A stretch of 64,000 nucleotides of DNA. Source: Pseudovirgaria hyperparasitica. Its lineage: Eukaryota. The notes under the pieces are model-generated. The model saw only the letters and a list, made by a program, of their open reading frames with translations, was not told where the DNA came from and searched no databases. The DNA lies in assembly GCA_010093815.1 (NCBI GenBank), contig ML996574.1, one strand, 5' to 3'. Each line of letters starts with the position of its first letter. The stretch's first letter is position 1. Shown here piece after piece: positions 1 through 64,000 of this stretch. A program made the translations under genes and the position numbers.

Positions 1-1161
1 ACCCGCCATTTTAGTGCAGCACATACTGACATGCAATATCATCACACAAACATGTCTATTCTATACATCAGGTAGTAGGCATATCATGTTGTCTAGTTTC
101 TGTCAATCGGGACGAGCCCGAAAGAAGCCATGAAAGTATATATCCACATACTGGGCTGGAGCCCAGGGGAGAAATTGTTCCCGTCAACAGTGTGGGAGCG
201 TGATAGAGCATGCGACCATAAAGAAGGACAAGAAAGGAAACAGACAACAATCGCGATGCACTCGACGCGAAATCTAAACAGCACCATGGGTCTGCATTCA
301 GCAATCTTTATGAAAGAGATTGGCGCCACTTGTACTATGTATGTATCCGCAAGCTGAGAAAAATGTCCGGGGATCGAGTGTAGGCAAGAAACTCTCCCAT
401 TCACGCACGGCTATACTAACGACGGCAGTGGATATGAGGGCATTAGTAATGGATATAGTAACTCCATGGCAGTGGTATGAATTACAGATTGTATTCTAGA
501 CCGCTGTTGGAGTATCCGCCGCGAAGTCGTCGCTATCCGTAGTGCCCATCACTGTCCTCGGTCTAGGCATTAGTTGGATGGTATTATGTTTTGCTACGTT
601 GACCTTCAAAGGATTTACACCATGTGGATTGCTGAATATGACAGACGACACACTGTCATGTGAGATGGTTCTAGATGATTAGACTGATTTGATCGTGAGA
701 CTTCGAGAAGTTGGTTATTGTCGCAGCAGGTTCTTAGGGGAGAAAGTCACATCGATCAGACAGTCTTGAGTACGAGTGTTAAAATTTGAATAAGCTTTCA
801 GGGGTACGTAATTACTGTTCGTACCGTCATTTCAGGCAATAGCGAATAGCCTGATATTTGAACTGCCGTCGAGCCTCTACAACTAAATTCTCAAGACCAA
901 CTACTCGAGTCAGACTCTGGGTTGACGTTTTGATTAACTTCAGTATTCCATTACCCGTCTAAATGACTTGACCTACGACCTCTAAGCTCCATGCAGTGCA
1001 GCTCTTTGACGGTCCATGGACCACCTCTCGTGCTTCCATAATGACTGGACACGAGTTTTGCTGATCTATGAGTGTGGTTTGTCGGTATATAGCCCGACCA
1101 TTACTCAGATTCTCCACTCCAGCAGACTATAGATATGCTTTCCGTCTTAAAAGTCGAATTT

Positions 1162-2692
1162 TCACTCACATCTCAGCGCGGAATTCCATGTATCGGCCTG
1201 AGCAGAACTTACGTCCTTTCCGTCGTCTTGTAATGCGTCAGGATGGCCTCCATCTACAAATGTATCGACCAACGTCCTCAGCTCTGACTTGAGTCTGGAG
1301 CTGTTAGCGTATGGTATGATATGCTGATTATACGAAACTTCGCCTTACATGTCGCGAAAACGCTCAACCTCGAAATACATAATCGAGAGAAGTACGTGGA
1401 ACTTCATAGCATACACGGCATTTCTCTGGTCGAATTCGTCGATGGGCTCTGATAACGAGTGAAGTTTTTTATACTCTTCAATCGCCGGTTGTCTCAAGTT
1501 GTACCTTGGATTTCGACAGATCCCAAGGTCCGCTAGCTAATGATTAGAGCGGTAATCCCACAGCTCCGGACAAGTACTCACCTTCGTGGTGTCCCCAAAA
1601 CGCACATGCGTCAAACATGCACACTCCAGTGCCATCAGCGCGAGGCTTAATATTCCCAGGCCATAGATCAGAGTGTATCAAACACGGTGTCACTGTTCTC
1701 CCGTGACTTTCGAGTGGGCCCAGGTATCTAGGAATGACGCTCTGGAGGAAGATCTCACTCAAACGCGCCATTTCTAGATCCTCCTCGTGTTTATTGGCCT
1801 CCTGATCAAACAGCCCGCGCATTTGCTGTGTCCAGAAGTCTACCCAAGACATGTTCCAGGAGTTGTTCACGGGTACATTAGCCAGGTGTGTGGTTACGTC
1901 AAACCCAAATCGAGTTGAAGGGCCCCGCCCCATGCTCCGCGTGTGTAATAGAGACACGGCAGCGGCCCACTCTCGTGGGCTCAGGATATCGTCCTTCATC
2001 TTCACGTACTCGCAAAGATAGAAGTGCGTGTTGGGGTCAGTAGAGTACGTTCCAAATGCAAGGGGCTGCGGAACCAATTCGGGAACAAAGGCATGTACTT
2101 CCGAATCTGCGGCGTAAGACCCCGACATCATTGACAAGCCCTTTGGCCCAGATGCTTCCTGGAAGCGCTTCAGCTCTGATCGGGGCTCCATAAGGATTGG
2201 AGGTGAGACCTTCTACGCTACTCATTAGGTGTGTCTAGTATCGTACCTATTGACACTTACTTTGAAGTATTTAACTATTCGACCATCTCGAAGCTACGCA
2301 ATTACTCTTAGCGGTACGTTGGGAACGCGAAAAGCGACGTGGCAAGACAGAAAAATCATGCTTTCTGGCTTTTGAAGGAGAAGCTGTAGAGCCGAGAGCA
2401 TAAGAGAATCTGGCAGTGGGAAGATTGACATGGCATGAACCTCTGGTACTTACAAGTACTCGTATCTTGAGAGTACCAATCCATATACTCGGTCCAGATT
2501 GTGTGACAGCGATGATCTTGCTTCCTGGTGGCAGCTCTACGAACATTTCAATCAGCCTTGCCGGTACATTCCTCGCCGTCAAGACATTGCAACACCAATG
2601 AGCAGGCGCCACATACTCTCAACTACAGCATCGTCTATATTGACGTCAAGCTTAACTCTTTTCCGGTTCATCGCGATAGTTGACATGGGCAT
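1162..2692 (-). CDS. Fructosamine-3-kinase / protein-ribulosamine kinase family protein (about 6 exons)
   Basis: ORF 1544-2191 has FGFDVTTH, PCLIHSDLWPGN and MFDAC-FWGHHE motifs. I extended it through GT..AG introns: exons 2692-2617, 2536-2454, an LRDGRIVKYFK exon, 2158-1582, an ADLGICRNPRY...SEPIDEFDQRNAVY exon, and a last exon to TGA at 1162. Start codon and last exon are less certain. Confidence 0.85.
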
Positions 2693-2978
2693 AGACCCGA
2701 AAAATCGGAATTCGAATGGAATACAAACGCACGAAGCCACAAACGACGGAGAAATAGGCCGTTTGGGAATGAAAGGGGAGCGTGTAGGCAGCGGATTGTT
2801 TGCCACGACTCGCGGAAGCAAGGACACGAATTTGACCCCTCACGAGCCAGGTCTGAGGTAACGCAGCGTCAGCTGATTCCCAGGAGACTTGAAACATCAT
2901 GCCACAAGGTCGAAGTCTAAATCTTGTTTTTAGGTCTTCCTCTCTCGGCTGATCTCGTGTCAGACAACTGCTGCAAAC

Positions 2979-4854
2979 ATGATAATGAGCAGCCAGGTCG
3001 CAAACGACGAAGAAGCTTGCGCAGCCCCTTCTCCTTCAATCCCTCACAATGCATTACCACATATGAACACCCCAAACAAAGAGGCGGAACCGAACGATGC
3101 GCCTCATTCAATCTTCTCGACAACCCAAAAGCGCTGGATAGCCTCTCTGGCATCATTCGGGGCGATGTTCTCAACTCTTAGTAGTTATGTATACTTCCCG
3201 GCGCTCGTACCCATGGCATCGGATTTTGACGTTTCTGTGACACTCATCAATCTCACAGTAACGTCATACCTGATAGTAGCCGGCGTCGCACCGGCATTCA
3301 TGGGGGACATTGCTGACCAGCGTGGACGACGACCGGCCTATTTATTGATGTACATGCTCGTGGTCGTGGCCAACCTCGGTATTGCACTTGTCAAGAACTA
3401 TCCTGGTCTCTTCGTCCTCCGAATGATCCAGAGTGCTGGCGCTTCTGGGAGTTACGGTGCAGCATATGGGGTGATCGCGGATGTTACGACGCTGGAGGAG
3501 AGGGGAGGCTATGTTGGTATCATCATTTTCTTGTGAGTTCGCATCCCGATTTAGGGTCACAATCACTGAATGACGAAGCACCAACGCCGCACCAAGCTTT
3601 GGGCCTGTGATTGCTGGTGCGCTGACTCAGACTCTCGGGTGGCGCTCGATTTTTTGGATGCTCTTGATTTTGACGGGCCTATACCTCTTGATGACTGCGC
3701 TCTTTCTTCCGGAGACCCATAGAAAAATCGTGGGTAATGGTAGTATCCGGCCAACAGGCATCCATCGCAGTGTATTCGACTGCTTTACTCGCAGACATCA
3801 TCGAGGTGAGGCTGCGGCGGCCTCGCGAGATTGCCATGTGCCGAATCCACTGACATGCATACCCTTGCTCTTCCGCAAAGGTAATCTTACAGTGATCCTG
3901 GTAGGCTCCATTTACTATACAGTGAAGATGGTCCTACAGGCATCGCTTGCAGTCCAGTGTATCGAGGTTTATGACCTTGACTACCTTCAAGCAGGCTTGA
4001 TATATCTGCCCTCTGCTATGGGCGGAGCAATTTCGTCCTATGGAACTGGTGAGACTGAACGTCTTCATTGTGGCCCTTTAGCTTACAGTCAGGCCGCCTC
4101 CTAGATTATCGGATAAAGAGCTTTACTGCTACGTCCTCTGTTGTTGGTAGCCCTTCGCATTGCGAAGGAGTCTCTCTTGGTGATACTGAGGTCGAAGACA
4201 GCAGAGTTTCGATGGCCGATGGACATCCTCGCGAATCTGACTCTCCTAGTACTTCCGGAAAGCATGCTCCATCAAGTAAACGCAAGAACAATGATAGTCC
4301 CGGGAATGATATATCTGATTTCCCTATCGAAGAAGCACGATTCACTATGGAGAATTCGCTGATTCTCATTAGCGTTGCATCAACAGTAGGATACGGTGTC
4401 AGCCTGATGATGAGAGCTGTAAGTATATCGTTGCATCGCAAGCCATTCACTTCTGACTTAACCTCTAAGCATATAGCTGTACCATTAGTAATGCAGTTTT
4501 TGACTGGAGCGGCAACATCAAGTCTCTTCACGGTATGTCTCGCAGGCCCATAGTAGATGCGCTCGAAAACTCTGACCACGGCAGATGTGCTGCACAATTC
4601 TCACAGATCTCAACCCAGACAGACCAGCGACAGTTCAGGCCTCTTACAACCTTATACGGTGTATTGGTGCTGGAGCTGGTATCGCGTCACAGCAGCCACT
4701 CCTCGATGCCGTAGGATCTGGTTGGTGTTTTGCCATCTATGCTGTGCTCTTATTGCTGGGAGCGCCCCTAGTATGGGTGCTCAAGACTCATGGAATGAGT
4801 TGGCGAAAGGCTGAGAAGATACGCAGAAGTGTGCGTCTTGGGTGTAGGCAATAG
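2979..4854 (+). CDS. Major facilitator superfamily transporter, DHA1/QDR-like drug:H+ antiporter (5 exons)
   Basis: ORFs 2979-3536, 3607-4104, 4068-4553 and 4585-4854 join via GT..AG introns. Motifs: YFPAL, INLTVTSYL, GDIADQRGRRP, LRMIQSAG, ERGGY, GWRSIFW, LPETHR, ASYNLIRC. Confidence 0.9.
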
Positions 4855-5187
4855 AAACCGGTGCGGGTCAGATACCTTATATACGTGAATGTCAAGGCCA
4901 TATGCGATGAGTCGGTAATGATGAGAATCGAAATAACTTTACGTTCATACACAGCTGCTTTGCATATATCGTCGAAATGCGCCTTATAATGTATAGGTAA
5001 TCTATGCCCGTGGCTGGAGTTGCAGTACTTGAAGTTTCCTTGGGTGGGGCTATCCGGATGGGATCCGGATGGATCCATCCATTTCCAACCTACCCTGCCG
5101 GCTACATCATAGCCCTCTACATTCTTGGAACATTTCTCTCGACAGCAGTCAGCACACAATGCTGCTGGGCTCCTATTCCTCCTTGCC

Positions 5188-6990
5188 ATGCCAAATTTCC
5201 TCCGCCATCTCCCTCCCTGTTCCAATGTGCGAGGGAGCCAGCTTGTCGGCCGGCCGAGCTTGCAGAGCCCAGCCATACGAAGCTTCCATGACTACTTCAT
5301 AACGCATATACCATCTTCGTCGATGCACCCTGATTCTCGGACAAGAGCTGGACCACATCACAAACTTCCACGAGACAAGTCTGTACCACACAATGCAGAG
5401 GACAAAGGGCGATTACCGGCTGCGATGGTGGGGGCTTCTCGTGAGATGACAGTCGTCCGAATACCAATACGAAGCGCGAAACATCACTTCGGGGCATCAC
5501 TGAGCAGAGGCACGCGGCCATACAATGAGGATGCCTTCCAAGCGGGGACTATTGAGATACCGGCCTTCGCTAGGCGGCGTCCAATGTCACTGACCCGTAG
5601 CAGTAAAGATTCTGAAGTGGCGGCAGGATCCGTAAGAGAAGGTGGGGATCCGCAAGTGTTCTACTTTGGTGTCTTTGATGGGCATGGCGGAAGCGAGTGC
5701 AGCAATTGGCTCAGAGAGCAATTGCATCTCTACGTGGAAGAAGGAGCTGGCCTCTTCGAACTCGAGAGCACACTTAATTTGAAAGACAAGCAGGACAGAA
5801 TGTATGGCTGGCTAGGCGTGGAAAAGGCTTCCAAAAGCCGATCGGAAGAGCCCCGAGGTGCTGACGTTGTAGACTTTGGGAAGGGAGGGGTCAAGCCTAG
5901 CTCCACCGAAGTAAAAGAGCCCAAGTCCAATGCGAATGAGGAGCCACCAGAAACAAACGCAAGTTTCGTACAATCGGACAACATACAGAATGCGGAAGAG
6001 CTAGAAAAGCAGCTTGTCCATCAGTGGAAGGAGTTGGTGGGAGGGTACTACAGGCGTTTCAAGCCAGAGTTCTTCTCAGAAGTTGTCGGCGGCCAGGGGC
6101 ACACGCTGTCAGCCGGCGCTGAGGAAAGAAGACAACCGCGACGATCAAGTTTACACGACGACCAAGAGCATGGTCTTGGTCTTGAGACTGTCCTCGAATA
6201 TGCTTTCTTGAAAGCTGACTACGACTTCGTGTCGGCACAAGCCGCCAAGAAAGATGAGAAAGAAGATTCTGTAGCTGCGGACCGGGCGATCAATGCTGAC
6301 GATGTTTTGCACAATCCTTTTGCCGCTCCAAAGAATATAGGAGGTCCCCAGCGCTTCAGAGGAGGTAGTACATGCAGCATTGCACTCGTTTCGACGCCCA
6401 CCCCGTCCCCCTTCTGGCACCCGGCTTCTCCATCAACAATTATCACTGCTCATTGTGGTGATACGCGGATCTTACTCTGCTCAACATCTACGGGACAGCC
6501 AGTACCTCTCACAACGAATCACCATCCTTCGGACCCGCATGAAGCGGCAAGAATGCGTCGTTACGCAGCAACGTTTGTGACTGACTCCTTTGGCGAGGAA
6601 CGAGTCTCCGGATTAGCAAACACTCGAGCCTTTGGCGACATTGCATCAAAGCGTATAGGTGTATCAGCTGAACCAGAGGTCCGACGTATCGAAGTCGCGC
6701 CGGCGGAATACTCTTTCATGGTGCTCATGTCTGATGGTGTATCTGGTCAGCTTGAAGACCAGGAGGTCCTAGATATAGTAAAGGAGGCTAAAACCCCAGA
6801 GCAAGGTGCGAGAGATGTAGTCACCTTTGCCACTGCTATCACGAATGACGCAGACAATGCTACCTGTCTCGTCGTTCGGCTCGGCGGATGGGAGAGGAGG
6901 AGTGAAGGGGGCTTAGGCAGCATGGGGACGAAAGAGATGCGGGACTGGAAGAAGACTGAGGCCGAGAGTCCTAGGGGACGTAGAGGCTAA
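5188..6990 (+). CDS. PTC6: PP2C-family protein phosphatase, mitochondrial Ptc6-like
   Basis: Intronless ORF, first ATG at 5188. PP2C motifs: RPYNED, FGVFDGHGG, GGSTCS, AHCGDTR, LTTNHHP, GLANTRAFGD, SDGV, DNAT. Arg/Ser-rich presequence-like N-terminus. The orthologue call is from recognition only. Confidence 0.85.
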   Translation: MPNFLRHLPPCSNVRGSQLVGRPSLQSPAIRSFHDYFITHIPSSSMHPDSRTRAGPHHKLPRDKSVPHNAEDKGRLPAAMVGASREMTVVRIPIRSAKHHFGASLSRGTRPYNEDAFQAGTIEIPAFARRRPMSLTRSSKDSEVAAGSVREGGDPQVFYFGVFDGHGGSECSNWLREQLHLYVEEGAGLFELESTLNLKDKQDRMYGWLGVEKASKSRSEEPRGADVVDFGKGGVKPSSTEVKEPKSNANEEPPETNASFVQSDNIQNAEELEKQLVHQWKELVGGYYRRFKPEFFSEVVGGQGHTLSAGAEERRQPRRSSLHDDQEHGLGLETVLEYAFLKADYDFVSAQAAKKDEKEDSVAADRAINADDVLHNPFAAPKNIGGPQRFRGGSTCSIALVSTPTPSPFWHPASPSTIITAHCGDTRILLCSTSTGQPVPLTTNHHPSDPHEAARMRRYAATFVTDSFGEERVSGLANTRAFGDIASKRIGVSAEPEVRRIEVAPAEYSFMVLMSDGVSGQLEDQEVLDIVKEAKTPEQGARDVVTFATAITNDADNATCLVVRLGGWERRSEGGLGSMGTKEMRDWKKTEAESPRGRRG

Positions 6991-7771
6991 TAGAACATGG
7001 GGTTGAAGCGTGTATTGCAAGCGTATCTACAGCAGCAACATCATGCTGAGGGATGTTGTTTCGCTACATTTCAGAGCGAGCGTCTAGCCCTGGTATTCAC
7101 ACATTATTATTCTTAGACATGGCTTTGGAGCTTTGAGGAATGGAAGGCACTGGCAGCATTAATTCTTGACAGACACTCCTATGACAACAGAATACGGTCG
7201 TATACACTATTTTATCAGCAGCCAAAGCCTCTGACATTCTAATAGCGCTTTTCCATCCCCTAGGCAAAATAAACACTTTCCATGTTACTCACTGACTGGG
7301 TGGGGCTAAGAAAAGGAGTGCTACGGCGGGGTTTAGCGAGCGAATAGGGGCGCGTGCCTTGTCCTTTGGCGGTCTGTGCCTGTGTTTTGATGGCTCCTAC
7401 GCCGCCCGCAACAGGGCGAGGAAGTTACTGGTCTTTCATATGTTTGATGGGCTTTTGCCGCTTGCATCAGCTTCCTTGTTTTAATTCTTTCATTCACACG
7501 ATTCTGGCTGTACCGTTTACTACTTGGTCTCAATCCTCCAGATCCTTCTTGCGCCTCGATTCTTGCTGCTGAACACAAAGTTCACGTGTCAGGGCTTTTC
7601 GACCTCTATCCTTCGACACGGTTCCTCCGCTACAATTTCACTCACTCCCCCACCACACCACAGCCCTGCGCATTCGCCCACCAAATTTCTACAGGGCTCT
7701 ACTAACTCGAATATACCGTCTCGCGCCAATCGTCTTCAACCTAGACTCTGCTATACTCGTTGCTCCACAAC

Positions 7772-10721
7772 ATGGACGTCAACCAGGTGCTAGAGGGGAC
7801 TCTGTCTCCAGGTAAGGAGGCCTCCTCAAACAAGCACTTGAGACGATCAAGCCGCCAGAACTGACCTCACCCAGATGACAGCGTGCGCCAGAGCTCAGAG
7901 GCACAGCTCACACAAGCCGCGGAGGCCGATTTTGTACGTACTTGCCTACACCGTCTTTACTATGATACCGAGCTCGAGTGTGAGCTGACGATCCGACATA
8001 GTCCGGATATCTGGTCACATTAGGGAAAGAGCTTGCAAATGAAGCTACATCCTCTCAAGTCCGCATGGCGGCCGCCCTAGCTCTTAAAAATAGTTTCTCA
8101 GCTCGCGACTTTGCTCGGTTACGCCAGGTCCAAGAACGATGGCTTACGCAAGTAGACGGAGCTGTCAAGCAAGAGATGAGAAGCTTGTCGCTCAAGACTC
8201 TTTCTGGAAATGACAATAGAGTCGGCTCGGCCACAGCACAGTTTATTGCGTCGATCGCAACCATAGACATGCCTAGGGGACAATGGGACGAGCTCATGCC
8301 GGCTCTTATGGCCATGTGCCAAGAGGCCTCGCCAGTGCACTCTAAACAGGCCGCTCTGACTGCAATCGGATACATTTGTGACGTTGAAGACGCTGCACTC
8401 AGGGAGAACCTTACCCAACACTCAAATTCAATTCTCACATGTGTAGTCACAGGAGCGCGCAAAGAAGAACCCAGCCAAGAGGTGCGGTATGCGGCTGTAT
8501 CCGCCCTTAGTGACTCTTTGGAATTCATCCGCAACAATTTCGAAGCAGAGGGCGAGCGTAACTTTATTATGCAAGTGGTCTGTGAAGCTACACAAGCATC
8601 GGATGCACGAGTACAAGCAGCCTCGTATGGCTGTCTTAACCGTATCATGGGCATGTACTATGATAAGATGCGCCTCTATATGGAGAAGGCCCTCTTTGGA
8701 CTTACGATAATGGGTATGAAGAATGATGACGAAGACGTCGCAAAGCTTGCAATAGAGTTTTGGTGTACCGTCTGTGAGGAGGAGATTGCAATCGAGGATG
8801 ACAACGCTCAAGTACGTCTGCTCGTTCCCGGATAAAATCTATACAGCTGACAGTCATTAGGCACAGTCCGAAGGCTCGACGGAGCTGCGCGCATACTTCA
8901 ACTTCGCCCGTGTTGCAACCCACGAGATTGTCCCCGTTCTCCTTGAGCTCCTCGCGAAACAGGACGAGGACGCAACCGATGACGAATACAACACCGCGAG
9001 AGCCGCCTACCAATGTCTGCAGCTCTTCGCAAGTGCTGTTGGCTCACAAGTCGTCCCTCCTGTACTACAATTCGTCGAGAAGCATCTCAGATCCGAAGAT
9101 TGGCATTACCGCGATGCCGCTGTGTCTGCGTTTGGTGCTATCATGGAAGGCCCGGAGGAGTCTATGCTGATGCCACTCGTCAAGCAGGCTCTTCCTGTCC
9201 TGATTGCAATGATGGACGATCCTGTACTCCAGGTCAAGGACTCAGCTGCTTATGCCCTCGGTCGTATCTGCGAGGTTTGCTCTGATGCAATCGACCCATC
9301 CACGCACCTGACGCCGTTGATCTCATCTCTGTTTCAAGGTCTCTCGAGTAATCCTAGAATGGCCTCCTCATGCTGCTGGGCTTTGATGAACCTCGCTGAA
9401 CGGTTCGCTGGCGATGCTCCTGCGGAGACCAACGAACTTTCACAGCATTTCCAGGCTAGCGTGAGCCACATCCTCCAGGTCACTGAACGATCTGATGCCG
9501 ACAACCACCTTCGTACTGCTGCATACGAAGTTCTGAACGCATTCGTGACGAATGCGGCTAACGATGTCATCAACCTCGTTGGAAACTTGTCTGGCGTTAT
9601 ACTCGAGCGCTTGGAAAAGACTATTGCTCTTCAACAACAGGTCGTTAGCGTCGAAGACAAGATTACTCTGGAAGAAATGCAAACGAGCTTGGCTAGCGTG
9701 GTCATAAGCATTATTGGCCGCTTGGAAGCTGAGATCAAGCCTCTAGCAGATCGCATCATGCAAGTCCTCCTTCAACTTCTACAAGCCGTTGGTGGAAAAA
9801 CGGCCGTCCCAGAGACAGTTTTCACGGCAATCGGCTCTTTAGCCAATGCACTCGAAGATGACTTCATCAAGTACATGGAGGCATTCACGCCCTACCTCTA
9901 CAATGCGCTTGGTAACCTCGAGGAGCCTGGTCTATGCTCTATCGCCATCGGCTTGGTCAGTGACATCAGTCGTTCTATGAACGAGAAGGTCCAGCCATAC
10001 TGTGATTCCTTTATGAACTATCTTCTGCAAGATCTACAGGTAAATCACCAAAGCTTCTTTTAGATAATCCGCAGCTGACTCGAGACAGAGTGCAAATCTA
10101 GGTAATCAGTTCAAGCCCGCCATTCTTCAATGCTTTGGAGATATCGCACAGGCCATCGGACCTGCATTTGAGAGCTACTTCACGGTGGTCGCCCAAGTGC
10201 TGCAGCAAGCCCAAGGCGTCAAGATCAATTCTGAAGCAACATTCGATCTCATCGACTACATTGAGAGTCTTCGTGAAGGCATTATGGACGCTTGGGACGG
10301 TGCTATTGTGGCACTCAAAATAGGTGGCAAGCAGGAGCTTCTCATGCCATTCATCGAGTCGATCATCGAGTTTCTGAAGCAGGTCCACCAAGACCCAAGC
10401 AGAGCAGAGCCGTTGATGCGCTCCGCTATGGGTGTCATTGGGTGAGTCGCTCACCTTTCATCAATCCTGGGCCACTCTAACGTTTCATAGCGATCTTGCT
10501 GATGCCTTTCCTAATGGTGAGATTAATGAAGTCTTCCGCCAGGAGTTCCTTACGGAGATGGCGCGTGAGACACGTGCGAACCACAGCTTTTCGCCACGCA
10601 CAAAAGACACCGCTCGCTGGGCACGCGAACAGATCAAACGCCAAGTCGGTATGCAAACCAATATTTCCTTTGAAGATTATCAGTATTATCTGCACCAGCC
10701 GGCAATGCATCGACGCAATAG
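7772..10721 (+). CDS. KAP95: Importin subunit beta-1 (karyopherin beta)
   Basis: MDVNQVLEGTLSP start, AALALKN, EFWCTVCEEEI, HEAT-repeat exons in ORFs 8065-8835, 9122-10063 and 10185-10445, C-terminal TARWAREQIKRQ. Canonical introns. The last exon is uncertain (stop at 10721 if spliced, 10749 if not). Confidence 0.95.
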
Positions 10722-12246
10722 TTATGAGTGCAACGACATGTACAGCTGAACGGCGTAAGAGTATCGCACATCAACACCCGTCGCACTCCTCATCCTTTCA
10801 TTCCTCCTACTATTCATAATCAAGCTCTCACTAATAATACTATTCCAGGTGGAACATCTGGTCAGATGACTACTTAAAGTAGTATCATTATCAACAGCCC
10901 CCATTCCAACCCCCTGAAGATGTCGCGCTTGGTCAAAATCAGTCGCTCTACTATCGGCGGGATTTCTGCTTGACCCTCTTGCTGACTCTGCACTTGGCAG
11001 AATCTCAAGCTCAGACACAAGGAGAGGAACCCGTCGACGATGGCCATCACCATTGAGGAGGCAACGGGTCATTCGACTCGGACGTAGTGCGCCCCAACTG
11101 GCATCAGCACAGACGTTCCTTGGAACTGGAACCACTACGTCTTCACTTTGGCTCGTCAAATCCCTGATCACCCTATCCCGACACCACGACCCCTAGCATC
11201 TCATCATTCGTCCAACACGAACTCCAAACCAATCGCATCCTTACGTATCTACATCCCTCACCACACGCCCCCATCGAATCATGTAGCCCCACGGTCATGT
11301 AAAGACGGCACCAACCCAGCCGCAAATATCCACTCGAACATAGTCCTAGTCTTCCACAAAATGATTCCCAATCTTGTCAGCATCCCCCCATTATCACTCG
11401 TCCATACATTTCAACGGCACAGAATCTCTTCTCTTGTTCCAACCTTGAACTCAGCTCAAGGCAGCTTATCTGGAGGGTGAATAGAAAGCATCGGTGGAAT
11501 AACGTTTCTCGCGTTATATTCATCGCTGCAACTTCGTTTCTTAGAACTGTATGCTATCATCGACGTGGTTGGAGCTTTATTGGAGCAGGAAACTGAACCT
11601 TGCGAATCTGATTCGTACACAGTTAGATCGAGTTATAGTAGATAATCGATTGTTTTGCTTATAATACTGATATCCTGTGCTTCGAGCGTGCAAATGCGAA
11701 GAGTAGAAACACTATTCAAGCATGCGCGAATTGTGACAGCGGAACGGGTCAATAACCTTCTCATGCACTCCCATGATTATCGACGTGTCACTAAAAACTT
11801 TACTTTCACATGCAGCTCCCCTTTCTTTCTTAGCATTTATTGATTCATTATGATGAGCGTGAATGAGTTGTTTGGGCATGGAATAGACGGTACTGACGTG
11901 GATAGAAATGGCATGTAGCTCAGGCAGATTGACTTATCTTCTATAATAAATAGGTAGAGCTGATGCACGTATTCTATTGTCTAATTAAACAGATTCCATC
12001 GTTTCTTGAATTACAGAACACGTCGTTGAGGACAGCTTAAACCATGGCCTGTTCCTCTCTCACTCTCTCTCATATGTGCGCATGCTCATGTATGGGGCGC
12101 GGCCCTCTACGTCTGTTACTGTATGTCTGACACTATTCCCTTCTACAGTAATGCGCTGTATTGCTCCGAAAAAACAATACTCAATCGTGCCGCCGGTATG
12201 CTGTGACAATGTAAAATAGTACTGACAAGTTCGTCTGGGGCTCAAG

Positions 12247-13973
12247 TCACCAGCTTGAACACCGTCTCGATCCCTGTCGCGTGGGGCTAGTCGCTCTTGA
12301 CTTCGCCCTGGGAAGCGTCCGTCGATCGATGTGAAGGTCACGATGATCTTCCAAGACGACGCCGCCACCGCCATCTGAGTCTGAGGATTCAGCAAGCGAG
12401 TTTTGATCACTGCAATTCGAGCTAGGGATACCATGGGGCGAAACGTTCTTCCCCAAGGAGCGAGTCGATCTTTCTCGTGCATGCTTTTGCGTTGCAGGGT
12501 TTTGTATGCTATGTCGGCGCTCGGAAACGATTGAATGCTCCCTGATTAAGTTGGCGGCAGTATGTACGCAGGAACCAAACGCGTGTCGTATTAGGGTATC
12601 ACCTGCAAGACTGCCGATGATGAAGACACCTGGTGCGACTTGGAAGTTCTTTTCCACTTTTTGACGCAGGGTCCTCGTTGAAACGACCGGGTTTACAGGG
12701 CTCGTGGCTTCGCCAACGACTTCCTTGAGCAAGGATGGTTGGAGGTAAGCTAGGCTGCCTCTTCTCCCGACAACATATCGCAATTCTCCGATTGTCCGGT
12801 CACTAATAGTACCGTTTGCGCATTGAATCTGGATGGTGGCTGTGTTTTCCTGAACATTGACGCTTTTAATGCTTCCATTTGGATAGCCCTCGTATGTCGT
12901 TGACCAATCACGGTTGCCAAGAGAAGATTTCGATTTCCTTCTCATCATAGGTCGTTGTTTGGAAGTGTTTGTCGGGGACTGTTTGCAAGCAAGTTTCATC
13001 TTCTTGTAAATACCAGCATACTCCGGATATGCCTGATGGTGACATCCTCTCAACGGCGAAGGTCGTGTGTCTGGTGCCCATTTGAAGATATGTATGATCT
13101 GACGGGTTTCGCTGGCTGATATGATAGCATCGGCAGCGGAGAAGCCCGAGCCAACCACAAGTAATGGTTCGGATTTGGTACGCAAGTTCGCAAGTTCTGC
13201 TAGTGGGGGTTGTGGCGCAATGTTCATCGAGAAGGTTCCCGAACCCAGAACAAGATGCTTACAGCGCATGTTGTGAGAGGCAATCATGAAACCGTCTCTG
13301 GTCCTGGATATGCCCGAGACCTGTTGCGAGTTGAATATGGAGTCTGATATACCAACCGCTGTGGGGTAAGCGCTCAGATAATCCGCAACCTCTCTACGAG
13401 ATGGTCGTACAAAATCAGGCATTGGCTGGCCATGCGCCCGCTCCCAGTGGTCTGCGAATGTCAAGCCAGGCAAGGAAAGCATCTCTGCGTAGCTCAGAGT
13501 CCCAATATCCCAGCTGGCTGAGACAGCGTTTTCCTGCCATTGCCCGCCAGGAGCTGCAGTGTTTCCCAGGACAATATGAGGCACAGCCTTCTGTGGCTCG
13601 TACTTCCAGCAAACGCATGACGGCGGGTTTAGCTCTGTATCTGCATTGGGTCGAAGTAGGGTATCTAGGAGGGTGTTTATAGGAAGCGCTTGAGTGGAGT
13701 AGCGGAGAGAAGACGAAAAATGGTCGTACAGATCCGGCGTTACGTCAAGGAGGGTTCGGCTTCTGGATAGCTTCGCGTCTAGCAATGGGTCTGGATGGCC
13801 ACCGGCGTAGTAGGGAATGTTTCCATGTAGTATGTACGACAATATCAGCGCCGCGGGCCCATTGCCTAGTCCACGAGGTTAGATTGCTATCCTAAGAACA
13901 GCAGGCATGGCGCAGCGTTACCTATGATCACCGTATCGATGTATCTGGGTATTGAGGGAGCCATTGAAGGCAT
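12247..13973 (-). CDS. FAD/NAD(P)-dependent oxidoreductase, OSGIN1/2-like
   Basis: A short exon (IDTVII) spliced to ORF 12247-13842 restores the Rossmann motif IIGNGPAALILSYILHG. Second motif LVVGSGFSAADA; also YPEY and IIGSLAGD. Confidence 0.8.
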
Positions 13974-14674
13974 GCATGAATGCGCGAATGGAGGTCCATG
14001 GTAGAAGAAGTCAGAGTGAAGCCGGCGATTGACATAGTAATCAGAGTCGATTTGTCAGACTGATTGAAAGTGGATTTTCATGGGCGCCGTTCAAGAAGAC
14101 TAATACCGTCCATTTCCGGTAGTAGGGGTGGACTCAGTGAAGTGGGGTAGGGTGACAAGAAGCGTGGTAACTCAGCGGTAATGATAATGGTAACGGTACC
14201 GCAGACCCTTTTCTGTATTATTGCCGAAACTTTGCAAGTCGACCGAGACACACGACGTCATCTATAGAACGAGCCGTCTTCAGGTACTGTACTTTGCCAT
14301 AGACTACTTCATCCATGCTAACGATTCGACCGCTCGGCATAAATATAAAGCAGATGGTAGCGTTGTCTGCACTTCCGGTTCGCAAAACCTCCCTTGCTTG
14401 GAAATCACATCTTCATCGGATGGTTGGAATATCGCTGATTGGCCATGTTTGATGCCGTATGGTACAATATCACCATGGGTATGCTGACATGCAGGGGCGC
14501 TTCTGCATTCCTTTCTAAGCTGCTGCAATTGGCGTATATAGTGATCTGACGTGCTAAACATCATTCATATGCGTCTATTTGATCATATGCTAGATATCGC
14601 GGTCAAATGGAAAGCTGAATCCTCGCATCCCTCGCTGCGTTGCACTTGTACAATAATACATTACCACAAACACG

Positions 14675-17263
14675 TCAAGCCAGAAACCCTCTCGAGAGAT
14701 TGCGAACACGCTCTGAAGTGAACGCTTCGACTCGCACTGCCACCATGATAACCTCCATGCGCCCAACCTCCTCACCAGGCACGATTCGCAACCTCCAATG
14801 CGCTCGGCGCACTATCCACGTCACTTCTTCATCCTGATCAAAGTCCATCATCTCTTCCAGATCATCCTCCGCTGAAGATGCATTCTCGTCGTCTTTACGA
14901 TGACGATTCGCTTTCTTGGCACTAAACAGTCGTGGGGAAGCCCACGATCGAACTCCCGCGGCCCCAGCATCAACTGACACTGCCTGACCATCCACCTCGA
15001 CGTATGCATCGCCATCGATACGTATCTTCACCTTCTCTCCACTCACACCACTGTTTGCTGGGCTCACTGGTTGTGCGGCAACACCTCCGCCACTTTCCAG
15101 CATCATCAGCCCAAGAGCTTGTGTCGCAGGCAATCCCATTTTGTTCGCAATGACCTGGAAAAGGCTCGATATGCGAGCGAGGGCTTCGTTGGCAAAAGTC
15201 GCTCGAATGAAGACCGATGTCGATGTTGGACCAGCGGAGAAGTGTAGCCTTGTGGACTCCTGACCGCTGATTTCGAGAACGAGGTTATGCGACTTCTCGT
15301 CGATATATGGTCGAGCATATGATACCCAACCGGGTCCCAGCCTAGTAGCATTGACTCCCGAAGGTGGTGATGTATTGATGCTGATGTCCGCCTCTCCTGT
15401 CACATCAGACGTCACAGACACCCCCGACTGACGCAGATCTTCTAATCGAATGACTATCTCCGATACGTTGCGTATTAAGTTATAACTTATTCCAGCTGGA
15501 AGTATTCGCTGTTCCAGGCCTTTGAGATGAAAGTATCGAGCATCTCGCAGTAGCTCGGCCCGGTGATCTTCATTCTCGATGTGCACAGGGTACCCTTGAA
15601 GAAGTCGCATCAACTCCGAAAAGGTTTTCCCAGACCGGTTGTGTACAGTGGGCGGTATGACCGATGGAGGTCGCAGCAAGGATGTTTGCTCCAGACCAGG
15701 AAAAGCTTCTGAAGGTGTACTAAAGAAGTGTGCAAAGCCGAGTGAAAAGAAGTTCGGCGAATCGCCTGGGGCTGAAAACAAGTCCCGCGGTATGCGAAAA
15801 TCCTGCCCACCGATCTCTACGAATATCTCACTCTTGAAGAGCTGTTGTGTCAGCCGTGGCACTGTGCAAATCTTAGCAGACTACTCCACAGAAAGAAGAG
15901 GATGACCTACAGCTATAGAATTGCGCATCCGAGAAGAGTTTCACAAAGTGCTCAGAATCACGTGGTCTAACGTAGTAGCCTGGATCGAATTAGCTAATAT
16001 CGTCATTAGGAGCGGAATCATGTACCTTGGAGGTGACGAACAATGTCTTGGAAGATGGCGGAATCGCGATCGATATACAGTGTCTTCAATTCGCCCACGC
16101 TGCTGGATCCGCCTCTCAACTGTTCACTAAAGAAGTGCGAGAAGCACGAGGGTGCTCTAGATGTCTCAGTATCGGGGAAGCCAATGGTGAAGTACGTGGG
16201 AAGGGTAGGCATTACCATCAGAAGAGATTGAGGCACCAGATAGTCTAAACAGTTCTGAGCCGACCTGGATAGGAAACACTTTGCCAGCAGGCAGAACACT
16301 GTTGAATTGATTGGGCCCCTCCACAATTCTGCGTGCTTTGACTTGGGCCTTATCCTTTTCAGACTGTGTAGACTCGCTATGAGAGCCCTTGCGCTGTGAA
16401 GATTCCGCGTCGCCGTCCTCCGATGAAAGCGCCGAATCCTCGGCTTGGCGTCGTCTTACTGAGGCTCTGGTCTCATCGTGACTCGGCCGTGCCGCGAGTG
16501 TCTCACTATGGAATGTATGGGGTGTGGATCGCGTCTTTGATAGCTTCGAAGGTGGTCCAAGGTCAGGAATGGGTGCTGCCGCAGCAGTAGTGGCCGAGGT
16601 CGGCTCTGTCGAGTCTGCCTTCCGCTTCATTCCAGGGTTTGAAGTCTGCTCTAGTGGCTGAGGAGGGCGCGATGCTCGAAGTGGTGACAATTGCTGCTGG
16701 CTTGCAGGAGTTGCTGATACTGAAGACTGGGCGAGTTCAGGCGTTGTAGCCAGATATGGTATATCGAAGTCATGCCCAGGAAAACCTTCAGCTTGTGTTA
16801 CACCCTCCTGATCTTGAACGAGCTCTCCTTGTGGTTCGTAGTATTCTGAGATACCCGTGTAATCAACCGTGCCGTCCCAATCGTAGCTCATCGGGGCCTT
16901 GTGCTGGTATGGGTAAGCCGAAGCTTGGGCTATTAGTTGAGAGTTGCGCTGCGAATCTTGTAGAGAATAGGTCGAATTACGGTATGGAATAACAGGTTGT
17001 GCTACATGACTCCTAGGATTCTGCGAGAAAGGTGGGCGCGTTTGGCTATATGGAATCGGGATTATTGGGACATTTTGAGGGTTTGCTGCATGGCTTGTAT
17101 ATGTTGTTACTTGTCCTGGTACTCGAAACCCTCTGGACGAAGAGGGACTGTTGTAGGTGTTCTTGGCCGAGTCAGGGTCCTGGTGGCTCCTGCTCCCAAG
17201 ACTGGGGTCGCTTGGTAAGCGCTGCCTATTTCTGCCCGTGTTATGGGAATCTTGAGACTGCAT
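14675..17263 (-). CDS. BTB/POZ domain protein with two BTB domains (yeast YLR108C/YDR132C-like) and a long disordered N-terminus
   Basis: FPIQVGSELFRLSGASISSD-APS.FS.FF, LYIDRDSAIFQDIVRHLQG, IGGQDFRIPRDLF..PGDSPNFF and LLRDARYFHLKGLEQ across ORFs 16166-17263, 16018-16326 and 14675-15862, with introns between them. Confidence 0.88.
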
Positions 17264-18285
17264 CAGTCGCAGCCTGATGTTCGGTACTATTTATCAATTT
17301 ATATTGAGTATTTTCTGTTTTCGTCCTTATGTGTCGAGTATGCCGATGGGGAAAGTGGAAGGTCACAAAGTCTAACGATTGTTACAGTATGTTTGGTGCG
17401 GTGAAGCACTATATGGACGTAGAGTTTGAATGGCGTTCAATGCCTTATCACAACATAATTCCGCACAGAAATATAGATTTTCGACTTCATTGCGTCTAAA
17501 TCGTTTGGCCATGACGTAAGTGCTCATGTTTGCTATATTCTAAATTAATGCATGCAAGAGTCAATCCTGATAGAGCATAACATCTAGCAAGTCCGACTTT
17601 TCATGCGTCAGAGAGGTTTACGGCCACAAAGAACTGCTTGTAAATCGAGCGGTTTCCTTCGCTCATTGGCCCAAGACTACCTCTTCTCGGAAGCTGAACG
17701 GCAATGAAACGGTGAGACGTAAAGAAGCGCTTGCGACATATCAAAAATTCGCGGTGCCGGCCCGGGTGGCTGTGCTACATGGGCTGTGGGTGAGCTGTAT
17801 TAGGGCTGTAATGCTGATCAAAAGGTGAGCAAGAGCGCATTATTACAATAGATTGGCCTGCACAGCAAGAGATTTCTGGCAACACGCAAGGAAGCTGACC
17901 CTGCAGCAACGGGGGCGGCGCCATCTCGCGTTACCGTTGTCCCGTCGCCCGAGACCGGTTCCGACCTCCCGTATCCGGCCCCGTTCGACAGAAAATTTGA
18001 TCGAACATCCAGCACGCACCAGCCGTTTTCGTCCTGTACCTGATACCTGCTGACGAAACATTGGTGGCAGTGTATTTGCATACATAGTATCAGTCCTAGT
18101 ATCTGCTTACAGATCTAGTCTATTTCGGGAGCAGAAAATTCTCATGAACCCATCGTTTAAAATCTCGCCACATTGAGGTTTCTAGAAGTCCTGCATTGTT
18201 AGTCTGAAGCACTACGCGATACTTGCGATACTGTCCTGGTATATTGCGCAAACTATTGCTACATTCATATATACATATGCTCATA

Positions 18286-19158
18286 TTACGCCGATATGGC
18301 AACAAATTTCTCACCTGTTGCCTCCTCGATCTTCTTCGTCGCACGGAGGTAGCCCTCGCTGTTAGAAAGCTTCTCGGTATATTGCCAAAGAGCAGGATAC
18401 TTCTCCTTAGTCAATCCTGTCCTCGCACGACCACCTTCGAGCGGGAACACCATAAGGATATCCGCACCGGTCAGCTTGGTACCGCACAAGTAGCCACCAC
18501 CGTTCGGAGCAGTCTTAACCTGCTCCTCCAGGAACGCCCAATTCGTGTCGAGCTTCTTCTGTAAAAATATGTTCTTGACACCATCTCCAATGCGACGAGC
18601 AATTGGCTTGATAAAGAACGGTGCGCCTGGAGGGTTGCTGACGACTTACCAGTGTTAGGTAAGACACGACACAGACAGGGAGCTAAGACTCACTGCTGAC
18701 GATCAACATCATTATGTTATAAGGCATGATGGTGCCCTCGGCGTAGTGGATGTAATGGCGATAGCGCAGCCACTCTTCCGTCTCCATTCCGATTTGACCT
18801 TCCTTGCCCTCCGGATATCTGGGTGGAATCAAATGCTTGCCGTAGAACTCGCACAAGTATTCGACAATCTCGCCTGATTCAACCATGGTGACCGGCTTCT
18901 CCTGCCCTGGAACTTCGATCGTAATCAATGGAGAAGTTCCAAGGGGGTGAATTTGTTTCAGCTCAGGAGGCGCAAGTCTATCTGACCCGCGTTTGTAGGT
19001 CTTCAACTCATACCCAATGTTAAGCTCTTCTAAAAGCCATAATATTCTGTGCGAGCGAGACAACTCCAACCTGGTAGTCTTTAGCTGCCGAGTCCGCTAG
19101 GAACAATGTTGACTGACCAATGAAGTGTAATCTTGGGTTTCGGCTCGTTCGTCGCCAT
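18286..19158 (-). CDS. Glutathione S-transferase (Gtt1/GST3-like)
   Basis: MATNEPKPKITLH-W-LELSRSHRILWLLEEL, APPELKQIHPLG.SP, ESGEIVEYL, HYAEG, LCGTKLTGADILMVFPLE. Two introns. Confidence 0.92.
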
Positions 19159-19685
19159 TATTGCTGAGTCTATCCAAGGTATACTATATGTTAAGAATAT
19201 GGTACTGAGGCACCGGCCAGAACTTGATAAATGAAGTAATATGAATCAAGACGAACGATGATGAAAAGAAATCAGATACGGCACTGCTCGGTGATACTCC
19301 CCATAGCGGCAACCAGGAAGCGTCAGTTGCCGCCCGAGAACCGAGCCATTTCACGTGCGGGGCTTAACATTGCTATGCCCATGAAATGCTATGTCAACGA
19401 GTGATATTTTTTGTTCTGGCATTCATCATAATGCCATCAGCATGAGAACGTTGTTTGACTTGAACCACTGCATGAATGCTTCTTCTTACGGTGTTTGTCG
19501 TACAAAATCGTACCTGACGAAGCTAATCTTCAAAAAGGCAGTATGCGTATTGTAACAATGGCTTAGTCATTTATAATACCCACCCACCTTCCAACCTCAT
19601 CTCTAAGCTCTGCTCCCATCAGCACATCTCAAATCAACCATTACCAGTTACTCCGAGCTCAATCGGGCTCACCACAACTGCAATT

Positions 19686-20143
19686 ATGGCCGGTCATGGA
19701 CCACAATGTACCCTCTCCCCTCGGCACTCAATGGCTCAACTGACAACTCCAAACAGCCGCCACAATGGACCCGGCGATGGTCAAATACAACAGTATGTCG
19801 ATTCACACCGCCCGATCAGGAACCCCCTTCCATACCTGTGCCCTATAGAATTCAGACTCTCGCGCCGGACCGAACTGACATGCTGCGGTAGACATGATGG
19901 TCAATCGATATAAGTACTTTCGATGGACGCCCCGCGCGGCGTGGGTCTCATTCGTGTACATGGTTGCCGTACCCACGGCAGTGGGATACTGGTTTTATAA
20001 CACTGATGTGAGGGCGGCTCTATCTTTCAAGCCTCGGCCTGAATGCGAAATGGATATACTGATCGGACTGATACTGATGCCGTGAGCAGGGCAAATACTT
20101 CATCCGTGGAAAGAGACGAGGCGACATTATCTCGGAGTACTAG
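19686..20143 (+). CDS. NDUFB4: NADH:ubiquinone oxidoreductase (complex I) subunit B15/NDUFB4
   Basis: Four exons splice to MAGHGPQSATMDPAMVKYNNMMVNRYKYFRWTPRAAWVSFVYMVAVP...TDGKYFIRGKRRGDIISEY*, typical of the fungal B15 subunit. Confidence 0.88.
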
Positions 20144-20534
20144 ATGGGTGGAGAGTGAGAACAGAAGGATGGGAAGGAACCAAACTCAGTGGGAAAAGCT
20201 GTTTGGCTCGTACGTCGGAGACACGAATGCAGAGCGGCCTCGTTGCGAACCGATTCGCGTGTTGGCGGGAAATTGTATATACTCACGAGCGCCGAAAGAA
20301 CCACTGTCCAAATATCGATCGAAAAGGTCACATTTAAAGTATGATCGTATCGTATGTTCAGCATCAGTTTTGCAGAGCGAGAGCAGCCAGAAAACCACCT
20401 ACGCTATCTCGAAAGCGACGCAACCTTTGTGATCTCGAGGAACTAATACGTGGTAGAAACGAGTCTATGCGTTATGATATGCAAGAATATGAAAAGTTCT
20501 ACCGTGCAGAAATTATACTACAGGCTTTACCCGC

Positions 20535-22081
20535 TCAATCAGTAATTATTGGCGCAACCGACGACGACGTCGAACTCATTACCTCCTCACTCGGTGTCAC
20601 ACTAGGTATCACCACAGGACAACCTCGGTCATAAATTACCATCCCATTATTCGTCGGATAGTAAGAGCTCAGATTCCGATCATAAAGATAGCACACACTG
20701 TTCAAGAGTGCATAGCTTTGGCACGCGCTGTTGGTTAAACAGAACGCGCGACAATCAGATTGCGACCCACCTGCACTGGCGCTGCTGGCGATGGAGCTGA
20801 CGAAGCCGTATGTACCTGTGAGGCCGCATTTAGGAGTGTATGTTGGGGTTGAGGACGGAGTGGCTGATGTGCTACTCTCAAGTGTCGTGGATGAAGTCGG
20901 TGTACTATCTGGCGTCGTGGGCATCGACGTCGATGTAACATCTGCCGTTGCACTCTCAGTCGTCGATCCGGGAACCACCTCCGAAGTCGATGATGGCAAG
21001 GGATCAGGCAGCGTACACCCGATGTCGTAGAACACGAAAATCTCGCCTCTTCTGACGGACTTTGGAGCTACAATCGCTCGTACCTCGCTGACGTGTGCAC
21101 TGAAAAGTGCGCACTGAGTGTTACTGACTCCATATGATAGGCAGCCGTCGGTAGACAAGCATGTGGTACCGCAGATGTTGGGGTCGGTCGTCGCGATAGT
21201 CTGGAGAGGCGTCACGCCATCATTGACAGGCCCCACTGATTCGCAGCTAGGAGGTCCAGTGGGAGAGGAGGATGGCGTGGAGACTGTGATGGAGATCGTA
21301 AATTGTGTGATTGTAGGACTGCTTGACGGTGTCGATACAGCTTCATTGCTGCTACTGCTGCTACTGGAACTTAACGACAATGAAATCAAGGCAGGGGACG
21401 ATGTGCTCGATGCGACCTCAGAGCTAATTGTTGAGCTCAACGATGATGTACTCGATGCGACCGACGAGGTCGTTGAAGAGCTTGACGATGGTGTTCCAGA
21501 AGCAGATTGGGAGGATCTCGAAGACAACGGGCTGTTGATGCTACTACTACTGCTGCTCGCACTTGTCAAAGCAATCTGAGTTGTCAATGTGCTTGAGCTA
21601 GTCAAAGAGTGAGAGCTCATGGGACGTGACGTCTTTGTACATGGTTTTTTGGTTTTCGATAAGGTTGGTCTCGACTTCGGCAGCAGATTTTGAGGCTCAG
21701 CACAGCATCTCGATGAGAACTCAAAGAATCCTGTATGCGAGCGAAGCACGCTGTTCGAGCTAGGAGGGGTAAGTCAATGTACTCGTGTCTGTCTCTACAA
21801 CTTCGTTAGACGTACATCATATTCCTGTAGTGCCGACAAGATCCATCCCCGATCGCAAATGTCTGACATGTAGCATCTGACATGCAGTGCTTGCCACACT
21901 CTTCTTTCGATCGATAACGCTTCTCCCTACTACTCCAATACGGCCCGAAATTCGATGCTGTAGCTTCCGATCCGCGAACACAGCACATCGACTGGGGACA
22001 AGTTTTTGAAGACCGGATATGCTCTTCGACGGGTGTCGCTGTCGCCAGGATGGCTACCACAGCCAGCAAGAGACTTTTCAT
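20535..22081 (-). CDS. Secreted Ser/Thr-rich protein with three Cys-rich PAN/Apple-like modules
   Basis: Signal peptide MKSLLLAVVAILATA. One intron (~21813-21760) joins ORF 21806-22081 to ORF 20535-21749. The pattern C..G...C...C.....C.(S/T)(Y/F)......C..(Y/F)...C occurs three times, separated by S/T linkers. Confidence 0.75.
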
Positions 22082-23117
22082 TCTTGCAAGATAGTCGGGC
22101 AGTTGTCACTTCCTTGGTGATTGTAGCGTGTACATCGACATGAGGCTTTGCGGAAAGCCTTTTGAGTTTATTATATTTATCTGGGGCTGTCACCCAAGGT
22201 ATACCTAATCCCCCTGATGACATGGTGGTCTTTCATGATCTAGGACGCGAGACTTTCGGCACTGCCGATCGTGTCGCCTCCAGCCCTGTTCTCGCCATTA
22301 TGGCTGCTAGATATGGCGTTGTTGGCGTTGTTGGCGGCCGTGGAAGAGCAGAAGTAGAGAATACGCTAAACCTGTAAAGGGGAGAAGTATGGTGTGGCGC
22401 TTGCCCTTTGCGGAAGAAGCGTTATTGATTAGTCGGTCTAGAACTCGCATCGTGAGATCAATCGGCGAGTGAATTTAATAGCTGTATTTACGTTTAACTG
22501 TTATCTTAGGATGCTAGGCTCCCATATGATAGATTTTCGTTATGTGAGTAGACAAATCATGCCATATATCATACTATAGAGGAACTCAGAATCTTGCCTA
22601 ACACTCCCCTTTTCTGGTTCAACGCACTCCGTCGGCTTCAGGCAGTTCCTAGAGTCATCGCTGACAGGCGAAAGGTATGAGAGTCTTTAATCCATTGCTC
22701 TTTTTGTTCTTTCCGCGCGACGTCGACTATAATATGTCCATAAACGTCATTCTGATTGTCATTAGTGGTCTCATAATGCCTAAATTTACATATTGGGCAT
22801 AGGACATATTGTCGTACTCCATAGCAAAGTGCCATACTCAGTTCTCCAATGCCCACTAGACGTATGTAAAAGTGTAGCTTGTTAGGAGCTACCATGCTGC
22901 AGTACGATGTTGTCACAAGGCGCCATTCGGAACAAGCATTTTGAGGCATGTGCATTCGTAGTTTTTCTCTGCTACCGCACACTATCCGAGGACTTGACGC
23001 CTGAGTTCCCATACGGTAAGGTGTCATTCAATCCGAAATGGTCGCCTCATAAATACACACACAATAGTCCTTCCAAAGCGCACCACGATCTCCACAAAGC
23101 CATATGCATTTTTTCGT

Positions 23118-23935
23118 TTACCGATTGCTCTTAGCGACACGCTCCAACTCGTCCTTCTTCTTGATGGCATATGAGTTTGAGCTACCCTTAGCAGCGTTGA
23201 TGAGCTCTTCTGCCAGGCACTCTGCTACACTCTTGACGTTACGGAAGGAGGCCTCACGGGCACCGATGGTGAGGAGAGCGATAGCCTGGTTGACACGGCG
23301 GAGAGGCGAAACATCGACGGCTTGACGACGAACGGTACCGGCGCTTCCAATACGTGTGCTGTCTTCGCGGGGACCGCAGTTGACAATGGCGTCAACGGCA
23401 ACCTGGATCGGGTTCTGATCGGTCATGATGTGGATCTGGTAAGGAAAGAAAGTCAGTCAGATTCCTCATACTGCTGGGCTCGCGCAAGCCGACGTACAAT
23501 CTCGAACGAGTGGGCGACGATGCGGACGGCCATGAGCTTCTTGCCGTTGTTCCTTCCGTTCATCATCATGCTGTTGGTGAGACGCTCAATGATCGGACAT
23601 TGCGCCTTGCGGAAGCGCTTTTGAGCATAGCGACCAGCCGAGTGCGGGATGTATACGGGTGCGCGGATTTGAATGTAGTCACTAATTGGCAATGTTAGCT
23701 CTTGGCCGACACACATCGCGCTCGGGTCGCAATGCTTATACTACGCCGAGCAGCACATTCGCCTGAAGCGGAAGGTATAGGGATCCTTGAAGACGTACGT
23801 TAAAGAGATATCCCGAATCTCAACATCCTCATAGGTCCACTTGTTAAAGAGCTTGATAGAGCCAATCTCCTCGACAACATCCTTGGGTAGGACCTGAACG
23901 GTCTGGGTCTCGACCTCGACTTCGCCGTCCGACAT
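23118..23935 (-). CDS. RPS5: 40S ribosomal protein S5 (uS7)
   Basis: [51 protein letters not shown]...[14 protein letters not shown]. Two introns. Confidence 0.98.
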
Positions 23936-24341
23936 GATGACCGTATACCTCGAGTTATGTGACTGGAGTGAATTCGGTCGGATGTCGTGAGAATTGATGG
24001 GGTGGTAGTCGTGCGGGCGTGGAATACTGTAGTCGAGGTTCGTCAGAGAGGTCCAAAGTTTTGCCGCGTGTGTGGATGTTCGCTTATTATCTTGGCGGTA
24101 ACGCCTGAGGCCCAAAAGCCGCATACTTCAAGTCACGTGCACTAGTACGAAGTTTGGATATTACTATACGTCGTGAACCATTGGCATGTAGGAATCAGAA
24201 TTCAATATTATATATTCATGATTATAAGCTGCAGAACGCCTTGTCATTCATCTTAACCAAGACAAAAACTGAATCCTCAACACCAAGCCGATGCCGCTAA
24301 AAATGAGCATACATGGGTCAAAGACATCAAGGCCAGAACTT

Positions 24342-26298
24342 TTATGGCCTGCCGTATTTGATTTGTGGTGCACTGATATCTCTTCTCTCGTTGACACCCT
24401 CCATCATCTGTTTCCGCGGAGTCATTTGAGCGTTGGCAATACTCCGTGCTCTGCCTCGGCGTTGCCGGATAGCCTCTAAAGCTGCAGTTCGGTCAATTTC
24501 CAGCTTTCCGAGATCGTGTGTGATGTTCTCGTTAGATGAGTTGAATGATTTGGTGGAGGGTGCCCTTTCTGAAAACGATCTCGTAGGTAGGTGAGGAGCT
24601 GTTGAGGGAGCTGTTGGAACATCAGCCTTTGCGGGACTAAATCGCATCGGTATCGTCGTTGTGTGTGTTATTGTGCGAATTGCAGGGACCATGGGGGTCT
24701 CAGGGAGGTTTTCTTTGTCTTCGTCGTCCTCGATTTCTTTCCTCAGCTTCGTAATAAGAGTGACTTTGGGTAAAGACGTGGGCGATTCAACTGCGATCTC
24801 TGGCTGGGTGATAGCTGGAGTAGGAGACGACGTCACTGCATCTTCTGTAATTTGGCTTAGCTGACGTTGGTTAAGTTGACAAAGAGAGAAATGTGTCGGC
24901 TCACGGTTACATTCATCGATGACTGCTTCGATTGCAGGTTCCTCGGTCGTGTGTACGTCCGGAATCTTCGCAAAATCAATATCCACCTCTTCGGGCTCAT
25001 CTTTGATCACAGCATCCATCATGTCGGTATCGGCTGGTGTGGTTGGCATTATGTCAAGCGCCGAGGGATTGAATTCCTCGGTGTCAAGCTTTGTTGGATC
25101 CATCAACTCCTCCATCTCATCATCGCTAGCCGAGCGTGACAGGGCAGGCACAGAGGCCTTGATTCGCTCCATCTCTGTATCCAAAGAGTTATCGTGGACA
25201 TATTTTGTATTCTGGATATCGGCAATGCGGCACGAGCAGCAGCGGAATTGGCATTCCATCTTCATAAAGTCAATCTGTTCCTCTGCTCGAGCTCTTAGGG
25301 ACGCCTCTACTTGTAGCTCCTCTTGAAGGCGCCTGAGCTCGATCGTTCGCTTAGGCATGATGTTCTCTTTGTCTGAGGAGTCATACTGTGGTCGCTTCAT
25401 AGGAGACTTTTGAGGCGAAGCGAACTCGTCGAGTTCTTCTTCGCTGTGCGAAACGGGCAACGCAATTCCGCCCTGGGCAGCAATACGAGCGACTTCTTCT
25501 TCCTTCAAACTGGTCTTTAATGCATCACGCTCCTCTTCGACAGACTTGATAGCAGAATGGGCCTTCTCGAGCTCCTCCTGAACTGCAACTAATTGGTATT
25601 GTGCGGTGAAAGCTTCCTGTTCCCTCTTTGATAGTCGCAGTCGTTCACTCTCGAGTCCCGATTGAGTGACCTTGAGGGAGCTCCGGGTCGCCTTGAGCTC
25701 CTCTTGCATTTTCACCAGGGCTGATGACGACTTAAATGCTTCCTTGCGAGCGCGTCGAATTTCTTTTTCGTAGACGGTCTGGGTCTGCCCAGTAGTTTCT
25801 TTGGCCCGATGTAATTCGTCCTGACCGACAGTTAGTCGCGAGCCTTGAATTACATCATACTGGTAGTTCATAGCTTACCATAAGAACGTCTAACCGTTTT
25901 GCAACTTTTCTTTCGCGCTCACGGCCCTCTTCGACCTCTTTCCTCAGACGCCTAGCTTCTTCTCTGTATTTGCCGGCATATCGCTCAAGCTCGTCCTTTT
26001 CTTCTTTTGCTTTCTTCAACTCTAGTTCTGCCATCTCGCGCGCCATCTCCGAACGCTTAATGGCTACTTCATCGCGGCGTGCCAAGTCTTTATGGTCCTT
26101 GATGTCCAGACTGTTGAATCGAGCCACCATGCCTTGAACGTGTATATCTGATGCTGTGCGACTGGGTGATTGCTTGAACCCGCGGAACTCGGGTAGAGAG
26201 GGTGAGAATGGCAAGCGATTCTCTACAGATTCGAACGGTCCTCGCGGGCCGGTCACACGTTCAGGTGAATTGGGATGACTTTGCGTGTGTGGATCCAT
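24342..26298 (-). CDS. Fungal coiled-coil protein of unknown function
   Basis: ORFs 25855-26298 and 24342-25871 joined by an intron (GTAAGC..CTAAC..CAG). Long heptad region, KMECQFRCCSC motif, C-terminal IDRTAALEAIRQRRGRARS...TPRKQM...RRDISAP. Confidence 0.8.
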
Positions 26299-26829
26299 TA
26301 GGATACAATATGCTTAAATTGTACCGCTAATGTTCTGAGGGATCAATTGTTTGTGAACGTCGAGACTGTAGGAAGGGTCTGTTTGGTGGCCTGCTACACA
26401 TGAAGTAAGGCGCAGACCTTAGCGCATGCGATTGTAAACAAAACTGCTCGCATAGCAACGCACCTGTACGGGTCCGTGCGCCCACTAGTTCGCATCATCA
26501 ACAAATAAGTTCACAGCCTTGTCGATCACCCAATCATGATTAGATCAAAGGTGCAATTGTTTAGATGCAGTCATATTGCTATGTTGGTCGGAGTACTGTG
26601 ATACTAATAAAACATGCTTGCCACATGACGCCTCCAGAGCTTGCCGCTGCAGAACAGGACTTCTGCTTGCCGCAGAATTCATGTCTTCAGGCAGTCAGAC
26701 TGATCGATTTGTGCCATATCTTCGTTTCGAAAGGAGGCCCATTACTCTCACCATTAAAGGTAGCAGCAAACCAGTCGTCTGGAGCCAGCTATCCCATTGT
26801 CAGTCAGCAATGATCGACTCAATATTATA

Positions 26830-27660
26830 TCAGCTCACCTTGCCAATCTTTTCGACAACTTGGATCTCGCTTCGCTCCGCGATATATACTTCCTCTCTCT
26901 CATACAAATTCACTATCATATCGTATGACGGCTCAATACCGTCTTGATCGTATGTTCGTAGGTTTATCAGCCATGTGACCCGCCCAAATGGCTCACTTTT
27001 TTGTCTACGCAAAGTTGAGCCTAGAAAAGGCTGTAATCGCTCGAAGAAATCGGTCAACTCGATGTCTCTATTGGCGAGATCCCAGGTCTCTAAGCACAAC
27101 TCAAGTGTCACTTTCTTTGCTTGTGTAATGAAGGGGAGCATTACTACGAGCTGGTCTTCGACGGTCGAGTTTTGGTCCCCATGCCACCAATTCCAACCAG
27201 GCCAGACACGAAAGTGAATATGAGAGCTCGCACTTATAGCAGGTCGTGATCGCATGAAAGCGGGAGTCAGTAGCTTCTTGACGGGTGTCAACCATCCTAC
27301 TGCTGTACTGATGGGTCGAAGGGCATCCATTGTGATGATTATGGGACCACTTTTTGAGTGTGCGGCATCCAGGAAGTCTAAGAACTCTGTGCGTAGTTGG
27401 CGGCATATTGCCAAAGGTTTTTGGCAAAATCGAATCGGCAAATGAATCTTACGGTCTATATGACTTTCTTTTGTTCGGCCGATCTTGGCCCGTGGGAAAT
27501 CATTGTGTCTGGGTATTCCGTCGTAGCAGTGTAGAGTTTGGCCTTCAGCTTCAAGCAAATAGTTGTATATTTCGTCTCGCAGCTCTTGCGGAAGCTCAAG
27601 AAGATGGCATTTCGAAGACACTGCAGGACTTGTCATTTCGAAAATAGGGAGAAAGATCAT
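26830..27660 (-). CDS. Hypothetical protein with an N-terminal F-box-like LLELPQELRDEIY motif
   Basis: 276-aa intronless ORF. HLLELPQELRDEIYNYLL and LAICRQLRTE are common in fungal F-box-like/2EXR-type hypotheticals. Confidence 0.7.
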   Translation of the reverse strand: MIFLPIFEMTSPAVSSKCHLLELPQELRDEIYNYLLEAEGQTLHCYDGIPRHNDFPRAKIGRTKESHIDRKIHLPIRFCQKPLAICRQLRTEFLDFLDAAHSKSGPIIITMDALRPISTAVGWLTPVKKLLTPAFMRSRPAISASSHIHFRVWPGWNWWHGDQNSTVEDQLVVMLPFITQAKKVTLELCLETWDLANRDIELTDFFERLQPFLGSTLRRQKSEPFGRVTWLINLRTYDQDGIEPSYDMIVNLYEREEVYIAERSEIQVVEKIGKVS

Positions 27661-28082
27661 AGCAATGACAAGGATGTATATTAATATATAGTGCGCAGTC
27701 TTGAGCTACCACACTCTCTTTATACAAGTGAGTTCCGGAGCTTTAGTGGGCGTGAGGTAACTGTTGATATAACAGCAAAATAAATCTTGGTGCCTAGAAT
27801 TGGCCAAGTAGATAACTTATGGCGTTTGACTTACTTGAGTCTTGAGCCTAGTGATAATTCCGGAATGGTACATAATTGGTCTGTGCGTTAGTGGACCCTG
27901 AATATCGAGTTGGACTGCGATGCGATGTTCGAAAATGAGTTTTTTTGTAGGCCGACATTGAACACTAATTAAGGCACGCCGTCAAATCCGTCAAAATACG
28001 GTCCATAATTCCCCTTTTAAGGCGTGCCTCTGTGTCGCTCATCGACATTTGCCTACCATTTCCTAAGATTTTCGAAGCGGTC

Positions 28083-29741
28083 ATGAACAACGCCGTGGGG
28101 GCCTCCGCCGTCATGAATGGCGAGAAACCTTCAAAGACAAGACTACGTGGAAGAGCTTTCTACGAAAGCTTAGGTAGTCCCAAATACATCTTGGCGCCGA
28201 TGGTCAACCAGTCGGAGTTTGTGAGTGTATCGAACATGGATTCAAGAGCGAGGGACTCATACGCATAGGCCTGGCGAATGCTCACGCGGTCATTCATGTC
28301 TCCCGGGAAACAACACGAGCTTCTTGCATACTCGCCGATGATGCACGCAAGACTATTTGCAGAAGTTACAAAGTATCGGGCCACGAATTTCCTCCCGACA
28401 AGGACCGCTATACCTTCTCCTCCAGAGCCATATGACGGGAAGCCGGTGCAAGAAGATGACCTGTTCCTAGATGGGAATCCCAAGTTCGATCGACCACTAT
28501 TCGTACAATTTTGCGCAAACGATCCTGACATACTATTGGCGGCTGCACAGCACGTACAACCATATTGCGACGCAGTGGACTTGAATCTGGGTTGTCCACA
28601 AGGAATAGCTAAGAAGGGGCACTATGGAGCTTTTTTACAGGAGGACTGGGACCTTATCGCGAGGATGATCAGGAAGCTAAACACAAACCTGGATATACCC
28701 ATCACGGCCAAGATGAGGATTCTGGAAACAAAGGAGAAGACGTTGGAATACGCTAAGACAATTATAGAGGCTGGTGCCAGCATTCTCACTGTACACGGCC
28801 GACAGCGAGATCAAAAAGGTCACAACACTGGGCTTGCAGATTGGAGTGTTATCAAGTACTTGCGCGAGCAGTTACCCGCTGATACTGTCATGTTCGCAAA
28901 TGGAAACATACTCCAACATGGCAACATAGACCAGTGCTTGCGCGAGACTGGCGTTGACGGCATCATGAGCGCTGAGGGTAACCTATCTGACCCAACAATC
29001 TTCTCAGAGCCTCCTCCAATAGGTCAGGAAAGTCGAGAGTATTGGAGAGGCAAGGATGGCAAGGGTGGCTACCGAATGGATGCTGTGATGCGGAGGTATA
29101 TTGACATACTCTACAAGTATGTTCTTGAAAGGGAACCGCCAGAACGCCTACCCTTGTTTGTACCTTCCGATGCACCGTCAAGTGACAAAGTTGAGGAGAT
29201 TAACGGCAAGGTGGAAGACGCCAGCTCAGAGGGTCCGCCTCGAAAGAAAGCAAAGGTTGATCACGTCCGCTCAAAAGCACCACGAGACCTAAATCCCAAC
29301 ATGGTCGCTGTTCAGCCGCATCTCTTCAGCCTTCTGAGGCCCTTGGTCTCCGTTCATCACAATGTGCGCGATGCGTTAGCTCGTCACCGGCCCGGCGACT
29401 TGGACTCGCTTGAGAATGTGTTGACTTTGGTTGAAGCGGCTGTCAAAAAAGGTCTCGTGGAGTATGAGCATGATTCGGCGAAGGAGCCCCAAAAACTTAA
29501 CGAGAGCGACGCTATTGGCAGGTGTAGACGACCTTACTTCATATGTCAACCATATATTCGTCCTCTACCCGCCGAAGCGCTTGCTAAAGGCAGTATGCAA
29601 TTGAGTAAGAAAGAGAAGAAGAGGCGGGAAGAGGAAGAGGCAGAGCGGAAGCGACTGGAGAAGCACACCACTCAACCTGAAAAGCCGGAGCCGACACGAA
29701 ACGAAGCAGGTACAGTACAACAGAGTGCTGTATACGGATGA
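28083..29741 (+). CDS. DUS1: tRNA-dihydrouridine(16/17) synthase
   Basis: LRGRAFYESLGSPKYILAPMVNQSEF|AWRML (intron 28221-28268), DRPLFVQFCANDP, DLNLGCPQGIAKKGHYGAFL, TVHGR, ANGNI, GIMSAEGNL. Confidence 0.95.
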
Positions 29742-31337
29742 ATGAGATGTCGACCCAAACATATGAATGTAACGTGCGGCCATACCGTGTACAGGTCAGA
29801 TATTGCGGCCTTACACGACTTATCGACCGATTGTGTTCGATAGCAGCGATGACATCCCTCGATGCAAACCCCGAGAAACCGTCAGGAAATCAAAATGGCG
29901 ACTCTGGGCTCCCTGATGAGTGAGCTCCCAAGTCCCAACAAGATTGAGCCCTACCTACGCATCGCATAAGAAGAATGTGTTTGTCAGACATCCCATAGTC
30001 TGCACACACCGTCCCAGCCAGCTCGCCGATCGAGTCCGGACAAATGCCATTCTCTGTTCCCTGATGGACACGATAAAAGTGATAGTGGCACGAATAGTAT
30101 AGTGGTAGTAGGACTCGAAGAAGCAACTACCTCAGTGTATACAATGAAATCTTTCTAAGCCAAGCGCAACTCACAAAGTTCTAGTATACTTCCATCGTGC
30201 TCCCATTGGTACTACCCATATCCACACTGTGGTCCATGATATCGCAGAGACTGACACTACGGATTCCCGCCCTCGAGGACAGGATTCCGGTATAAGGCAT
30301 TGCACCGCTGTGACGGAACTGTATGGCAATCCCGACTATTGGTCTATTAGGTAGATTTCCAGTGTATAGTACTTATTCCGCACACGCCGAGCAGCCGCCA
30401 AATTCATTTTCCTTCCGAGCCGACAACCTGCTTTGCCCTGCTCTGCCAATCACGACTCGCTTCCCTAACACGCCTCACCTCACATTCACATTAACATTAT
30501 CCCGAGGTATCTATGTCTCGCTCTGTCATCAACACTGTTCATAATATAATATGCATTGTGCCTTATACCGCGTGCCCTATGCCCTGCGTGTCTCTGATCC
30601 AGGGGAGGAATAATCCCGTCACCACACACCCAACCACCACGTGCACGCGCACACGCACACGCGATATCGGGATCACCATCGGAATTTCAACAGCGCAGAG
30701 AGATAAGAGACGTTATACAACACATGCGCCTCGCTCCGGACCCGACCTACGTAGCTTAGATCCGATCCGATCATCTTCCATCATCTCCGACTTAGATCCA
30801 TTCCCGGCTTGTTCATATGTTCCGATTTACTTATCGCTTGTTAGCTGCCTTGCCTTGCATATATCCGCCCGCCCTCTGCAGTATGTCCTTGTGTTGTTGT
30901 AGGGTGCAGACATGGAGATGATAAAGCTGTGTGCCCCGCTTTTGCGGCTCGGTCCGCTTCTAGTTTGGTGTGGGGTGTATGCAGGTGGTGTGTGGGAGTG
31001 GAGTGGTAAGGTGGTGTGGGATGTGGAGTATGGTGCTGTAGGGCAGGGAGTTGTGGGTATGTGGATACGGATTAAGTCTAGTAGAGATGTATGTATATGA
31101 ATATAGAGAAGAGAAATTAGAATATGTATTATTATCATTACTAAATACCATAATCTAGATGTTAGCGTGTACGTGAGTACGACTGTGTAATGTCTAAGCA
31201 AGAAGACGAAGGGTATAATAAAGTCGAACGACCAACGCAGTCAGAAACAAAAGCTCCCCACCAAAACAAGAATCAACTCCTTCCCAATCAAAAACACCCC
31301 CTCAACCTCGCGACAAATGACAACAACAGCAAAGACC

Positions 31338-32146
31338 TCAACACACGCCCATGTGATAAACATCAGTGGGATCCTTCGGAATAACACCCGCATCAACAGC
31401 CTGCGTATAGCTCCAGCGATAATCATGCCCGCGCTGCGTCTTCCACGTCCAAAACACCCACCCCATCGTCTTCTCATAGCTAATCACCTGCGCCGCCCAC
31501 CACTTCGCATAAAAGTCCTTGTTATCCTCGTAGTCAAAGTCATCGCTCGTCTCGACCACGTCGGTCGGATCGATGCTCCACTCGCCCACCATAGCCGGGT
31601 CCTGGCCGTCGCTGTTGGGCACCTCGTTGCAGCTGCGGTTCAAGTATGCCTCCTGCGTGGTGTCGAGCGCCGGGTCGAAGCGCGGGTAGATGTGGTTGTC
31701 GTAGGCGACGAAGACGCGGTCGGCGGGGAGGGCTTCGTTGGGGTCCCCGGCGCGCCAGTTGCGGTCCATGTACTGGATGTGCAGGTAGTTGTTGGGGGTG
31801 ATGCCGAGGGCTTGCTCGCGGTCGCGGATGGCTTTGTAGGCGTGTGGGTAGAATTCGGAGGTTAGGGTGGGATAGCCGCCGACGGGCTCGTTGAGGACGG
31901 CGAACATGCCGACGTTGCGGTAGGCATCGTTGGTGTGGATACGGGTCGTCATGAATTCGAGGAATTTGTAGGTGCGCCGGTAGTTGTATCTAGTGTAGAA
32001 GCCGGGAGTGGTGGTGTACTGTGTTTTTTTTTTTTTTTAGTTATTGGCATTGAATACGTTGTGTTTAGTCAGGATCTGTAATAACCTACCTGTCCTGTAA
32101 AGGGTTGGTTGCCAACCTGTGCACCTGGGGCGGCGTGTAGACAGAC
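31338..32146 (-). pseudogene. 3' part of a GH5 endo-beta-1,6-glucanase (GH5_15-like) gene, interrupted by the transposon nest
   Basis: Exon 32146-32090 (VCLHAAPGAQVGNQPFTGQ), intron 32089-32019 (GTAGGT..CAG), then YTTTPGFY...VLNEP (acid/base)...YDNHIY...VGEWS (nucleophile)...GWVFWTWK...WSY. The N-terminal part and signal peptide are absent because TE sequence begins at ~32148. Confidence 0.85.
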
Positions 32147-32147
32147 G

Positions 32148-33333
32148 TGAGTATATACAATCCGAATCTGTGCAATCTCAATCTGGGCCAAAATTTTAAT
32201 AGAGAATACAAGCTTAATCTACGACTTAAAATAATTACTAAGACGGTATAATCTTAATCTAATTAGCTAGATTAATTATATTAGATTAAATATATAGGTC
32301 CTAGATAGTAGATATTTAATAAGCTAACGGATATATAACTTGAGGCTCTATATATAGCTAAACTAGTCGATTTTAGTAGGGTTCTAGTAGTGAGTTTCTT
32401 AATATACCTAACTCTATATTATAAGGGAGTTTATTTACTAAGAGACATGTAACTTAAGGCCCTATATATATCTATATTAGGCGAATATAGATAGGTTCTA
32501 GGGTTAAGTTTAGTTGGTAACGTGAAATCTCTTTAAATCGGCTAGGTTTATAAGTTAATTATAGTTAGGGACGCGAATTAGGCGGATATACTATATATAC
32601 TATATCTACTAATATTAAATATTTCTAATATCTATTAATTACTACGCGTTTTTATCTATTCGGAGAACCTTAATTATTATCTTAATATGTCTATCCTATC
32701 CTTATCTACTACCTCTATTCTATTCTCGTTAACGATCTCCGTTAACGCTATAGAGTTACTAAATATACTACTAGTAGTATCTATTACTAGTAATACTCTA
32801 AAGATAGTACGTGCTTAATAAGATAACTTAGATAATACTACCTTCGACTTTAAGTTACCTAAAGGCTATAAGATAATTAATTAGACGCGTCTCCGTAGAT
32901 ATTATATCTCTATTAAGTATCTCTTATCTTACGGTAAGCTAAGCTAGCTATAGTATTATAGGTATAGGGTTAAGAAGGAGAAAATAGGTCGAATCTTCTA
33001 GGTTTACTACCGTTATCACGATCTTAAAAAGCTTTATCTTATAGGTATATACTACGCCACTTAATAGACTTTAGCTACCGGCTATTATATAGATATTATC
33101 TATAGAATTATACGGGACGGAGTAGTTAATAATACTCCTTCTATTCTTTACCGACTCCTAAATAGGCCTAGTATTAGTTAAAGTACCGTAAACGCTATTA
33201 TTAAAGCTTACTATATAGATAAGTTCGCGAAGAAAGTGCTAAAATAGATTATATATAGTAACTACGCGCTAAAGGAGGTAGAGAACCCTTTCTTTATTAA
33301 GATAATTCAAGCTGCGAATCTATATACGGTAGA
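32148..33333 (+). mobile_element. hAT-superfamily DNA transposon, left end and 5' part of transposase, RIP-degraded
   Basis: The frame from ATG 32687 de-RIPs to ID(W)TRL..S(W)L(W).Y(G)YRV...F(W)V(C)(C)R(C)H (BED-type finger) and KFAKKVLK(W)I..SN.ALKEVENPFF..IIQAAN, typical of fungal hAT transposases. CAATC repeats lie near the left end. The exact TIR start is uncertain. Confidence 0.75.
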
Positions 33334-33573
33334 TATAAGGATTATAGACGTAGGATAGTAGTCTAACAGGTCATAGAAGGATTCGGGAATATATTTAAAA
33401 GGGTAGTCTACTCTTCTAACGAGGTTAATTTCTAAAGAGTAGAAATTAAGTATATACGGTCTACTTATATAGTAGTCTTACTTATTCTAGCTAGCTTAAC
33501 CTAGGTCTACCTATCACGGACCGTACTAGACTATAGTAGTCTAGTTAAGTCTATTCTAGTATTAGCCCTAATA
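33334..33573 (-). repeat. LTR of family A (copy 1, 3' LTR)
   Basis: Matches 48252-48492 and 56023-56263. Ends TATAAGG...CCCTAATA are the RIP form of TG...CA. Confidence 0.92.
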
Positions 33574-34060
33574 ATATTCTTCTTCTTTTTATACTTCGCC
33601 CTAAAGTACTTAGCTATATATAAATCTATAATTCTATAAGCGTTATGTTTATACGTGTATCTAATTAAATCTATATAATATTATTAATAGTCTTTATATT
33701 AGTAAACTTAAGCTCTAGTTTACTTTTATTTATATACGCGCTTATCTCTTACTTTATAGCTACTACCTTAGAGGTAGCTCCGCGGGTTATATAACCGCTA
33801 TATTAACTAAGCTTATATTTAGTTCTCTTATTCTAAATTTTCTTCTCTAGTATATCCACCTTACTCTTAAGGTAAGTCGTTAATTTATATACTATCTCCT
33901 TTAGTTTAGATCCGTTCGGGTCTAGAGTAGTCTATTTTTATTAGAGCTAGTCCTATATAATCTATTCGCGTTATTATAGTTACTAATTTAGCTTCTTTAA
34001 TTGCCTTTAAGGCTAAATAAGTATTCTACTCTTAGATCTCTAGCTAATATATATATATAG

Positions 34061-35371
34061 ATATCTAATACTAGTTCTATTCCTAAGCCTACCTCCTCCT
34101 CTCGTAAGACTTACTCTAAAGGGATTATCTCTACTCTAGCTATACCGGCTAAAAAATCCACTTATTATAGTAGTATAAAGGCGCGCTCTAAGTTAGAGAA
34201 GAAGGTAGCTAAGGCTACTACTACTATTATTATTACTACTAACGTGGCTACTAGTCGCTCTAATCTAGGTAATTCTAGTACTAGTGTTACGGAAGAGATA
34301 GCTATAGAGCCTATCTATATCTACTCGCGCTATCTATCTACTCTATCTCCTTTAGAGGATAAAGAAGATCTTATTATAGACGATAATTAAGAGTTTACGC
34401 CTTTACTACCTCGCTCTAAATACTATTCCTCTTTTCGGTCTAATATAGACCGACTTAGTCGCTCTAGGTCCTTTTAGGACCTTAATATTCGCTCTAAACC
34501 TAGCCCTAGTAATAATAAGGTCTAGGTCGCCGAAGATACTAAACGTAGTCACGGTTTACGCTATAGGAAAATGGTAAACTACGGTTTAATATACTTTAAG
34601 TATATTAAGGCTTACGCTACCGGCTCTAAATATCTCTTCCGCTCTAACTCTAGTATTAGCTACTACTCTACTAACCGCGATGGGTCTATACGCCTAATCT
34701 TTAAGCTCTCTACCCGCTACCGCTACTATACCGTCCTTAGTAAAGTTTATCTTTAGATAAGTCTATTAGACTATTTTAGTCTAGGGTAATCTAAAGTTAT
34801 CTATACTAATATATTTTTAGGTTTCTATTTATATATAAGATATATATAATGATCTTCGCGTCCGCGAGACTCTCGGCGGTTCTAGTAGTTATCTAGCTTC
34901 TATATATAGAGAGTTTAGGGAGCGCTATAAGCTCTTTCTAGAGGTTATTAAAGTATAAGTTTAGAAACCGTTAATTATTATTAATCTTAGCTTATAATTT
35001 TTAGTTACTACGAGATTCCTAGTACTTAGGCTACCTATTCTAGGGAGTTGGTTTTAGCTACTAAGGCTATAGAAGAGATTTATACTATTTCTTTCTATCT
35101 ACCTTATACTACTAACGGGTCTTATAAGAGATCTACTAGTTCTCCTTCTAAGTTACCTCGTAAGAGGGTATATATTCTATTCTAGATTATTCTAGACTAC
35201 GTTAGCTAACTTTAGGTCTAGTCGCTCCGCTCTAGCGCTTAGTCGTTATCTTACTAGGCTCTAACCAAGCGTGTAGTTACTCTAGAGGATAAGGTCTCTA
35301 ACCTCTATTACTCTATTACTTAGTTAGTTCGTTTACTACGCTCTAAGAGTAATAATAAGATAGAGGAGTAG
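34061..35371 (+). pseudogene. Antisense spliced Zn-cluster-like accessory gene of Gypsy A1 (RIP-inactivated)
   Basis: Collinear with 48980-50283. ATG changed to ATA; in-frame stops are TAG/TAA. Includes ORF-track 34571-34756. Confidence 0.65.
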
Positions 35372-36147
35372 CTCTATAGCTCTATTTACTAGGGTTTCTA
35401 TATAGTATATATTAGCTCTATCTACCTAGTTTCTATCCGTTTTAGTCCTTTTTAGACCGTTTAGATATCTATCTACTAGTTTTCTAGTAATTTAATTCTT
35501 AACTTAATAATATTATATACGTTCTTATTTATTCTATAACTATTAAATTTTAGGTTCTAATTTCCTTTAAGTTACTTAAGTATAGGCATTATATATAAAT
35601 TAGTTTATCTCTCTAAATTATATTAGAGTACCCGAACTAGTAGCCTAGTAGTTATTAGTTTAGGTACTCTAACCTTTTATATTATATATTATAAGTTCAA
35701 TTCCGTAGTAGGGTACCTTTTTAGTTTCTTAGTCCTATATTCTTCTCGTATATAATAGTCTATATTAGTCTATTCTAGACTTCTCTATGTTATTCTATTA
35801 TAATATATTACGTCGCGTACCTATAACGGTTATTTACGTTTTCTTCGCGTTTAGTAACCGTATATTACTTAAATTATAGGGCTGCCTTATAGAGTTTTCC
35901 TAGTGTGCGTTTAGGATTCGTAATTTAATACTTCGTTCTCTACGGTATCCTTCTTCTTTTTATAACGGCCCTAACGGTACTAGATTTACGGTAGTAACGT
36001 GTTATTCTATAATCTCTATTTATATATAGCTATCGCGGTACTTAAGATATATACTATAGGTTTCTAGGTATTCTTATCCTTAGTATAGTTCTTCTAACGG
36101 ATTCGATACTTTTAGATACCGTTCTCGTCGAGTCTATATTCGATAAT

Positions 36148-36349
36148 TGTAATGGATATAACCAAGGTATTGCTATAATAGTAATTAAGATATATTATAA
36201 TTTAACTTAGAGAGAGTAGGGATAAGCCGTATGGTTATAGCTTTAAGTATAGTCTTAAGCGAGGTCACGTGATACCCCTATACTAGTCTCTATCTATCCC
36301 GGCTCCGTTATATAATACTAGAGATAAGGTAAAGCCGAAGTCTATAATA
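36148..36349 (-). repeat. 3' LTR of Gypsy B
   Basis: Direct repeat of 43785-43986. Starts TGTAATGG; PPT complement (ACCCTTATTCTCT) is adjacent. Confidence 0.93.
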
Positions 36350-36498
36350 TACCCTTATTCTCTAGGATTGTCCTAGGGACCGGCTTAGTATTTTATATAA
36401 TAATAACCGGCTCGGTTAGGTCTTAGATTTACGGTCTTTATATCGTACTATATAATAACTATAGGGCTATATATTCCTTCTAGTAAGGTAGTAGCTTT

Positions 36499-36915
36499 TT
36501 ATAGTAGCGTTCTAGTAGTTATATAGCGGAGATAGGTTCTTTATACTACGGCGTTATAGATTATTAGATCGTACCGTAGTAGTATATTATAGTTACGTTC
36601 TAGCGGTTACGTAGTAGAGATAGATTCCTTATATTATAGTATTATAGATTATATAATCATAAGATAGTAGAATCTTATAGTTATATTATAGCGGTTATAT
36701 AGCGGAGGTAGGCTCCTTATATTATGGTATACCGCGTCGTGTTATATGAAGGTAGGGTAGCCTATACACGAACCGCGCGTCCCATTTTATTATTATCCGT
36801 TTTAGGACTAGCTACTCTCTAGACTAGGGGTTATATAGTAGTAGTAGGGTAGCTTACGCACGACCCGCGTTTATTATTATTATTATCTATTTTAGGACCG
36901 GCTCTACCCCGGTCT
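36499..36915. repeat. Two internal tandem repeat arrays in Gypsy B (88-bp x ~2.6; ~92-bp x 2)
   Basis: Units start at 36499, 36587 and 36675 (TTATAG..CGTTCTAGCGGTTATATAGCGGAG..) and at 36752 and 36844 (GTAGGGTAGC..CACGA.CCGCG..TTTTAGGAC). Confidence 0.8.
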
Positions 36916-37049
36916 ATACGATTTTCCCTAACGTAAGTATATAGGTTCTATATCTAGCGACTTTCTTCTTCCTTAACTACCCTTACGTCTACTATCTTAA
37001 TACCGCGTAGTAGCTACTATAATATTAGTAAACTTATATACTACCTCAT

Positions 37050-38500
37050 AGCTTCTATACTATTATTATAAGCGCTCTAGGCCTAAATAGTCCTATTATA
37101 GAAGCCGGCGCCGTCTTGGCGGTAGCTATAGGTGCTAGAGGTTAAGACCCTAACGATTGTCGCGCGCCTAGGCGCTAGGAACCAGCTAATCGTACCGTGA
37201 GTAGGTCCTATCCCTACGCCGTTCCTTATACTAACTAGATAGACTATTCCTTCTACCGCACCCTAATAGACTAAGTCTATTTACTATATAGGGCTATATA
37301 TTATAGAGGGTAACTCGTTAGAAGACGAGCGTACCGAGTCCGTATACTTTATATATTATATATATATAAAGGCCCTAGAGAAAACTAGGGTACTTAGGTA
37401 TATGCCGTCTCTACGCCGTAGTAGCGCCTACTAATCTTAGAGTATAGCTATAAGCCTAGCCGTGGTACTAACTATATAAAGTACCACATGTTAAAGGGGA
37501 CCTACTTATAGAATACTAAGAAGCTCGCTATATACCCGGCCTTACGTAAGACGTAGAGTCGTCTTAAAAAGTTTATACACGAGTCGGTTAATAATAACTT
37601 TAGCTATATAACGGACTATAGTAGTCGCGGCCTAGACCTAATAAAGCCTTCGTCTAGTAAGTAGCCGCGTATAAACTCTAAGTTCTACCGTCTATATAAG
37701 GACTATAAGTCTAACTTAGAGATTATCTATATCGCGCGACGTAATACTAGTATTATTAGTTAGACTTCTATAACGCCTTATCGTGGCGCCATAACGTTAT
37801 TTAAGCCGCTATATTACGGTAGTAGTAACCGTGGCTAGATTAGTAGCGTGATTTACTAGATGAATTAGTATATATCCTATAACGAGGCCTAGATAGGTAA
37901 GCTATATACTAGTATTAGTACCTTATAGATATATAAGCTTTATAAGCCTAAATATCTATTCTAACGCGTAACGTAGGGTACTATATAGTAAGTCGCGTCT
38001 AGGTTAGCCCGCCTAGCGGAGCTACTATCTTACCGCCTTATTACTTAGGTAGTTATAGAGGATAAGGAGCCCTTATTAGGTAGTAGCTACTTACGCTAAC
38101 CCCGGCCCGTAGACTATAGAGAGTCGCCGACTCGGAGCTCTTACTATCACCCTATTAGGCCCCCCCGGCTCTCTATCGCCGCCCCTCCTTATAAGTCCTT
38201 ACTATCTTATTATTAGTTCTAGACCCCTCCTTACTACTATAACCGCTCCCGGTTCTACGAGCGTTATAGCCGGTCCCCCACCTACTATAATTAGTCTCCC
38301 CGCCATTATAACTAGTTATATAACTATTATAACCGGTTACACGACCGTTACTATCGCTTAGGTAGCTATCGGTACCGTTCCTATAAGAATCGTTAAGCGT
38401 CGCGCCGCTATCGGTCGCCGGTCTACCCCCGCTATAACCCTCCTATAGACGAGTATAACTCGCCCTTACTACCCGTCTAGATTAATAGCTACTATCGTTA
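37050..38500 (+). pseudogene. Antisense spliced Zn-cluster-like accessory gene of Gypsy B (RIP-inactivated; ends approximate)
   Basis: Intron-like segments at 37197-37242, 37398-37447, 37897-37976 and ~38049-38112, each with a GT donor, CTAAC/CTAAT branch site and TAG acceptor. The spliced frame de-RIPs to C-x2-C-x11-C-x7-C-x2-C-x6-C. Confidence 0.55.
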
Positions 38501-38775
38501 TTAGAAGACGGCCTAGAGGAGGACTAGATAACTAACCTTATATTAGAATTTGCGGATAAGGATAGTACCGGCCCCAGCGCCGTGTAAACCTAGGGTAGAG
38601 CTAGATAAATAACCTTTTTATATCTTAAGGCGGGTATCGGTTTATTATTAGGTTATACTAGGTACTAGCGTTCGGCGTTTATTTCTTTCTTTCCTAAAAT
38701 CTCTACTCTTATATTAGGTTATCGGGGCCGCTATAGGCCTATAATAGTAGAGTAATATTACTACTTAGGGATATG

Positions 38776-41700
38776 TTAGAGTCGTGGGTCGTTATATAAT
38801 CGAGCGTCGCTATATCTAGACTCGAACTAGTCTAGTACCTTAGTATCTTCTACGTCCTCGAGTAGAACCTATATTAGTTATAACTAACCTTTCTACTTTA
38901 TAAGCACCTATCGCTTATTCTACCCCTATATATTTTTTATATATAGAATATTCTTAACCTCGTACTCCGCGACGTCCTTATCTACTTTATTAAGCTTAAG
39001 CGCCGGGCCCGGATAGATGTTAAGCCGCTCTTAGCTAGATAGGGGGTCCTCTATAGCGCGCTTAATAAGGCTTATATAGACTATTTTATAAAGGTCTCTA
39101 GGGAGGTTAAGGGTTACTATTAAGAGGGTAGATTAGGCTATAACCTAGTATTTTATCTATAGCTAGTCGAGCTTCCGGCTCGGGTAGTTAGTCTTTATAT
39201 TCTAGAGGGAGAACTATACTATATCGCCGACCTTAAAACGCTCGGCCGGGTATTATAACCGGTTTACCAAGTCTTAGGAGCGCTACTTAGCCTAGGTAAT
39301 AGCCGCTTAAGCTAAGGTAGTACCGTCCTAAAGGTATTTAAGGAAATTTATAGCCTAACCTTTCGCTAAGGTCGTAGAGGCGTTAGAGAGTAGCTACTAT
39401 AGTAATAGTTCGACGTGGTATCCGTTTAGAAGTAAGTTTAGTACTATACTAGTTACTAACGAGATATAGTTATTAAGGGCGAGCTAATATACTAGGAGAT
39501 ATTCTAGCTAGTTAGTTTACTCGAAAGTTACTATAACGCGTAGTATAGTCTATACCTCCTAGTTCGCACGCTTAGTACTACCGTCCGTCTACGGGTAGTA
39601 GACCGTAGAGAGGTTCTAGCGTATATCTATTATAGAGTAGAGGGTTATCTAGAACTACCTAAGCTAGTCCGAGCCCTAGTCCGTAATTATTAACTAGGGG
39701 AACCCCTAGAAACGCTACTACGTGTCGCGGAACCGCGTAGCGTAGTCCTTAGCTACTATAGAGATTATCGCCTCTAGCTAAATAAACTTTAAAAGCCGGT
39801 CTATAATAATAAGAAGATATTAGGGCTAGAACGGGTCTAATTAGGGGAGGTCGGTTATAAAATCTATAGAAATTTAGGACTAGAACTAGTCTAGTATTAG
39901 AAGAGACTAGAGGAGGCTAGAGGCCTTACGTTAGTTTACGTGGGCCCTATAGTAGTTATAGTTTCGTATGAACTACCGGATATTAGTCTATATCCGCTTC
40001 TAGTAGTACTTCCGCCGAATAGCTATATAAGTCTTATTCTTACTAGGATAGCCCGCGAGGGGGGAGGTATAGAACTTCTAGATAATAGTTATAGTAAGGG
40101 GTTCCTACTTAGGTACCCTAATAACCCCCCGCTATATTAGTATTCCGTATACCGATATAGCGTAGTCTATAACCTATTTAGTAGTAAGCGCCTCTAGTAG
40201 AAAGAGGTATACCCCGTCTACTACGGCCCTATAGTAGGCCCGGTATACTAGGACTAACTAAATAGTCTAGTCCTAGAGCTCCTAGAGGTGGAGGTTAGTA
40301 AAGATACTTTATCTCTAGGGGAGATAGGACTCTCTAGAGCGGGTACTTACTAGTACTATTCTAATGGCCCGTGAGGTTATAAGCCGTCCCCTTAGAAGGG
40401 ACTTTTTAGATAAGTTCTAGTTATAACGGCTTAGGGTATCCGGGTAGACCGCCTAGGATCCCGGCTAGTATATAAGGTTATAGTTAAATAGTATAAGCTA
40501 GTTAGACTATTATTACTACCGTGGGATAAGAAGGTAAGACTTAGTAAAGTACTTAAGGTTTTTATAGTCCGTATAGACCGTAAAGGGGCGGTAGACGCTT
40601 CGGAGCTTAGGTTCCCACGCCTAGAGGCACTAAACTACTATAAGGAGCTTCTTATTATAGATTATATAGTTCCGCTAAGCGGCCGTAAGGGCCGTGGAAT
40701 AGTAGGCTACCGGGTGCTAAATACCCCGAACCTTTTAGGATAGGTATCTACCCGTCATATATCCGGAGTAATCTACCTTAACTATTATATCGCGTGTCTC
40801 GTTCTAGGACTAGAGGATTAGCCTAGTAATAAAAGCGTTCTTTAGCGTATTAAACGCGCGGTCCTTAGCTAGGCCCTAGTAGAAGGCCGTCCCGGCCTTA
40901 GTAAGGGCGTAGAGCGGGGCTACTATGGTAGAGAAGTTAGGGAGAAAGTTATAGTAGAAGTTTATAAATCTAATGAACTACTAGACGCCCCGGACCGTAG
41001 TTAGGGGCTTCTAGTCCTAGATAGTAGTAATCTTCTCTAGGTTAGGGCGGATCGACTCTCTAGTAGTAATAACGTAACCTAGGTACCGGACCTCCTTAGT
41101 AGCAAAACGGTATTTAGTAAGGTCGTAGTAAAGGTCCGCCTTTATAAGGAGAGATAGAATAGTTTTTACGGCGGCCTAGTGGTCTTCTAACGTGCCTAGG
41201 GTATATATAAGAATATTATTAAGATACGCTATATAGGTAACCCCGAGGACCCCGCTTAGTACCCTATTAATATAGCGCTAGAAGGAGGTAGGGGCGCCGG
41301 AGAGACCGAAAGAGAGAACTATCTATTTAAAGAGGCCGAACTGGGTACGGAAGGCCGTCTTATATTCGTCCCCGGTAGCGACCTATAGTTTATAAAATAC
41401 TACCCGGATATCTACCTTACTAAACCACGATATATTACTAATGGTATATAGGGTCTTGCGTATAAGTAGTAGCGGGTATTAGTTCTATTTAGTAATACTA
41501 TTAAGGGCCCTATAGTCGATATATAGCCGCTACTTCCCTCCCGGCTTAGAGATAAGGAGTACTAGCGCCCTAGCCGCTAAGGAGCTGGCCCGTATCTATC
41601 CCTTATCTATAAGATTCGTAAGCTAGCGGCGGAGCTCTATAAGTTATTCCCGAGATATAGCGTAGAGGGGTCCCTAGGGGAGGTTTATAGAGGTTCCCGC

Positions 41701-43735
41701 CGGTATAGACTTAATATAGATATAGTAGTTAGTATTCCCTCTATGGAGAGGTAGCGCCGATACCTTTTCCTTATTAAAGAGATTGCGGTAGGCGTGTAGC
41801 GTTAACGGGAGCGGGCGCCTATCCTCTATAAGCTCGGTCGCGTCCCGGTCGGGTACCGGAGGTAACTAGGGGAGTATAAGTTATAGAAGGCGGGTAACGT
41901 TACAGATACTAGTAGCGACTACTCGCCTACGGCGGTAAGCTATCTCTAGACCTCTAAGAATATGGCCCTTCTTAGTAAGGACCCGGATACTTATTAGGCG
42001 CCTATAGATATTAATATCCCGGGCTATAAGGCCGTGGGCGCGGTAAAGCGTAATTTTACCTACGTGTATATTAATAACGGCGCCGGCCTAGTAGAGCCAT
42101 AGGCTCCTAAGAATAAGATCCCGGTCTAGCCCGGGTACTATATAGGCGGTAAGGCGTTATCGCCACCCCGTAATATTATACTAGATAGTAATAACTTCTA
42201 TAATCTCCGGTCCTAACGCTCCGTTAGCGGCGAGAGCTACTTAATAATATAGAACTAAGATACGCGACTTAGCCACGTCCGCTATAAGGGCCGGGCTAAC
42301 TACCACGAAATACTCGCACTCTATATCTACTAAGGCGTCTATATACTTCCTATTCTAGAGGAATAGTAATATAACGGGTGGGGGTCTATCTATAACCCGA
42401 GCGGGCGCGCTATTCTCTAGGTCGGAGCCGTTATCCGGGTTACCTATAGCTTTATTCCTTACTAAATATAGTAACGTCCTCTAACCCGGGCTTTAGTAGG
42501 GGGCTATACTTCCCCCGCCTTAGAGTTAGAATTAGTATCGTCCTAAGCTAGGGCTATAACCTTGAGCGCTTATATATTAATAGCGTTTAGATAGCCCCGG
42601 TATTAGTAGCTAGCCTAGCCGTACTAGATATATACACCCGCCGTACGGTGCTTCTAGAATAAGTTCTTTAGGATCTATAAAGGAGTCTCTTTCTTCTTAA
42701 CCCTATCTCTACTCTTTACCGTTAGTAACGCGGCTTACTTCTTACCCTTTATCTTAATAGCCTTAATAGTAACCGCCGACATCGTTATATCGCTATTCTT
42801 ATCCTTACTAGGCCTATTTTAAGGTATGGTGCTTTACCTAGTACGGAGCTAGAATAACTCTATATCTATACTAATATCTCTAAGGTGGCCTATAGCGGCC
42901 TCGTACTAGTCTAGGAGGCCCCGGTTTAGGGCTACCGCCTAGGTCTCCTAGTTAAGGCCGTTCCGGAGCCGTATAAGCTTCTAGTTATTAGCCTAGTATA
43001 TTCCTCTAGCCTTCTAGAGGGCGGTATAGAACCGTACGAAGTACTCCGTAAACGGCTCCTTTACCTTTTATATAATTATATTTAACCGCTAGAGGGCCCG
43101 CTCTTTAGCATGTGTATCTCCGAACTAGAATTTAAGGTAGTCTAAGAACGTATACGGGTCCTAGTTGCCGTTTAGCCCCCTAGTAGAATATATAGCGCTA
43201 ACCCCCCTCTATATCTTAGGCGCTAGGTTAGCCTAAATAAGGGCTATTTAGTCTCTATAGGTGCCGATAAAGTTAGTGTCCCGGGTAATCTTATACTATA
43301 TTATAACGGACTATATACGGAAGAGGGCCTTAGACCTATTATATAGGTTACTAAGGGGGAGGGGCTTCCTCTTAGGAGCCCGGTTAAGTATAATATACGG
43401 CGTAGAAAGTGGTAAGGCGGGAGCGCGCGTAGAAAAGACTAGTTTAGGCCCGTATAGACGTTAGAGCGCTACTAGGGAGGAGTTAGGCTAGGGTAGAGAC
43501 GAGTCGCTATAAGTTAAGGTAGCGGGAGTACGGCTATATAACTCGATCGTAAGGAGGTAGGCGTTAATACGTTATAGAGCCGTATAGACGCTATATTCGA
43601 TATTAGATATCTAAGACTCGCTTACCGCTTAGGCGGCCGTAATAGACTTATAGATAGACCGTATCTCGTCCCGAAAGCTAAGGAAGGAGTTAGAGAGTTA
43701 CTATATTAGATTAGAGTCTTACGGGTTAAGACTAT
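38776..43735 (-). pseudogene. gag-pol of Gypsy B (gag, PR, RT, RNase H, integrase, chromodomain)
   Basis: Domain motifs readable through RIP-type TAG/TAA stops; ends approximate. Confidence 0.85.
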
Positions 43736-43784
43736 CTTATACTATAAGGCCACGTATAGAAAGAGATAATTAAAGTTAAATTAA

Positions 43785-43986
43785 TATAATAGATATAACT
43801 AAGGTATTACTATAATAGTAATTAAGATATATTATAATTTAACTTAGAGAGAGTAGGGATAAGCCGTATGGTTATAGCTTTAAGTATAGTCTTAAGCGAG
43901 GTCACGTGATACCCCTATACTAGTCTCTATCCGTCCCGGCTCCGTTATATAATACTAGAGACAAGGTAAAGCCGAAGTCTATAATA
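43785..43986 (-). repeat. 5' LTR of Gypsy B
   Basis: Direct repeat of 36148-36349; the differences seen are transitions. Confidence 0.93.
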
Positions 43987-44569
43987 ATAATATAGTCTAC
44001 TTTATATACGTCTAGTCTATCTTAGAGTATAATAGAGTATAATTACACGTTCGTATATTTATATATATTAGGTTAAAACCTTTTAAGTAATAAGACGTGG
44101 AATACGTTATAGACTTTTATATCGTTTCCTAGGTTAAGCTTATAGGCTCTTATACTAATATAACGTTTGATTTGGAAGGGACCAGCCATTTTATAATCGA
44201 GCTTTTTATTTACTCGCGATATTTATATATTATAGACGTTAAGAAGGACTTCGTCTCCCTCCTTATACGCTTAATCTTTAACTAATCTATTATAGTACTT
44301 TATATATAACTTATTTACTTACTAGATTATTACGTAATAGTTACGTGTGGTTTTAAAGATTTTAATCGCTAGTTTCTACGTGTGGACGTTAATATCTATT
44401 ATTCGGTCGAACTAGACCGTATAAGGTTTAAAATCTATCCTTAGACTACGTTCTAGGTTCGCCTAGAAGGGTGTAACATCTATTATACTATAACGACTAT
44501 TATTATACGCGAATTCTACTATACTTAGTAGAGAGGCCTAGTCGTCTTATTTAAAATTATAGAATATAT

Positions 44570-44590
44570 AATAATAATAATAATAATAAT
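44570..44590. repeat. (AAT)n microsatellite forming the LINE 3' tail
   Basis: About 7 AAT units immediately inside the left TSD. Confidence 0.85.
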
Positions 44591-47500
44591 ATTATATAAC
44601 TAGGTAGAGTAGTACTCTATAGGCCTATGCCTTCTCTAGTCTAAGCTACTATATAAGAAGAAACCCCATAGGGAAAAACTTCCTTATATCTATAACTATA
44701 TCTCGTTAAACCTCTGTTTCGTCTTAAGTATATAGCTATAGAGTACGCCTATTAGCCTATAGCCTATGTTACCGTTATTTTACCCTTAGATAGCACGTAT
44801 AGATGCGGAGGTTATTAGTTAAGGGCTGCCCTCGACTAATAATCGGGGTTCTCCTAGGGTTCTTCCGGTATATATTGGGTTACTACCGGCGTATACCGGG
44901 TCTCTTCCGGTATATATTTCCGGGTCTACTAGTACTAGAGGAGTAGTAGATATATAAGCATCTATTAGGAGACGTCCTTAGGGTACTTATTAAGCTGTCG
45001 TACGATATCTAAAGTCTTCGTAACGTGGATAAGCTATTACCGTTATATATAGAGGTTAGGGTATATAGCTAGATAGTAGCGTATTATACCTCTCCGGCCG
45101 TACGCCTTATACTATAGGGAGGTGTCGGGAACGCCTCTCTTATAGATATAGTATAGGAGTCCTATAGCGCCCGTTCGGGCTTAGATAAGTATAGATACTT
45201 AGGCTTTCGTTAGCCCTTTATATATCTATTTACTCGGTTCCTTCTATGGCCCTCGAATCTACTCTAGGTATCTATTCTACTAGGAGGTCTAGTAGGTATA
45301 GAGTGCCTCTTTCTACTTATCTTAAGTCTATAACTATATATTTTTCACGAGTTCTTAAAGGCTCTACCGGTCTAGGAGAGCGTCCGGGTTATCTCGGACT
45401 TCTTATACTACTTAGCTAGAGTCGGCTTCTATTAAGTACCTATACTATATTCGATTCCGGCCTATATATAGGAGTGCGTGGTAATATATACTAATTCGTG
45501 CACGTAGCGCGGCGAAAGTATATTCTACGTTTCCTATGCGTTCCTATACTTATTATTTAGTGAAGTATACCACCCTCTATATCTAGTAGAAGTTATATAT
45601 ACTTATAACGTCTATCTCGCGTCGTAGTAGTACTATGTTAGTAGCTTTATATACGCCTAATATAAGATAGAGTATACGGTTCTATATGGATTCGAGCTTT
45701 ATTCGCCTAGTCTATATAAGGGCCGTGTACTAGTACTCGTGTCCGTACGTGAAGGCGGGTTATACTATAGATATATATAGCTAGCGTGCCTTATCCCGGG
45801 CGGTTCCCTACGTGGAGGCTATAATCCGTCGTATAGCGGCTTCTATCTAGAGGGCCCTAGAGACGGCGTATACTACTTATGGTCCCTATTTAAGCTTACT
45901 ATCTAGTATAACTCCGAGCGCGCGCATGCTTTATACTAGTAGTTCGTTAAATACGTCGATTCGGGGGCGTTGTTCGCCTTCCCTAGTTACCTATTTCCCT
46001 TAACGATTAATAAAGTATATAAGCTAGTATTTCTCCGGGGCGAACTTTGCTCCGTAGCGTTTTACCTACTAGAGATACCTCTCGTGGTCCTGTTCTAGTC
46101 GTCTACACGTTCGGTTAGTATTATTATCGATAGCTAGAAGGTATATGTTATCGGCATATCCGACTACCTCTATATACTTTATTTCTTAAAGAAGGTCTAC
46201 CGTAAAGAAGAGGAATAGAATCGGAGAGATAGTGCTCCCTTATAGGATGCCGCATGCCGTCTCTTTATATTTACTCTAGTACCTAGGGATATATATCTAA
46301 GTTATTCTTTCTATGAGGAATAACTATATAAAGTATATAATCTATTCTAGTATTCGTCTTATCCGGAGGTTATAAATAAGTCTTATATAGTTTACCTTAT
46401 TAAACGCTCCGGCTATATCGAGGGAGAGGAGCGATACTACCCGTCCCTATTTCCATACGGCCTAGATAACTTTAATAATATATTAGATAGCTATTATTAG
46501 GGAGCTATCTATCTTTACCTTCTAGTTCGGAGGGAGAAGATTATATTCCTATACCGCGGTACTTATCTTCTTTACTATCATGGCCTCTAGTATCTTACCT
46601 AGGTAGAAGAGAAGGGCGATTAGTCTCTATCCCTTTAGGGAGTTAGAGCTCTTTCCTAGTTTTAGGAGTATAATAGTATAGACGACTTAGAAGCTCTAGG
46701 GGTGGTACCCCTACGTGACGCATGCTTAGAATATACGAGTAATAAGCGGTAGGGTCGCTTTTATAGTACTTTTTAGGTATCGATTTAGAATTCCATCTAG
46801 TCTAGGTACTTTATTATTTAGAAGTGTCTTAATAATATTAAGTATATCCTCCTCCGTAACTTCTTCGGGGATGTCTACCGCGTATAGATATTCGGCGCCG
46901 TGAACGTCTAATAGGTCTACTAGTTCCGGGAGAGGGAATATAGCCTCCCGTAGGGCCTTAGTTTTCTTAAGGCCCGTAGAGTATGTTCTCCCCTAATATA
47001 TTAGAGGAGGCATAAGTAGTAGGGGTATCGGAGTGTCTACGCCCTTAGCCTATTTTACTATGCGCTATAGCCCTATTACATATCGTGTCTATTAACTAGT
47101 AATTATACGCTACTATTTACGCCTTTTATTACGGAGGACTTTATCGCGTTATTATATTACTTCCTTCTATTCTTCCTATAACTCGGGTATTCTTATACGG
47201 TATATACGTCTATATAGCCTTCGGGCGTCTTATCTACTTTCCCGTACTCGAGGAATCCCCTTTACTTCCGGGGGCCGGTATATTCGGTATAGTACGTGTT
47301 TATTTCTCGCATTCTAGTATATTTATAGAAGTATCTATACGGCCTAGTCTATAGCTAGGTCGTTAGATATATCGACTATAGAGGGATCTAGGATCGCCGA
47401 TTCTAGGTCCTTTAGGTACTTTTTCTAGTCGGTGTCCTTCTATATCTATCGTCCCCGTTATTTATTCGGGGTATATACGTTTATTATAGTTTCTATATAT

Positions 47501-48251
47501 TCGTGGTCGGAATCCGTCTATACCTAGTCTAGGCGGTAGTATTAGATCCGGTGACTAATATACTCCGTAGCGAAGGTAAGGTTAAGCGTAGACCCGTCTT
47601 TATCCTATTTATGTTTTTTCTATATAACTTATTCTATAGGTGTGAGTAGGTATAGGAAGTCGTAGTAGCGGGTGCGTAGTTCCCTTACTCTAAGTTCTTC
47701 CCTAACCATGGCTAGGCCTCCCTACTATTAGTAGTAGAGATTAAAGTCTCCTAGGAGAATATGTTACTCTAGTTCCGTAGTACCCTCGAGCATCTCGTCT
47801 AGTATAAGTATACGTTATTAGTTATATATGTTATATATATATAGGGGGCCTATATCTATTTATAGGTGTAGTATTATCCTAAGGTTATCGCGCTTAGTAT
47901 ATAACTATAATAAGAGTAGTATTAACCTATAAATGTGGAAGAGGACTCGTCTTTCTAGTCCTAGAGGGTATATAGTATGGTATCCGGGGTGTATGGTTGG
48001 TTTACTCGTCTAGTAGTATTTATAGGGTTCCTAGATAGCGAGTATTATAGCCCCGGTCTCTTCGAGGAGCGTCGCCTAGTTCTCTCTTTTATATTATATG
48101 TTTATCTATATAATTCGGAGTATATTCTAGTCCCTTATTAGATACTAGAGAGTATATATATCTATATACTTATTCCTCGGAGGCGCGACTATCCTCGCGC
48201 GGTAGCGGCTTTAACTATACCTTTTAGTCGTCCTATCGTCTTTGGGATAGT

Positions 48252-48492
48252 TATAAGGATTATAGACGTAGGATAGTAGTCTAACAGGTCATAGGAGGAT
48301 TCGGGAATATATTTCAAAGGGTAGTCTACTCTCCTAACGAGGTTAATTCCTAAAGAGTAGAAATTAAGTATATGCGGCCTACTTATATAGTGGTCTCGCT
48401 TATTCTAGCTAACTTACCCTGGGTCCGTCCTATCACGGACCGTACTAGACTATAGTATTATAGTTAAGTCCATCCTAGTGTTAGCCCTAATA
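48252..48492 (-). repeat. 3' LTR of Gypsy A2
   Basis: Direct repeat of 56023-56263; differences are C/T or G/A only. Confidence 0.95.
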
Positions 48493-48979
48493 ATATCCTT
48501 CTTCTTTTTGTGCTTCGCCCCGAAGTACTTAGCTATATGTAAATCCGTAATTCTATAAGCGTTATATTTATACGCGCATCCAATTAAATCTATGTAACGT
48601 TATTAATAGTCTTTATATTGGTGAACTTAAGCTCTAGTTTACTTTTATTTATACACGCGCTTATCCCTTACTTCATGGCTACTACCTTAGAGGTAGCTCC
48701 GCGGGTCATGTGACCGCTATATTAACTAAGCTTATATTTAGTTCTCTTATTCTAAATTTTCTTCTCTAGTATATCCACCTTACTCTTAAGGTAAGTCGTT
48801 AATTCGTATACTATCTCCTTTAGTTTAGATCCGTTCGGGTCTAGAGTGGTCTATTTTTATTAGAGCTGGTCCTATATAATCTATTCGCGTTATTACGGTT
48901 ACTAATTTAGCTTCTTTAATCGCCTTTAAGGCTGAACGAGTATTCCACTCTTAGATCTCTAGCTAACGTATGTGTATAG

Positions 48980-50283
48980 ATGTCTAATACTAGTCCTATT
49001 TCTAAGCCTGCCTCCTCCTCTCGCAAGACTCGCTCTAAAGGGATTACCTCTACCCCGGCTATACCGGCTAAAAAATCCACTTATCGTAGTAGTGTGAAGG
49101 CGCGCTCTAAGTTAGAGAAGAAGGTAGCTAAGGCTACTACTACTATTATTACTAACGTGGCCACTAGTCGCTCTAATCTAGGTAATCCTAGTACTAAACT
49201 TATAGATAAAGTGGTCGTAGGTTCTCCTCTCGCTCTAAAGCGTACGCCGTCTACTCTATCTCCTCTAGAGGATAAAGAAGATCTCGTTATAGACGATAAT
49301 CGCGAGCCCTCGCGCTTACCCACGCCGCCGCCTCGCCGCTCTTCCTTCCGGTCTAATATAGACTAATTTAGTCGCTCTAGGTCCTTTTAGGACCTTAATA
49401 TTCGCTCTAAACCCTAGCCTACTAATAATAAGGCCTAGGTCGCTAAGGATACTAAACGTGGTCGCGGTTTACGCTATAGGAAAACGGCAAACTACGGTTC
49501 GATATACTATAAGTATATTAAGAGCTATACGGCCGGCTCTAAATATCTCTTTCGCTCTAACTCTAGTATTAGCTACTACTCTACTAACCGCGATAGGCCT
49601 ATACGCCCTATCTTTACTCTACCTACCCGCTACCGCCGCTATACCGTAACTAGTAAGACTTATCTATAGGTAAGTATAATAGGCTATCTTAATCTAGTAT
49701 AATCTAAAGTAGTCCGCGCTAATATATTCTTAGGTTCCTATACGTATATAAGATGTATATAACGACCTTCGCGTCCGCGAGACCCTCGGGGGTCCTTATA
49801 GCCGCCTGCCTACTATATAGAGGGAGTTTAGGGAGCGCTATAAGCTCTTCCTAGAGGTTATTAAAGTGTAAGTTACGAGCACGTTAATTATTTTTAACAC
49901 CCGTTGATTTTTCTAGCCGCCGCGAGATCCCTAGCGCCTAGGCTACCTATTCTAGGGAGTCTATCCTAGCCATAGAGGTCGTAGAGAGGATTCGCTCTAT
50001 CCCCTCCTATCCGTCTCGCGCTACTAACGGATCTCGTAAGAGGTCTACTATTTCTCCCTCTAAGTCGCCTCGTAAGAGGGTATATATTCTATTCTAGATT
50101 ATTCTAGACCGCGTTGGCTAACTTTGGGTCTAGTCGCTCTACTCTAGCGCTTAGTCGTCGTCTTACTAGGCTCTAACTAAGCGCGTGGTTACTCTGGAGG
50201 ATAAGGTCTCTAACCTCCGTCGCTCTATTACTCGGTTAGTTCGTTCGCTACGCTCTAAGAGTAATAATAAGATGGAGGAGTAG
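48980..50283 (+). pseudogene. Antisense spliced accessory gene of Gypsy A2: basic disordered N-terminus, Zn2Cys6-like motif, C-terminal coiled coil
   Basis: Starts as ORF 48980-49366 and continues in frame through RIP-type stops. Introns at 49670-49733, 49868-49916 and 50080-50133, plus an upstream intron 48791-48979 ending directly before the ATG. Splicing keeps one frame to TAG 50281-50283. Confidence 0.72.
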
Positions 50284-50599
50284 CTCTATGGCTCTGTTTA
50301 CTAGGGTTTCTGTGTGGTGTGTGTTAGCTCTATCTACCTAGTTTCTGTCCGTTTTGGTCCTTTTTAGACCGTTTAGATACCCGTCTACTAGTTTTCTAGT
50401 AATTTAATTCTTAACTTAATAATATTGTGTGCGTTCTTATTTATTCTATAACTATTGAATTTTAGGTTCTAATTTCCTTTGAGTCACTTGAGTGTGGGCA
50501 TCGTATATAAATTAGTTTATCTCTCTAAATTATATTAGAGCACCCGAACCAGTGGCCCAGTGGTTATTAGTTCGGGTACTCTAACCTTTTGTATTATAT

Positions 50600-53500
50600 G
50601 TCACGAGTTTAATTCCGTAGTAGGGTACCTTTTTGGTTTCTTAGTCCTATGTTCTTCTCGTGTATAATGGTCTATATTGGTCTATTCTAGACTTCTCTAT
50701 GTTATTCTATTATAATGTATCGCGTCGCGTGCCTATAACGGTTGTTTACGTTTTCTTCGCGTTTAGTAACCGTGTATCGCTTGAATTATAGGGCTGCCTT
50801 ATAGAGTTTTCCTAGTGTGCGTTTAGGATTCGTGATTTAATACTTCGTTCTCTACGGTATCCTTCTTCTTTTTATAACGACCGTAACGTCGCTATACTTA
50901 CATTAATAATGCGCTATTCTATATCTTTTACTTATACGCAGCTATTATAGAACTTAAGATGTATACTACTGGTTCCTAGGTGTTCTCGTCCTTAGTGTAG
51001 TCCTTCTAACGGATTCTATATTTCTAAATACCGTCTTTATTAATCCCATGTTCGATAATATGGTCTACTTCGAACACGTCTAGTCTATCTTAGGGTATAA
51101 TAGAGTGTAACTACACGTTCGTGCGGCTATACATGTTAGGTCGAAATCTTTCGAGTAGTAAGACGTGGAATACGTTATGGATTCTTATATCGCTTTCTAA
51201 GTTAAGCTCGTAGACTCTTATACCGATACGACGTTTAATTCGGAAGGGACTAGCCATTTTATAATCGAGCTTCTTATTTACTCGCGACGTTCATATATTA
51301 CGGATATTAAGAAGGACCTTGTCGCCCTCCTCGTACGTCTAATCCTTAGCTAACCTATTATAGTACTTCGTATACGAGTTATTTACTTATTAGATTATAG
51401 CGCGATAGTTATATACGGTTTCGAAGATTTTAATCGCTAATTTCTAAGCGTGGACGTTCACGTCTATTATTTGATTAAATTAGACCGTCTAAGGCTTAAA
51501 ACCTATTCTTAGACTGCGTCCGAGGTTCGCCTAGAAAGGTATAATATCTATTATACTATAACGACTATTATTATATACGAACTCTACTATACTTAGTAGG
51601 GAGGCCTAGTTATCCTACTTAAAATTATAGAATGCGCGTAGGTAGGCCTCGAGCGTCTGGTTCTATCGCTCTATCTAGCTATCCGTCTAAGGATAAAATG
51701 CTATAGACATGTTTCTATTCATGCTTGCCATTTCGTAGAATAACGTCTAGAATTTAGACGTGAAGGTACTTCCTCGGTCCGTAACGATCCTTTTTAGTAT
51801 ACTATGGACCTTAATAATCTCGTTCTAGAATACCTGCGCTAGTTCTTTAGATGTAATTGTCTTCTATACTAGGATATACCTAGATATCTTTATGAGTCTG
51901 TCTATGATAATAAGAATAGAATTATAACTTATTCTAAGCATCTCGCTTAGAGGCAAGTTAACTATAAAGTCTATAGTAACGTCTTCCTACATAAAGAGGG
52001 GGGCTAAAAGAGGCTATAAATTCCTATATAGCTTATGCCTAGGGGCCTTCGTTCTTTAATAAATCGGATAAGTAGCTATCTATTCTTTAACGTACTTAGG
52101 TATATCTTCCTAAAAATAGTACTAATGAATTAAGCTTAGGGTACGTATATATCTAAAGTATCCTACTAGGTTAGTGTTATAGTATTAGCTAACTACGTTA
52201 AATCGCGTGTTACCCGTTAGTATATAGTACTTTCTATTATAGTAAAGTAAGCCGTCTACGAAGGTCTACTTATAGTCTACTTTAGTCTATAATAACCCAT
52301 CTTACTATATTTTACGTAACTTTAAAACTATCGGGTCTATCTTCTATAGATCCACGATTAACTAGGCGAGGTTAATTAGATATTTACGCTGGGTATTATC
52401 GTCCTTCCCGACAGCGCTAATAAACGGCCTACTAGGGACTTCGGTACCGCGTCTTTGGTTACCGGCTTCGGTCTTAGAGATTTAATTACCGGTATCGACG
52501 TTAGTATCTTACTAATCGCCTAATAACTTAAAATCTAACCTTATCCTTAAGAGTTGGGTCTATAGCTACTCTAGGACCCTATAGCTACCATAATTCTAGG
52601 CGCCTTCTTTATAGTTAGGTCTTCTTAATATTCTATTAGCTAGGTTTATACTTCTAGGTTAATAGTAGATTATAAAGTAAAAGTTCGTAAGCTACTTAGC
52701 CTATTAGACCTATCGACGGTTTAAAACCGTCGTGCTTATAAACCCCTTTAAGTTATAGTAATTAGTTAGTAACTTAATGTTATACATGGTACCTTTAAGA
52801 TAATATCGCTACTATTTAAACGACTCTACTATTACTAGTAGCTCTTGGTTATAGATAGTATATCTAGTCTTAATATTAACTATTTTACGTGAGAAGAACG
52901 CAACTAGATACTATTAGACCTTTTTAGACTTAGTTAGTCTAGGCTAGGAGAGAATACCTAAGATTATAAATTCTAACGCGTCGGTTTTAACGCGGATAGG
53001 TTTAGTCGGGTCGAAGTACACTAGCAATGGGGTAGTTATAAATGTCTCTTTAATTTTCTCGAAGGATATTCTTTCAACCTTAGTTAATTTAATAGGTTAT
53101 AATTTAATATTATACTATTTCTATCTACTACGGACCGTAATAGACGAGTCGGTAGTAGTAGTACGCGCATTAAGTGGTGCGGCTAAACGGGAGAAGTACT
53201 TAACAAATTTTCGGTAGTAATTAGTAAATCTAATAAAGACATGTATATCTCGAACCGATTTTAGTTTAGGCTAGTCCACGATAGTAGCAACCCTATCTCT
53301 TTCTATAGTTATACCTTAATTAGTAATAACGAAGCCAAGGAAGTTAACGTGGTCCTAGTGGAACTCGCATTTAGATAGCTTAATATATAGCTTATATTTT
53401 TCTAGCCTATCTAGAACTACGCGTACGTGCTAGATGTATTCTTCTTCGTTATTAGAGAAGATAAGAATGTTATCGAGGTATACGATGCACGTCATATCGA

Positions 53501-55800
53501 GTAGACCTACTAGCGCGTTATTAATATACGCTTAGAAGGTTCCTAGCGCGTTAGTTAGTCTAAAAGGGACTACTATATACTCGAAGTATCTATAACGGGT
53601 CCTAAACGCCGTTTTCTACTTATCGCCCTTCTTAATATATAGGCGGTAGTAGGTATCGCGTAGATCGAGCTTAGTAAAGATCTTTACGCGCCCTAGTCTA
53701 TTAATAGACTCGGAGATAAGAGGTAGTGGGTAACGATTCTTTCGTGTAATATTATTTAGGCTATAGTAGTCGATATATAGACGGAGACTCCTATCCTTCT
53801 TCTTTATAAAGAGGATTAGAGCTCCGGCTAGGGATATACTAGGCCTAATCTATCCTTGCGTAAGGTTCTTTTCGATATATTCTTAGAGGACCTATAGCTC
53901 GGGTTCTAATAGAGGGTAGATGGGTCCGTGTAGGGGTTATTAACCGTCTTTAAGGTTAATAGTAAGGTCGGTAGGTTAGTATTAAGGTAATTTAGACGAG
54001 TTAATCGCTAACGCGACATGTTAGTATATTTTATACTAATATAGTAGGTTTTCGTCTACTTTAATACTAAGCTCTCTATTTTAAGTAAGTAAGAGGACGT
54101 AGATAGCGGAGATTGCCTTTTCGTAGTCCTTCTAGAATTATTCGTCGTTGACTAGCTATACTAGGTTCTATTATAGTGGGTACATGCGCCAGCCAGCTAT
54201 TTTCTAGATAAAGTCTAGTTTCGGGTTATGTTTTTCGAGCTATAGTATACCGAGAATCATATCGAAGGGACTATCTACCACGATAAAGGTTAAGTAGTAG
54301 GGTTTCCACTTCCCCCCGCTATCCTAGATGCCGTATTTAATAGTATAGGTACCCTACGATTTAATGGGACCATCGATACCATAGAAGGTGGCACCTATTA
54401 GTACTTAAATATCGACGTTAAGTTCTCGTGCTTATTAAGTCGATATAATGTTAGTGGCTAAACCGCTATCGAGCATTACGGTCTAATATTATCCACGAGA
54501 GACCTCGATGGGCCTAGCCTATAGTTCGATGTACTAGTTGGCTAGTTATCCCTCTATTTTAGTTGCGTCTATAAGTCGCGAGGGTTTCTTATAGGCTATT
54601 AGTTTTTTATGTTCTATGCTAGGTAGTTAGGCGCGATGTGTCCTAGCTACTAGCACTTATAGTATATAACTAGTTAGTTAGTTATATTAGCACTTAGTGG
54701 CTTCCCCGAACGGCACTTAGGTACTATATAGCCTATTCTACTATAGGTATAGTAAGTAACTTTAGGTTATTTATGCGAGTCGGTCCTCGTATCTTAATAT
54801 ATCGATTAGTAGGGAGATCCACGATACGATCCGCGTGGTTTTAAATTCGAGACGTAGTAGTAGCCTTATAACGTCCCACGAGATCTATTACTAAATCGGT
54901 TTTAGTTAGATAATTTTACGTTAGATTAGATTATTAGGGATAGTCGTACACTAGCGCGGCGTTAATTATTCATTATACGCTAGTATCGCTCTACGAGGTT
55001 TATAAGAGCTTAGAGGTCTATAGAGATTATCGTTATAAGGTCGAGACGGTCCTTTATATTTAGGGCGAGGGACCGTTTAAAGTCATCGTACTATCGAATT
55101 ATATAATCTTCTTCGGCTTCTCTCTAGAGGGGCCGAAGGTATTTAAGAAGTTATAACGGTAACTAATTATCTCGTTGTCGAGTCTTAAAGATATGGCCCT
55201 AGGCCTAGTCGCGTCGTTTAGCCCTATCGCTAAAATATTAGAGGAGAAATTCGGTGAACGTATCCTAGTTATAGGCATCCTTAGGATGTTCGATTCGGTA
55301 TACTATCTAACGTTCTAAAGGCGTCGGGTCGAGGTAGTTCTAGGCGAATCTAATTTTATCGCTATCGTTCGTGAATAGATAGAAGAATTAGCTATATTAG
55401 TAAGCCTATGCGTGGAAACTCTTTCTACTTTTACTATCGAAGTAAGGTAGTTTCTTAGATCGGGGTAATTAGGATAGTAGTAGACTAGAATAGATCGTTT
55501 TAGTTGGTATGGGTCCATATAAATATAGATTAGTCGTTACTAGAACTAAAGCGCGTAATACAGCTTTAAGTCTCGTAGTGCGTCCTTAAGCTTCGTCGAG
55601 TTCGCGTAGTTATTACTCGAGTTAAACCTATCGTTACCTCTCTTCGTGTAGTCTAGTATATACGTCGTTATAAGGTGTAGTTAACATTAGGCGATTCTAA
55701 CGGATTAACTCGTTAACGTTAATAAGGTCTAGCCTCATGTTAAGGTTAGGTCTAGTATGGTTTAAACTAGACTAAGATGGAGTATAATAGACTCTATCCT
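50600..55800 (-). pseudogene. gag-pol of Gypsy A2
   Basis: PR-RT-RH-IN-chromodomain motifs in Gypsy order with RIP stops; ends approximate. Confidence 0.88.
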
Positions 55801-56022
55801 CGTATTCTATAACATCTTCTATATTTATATAGAATATCGTGCGAGTTATCGGTGCGATAGTCTATAAGGTATAGTTATTGGTGGGGGTAGTTATAGGTAG
55901 ACTATTCTCCTTATTTAGGTTGGGAGAAGGTCTACCATAAGAGGCGGTGCCACGAGTGTTATGACGAGTAGTTAGAGCTATTTCTATAAACTACCATCGT
56001 GCTATATAAAGAGGAATTAAAA

Positions 56023-56263
56023 TATAAGGATTATAGACGTAGGATAGTAGTCTAATAGGTCATAGGAGGATTCGGGAATATATTTTAAAGGGTAGTCTAC
56101 TCTCCTAACGAGGTTGATTCCTAAAGAGTAGGAATTAAGTGTATGCGGTCTACTTATATAGTGGTCTCGCTTATTCTAGCTAACTTACCCTGGGTCCGTC
56201 CTGTCACGGACCGTACTAGACCATAGTATTATAGTTGAGTCTATTCTAGTGTTAGCCCTAATA
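56023..56263 (-). repeat. 5' LTR of Gypsy A2
   Basis: Direct repeat of 48252-48492, followed by TSD ATAGT. Confidence 0.95.
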
Positions 56264-58140
56264 ATAGTCTACTATCCTATCTAACTACCTTCCGGAGGGG
56301 AGGTTAGGGGTATTATAAAGGAAGGGCTCGTAGTAGGTATTATATTCTATAACTATCTTACGCCTCTCGCTTTTATCGTACGAATGTATTCTATAATCTA
56401 TTTACGTTTTATATACGTTAACGACTATAACGGGTATTTCCCGTTGTAGTTTAAATACTATACTATGTCCCTGTTTCTTAGTCCGTCTCCTCGCGGTTTA
56501 TAAGGGCACTTCTAGATAGCGTAGTCCCTACGGTACTATCCGTACTTAGTCTTCTATAAGTATCTTTATATAGTATATCTATACCCTTCATATTACCCAT
56601 GCTCTATCCTATGGCTCGGCCATAAGGAGCTCTCCTTCTATTAGGAATCCCTCCTATATAATATATTATATAAGGGCGGGGTCTCGGAGCTCTATAATTA
56701 TAGTAGAGTGTTTTTTCGCCGTCGTCTTAATCGTCTATAGGTTCTTCTACCACGCTTTCACGATCTTAATCCCTAGGTATTTTCGCGTGTTAGATTATTC
56801 TATACGCGTAATATTCTCCGCTCCGATAGCCTATCCCCGTACGGGTACTATATATACTATAATCGGGTATATAGCTACCCTAATAGACGCGCTAGGGAAG
56901 ATACTACCTATCGCGTTCGGATCTCGCGAGATGTTTTACTACGTAGTATTCGTTATAGTAGTAAGTACTACCCTACCTAGCGTAACTTTAGTAGCCACGA
57001 CGCTTAACTATATTCCTTTCTATTTATTAATCTTATTTATAATTTCCTTTAGGGATGCCTATTAGACCTATGCCAGCGTGTCCTTATCCTAGATTATAAT
57101 ACGTATACTATATACTCTATCTATAGTCCTAGTAGTCCTTAGTGCGGTAGCTCCGGGTATTACTATAATCTAAGCCTACGTGTTAGGGCGCTTACCTTAG
57201 GATAGCTCTTTCTAGATTCTCCATAGACTAGCTTCTATTTGGTTAAGCCTACTACTAGGTTCCTCTTATGGCGACTTCCTTTCTTCCTCTATAATTCCTC
57301 TTAGGTTCTAGATAAGGTCCCGGAATATATAAAGAAGGGTCTTCTTTCCCTCCTTAGCGTCCCTCTCTATATATATTACCTAGTATTTAATTTTATCTAG
57401 AAGGGTCTCCCCTCTCGGGGTCCCCTCGGTCTAGGTTATCTATAGCGCTTCGTACCCTTAGTTAGTTCCTATATTTTAGATAGGTGTCTAGCTATCTATA
57501 TTAATGTCGCTATATGGCCGTTTCTACTATACTAGTGGGGGTATATCCGGCGTATACCGGGGTATTACGATACCTAAGGCCGCTATGGTTATTAGTTAAG
57601 GGCAGCCCTTAACTAATAAAAGGGGGTCGGCGTGTTAGCGTTTATTAGATATAGTCTATACTCGTGTTATCGAAGAGTCTTCGAGCGTATATATATAGTG
57701 TCTCTATACGTCGGTATCGTCGCGTATTATATACTATACGTACGCACGTGTGTTGGAGGTTATTATACTCGGTATACTCTATCGTTTAATGTATGTAAAT
57801 CGCTATTTTACCCTAAATTGACTAGTTTGGTCCGTTAGGGTGTGAGAAGTTTTTTTATTATATTTCTTATAGAATATATAAAGGTAGGTCTTAAGCGTTT
57901 AGTTCTATCACTCTATCTAACTATCTATTTATAGATAGAATACTATTAATATATTTCTATTTATACCGGCCATTTCGTAGAATAACGTCTAGAATTTAGA
58001 TATGAATATACTCCCTCGGTCCGTAACGATCCTTTTTAGTATACTATAGACCTTAATAATCTTATTCTAGAATACCTATGCTAGTTCTTTTAATATAATT
58101 ATCTTCTATATAGGGACGTACCTAGATATCTTTATAAGTC

Positions 58141-61100
58141 TATCACGGAAAGTGACAAGGAGACGAATAACGGTAAGAACTACGGACTGAAGGTCCGATA
58201 TAGATAGCCGTAGATTCTATGAAGTAGCTAGTAATTAATTTAATACTTAACCAAGACTTAACATCTCTGTCCTTAACATCTTGGTAGCTAAAAGTATACC
58301 ACCAGCTAATCATTTTCGAAAGAAAGATAGTACTAGTCGAATATAAGACACTAACGCCCCGACGTACTAGTTCTCCGAAGCCAAATTAAAAGACGTTAAT
58401 ATCCCGACTTAGTAAACGAAAGACGCTTCCGTAAAATTTAGTAAAAGAAGTTCATGAAAACGGTAAGATAATTAGTAAGAATAAGAGAATACTAGGCACT
58501 AGGTAACGTTCGTTACCGTTACCATCATTAAGACTCGTAAGAGTATTAAATTATAAAAGGAGTCCTAAGGAAGGAGCCACGGGAACGGTAAACAAAGGAT
58601 TTGCCACTAGAGGAAAACAGGAATGAGTATCCGCTTTGAAGGCCTTACCTTATTCTAACCATACTAATTTCCGTAAGACTTATTCTAGAGTATTATAGAA
58701 ACGTAGTATAAGTACTAGTGTTTCTAAACGAGTCGTGCATTAAAAGGATCGAGCTCCCTACGATTCCCTAGTTCCCGTTAAGTAAGGAACACGATACTAT
58801 ACCACGACCGGTCACACTTAGTGCTAGTCGAACCCTACTTTATAGGAATAGGTTAGTACTAATTAGACGAGACGATTAGTACACGAAGCCTCGGTTTCCG
58901 CGAGCTACTAAGGTTAGAGTAGGTTCCTACTAAACATTCCTAATTATCTAAGTATACTAGAGAAGCTCACGTCCGCGCCTCCTGCGGCCGACATTCTTAG
59001 TATACTTAGGAACACATAAGATATACTAGCTCCCTTACTGGTATTATAGAAGGAACCGATTCCTAAGCTATTAGAGTAAGTTATTAAAATAGCTTATTAA
59101 CTTATTTATTACTTTAAAGATAGCCTACTACATGAATTAAACCCCTATACCCTTATCTTACTTCGAGGTATTACCCACGTATACCTAGAAGTCTTAAGAA
59201 ATCGAAATTGTTTACGGTCTAGGGGTAAATAGCCTTAGAAAGATAGATATTCTCCTAACTAGAACTATCTCGTGAATAAGGATTACGGAATACGTCTAGC
59301 GACTACCGAAGCTATAAAGGTCGAAAGGCTAGCGGTAAATTTCCGTTAATCTAAATATTTCAGTAACTTTAGAAACTTCGTATAGCTAAGAGAAGTAAAT
59401 TTACCTTCCTCGTCCCCTCTATCATTAATTGAAGTTCCTACCGCGCTAAAGAAAAGGCCCGTAAGACTATAAGACTTCGAGTTTCACGACGAAACCGTGA
59501 GACTAGAGAACTCCAATTCTCGCGAGACGATAATCTCTAATCCTTACGAGGCGATTATAGTACTAGAGAATCCTTATTAGAGAGGAAGCTCGAGCTAAGG
59601 CGTAGAGAGAAGCGGAGAGCAAGTCGGAACGCCTTAAAGCCTCGAGCCTCCAATCCCGGCTCTAATTCCAGTTCCTATTATGGCTTAGTAAGCCTAGCCT
59701 AATCTGCTAAGCGTAGAAATGATCGCGTAAATTACGATGATAGTTTTAGCGGTACTTAATAATCGTGAGAGGGTAAATCCTCTAGTAGAATAAAGTAGAG
59801 CTAGCTAAGTCGCGCCCTCTTAGGAAAGGCCTTAGGGAAGAAATAAAGAAGAACTTTCTAGAGACCGTCCGTCTAGAAACGACTACCATAGGTAAGCTTA
59901 GCCTATAGTAAGAGTTTTAAGGAACGATAATAATCTAAGTAAAGGCTTAGACGACGATCTATAGGGAGACGACGATAGAGCTCGGGGTTACCGTTATAGA
60001 TTATATATGCCCCTATATCGTCGCCGGTGAACTACGGAAACTAGAGACTATAAAGATAACGATAGCTTAAATCTAAGAGACACGAAGTTTAGAATAGAGG
60101 ATATTAGATTCTTCGATCCGAGTATAGATCCTTCAAGAATAGAAGATGTTTATAATAAGAATAGAAAGGTCTATTATAGATCCGTTCAGCCGTTTATCGA
60201 CGTAATAAGGAACTATTAGTAGACATGCCCTGCGAAAATCATTCATTACAATCTCTATAAGTGTCTTAGAGGCACGGCGTAAATTTGGTATAGCTCTTAA
60301 TTAAGCGACGCTATAAAGTTAAGTCTTACTAGCGGAGATGGACTTAAGCGCTAGGTTAAGAAACTCGAAAAGAGATTCTCTATACCTCTAAGTGCCGCCT
60401 TAAAGAGACTCTAAGGCATATTATATGGCCCCGAGAACTTATATGGAGGCTAGAGCACGACTAACTATGTTATAAAAGTACTTAGGGCTTATAAAGAGGC
60501 AAATTTGAAATCTAAAGTACTTATTATAGTATAGGCCTAGAATAAGCTCGACCTAAGATTTAGGGTAAGCATAGAGGAACCCGGATCTAATACTAATCTA
60601 GATACCTTTTATAAACAGCTCGAATAGAAGTCATAGACCTAGCGTGAACTCTATAAGTAGAGTAAGTTTAACTATTCCCATTCTAGTAAAGCGTTATAAG
60701 ACTAGTATCCGTCGAACTACTATCCTCGTAAAGAAAAAGAAGTCGGAAATAACTACTTTCAAGGGAACCGCGGGACGCGATATAGTAGTAGCGGCGGACG
60801 AGAGGACCGCCCTAATAAGTTTCAGATAATAAAAGAAAGTAAGAAAGTAATCTAAGTCGTATCTTCTTAGATAAACGAGTAAAGGTCTAGTAAAGACCGC
60901 GGTTAAAACTAGTATTAAGGTAGAGACCGTCGCCTATATAAAGTAGACCGTCGCCTATATAAAGGGAATAGTAAGTATTAGCTAAAGAGTTTTAAAAAGA
61001 CCACGATAACTTCTATACAAGTTAAGAGGCAACCTTATATAAAGCCGTAACGCGCCTATTATAATACTATCCTAGTAGAGTTTCTCGATTAAGAAGGATC

Positions 61101-64000
61101 GTAAAATAAAGAAGACTCGCCGGACGAAGATTAGGGCGGATAAGCTTAAGAGTAAGCTAAAGAAAGCCAGTCGGACGAGGAACCTTATAAGAAGTTAGCT
61201 AGAGTTTTCTTCGTAAGAACTAAGGAAGTTAAGACTCTACCGGCACTATTACTCGAGAAACCGTAGAAGAGTAAAAGGACTATAGCGAGGAACTATCGCG
61301 TCTATGGATAAAAGTATCCTTCTAATAATAAGCTATATTAGTATATTACGGAAAAGCATCTAAAGAAGCTAGTGGATCACGTATATATGGTGGACGAGTT
61401 TCCGTCGCCCCTACTAGTACCACAAGTTATTAAGAGTACCGTAAAAAGGATAGGAACGAAAGGCCACCGCTTTCGTTATTAGAACTATATTATAATAAAC
61501 GTAATATTAAACGGGACCATGGAGCCTAAATAAATAATCGTAGATACTAGAGTAAAGCTAAGTCTCGTAGATAGAAACTAGCTAGCTATAGTCCTACTAG
61601 ATTATAAAAAGCATGTTACGAAACTTATACACCTAATAGTAGTTATGGGTATTAGTAATAAGGTTTATAATAGCGACGAGTCCGTTAAAATAATACTTAT
61701 AGTACCTACTACCGTAGAAGGAACCGACGTTACGGTTACTATTAAATGCGAAGCACGTATTATCGAAAACCTAGTACTAAAACTACTAATGGGTATAGAT
61801 ACCATTAGTCTAGAAGAAATAGATATTAAAGTTTAAAACCGTATAATTACCTTTCCATACGGCTAAAATGCGGTAGCTCCTATAAGCGTCCGTCTAAGAT
61901 ATAAGAAGTAGTTAAATATCATAGTAAGAGCGTAGTACTTAGTATCTATCGAGCCTAATTCAAGAGGCGTGGTTCTTATAGACACACGTAACCTCCTAAA
62001 TGATCGCGATATGCTTTTTAAACCTACGAAAGAGTACCTCTCCGCTACCGGGAAGCGATAAGCCGTAATTTATACGGTAGTTATCGACTCTAGTAGTGGA
62101 GGAATCGTAATTAAGAATGACAGAAACGAGACACTCGTAATTCCGAGGAATACGGTGCTCGGTAAAATCCGCGAACTAGACATTATAGAATGCTACTAAA
62201 TCTCTAATGCTAACGTAGATCTCGCTACCCTTCCTCCCTTAGAAGCCGTAAATATTAACCCTAAGCTCGAGACTCGTCTCCTAAACGGAATAATGCTCTA
62301 TGGTAGGGAAGAGAAGGCTATAAAATATAAAGAACTCATTAAAGAGTTTATAGAGTTATAGCGAGATAAAAAATCTATTATAAACTCTAGGGAAGTAAAG
62401 CTTATCCTTATGAAGGACTGGCGCGAACTTAAGAAGTTATATACTAGAGTATATAACGTCGGCCCTCGGGACCGTAAAGCAATTAATAAAACCTTTGACG
62501 GGCTTTATAACGACGATAAAATAGGTTAGAGTAAAAAGCCTACCTAATTCGGCTCCCTAGTTTTTATTATCTAGAGAGAGGTCTATGATCCAAAGATAAA
62601 TGGGCTGATATGGAAACCACGCGTAGTGATTAACATTAGAGGCCTTAATATAATTACCGTTAAAGATTCCTACCCGTTAATAAGAATGGATGACATACTC
62701 TAGGCTAGCCGAGATTGCCACTATATCATAACAATGGACGCTATAAGTATATTCTACTAATGGTTAGTATAAGAAGAAGATCGTGAGTAATTCATGGTAA
62801 ACACCTATAGGGGTTAAGAATACCTAAAAGTTCTTACCATAGGCTACGTTAATTTAGTCCAGCACGTGTAACGGGAACTTGATAATCTCCTACGAGAGTT
62901 CCCATAGGCGAAAGCCTATATAGACGATATAGTAGTTTTCTCTAAGATATTCGAAGAGTATATTTATCATTTACGGTAACTATAGAGTATACTATTAAAC
63001 TTTAATATGTCTCTCGCCGTAACCAAGACGTTCGTCGGGTATCCAAGTACTATAATCCTTAGAAAAAGAGTTAACGCCTTCGAACTATCTTTAAAGGTAG
63101 AAAGAATTATAGCTCTAAAAGAAATATAGTTTCTAAAAGATACTATAGCGCTTAAACGATACCTAGGAATGGCGGGATATCTACGAGGATAGTTACTATA
63201 CTATACATAGTTAGTCTTACCGTTACTAAAAGCTAGTACTAAGCTCTTCCGCTATGCCCCTCGTAAAAAGACTTAGCGAAAAGTATAGGCCTCGAAAAGG
63301 CCAGTTCCATAGACTAAAGTACTTATCGAATCATTTTAAGCTATATAAGGACTATGGGATAACCCGATCTTCTATTATTACTATAAGCCGGTAAGATATA
63401 CGTTCCTAGACGTCGACGCTTTAAAAGAGTATAGCTTTAGAGTCTTTATGTACCATGTTCGCGGGGACCTAGATCTAGTAATATCGTTAGTTCCGGTTAA
63501 CGATCCTATCGATCCTAACGAGACTAATCTTAATCTACTTAACCCCCTAAGAATATCGTGGCTACGTTAGGTAGAATTATTCCTAAAGGAAGTAATATAA
63601 CTAATATTGTTTCTTAGTAAAGCTATCACGGTAACTAAACGAAACTATTGGCCCATAGAACTTGAAATGGCTGGTCTGGTTTAGTTAGTAACTAAACTTC
63701 GACACTTTATTAAATTATTAGTATAGTTTATTATATTCACGGACCATACCGTAATAACGGCTATTATATATCAGACGAAGCTCTCTAGCATAGCCGCCGA
63801 CTATAAGAATATCCGTCTTATCCGAGTAGCTTAATATCTCTTATAATATAAGCTCGATATCCGATACCGCCCTAGTAGGAACTATATTATGCTAGACGCT
63901 CTTAGTAGGCTTATAAGTACGGCGCCAGCCGTAGAAGGTAATATGCTAGATAAGATCGCATAGGCTTTTACGATCGGTAGCGATAAAGGGATAATTACTA
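58141..64000 (+). mobile_element. Ty3/Gypsy LTR retrotransposon, family D (5' part; runs off the window), RIP-degraded
   Basis: Homology to A2 stops at 58140 and TATCACGG (RIP form of TGTCACGG) begins. Probable short LTR to ~58278, then PBS-like TGGTAGCTA at 58282-58290. Gag FRIEDI(G)FFDP...CLRGTA..WY, protease IVDT(G), RT AYIDDIVVFSK (~62910-62945), RNase H DVDA(S)KE...NYWP(T)ELE. Confidence 0.9.

Follow-up and report, generated by a model that had tools for sequence, protein, structure and literature searches.

The window analysed here, a 64,000-nt stretch of Pseudovirgaria hyperparasitica contig ML996574.1 (assembly GCA_010093815.1), contains element B, a minus-strand Ty3/Gypsy chromovirus wrecked by RIP. 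Its 200-nt 3' LTR (36150..36349, minus strand) is 97% identical to the 5' LTR at 43787..43986 (minus strand). The pair encloses gag (42560..43199, minus strand; a gag-like translation in the frame of 43790, with a classifier segment in frame -2) and a RIP-damaged pol extending from protease to chromodomain (38830..42450, minus strand; Pfam and P0002 matches). All pol domains share one minus-strand frame, with RVT_1 (3.9e-20) and RT_RNaseH above their cut-offs and Integrase_H2C2 below its own (20.3 versus 25.5). When pol is read with X at stops, protein P0002 covers 95% of the query (E 4e-253). The precomputed domains of P0002 include PF00385 (chromo), and the chromodomain of B itself was recognised only by eye and via the P0002 alignment. 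The features expected of a Ty3/Gypsy chromovirus are all found in B: an LTR pair, gag, and a pol comprising RT, RNase H and integrase that ends in a chromodomain. The element is nested in another Gypsy copy, its flanks at 36003-36122 and 43987-44100 matching 50915-51034 and 51055-51168.

The ~2.4 kb that the original prediction placed between pol and the 3' LTR of B is real. Adjoining the LTR is a purine-rich tract (36352..36363, minus strand), read from the sequence, that may serve as the polypurine tract. Three tandem 88-nt repeats (36483..36746, no strand assigned), found by repeat detection, separate the 3' LTR from the antisense gene described below. Depth over family-B copies falls at these repeats, and the post-pol region of the family has a depth equal to that of pol (DNA contigs, two runs of one sample); two further runs gave no match to the element.

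The plus strand at 37050-38500, opposite to pol, carries the remnant of a spliced gene. One exon, in frame +1 (37243..37397, plus strand), contains the positions of Cys1 and Cys2; its 5' boundary is putative, with homology to a relative described below beginning at 37249 (residue 125 of that protein). A 50-nt intron (37398..37447, plus strand; GTATAT..CTAAT..TAG) separates Cys2 from Cys3. The following exon, in frame +0 (37448..37896, plus strand; homology to 37877), holds Cys3 to Cys6 and ~130 conserved residues. Six Tyr codons on the plus strand, TAT or TAC, stand for the cysteines (37354, 37363, 37449, 37473, 37482 and 37503), giving a spacing of C-x2-C-x11-C-x7-C-x2-C-x6-C once spliced. 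Three further plus-strand segments resemble introns, each with GT..AG ends and CTAAC: 46 nt at 37197..37242, probably mis-bounded (z 1.0 when spliced versus 2.8 for unspliced frame +1); a candidate of 80 nt at 37897..37976; and a candidate of 64 nt at 38049..38112. Beyond them lies a low-complexity stretch with ORFs on both strands (38113..38442, no strand assigned) that varies among copies, with a depth dip at 38168-38438, and probably encodes the disordered C terminus of the antisense protein. The frame 37446-37898 contains eight stops, every one of them TAG. This copy of the gene is a dead pseudogene.

The six read-through frames of 36350-38800 have no Pfam match at E up to 1, and a word-indexed protein search with frame +0 of 36900-38480 gave no match (candidates of 289-923 aa). 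The sole match of exon 37446-37898 among 1.84 billion representatives was a 5864-aa repetitive cadherin-like protein, which we judged spurious.

Intron and Tyr motifs are, by themselves, cheap in RIP DNA. Stop counts mislead there as well, because the true integrase frame of B, at 12-16 stops per 100 codons, is the stop-richest, and we discarded stop density as a guide to frame. A periodic Markov classifier was trained on other RIPped TE genes; of 62 held-out windows of 450 nt, it assigned 53 to the correct frame. Its maximal segment, 37467-37758, lies in the frame of exon 37448-37896 with a score of 11.4, a value reached by 1-2 of 300 simulations per null (P about 0.003-0.007). A periodic model on purine/pyrimidine-recoded (RIP-invariant) sequence, trained on host ORFs, gave too weak a signal, missed B pol and was set aside.

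The closest unmutated relative of B is L001, a 7.6-kb unmutated Gypsy unit whose entire contig is one element and which encodes P0002. It is the only unmutated relative of the B lineage found, and no further copy exists in its own assembly. In an RT tree (quick search only) it is sister to B with a support of 99, and, allowing for RIP reversion, the two pols share 679 of 1212 residues. L001 carries an antisense gene of five exons and four introns in the same place and orientation as the B remnant. Spliced, its minus strand from 7124 to 5206 yields an open frame of 564 codons. The difference in stops that sets exons apart from introns is partly circular, and in DNA of 64% GC chance ORFs are long, with a simulated mean of 220 aa and a 95th percentile of 313. 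The predicted introns, at 6863-6810, 6728-6675, 6290-6237 and 5876-5815 (54, 54, 54 and 62 nt), are all in phase 0, and each combines GT and YAG with a branch motif reading CTGAC or CTAAC. The 564-aa product has only six cysteines, in a single motif, C-x2-C-x11-C-x8-C-x2-C-x6-C. GC at codon positions 1/2/3 is 0.68/0.55/0.70 in the antisense gene versus 0.62/0.48/0.69 in pol. A 321-aa open frame also exists on the sense strand of L001 (5140-6105). Residues 151-413 of the L001 protein had no match in large protein collections (candidates of 351-1119 aa), and a PDB sequence search with exon 3 alone returned nothing relevant. As a lead only, the nearest ESM Atlas clusters are unnamed Ascomycota proteins (0.86).

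To compare B with this unmutated relative, each codon was scored against its possible pre-RIP ancestors. The L001 protein aligned to B 37243-37397 plus 37448-37896 scores 255; shuffled queries score 109 ± 11.6 with a maximum of 165, and none of 1000 reaches 255. All six L001 cysteines align to the Tyr codons of B named above, and 70 of 190 columns are identical with RIP reversion (40 as observed). Alignments that retain 37398-37447 score 151 and 179 (z 3.9 and 4.7), against 255 (z 11.6) once it is excised. The frame is kept only if this intron is removed, and homology to L001 confirms it. L001 is without an intron at the matching site, and no copy lacking it was present among the family-B DNA contigs listed. 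The B locus ranks first and third among 636 chunks of the RIP block. By frame, z is 5.5 for the gene frame, at most 2.7 for the others and at most 2.1 for those on the sense strand. Transversions per codon position (61/50/86) are shaped like those of pol (263/207/469) in a test that is biased by the protein-level alignment. The B remnant is homologous to the L001 gene, all six cysteines and one intron included.

The homology has clear bounds. It stops at L001 residue 342, 20 residues short of L001 intron 4, near whose position segment 37897-37976 falls; segment 38049-38112 is without an L001 counterpart. In all variants aligned to L001 these two segments reach z ≤ 1.3, which gives no support either way. 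L001 exons 1, 2 and 5 have no significant similarity to B, and 38113..38442 compared with exon 5 gives a weak z of 2.0. The B locus was not matched when L001 ORFs were run against the RIP block with plain tblastn, and a RIP-tolerant DNA alignment of the post-pol regions of B and L001 was fragmented and untrustworthy. Family A, which was paired with B in the original prediction, gives a z of about 0 on its plus strand against the L001 protein and was not picked up by a relaxed Tyr/Cys scan of the RIP block.

Much of what had been read from the letters of B holds. Joining 37397 to 37448 yields the proposed spliced peptide, the exon stops are TAG only, the six cysteines expected after de-RIP all have L001 counterparts, and L001, as the nearest unmutated relative, has a spliced antisense gene that is intact. 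Of the four proposed introns, all have GT..AG ends and three have CTAAC; homology to L001 verifies the one at 37398-37447 and leaves the other three unsupported.

What kind of protein did the gene encode? The consensus for Zn2Cys6 domains is C-x2-C-x6-C-x5-12-C-x2-C-x6-8-C. The first loop of B and L001 has 11 residues, lengthened by five over the canonical six, and in this loop the near-canonical spacing claimed for B departs from the consensus. The consensus spacing is found in antisense frames of five other elements (L013, L016, L059, L018 and L040). In the alignment of L016, L013, L059 and L001 (A3), the six cysteines are invariant, and a profile built from it, run against 177,635 PDB sequences, has Zn2Cys6 DNA-binding domains as the top 12 of its 18 matches, with modest E-values (Leu3 6e-4, Gal4 6.5e-4, Ppr1 0.008, Put3 0.04). 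At the level of sequence, then, the domain profile resembles those of Gal4, Leu3, Ppr1 and Put3. No antisense ORF scanned reached the Pfam gathering cut-off of 21 bits for Zn_clus (PF00172). Zn_clus is the best family, below that cut-off, for L013 (13.0 bits, E 0.12), L016 (17.0 bits, E 0.006) and L059 (13.3 bits, E 0.09), and it has no match in L001 at E up to 10. Neither the fungal-specific transcription factor middle homology domain nor TRP28 (PF04195) was found in the antisense ORFs scanned with Pfam.

The AF2 model of the L016 domain (pLDDT 78.1) has a short helix after each CxxC (27-31 and 46-50) and a long helix after the cluster. In a Foldseek search with this model, ranks 1-10 are all Zn2Cys6 domains, yet every E-value is at least 0.2; Pho7 superposes with an rmsd of 3.5 over 37 columns. 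A single-sequence AF2 model of L001 exon 3 (pLDDT 52.8) was unusable. In the B and L001 lineage, a basic stretch and long regions of disordered or coiled-coil character border the cluster.

We surveyed 78 further metagenome Gypsy loci (79 counted in all), 49 of which have at least 500 nt downstream of pol, for Zn2Cys6 patterns and mapped the result on the RT tree. The strict canonical Zn2Cys6 pattern occurs in five of the 79 (L013, L016, L018, L040 and L059). All five matches are antisense and just downstream of pol, a category making up ~9.5% of the searched space, and none falls elsewhere; like the L001 motif, they run opposite to pol. The antisense ORF ends of L013 and L016 adjoin the end of pol, and the products are small (165-198 aa). 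Two complete elements have the motif inside the LTR pair: L037 at 9399-9517, with pol ending at 8633 and the 3' LTR starting at 10130, and L046 at 7718-7751, with pol ending at 6980 and the 3' LTR starting at 8463. Within one 17-row clade, the 11 loci with at least 1 kb downstream comprise three strict matches, three with two C-x2-C-x6-C triplets spaced 111-118 nt apart, two candidates and three with nothing. In most of the 78 metagenome loci the motif was not seen.

The module is found in three distinct regions of the RT tree (quick search only). Intron positions vary among the lineages, no similarity between them was detected outside the Cys domain, and tblastn of the L001 antisense protein on the 78 metagenome loci gave no match at E up to 0.01. 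The same module, in the same place and orientation, is present in several other Gypsy lineages, which supports the idea of a general accessory module. RIP exposure, which had been proposed as its setting, is not a requirement, since intact modules occur in unmutated elements. Overall, the observation in the original prediction is partly confirmed and its interpretation is supported.

We consider it quite probable, for the explanation as a whole, that plus-strand 37050-38500 is a genuine intron-containing gene destroyed by RIP, which encoded a Gal4-like protein and acted as a self-regulatory module of the element. A promoter of its own near the 3' end of the element would drive the antisense gene. 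The introns would outlast retrotransposition, presumably by virtue of their antisense orientation relative to the genomic RNA. The protein is predicted to bind two zinc ions and DNA, most likely at a target in the LTR of the element or in the adjacent tandem repeats, and such binding may tune transcription of the element.

The alternative that fares best holds that the ancestor of B and L001 captured all or part of a host Zn2Cys6 gene as a passenger with no role, and that the other lineages acquired theirs by coincidence. In its favour, Zn2Cys6 genes are very numerous in fungal genomes, and the lineages have no detectable similarity beyond the Cys domain and unlike intron positions. Coincidence sits poorly, however, with a position and orientation that are constant across three distinct regions of the RT tree, with ORF ends adjoining pol in both L013 and L016, and with the three strict and three two-triplet loci among the 11 of the 17-row clade that have at least 1 kb downstream. 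B and L001 have also both retained the gene at a pol identity of 56%, with conservation peaking in the gene frame. We regard a passenger as unlikely.

Less likely still, at long odds in our estimate, is that the conserved thing is a sense ORF or a cis-acting nucleic-acid element, with the antisense frame as its by-product. The 321-aa sense frame of L001 (5140-6105) would suit such a reading, as would the alternation of the classifier between +0 and its shadow -2 outside 37300-37800. Against it, the sense frames reach z ≤ 2.1 versus 5.5 for the gene frame, four canonical introns restore an ATG-to-stop frame on the antisense strand only, and the six invariant cysteines and the Gal4-type profile matches are confined to the antisense frame. 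That the Tyr pattern and intron-like motifs of B are accidents of Tyr-rich, TA-rich RIP sequence is hardly credible: Tyr accounts for 7.9% of the residues over all six frames of the RIP block, Cys1 and Cys2 fall within a TA-rich run (37340-37370) and the relaxed Tyr/Cys pattern also fits two other block loci (45474 and 57650), but chance is contradicted by homology to an intact gene at z 11.6-12.5 (0 of 1000 and 0 of 400 shuffles), by the first rank of the locus among 636 chunks and by a coding-periodicity segment that shares its frame with the remnant.

If the protein does regulate its element, as the preferred reading of a self-regulatory module predicts, fungal retrotransposons would have a self-encoded, directly testable control circuit, and mobile elements would be linked to the largest fungal transcription-factor family. 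We offer more tentatively, as a possibility we would not yet bet on, that a considerable fraction of fungal chromoviruses possess an antisense, intron-protected Gal4-type factor of their own together with LTR or repeat sites, as a mobile 'factor plus sites' unit. Such units, if real, could control their own bursts, scatter ready-made regulatory sites through genomes, and have swapped genes with, or seeded part of, the fungal Zn2Cys6 family. None of the antisense genes was found in the protein collections over the length ranges searched, and current annotation thus overlooks them. Genes erased by RIP are recoverable when codons are scored against pre-RIP ancestors with the help of an unmutated relative. 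The literature searched contained no fungal antisense accessory gene between pol and the 3' LTR and no Zn2Cys6 case, and a term search of a 2011 survey of fungal LTR elements did not return 'antisense', 'zinc' or 'transcription factor'.

The proteins described here share with Gal4, Leu3, Ppr1, Put3, Hap1 and Pho7 six cysteines in two CxxC-containing halves, and the long helix after the cluster in the L016 model is placed as in Gal4-type dimers. Unlike Gal4-type factors, they are encoded inside a retrotransposon, some are small, they score below the Pfam cut-off, and those of B and L001 have the 11-residue loop. Antisense retroviral proteins of the HBZ kind are of the bZIP type. HBZ of HTLV-1 is an antisense regulatory nuclear protein encoded near the 3' end, opposite gag-pol (as cited in PMC11963269). 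It belongs to an animal retrovirus and has no sequence relation to the fungal proteins, for which a regulatory function is predicted.

The closest parallel in layout comes from plants, where, according to PMC11963269, Gypsy elements such as Retand, Grande and RIRE2 carry accessory genes in antisense orientation beyond pol and ahead of the 3' LTR. Their products, usually with the TRP28 domain (PF04195), are thought to be nuclear or DNA-binding and regulatory (PMC11963269). Like B, these elements are described there as having an extended stretch from pol to the 3' LTR, with an antisense gene and tandem repeats in it (3 x 88 nt in B). The plant elements are non-chromoviruses with TRP28, whereas those analysed here are chromoviruses of a fungal host with a Zn2Cys6-type domain; and, in a further difference from the plant elements as presented there, the fungal antisense genes contain short spliceosomal introns.

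The chromovirus B lies on the minus strand, bounded by LTRs at 36150-36349 and 43787-43986 that are 97% alike, and its host site is inside another Gypsy copy. Composition is normal across positions 1-32000, and RIP is heavy across 32000-64000 (TpA/ApT ~2; (CpA+TpG)/(ApC+GpT) ~0.1). Gag and pol of B are recognisable once stops are read as X; Pfam detects RVT_1 (3.9e-20) and RT_RNaseH, with Integrase_H2C2 below cut-off. The ~2.4 kb between the end of pol and the 3' LTR include three tandem repeat units of 88 nt each and a purine tract that adjoins the LTR. In DNA contigs from two runs of one sample, family B is multi-copy, its post-pol depth equals its pol depth, and differences among copies are almost all transitions. 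Some metagenome Gypsy loci have arrays of 24-35-nt tandem repeats directly behind pol or in the flanks (L011, 7089-7807 and 11831-12478; L046, 172-461), and these recall the repeats of B.

The original prediction placed an antisense gene on the plus strand of this post-pol region (37050-38500), with four introns and six cysteine codons altered by RIP. All four intron segments do run from GT to AG, with CTAAC in three and CTAAT in one, each of the eight stops in the proposed exon frame is TAG, and the join of 37397 to 37448 sets six Tyr codons (TAT/TAC) where Cys had been proposed. Within RIP DNA, however, intron-like motifs and a Tyr pattern prove little. In the RIP block, 7.9% of the residues over all six frames are Tyr. 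Three loci in these 32 kb fit a relaxed Tyr/Cys pattern, versus a mean of 0.26 in order-2 Markov simulations, a null that we distrust given the local Tyr richness of real RIP frames. Nor is the stop-poorest frame a guide to a gene, since the true integrase frame of B is itself stop-rich (12-16 stops per 100 codons). At 39500-39900 on the minus strand, that frame has 15-16 RIP-made stops per 100 codons, against 2-5 in another frame.

A coding classifier (a three-periodic first-order Markov model trained on the other RIPped transposable element genes of the window) called both strand and frame correctly for 53 of 62 held-out windows of 450 nt, and it also marked untrained coding stretches such as the remainder of a LINE. 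Its top segment in the post-pol region, 37467-37758 in frame +0, coincides with the predicted exon and frame. The score of 11.4 was reached by 1 to 2 of 300 simulations under each null model. This signal is suggestive only, because 11.4 is among the lowest values of real coding windows and the highest of unexplained ones. Pfam had no match in six frames of the post-pol region, and a word-indexed protein search with the mutated frame returned nothing among candidates of 289-923 aa. Comparison of the mutated exon with 1.84 billion representatives gave one match, a repeat protein, which we judged spurious.

An unmutated relative offers a firmer comparison. With X at its stops, B pol matches P0002 (1230 aa, E 4e-253, coverage 95%), which is encoded on a 7.6-kb contig, L001, with ~60% GC, no RIP mutation and intact gag and pol frames. 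The contig ends are identical across 101 nt, which indicates a single element unit. A quick tree of 80 RT-RNase H rows places B and L001 as sisters with support of 99, and 679 of 1212 pol residues are identical with RIP reversion allowed. L001 (7656 nt) stands as a contig of its own in an assembly deposited under a cyanobacterial name, where its pol is labelled a DDE-type integrase. It is a complete Gypsy element of eukaryotic type, has short spliceosomal introns and almost certainly stems from fungal contamination. Two other pol relatives (P0013 and P0014, ~1680 aa) have a precomputed SET domain (PF00856) besides the usual Gypsy domains.

Behind pol, L001 carries a clean gene on the minus strand, with exons at 7124-6864, 6809-6729, 6674-6291, 6236-5877 and 5814-5206. 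The introns (54, 54, 54 and 62 nt) are all in phase 0, each with GT and YAG plus CTGAC or CTAAC as the branch motif. The stop-free product of 564 aa contains exactly six Cys, which together form a single motif, C-x2-C-x11-C-x8-C-x2-C-x6-C. The GC content of the three codon positions resembles that of coding sequence; chance ORFs are long in DNA this GC-rich, and the contrast in stops between exon and intron is partly circular.

Using RIP-aware scoring, in which each B codon takes the best residue obtainable by reverting TpA to CpA or TpG, residues 115-362 of the L001 protein align with B 37243-37397 plus 37448-37896 at a score of 255. Shuffled queries scored 109.4 ± 11.6 (maximum 165), and none of 1000 reached 255; a repeat of the test gave a z of 11.6, with 0 of 400 shuffles reaching the score. 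The six cysteines fall where they had been predicted, every L001 Cys pairing with one of the six Tyr codons of B. Identical columns number 70 of 190 with reversion allowed and 40 of 190 as observed. Intron 37398-37447 is needed, given that the two unspliced frames score just 151 and 179. The other three proposed introns (37197-37242, 37897-37976 and 38049-38112) gain no support from the alignment, and the first is rather disfavoured. L001 has no intron at the site matching 37398-37447, and the site of its intron 3 is read through in B, uninterrupted.

When the Cys exon of L001 served as query, the B locus ranked first and third among 636 chunks of the RIP block. Conservation is best in the gene frame (z 5.5), versus at most 2.7 in the others and at most 2.1 on the sense strand. 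Transversions per codon position are pol-like (61/50/86 in the gene, 263/207/469 in pol), with the caveat that the alignment was made at the protein level. Exons 1, 2 and 5 of L001 have no significant similarity to B. The antisense gene copy in the window is dead. Upstream of the predicted region, an additional GTAAGT at 36934-36939 (+), with CTTAAC downstream of it, may correspond to L001 intron 1. Intron sites vary by lineage: that of B (37398-37447) separates Cys2 from Cys3, those of L018 (5296-5247) and L040 (5856-5811) separate Cys3 from Cys4, and no intron interrupts the cluster in L001, L013, L016 or L059. The L001 intron at 6290-6237, beyond the domain, is absent from B.

The suggestion that such genes form a general module gained support from a survey of other Gypsy elements. 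Alignment of pol relatives yielded 78 loci from metagenomes; a complete pol end is followed by at least 500 nt in 49 of them and by at least 1500 nt in 35. We scanned six frames of 79 loci (~700 kb) for the canonical Zn2Cys6 spacing in a strict form that accepted Cys alone, loops free of extra Cys and no more than one canonical intron. There were five matches, three unspliced (L013, L016 and L059) and two in which an intron separates Cys3 from Cys4 (L018 and L040). All five are antisense and lie 400-970 nt past the pol end, a category that occupies ~9.5% of the searched space (~8e-6 for five of five by chance). The strict pattern was found nowhere in pol on either strand, on the downstream sense strand or elsewhere in the 79 loci. 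An HMM of A3, the aligned Cys domains of L016, L013, L059 and L001, added partial antisense-downstream matches in L041 (E 0.005) and L037 (E 0.014). The LTR pair is complete in L037 and L046, and in both the motif sits in the interval from pol to the 3' LTR. Positives occur in three separate parts of the quick tree. One of these parts is a clade of 17 rows, and 11 of its loci extend downstream by 1 kb or more. Among these 11 are three strict matches, three loci with a pair of C-x2-C-x6-C triplets spaced 111-118 nt from each other, two candidates and three loci with nothing.

It was the survey that settled the domain type. In the L001 protein alone, Pfam finds no Zn_clus even at E up to 10, searches against PDB sequences and the Atlas gave nothing firm, and a structure model built from the single sequence was too poor to use (pLDDT 52.8). 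Zn_clus is the top Pfam family for L013, L016 and L059, though below cut-off. The L013 and L016 genes are small ORFs (165 and 198 aa from Met) that terminate at the pol end; in each product a basic N-terminus precedes the cluster, which is followed by a long charged helix and then an acidic tail. All six Cys are invariant in A3, where loop 1 of L001 is longer by five inserted residues, and the top 12 PDB matches of the A3 profile, with modest E-values, are Leu3, Gal4, Ppr1, Put3, Pho7 and Lac9. An AF2 model of L016 (pLDDT 78) has a short helix behind each CxxC and a long helix past the cluster; its Foldseek ranks 1-10 are all Zn2Cys6 domains, with weak E-values.

Behind pol of the other Gypsy family in the window (minus strand, RT 53804-53324) is a plus-strand 128-aa ORF from Met, followed in frame by a Tyr-rich stretch. 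This plus-strand region (48980-49669 and 34061-34756) is probably the antisense Zn-cluster gene originally proposed for that family; it is not similar to the L001 protein, and the canonical Tyr/Cys pattern was not found in it. A LINE-like element at 44843-48173 (-) has RVT_1 at 46635-46014 within a 3.3-kb coding-like segment that is mostly outside the training set. The canonical six-residue Tyr/Cys pattern at ~45474, on its antisense strand, looks like chance. A 1.9-kb coding-like segment at 56299-58196 (-; score 31.8, outside the training set) has no Pfam match and may be an unidentified transposable element gene.

With the position, orientation, structure, conservation and domain type of the antisense gene demonstrated, a role can be proposed. 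The gene would have its own promoter close to the 3' end of the element, and its introns could be retained because the gene lies on the strand opposite to the genomic RNA, which is unspliced there. The protein would be a zinc-dependent, probably dimeric DNA binder that may act on the LTR or internal repeats of the element and so regulate transcription. Our literature search, with subscription journals and repeat-library annotations outside its scope, turned up no antisense or Zn2Cys6 accessory gene in any fungal retrotransposon. The terms 'antisense', 'zinc' and 'transcription factor' are all absent from the main text of a 2011 survey of fungal LTR elements; earlier description elsewhere is possible. 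Beyond fungi there is a parallel: the regulatory role that we propose for the antisense protein of B and L001 is also suspected for antisense proteins in Retand-type elements of plants and in some retroviruses (PMC11963269).

Follow-up and report, generated by a model that had tools for sequence, protein, structure and literature searches.

Evidence for an intron-bearing fossil gene antisense to gag-pol in a chromovirus of Pseudovirgaria hyperparasitica

To our knowledge, the accessory genes of LTR retrotransposons are seldom annotated, and a function is known for none of them. Here, we ask whether the interval between pol and the 3′ LTR of one chromovirus, A2, once encoded a protein on the strand opposite gag-pol. 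The element lies in a 64,000-nt stretch of contig ML996574.1 of Pseudovirgaria hyperparasitica (GenBank assembly GCA_010093815.1), which we will call the window, and an earlier note on these letters had placed there a four-intron gene for a Zn(II)2Cys6-like protein. In our assessment, the family-A chromovirus probably did bear a genuine accessory gene opposite gag-pol, within a module of 2.36 kb, and RIP has destroyed both copies in the window. The fossil gene is real; its function we infer.

Element A2 (48252–56273) is RIP-degenerated and carries gag-pol on the minus strand. The features that frame the module, together with the second copy of the gene, are as follows.

48252..48495, minus strand: 3′ LTR of A2, 95.5% identical over 244 nt to the 5′ LTR copy at 56023–56266
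48494..48509, minus strand: polypurine tract on the 3′ LTR side, one of two perfect direct copies of a 16-mer
50284..50857, no strand: non-coding spacer where the antisense gene and pol converge; TA phase flat, coding scores negative
50858..50873, minus strand: other copy of the polypurine 16-mer, in the tail of the pol frame (KKKKD)
50874..55700, minus strand: gag-pol of A2, with zinc knuckle, RT, RNase H, integrase, SH3, chromodomain, and many RIP stops
34061..35371, plus strand: gene copy in element A1, RIPed more heavily; exons and introns arranged as in A2, with an in-frame length of 1143 nt and AT at splice donors

A2 is a Ty3/gypsy chromovirus, with LTRs, a gag zinc knuckle, RT, RNase H, integrase, and a C-terminal chromodomain all present. 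Pfam recognizes RVT_1 (6e-24), RT_RNaseH_2 (1.1e-16), and SH3_Tf2-1 (1.8e-13) in its pol; the matches to Chromo (17.1 bits against a cut-off of 25.1), H2C2 (14 bits), and rve (12.5 bits) fall under the Pfam cut-offs, as one expects of RIP-damaged sequence. The Chromo match stops near 50931, with the pol tail extending to ~50858, so the end of pol must be moved from the ~50600 given earlier, and the distance from pol to the LTR is about 2.36 kb rather than ~2.1 kb. The polypurine direct repeat brackets this module; none is expected by chance (100 shuffles). A tRNA-like stretch at ~50540–50590 gave no tRNA or Rfam match, and an origin of the module from a terminal-inverted-repeat DNA transposon was rejected, inverted repeats being absent at the module ends.

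The gene model starts with ATG 48980 on the plus strand, between pol and the 3′ LTR, ends at 50283, and comprises four coding exons and three short introns of ascomycete type, preceded by a putative intron in the 5′ UTR.

48791..48979, plus strand: putative 5′-UTR intron 1 (189 nt), GTAAGT ... GCTAAC ... ATAG, directly followed by the ATG at 48980
48980..49669, plus strand: exon 1 (230 codons), encoding a basic N-terminal region rich in S/T/K/R/P and, at its end, a Tyr-rich cluster
49475..49663, plus strand: Tyr cluster (residues 166–228), with 12 of the 20 Tyr of the protein
49670..49733, plus strand: intron 2 (64 nt), GTAAGT ... GCTAAT ... TTAG; all three frames score negative, TA phase flat
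49734..49867, plus strand: exon 2 (134 nt); TA 5/5/10 in the model frame, 6/6/12 in A1
49868..49916, plus strand: intron 3 (49 nt; 50 nt in A1), GTAAGT ... TTTAAC ... CTAG; carries a 1-nt A1/A2 indel
49917..50079, plus strand: exon 3 (163 nt), helical-looking, then a basic stretch rich in S/R/K; TA 3/3/12; mod 1 positive over 49906–50067
50080..50133, plus strand: intron 4 (54 nt, in frame, three stops), GTATAT ... GCTAAC ... CTAG; coding score negative over 50068–50140
50134..50283, plus strand: exon 4 and terminal TAG; TA 5/3/11; mod 1 weakly positive over 50158–50266, signal gone after 50284
50173..50250, plus strand: leucine-zipper-like heptad repeat; four d positions in a row are Leu, and the a positions read V/V/I/L

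With the three internal introns removed, the exons (690 + 134 + 163 + 150 = 1137 nt) give 379 codons with 10 internal stops (8 TAG, 2 TAA, and no TGA) in addition to the terminal TAG. This reproduces the ~380 codons and exclusively TAG or TAA stops of the earlier note, whose coordinates and splice motifs for 48791–50283 are likewise as it described them. Stops make up 10/378 codons (2.6%) of the antisense model versus 79/1141 (6.9%) in the pol of A2; the background over the six frames of 32000–64000 is 0.0907 per codon. The 128 codons from 48980 to 49363 are stop-free and form the second longest such run in those six frames.

Two further kinds of coding signal, the phase of TA and the composition by codon position, do not depend on stop counts. 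In exon 1, TA occurs 18, 18, and 68 times at codon positions 1-2, 2-3, and 3-1, and the excess at 3-1 over 2-3 is significant (18 vs 68, p=5e-8), as it is in exons 2–4, each read in its own model frame (11 vs 33, p=0.0013). The phase is flat in the introns and in the spacer (28/27/27 over 50284–50900), and five of six known pol segments share the lean toward 3-1 (0.57–0.66). In 37 of 635 sliding windows, at least 60% of the TA falls into a single phase; 13 of these windows lie inside the antisense gene. Third positions of the gene contain 0.12 A and 0.66 Y, and its codon usage is biased (CGC for 29 of 48 Arg, TCT for 31 of 58 Ser). Trained on exon 1 alone, a composition model is positive in mod 0 for exon 2 and in mod 1 for exons 3 and 4, and negative over introns 2–4 and past the stop (50284–50420 scanned). 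Taken with the zipper pattern discussed below, the TA phase lock, the codon-position composition, and the frame-specific scan support an antisense, intron-bearing gene. The heptamer CGCTCTA, which occurs 11 times in the gene, was considered as a DNA-level signal and rejected: 16 Arg-Ser dipeptides, the CGC/TCT bias, and RIP of TCC-A explain the repeats.

The same signals grade the parts of the model. The orientation, the three internal introns, and the presence of the gene in both copies hold up on TA phase, composition, and scan; the fourth intron of the original description, intron 1, is the least secure part of the gene model. A coding signal like that of exon 1 is absent upstream of ~48972, and an upstream coding exon in 48496–48790 was rejected, since a TA hint (9/23/14) is accompanied there by four stops and no exon-1-like coding score. 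Among the exons, exon 2 has the weakest support, its mod 0 frame being positive over 49762–49815 only and negative at both exon ends.

Splice motifs should be read with caution in such DNA. Relaxed intron-like motifs are frequent in this RIPed sequence: each strand has 56 candidate 5′ sites in 32 kb, and 16 of those on the plus strand and 17 on the minus strand have a partner within 70 nt; because they are so common, the motifs on their own prove little. One may therefore ask whether the plus strand was coding but unspliced, with short separate ORFs or a single ORF with old frameshifts, and with RIP having made the look-alikes of intron signals. Intron 4 is in frame, and a continuous frame of 186 codons, 8 of them stops, indeed runs over ~49725–50283. 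Against this stand three short consensus introns within 464 nt where ~0.24 would be expected, each of them removing a stop-dense, phase-flat, and negatively scoring stretch. The best-consensus sites join exactly the frames inferred independently from TA phase and coding scan (mod 2, 0, 1, and 1), while the alternatives (49744 or 49755 to 49916, or skipping of exon 2) break the frame. The comparison of A1 with A2, which are related copies and not independent replicates, points the same way: the 6-nt indel in exon 1 is in frame, and the 1-nt indel falls inside intron 3, which is 50 nt in A1 and 49 nt in A2, so that only splicing holds both copies in frame. Transversions between the copies are most frequent in intron 3 (18.4 per 100 nt vs 2.5–5.5 in the exons), with only mild enrichment at third codon positions (13/12/23). 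We consider an unspliced origin unlikely.

About equally unlikely is that the module is a passenger, that is, a host gene captured with its introns by read-through or recombination and without a role for the element. Several properties would suit such a capture: a GC content of 0.45 compared with 0.37–0.39 in gag-pol, third-position A of 0.12 compared with 0.28 in pol and 0.17–0.26 in host genes, the bracketing by a duplicated polypurine tract, and the retained introns. Yet no host paralogue or relative was found among 1.84 billion representative proteins or by word search. The antisense gene is present in both window copies that span the region (2 of 2). Two DNA runs (X1 and X2) show family A to be highly repeated, and their repeat-derived contigs, thousands of them over the module, cover all 30 bins of 48496–50950; the module was therefore kept while the family amplified. 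Capture as an origin would also be compatible with a later function.

The spliced product of the preferred model has ~378 residues and is strongly basic, with 80 K+R versus 27 D+E. Its N-terminal half is rich in S/T/R/K/P and is followed by the Tyr cluster, by a short middle part that looks helical, and by a basic S/R/K patch; a leucine zipper of four heptads forms the C-terminus. The zipper-like tail had been pointed out before, and the observation is borne out: its eight-position pattern has no other match in the six frames of 32000–64000. In bZIP proteins, including HBZ of the human retrovirus HTLV-1, which is a true bZIP, the basic region (N-x7-R/K) is directly contiguous with the zipper. 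We rejected a bZIP assignment here, as the 13 residues before the first zipper Leu (50173) contain no K or R and Pfam bZIP gave nothing at E≤1.

Homology searches were negative at every level. For exon 1, a protein word search found no homologue, and an exhaustive HMMER search of 1.84 billion representative proteins found no relative, the single match (P0004) being a repetitive low-complexity protein. A protein search with exon 3, intron 4, and exon 4 read through had no match, nor did ESM Atlas for residues 154–229, and no Pfam family matched any exon at E≤1. A 26-nt motif of the gene had 0 matches in metagenome contigs, a protein-seeded metagenome scan confirmed 0 of 597 pattern matches, and the sole locus from a scan of viral contigs (L001) matched through the seeded 8-mer only, with unrelated flanks.

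The remaining clue to identity is the Tyr cluster, in which the earlier note, reading Tyr as former Cys, saw a Zn(II)2Cys6 binuclear cluster. RIP has certainly acted in this way elsewhere in A2: gag reads Y-x2-C-x4-H-x4-Y and the integrase Y-x2-Y where Cys are expected, and 2 Cys survive in the 1141 residues of pol. As known Cys ligands of gag and integrase have become Tyr, the Tyr cluster may once have been a Cys/His-rich domain. The zinc-cluster identity itself is not supported. The Zn(II)2Cys6 motif (PF00172) is CX2CX6CX5-12CX2CX6-8C, with six Cys, and the Tyr at 172, 176, 177, 179, 183, 189, 199, 200, 218, 221, and 228 offer no valid assignment to it, even with every Tyr read as a possible Cys. 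Only Y218-x2-Y221-x6-Y228 fits half of the motif; the next Tyr (239) has no CxxC partner, and the two CxxC-like pairs of the cluster are 38 residues apart. Position 177 is Phe in A1. The cluster Tyr codons are TAY in both window copies and neither copy retains a Cys; among the 40 of 176 variant places listed for the X1 and X2 repeat-derived contigs, none lies in a Tyr codon. Pfam Zn_clus gave nothing at E≤1, a miss that is expected either way from a RIPed translation without Cys. Gal4-type Zn(II)2Cys6 factors resemble the product in being basic and in having a coiled coil, with one Y-x2-Y-x6-Y triplet and a possible ex-Cys cluster to match, but differ in Cys spacing, in profile, and in the place of the cluster, which here is central rather than N-terminal and ~115 residues from the zipper. 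A DNA-binding regulator of the Zn(II)2Cys6 class is thus very unlikely.

Least probable of all is a coding minus strand, on which the element RNA would hold a third sense ORF beyond the end of pol. Its frame is nearly open over 48913–49362 (a 93-codon stop-free run at 49084–49362; one to two stops per 100 codons over ~48950–49320), but this openness is limited to ~450 nt without a start codon and is what one would expect of the mirror frame opposite a frame that avoids TTA, CTA, and TCA across codon boundaries. Its TA lies at codon positions 2-3 in 36 of 49 cases, whereas five of six known pol segments lean the other way. Every minus frame is closed over 49700–50300, and a homologue search was negative.

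For the plus-strand gene, the mode of action that we infer as most likely is regulation of the element's own expression by a nuclear protein that binds nucleic acid as a dimer, and a role as DNA-binding self-activator or anti-silencing factor is speculation. Grande gene23 and HTLV-1 HBZ suggest by analogy that the promoter of the gene would lie within the 3′ LTR or next to it. Being antisense to the genomic RNA, the introns would not be spliced from it and would be copied at each retrotransposition.

A few elements of plants and fungi are already known to have this layout, and the fungal case weakens the earlier claim to novelty, namely that no characterised spliced Zn-cluster gene was known in fungal chromoviruses. 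Boty-like Ty3/gypsy elements of Botrytis cinerea and Sclerotinia carry an extra antisense gene, brtn (Zhao et al. 2011, Virology 417:248, as cited in PMC7264820, PMC8365987, PMC4227169, and PMC5987419). As in A2, the host there is a fungal chromodomain Gypsy element and the gene lies antisense to gag-pol in the interval between pol and the 3′ LTR (PMC7264820, PMC8365987). BRTN proteins are present in public databases (PMC5987419), but protein searches with exon 1 and with exons 3 and 4 detected no similarity to them; brtn is taken here as the citing papers describe it.

In plants, antisense ORFs (aORFs) between pol and the 3′ LTR include Grande gene23, RIRE2, Retand TRP28, and PvRetro13; gene23 is described as nuclear with its own promoter, and TRP28 is predicted to bind DNA (PMC7264820, PMC11963269). 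They resemble the A2 gene in position, orientation, and presence across family copies. Unlike it, they belong to non-chromovirus lineages, and the passages on them in PMC7264820 and PMC11963269 describe no multi-intron structure. Pfam on all exons matched neither TRP28/PF04195 nor SMC. With pol domains on the minus strand ending near 50931, the LTR at 48252–48495, and the gene on the plus strand at 48980–50283, A2 shares the aORF-3R architecture, but its antisense product belongs to no known protein family.

The nearest likeness in working is HTLV-1 HBZ (PMC1459196, PMC5797633), which is antisense, beside the 3′ LTR, and spliced, has basic regions and a C-terminal leucine zipper, and acts on the element's transcription. 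There is no homology between the two, and the features of a bZIP are lacking here, as set out above. It is conceivable, though we think it quite unlikely, that a fungal chromovirus lineage independently evolved an HBZ-like gene that was antisense, adjacent to the 3′ LTR, and multiply spliced. Its product, basic and dimeric, would have combined a leucine zipper with a Cys/His domain that binds metal, and would have controlled transcription of the element or countered host genome defence; the antisense introns of the gene would be propagated via reverse transcription, and intact copies would survive in relatives with weak RIP.

If the antisense gene is accepted, antisense modules encoding unrelated proteins would have arisen several times over, in plants, in Boty, and in the present family, retrotransposition could carry introns that lie antisense to the genomic RNA, and an HBZ-like regulatory layout of retrovirus type would exist outside retroviruses. 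A review has urged attention to antisense and spliced transcripts, and a search for antisense transcripts that are spliced (PMC7264820). For those annotating heavily RIPed DNA, TA-phase and codon-position tests recover coding frames where ORF finders and homology searches fail. The region between pol and the LTR in element B of the same window shows no similarity to the family-A protein; it contains tandem repeats, which are also described for plant aORF regions.

The AT-rich half of the window (32000-64000; 31-45% GC) is a nest of RIP-degenerated LTR retrotransposons, and the genes in 1-32000 (~50% GC) are ordinary eukaryotic ones, for PP2C, importin-beta, Dus, and a PAN-domain protein. RIP converts CpA/TpG to TpA, and the indices of the candidate region are 2.22 (TA/AT) and 0.17 ((CA+TG)/(AC+GT)). 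The relevant features are:

48252-56273: element A2, family-A Gypsy chromovirus; LTRs 48252-48495 and 56023-56266, 95.5% identical
Minus strand within A2: gag-pol; Pfam matches to RVT_1 (6e-24), two RNase H families, and SH3_Tf2-1
48980-50283, plus strand: accessory gene, antisense to gag-pol; model exons 48980-49669, 49734-49867, 49917-50079, and 50134-50283
33330-36122: part of element A1, second and more heavily mutated copy, aligned to A2 48248-51034 at 86% identity
36150-43986: chromovirus B, unrelated and nested, splitting A1, which resumes at 43987

The integrase and chromodomain of A2 gave weak Pfam matches, the latter stopping near 50931. Pol stops near 50860-50930 and leaves ~2.36 kb before the 3' LTR, which replaces the end at ~50600 and the ~2.1-kb interval of the earlier note. 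Beyond A2, a third fragment (57869-58144, minus strand) is related to the family-A integrase (67% at the protein level).

We conclude that the accessory gene is real but dead. The plus-strand ATG at 48980 starts a 128-codon stop-free frame, the second longest in any of the six frames across 32000-64000 (0.0907 stops per codon); the longest, 163 codons at 56574-57062 (plus strand), lies shortly beyond the 5' LTR of A2 and matched no Pfam family. The earlier note had proposed four introns and a frame of ~380 codons interrupted only by TAG and TAA; the four intervals lie exactly where it placed them with the signals it quoted, removal of the three internal ones leaves 1137 nt (379 codons), and all 10 internal stops are TAG (8) or TAA (2), followed by a terminal TAG. 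In A1, the gene has 1143 nt in frame and 9 internal stops. Stop counts are ambiguous, since a minus-strand frame over 48913-49362 is also nearly open, and stop-independent coding signals were therefore used.

TA phase marks coding frames in RIPed DNA. Within pol, TA prefers the codon 3-1 boundary, with a share (TA at 1-2 excluded) of 0.57-0.66 in five of the six segments examined; the sixth, which is the shortest, has 0.46. Counted in each exon's own model frame, TA at codon positions 1-2/2-3/3-1 numbers 18/18/68, 5/5/10, 3/3/12, and 5/3/11 in exons 1 to 4, respectively. The contrast of 2-3 with 3-1, which is unbiased by low-stop frames having been picked for the model, has a p value of 5e-8 in exon 1 and of 0.0013 in exons 2-4 combined. 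The phase is flat in introns 2-4 and in the spacer 50284-50900 (28/27/27). Each A1 exon prefers the phase of its A2 counterpart, though exon 4 does so weakly (8/10/7), and the open minus frame leans the opposite way (36/49 at positions 2-3). Across 32000-64000, 37 of 635 windows of 150 nt have at least 60% of TA in one phase; 13 are the accessory gene, and the others are mostly A2 pol or other degenerate elements (B; unannotated 58200-63450).

Third codon positions of the gene hold A at 0.12 (pol, 0.28) and pyrimidines at 0.66, and codon usage is biased (CGC for 29/48 Arg, TCT for 31/58 Ser); this bias, 16 Arg-Ser dipeptides, and RIP account for 11 CGCTCTA heptamers. A position-specific composition score trained on exon 1 only is positive in frame mod 0 at 49762-49815 and in frame mod 1 at 49906-50067 and 50158-50266, and negative at 49636-49760, 49816-49905, 50068-50140, and past 50284. 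Its upstream edge is abrupt (48972-48990), consistent with a coding start at ATG 48980.

Splice motifs alone are weak evidence, and the case for introns was therefore built on concordance. In 32 kb of RIPed DNA, a relaxed consensus picks out 56 candidate 5' sites on each strand, of which 16 (plus) and 17 (minus) have a partner within 70 nt, or ~0.5 per kb per strand. Here, three short consensus introns lie within 464 nt, against ~0.24 expected; each is a stop-dense, phase-flat, negative-scoring stretch, and together they join frames mod 2, 0, 1, and 1, an exact match to TA phase and coding scan. The remaining candidate sites, which would splice 49744 or 49755 onto 49916 or leave exon 2 out, break the frame. 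Only three indel events separate A1 from A2 in 2.8 kb (one in the LTR, 6 nt in frame in exon 1, and 1 nt inside intron 3), so both copies are in frame only if spliced; being related, they are not independent replicates. Transversion density peaks in intron 3 (18.4 per 100 nt vs 2.5-5.5 in exons). By codon position, transversions show only a mild third-position lean (13/12/23). We judge the three internal introns likely to be real, exon 2 being the weakest-supported exon; the putative intron 1 (5' UTR) has its motifs as sole support.

A1 and A2 are also mosaics: transversions are concentrated in 49198-50051 (A1 34284-35140) and are absent from 48496-48979 and 50080-50283, and the diverged blocks are ~50% different at the same length, which suggests recombination between diverged sub-lineages of family A. 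A2 seems to rank with the less mutated copies: repeat-derived contigs from two DNA sequencing runs (at least 5% share, 48496-50950) carry A at 71 A2 G places and T at 37 A2 C places, and the reverse was seen at only 25 and 22 places.

A perfect 16-nt direct repeat flanks the module, at the polypurine tract beside the LTR (48494-48509) and in the pol tail (50858-50873), with a corresponding pair in A1 (33575-33590, 35946-35961) and none expected by chance (100 shuffles). This repeat, together with the higher GC and differing codon-position profile of the module relative to gag-pol, suggests that the module is an addition to an otherwise canonical pol-PPT-LTR backbone. The added DNA may have been captured from the host; protein searches found no host paralogue. 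Its antisense introns could survive retrotransposition because they would not be spliced from genomic RNA. A one-mismatch copy of the 16-mer lies within RT at the KKKD motif (53792-53807), and a tRNA-like stretch noticed by eye in the spacer (50540-50590) returned nothing from ARAGORN and Rfam.

The protein is rich in S (58), R (48), T (32), K (32), and P (26), with K+R 80 vs D+E 27; RIP raises S, T, K, N, and I content, and does not raise R. C, H, Q, and W are all absent from the RIPed translation. It matched no Pfam family, as would be expected of a Cys-free sequence with or without a former Zn cluster, and the protein searches run found no relatives. Twelve of 20 Tyr fall within residues 166-228. 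This cluster was plausibly a Cys/His-rich domain, since RIP has made zinc ligands of this element Tyr: the A2 gag knuckle now reads Y-x2-C-x4-H-x4-Y, the integrase C-x2-C reads Y-x2-Y, and pol retains only 2 Cys in 1141 residues. The Zn(II)2Cys6 identity proposed earlier is not supported, as the spacing cannot be fitted: two CxxC-like pairs lie 38 residues apart, only 218/221/228 match half the motif, and residue 177 is Phe in A1. The zipper-like tail was borne out, with Leu occupying d in four consecutive heptads and V/V/I/L occupying a, a pattern found once, at 50173, in ~64,000 codon positions. Lacking basic residues ahead of it, this zipper does not qualify as a bZIP. The Zn-cluster label and regulatory role are unproven.

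The architecture is already known, the protein is new, and the spliced layout is probably new. Plant Grande, RIRE2, Retand, and PvRetro13 carry additional antisense ORFs in the pol-to-3' LTR interval (PMC7264820, PMC11963269), as does the fungal chromovirus Boty with brtn (PMC7264820); no function is assigned to these ORFs, and Grande gene23 has its own promoter and is nuclear (PMC7264820, PMC11963269). In Novikova 2010 (PMC2864245), the legend of a figure on Gypsy elements from fungi, plus one from a spikemoss, marks an 'add. ORF'. The closest working analogue is HTLV-1 HBZ (PMC1459196), which is antisense, starts in the 3' LTR, is spliced, and has a zipper. A search of main texts, Zhao 2011 (brtn) lying outside it, found no multi-intron antisense gene described in a fungal chromovirus.

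Chromovirus B also has a pol-to-3' LTR interval of ~2.4 kb (36350-38800), with three 88-nt tandem repeats at 36483-36746. A few-stop plus-strand frame at ~37300-37750 (TA phase 13/13/30) has no Pfam match and no similarity to the family-A protein, and may represent another antisense ORF, unrelated to the first. Past the chromodomain, the minus-strand pol frame of B stays free of stops for a further 89 codons (38176-38442), a tail in which G, S, Y, N, and R are abundant.
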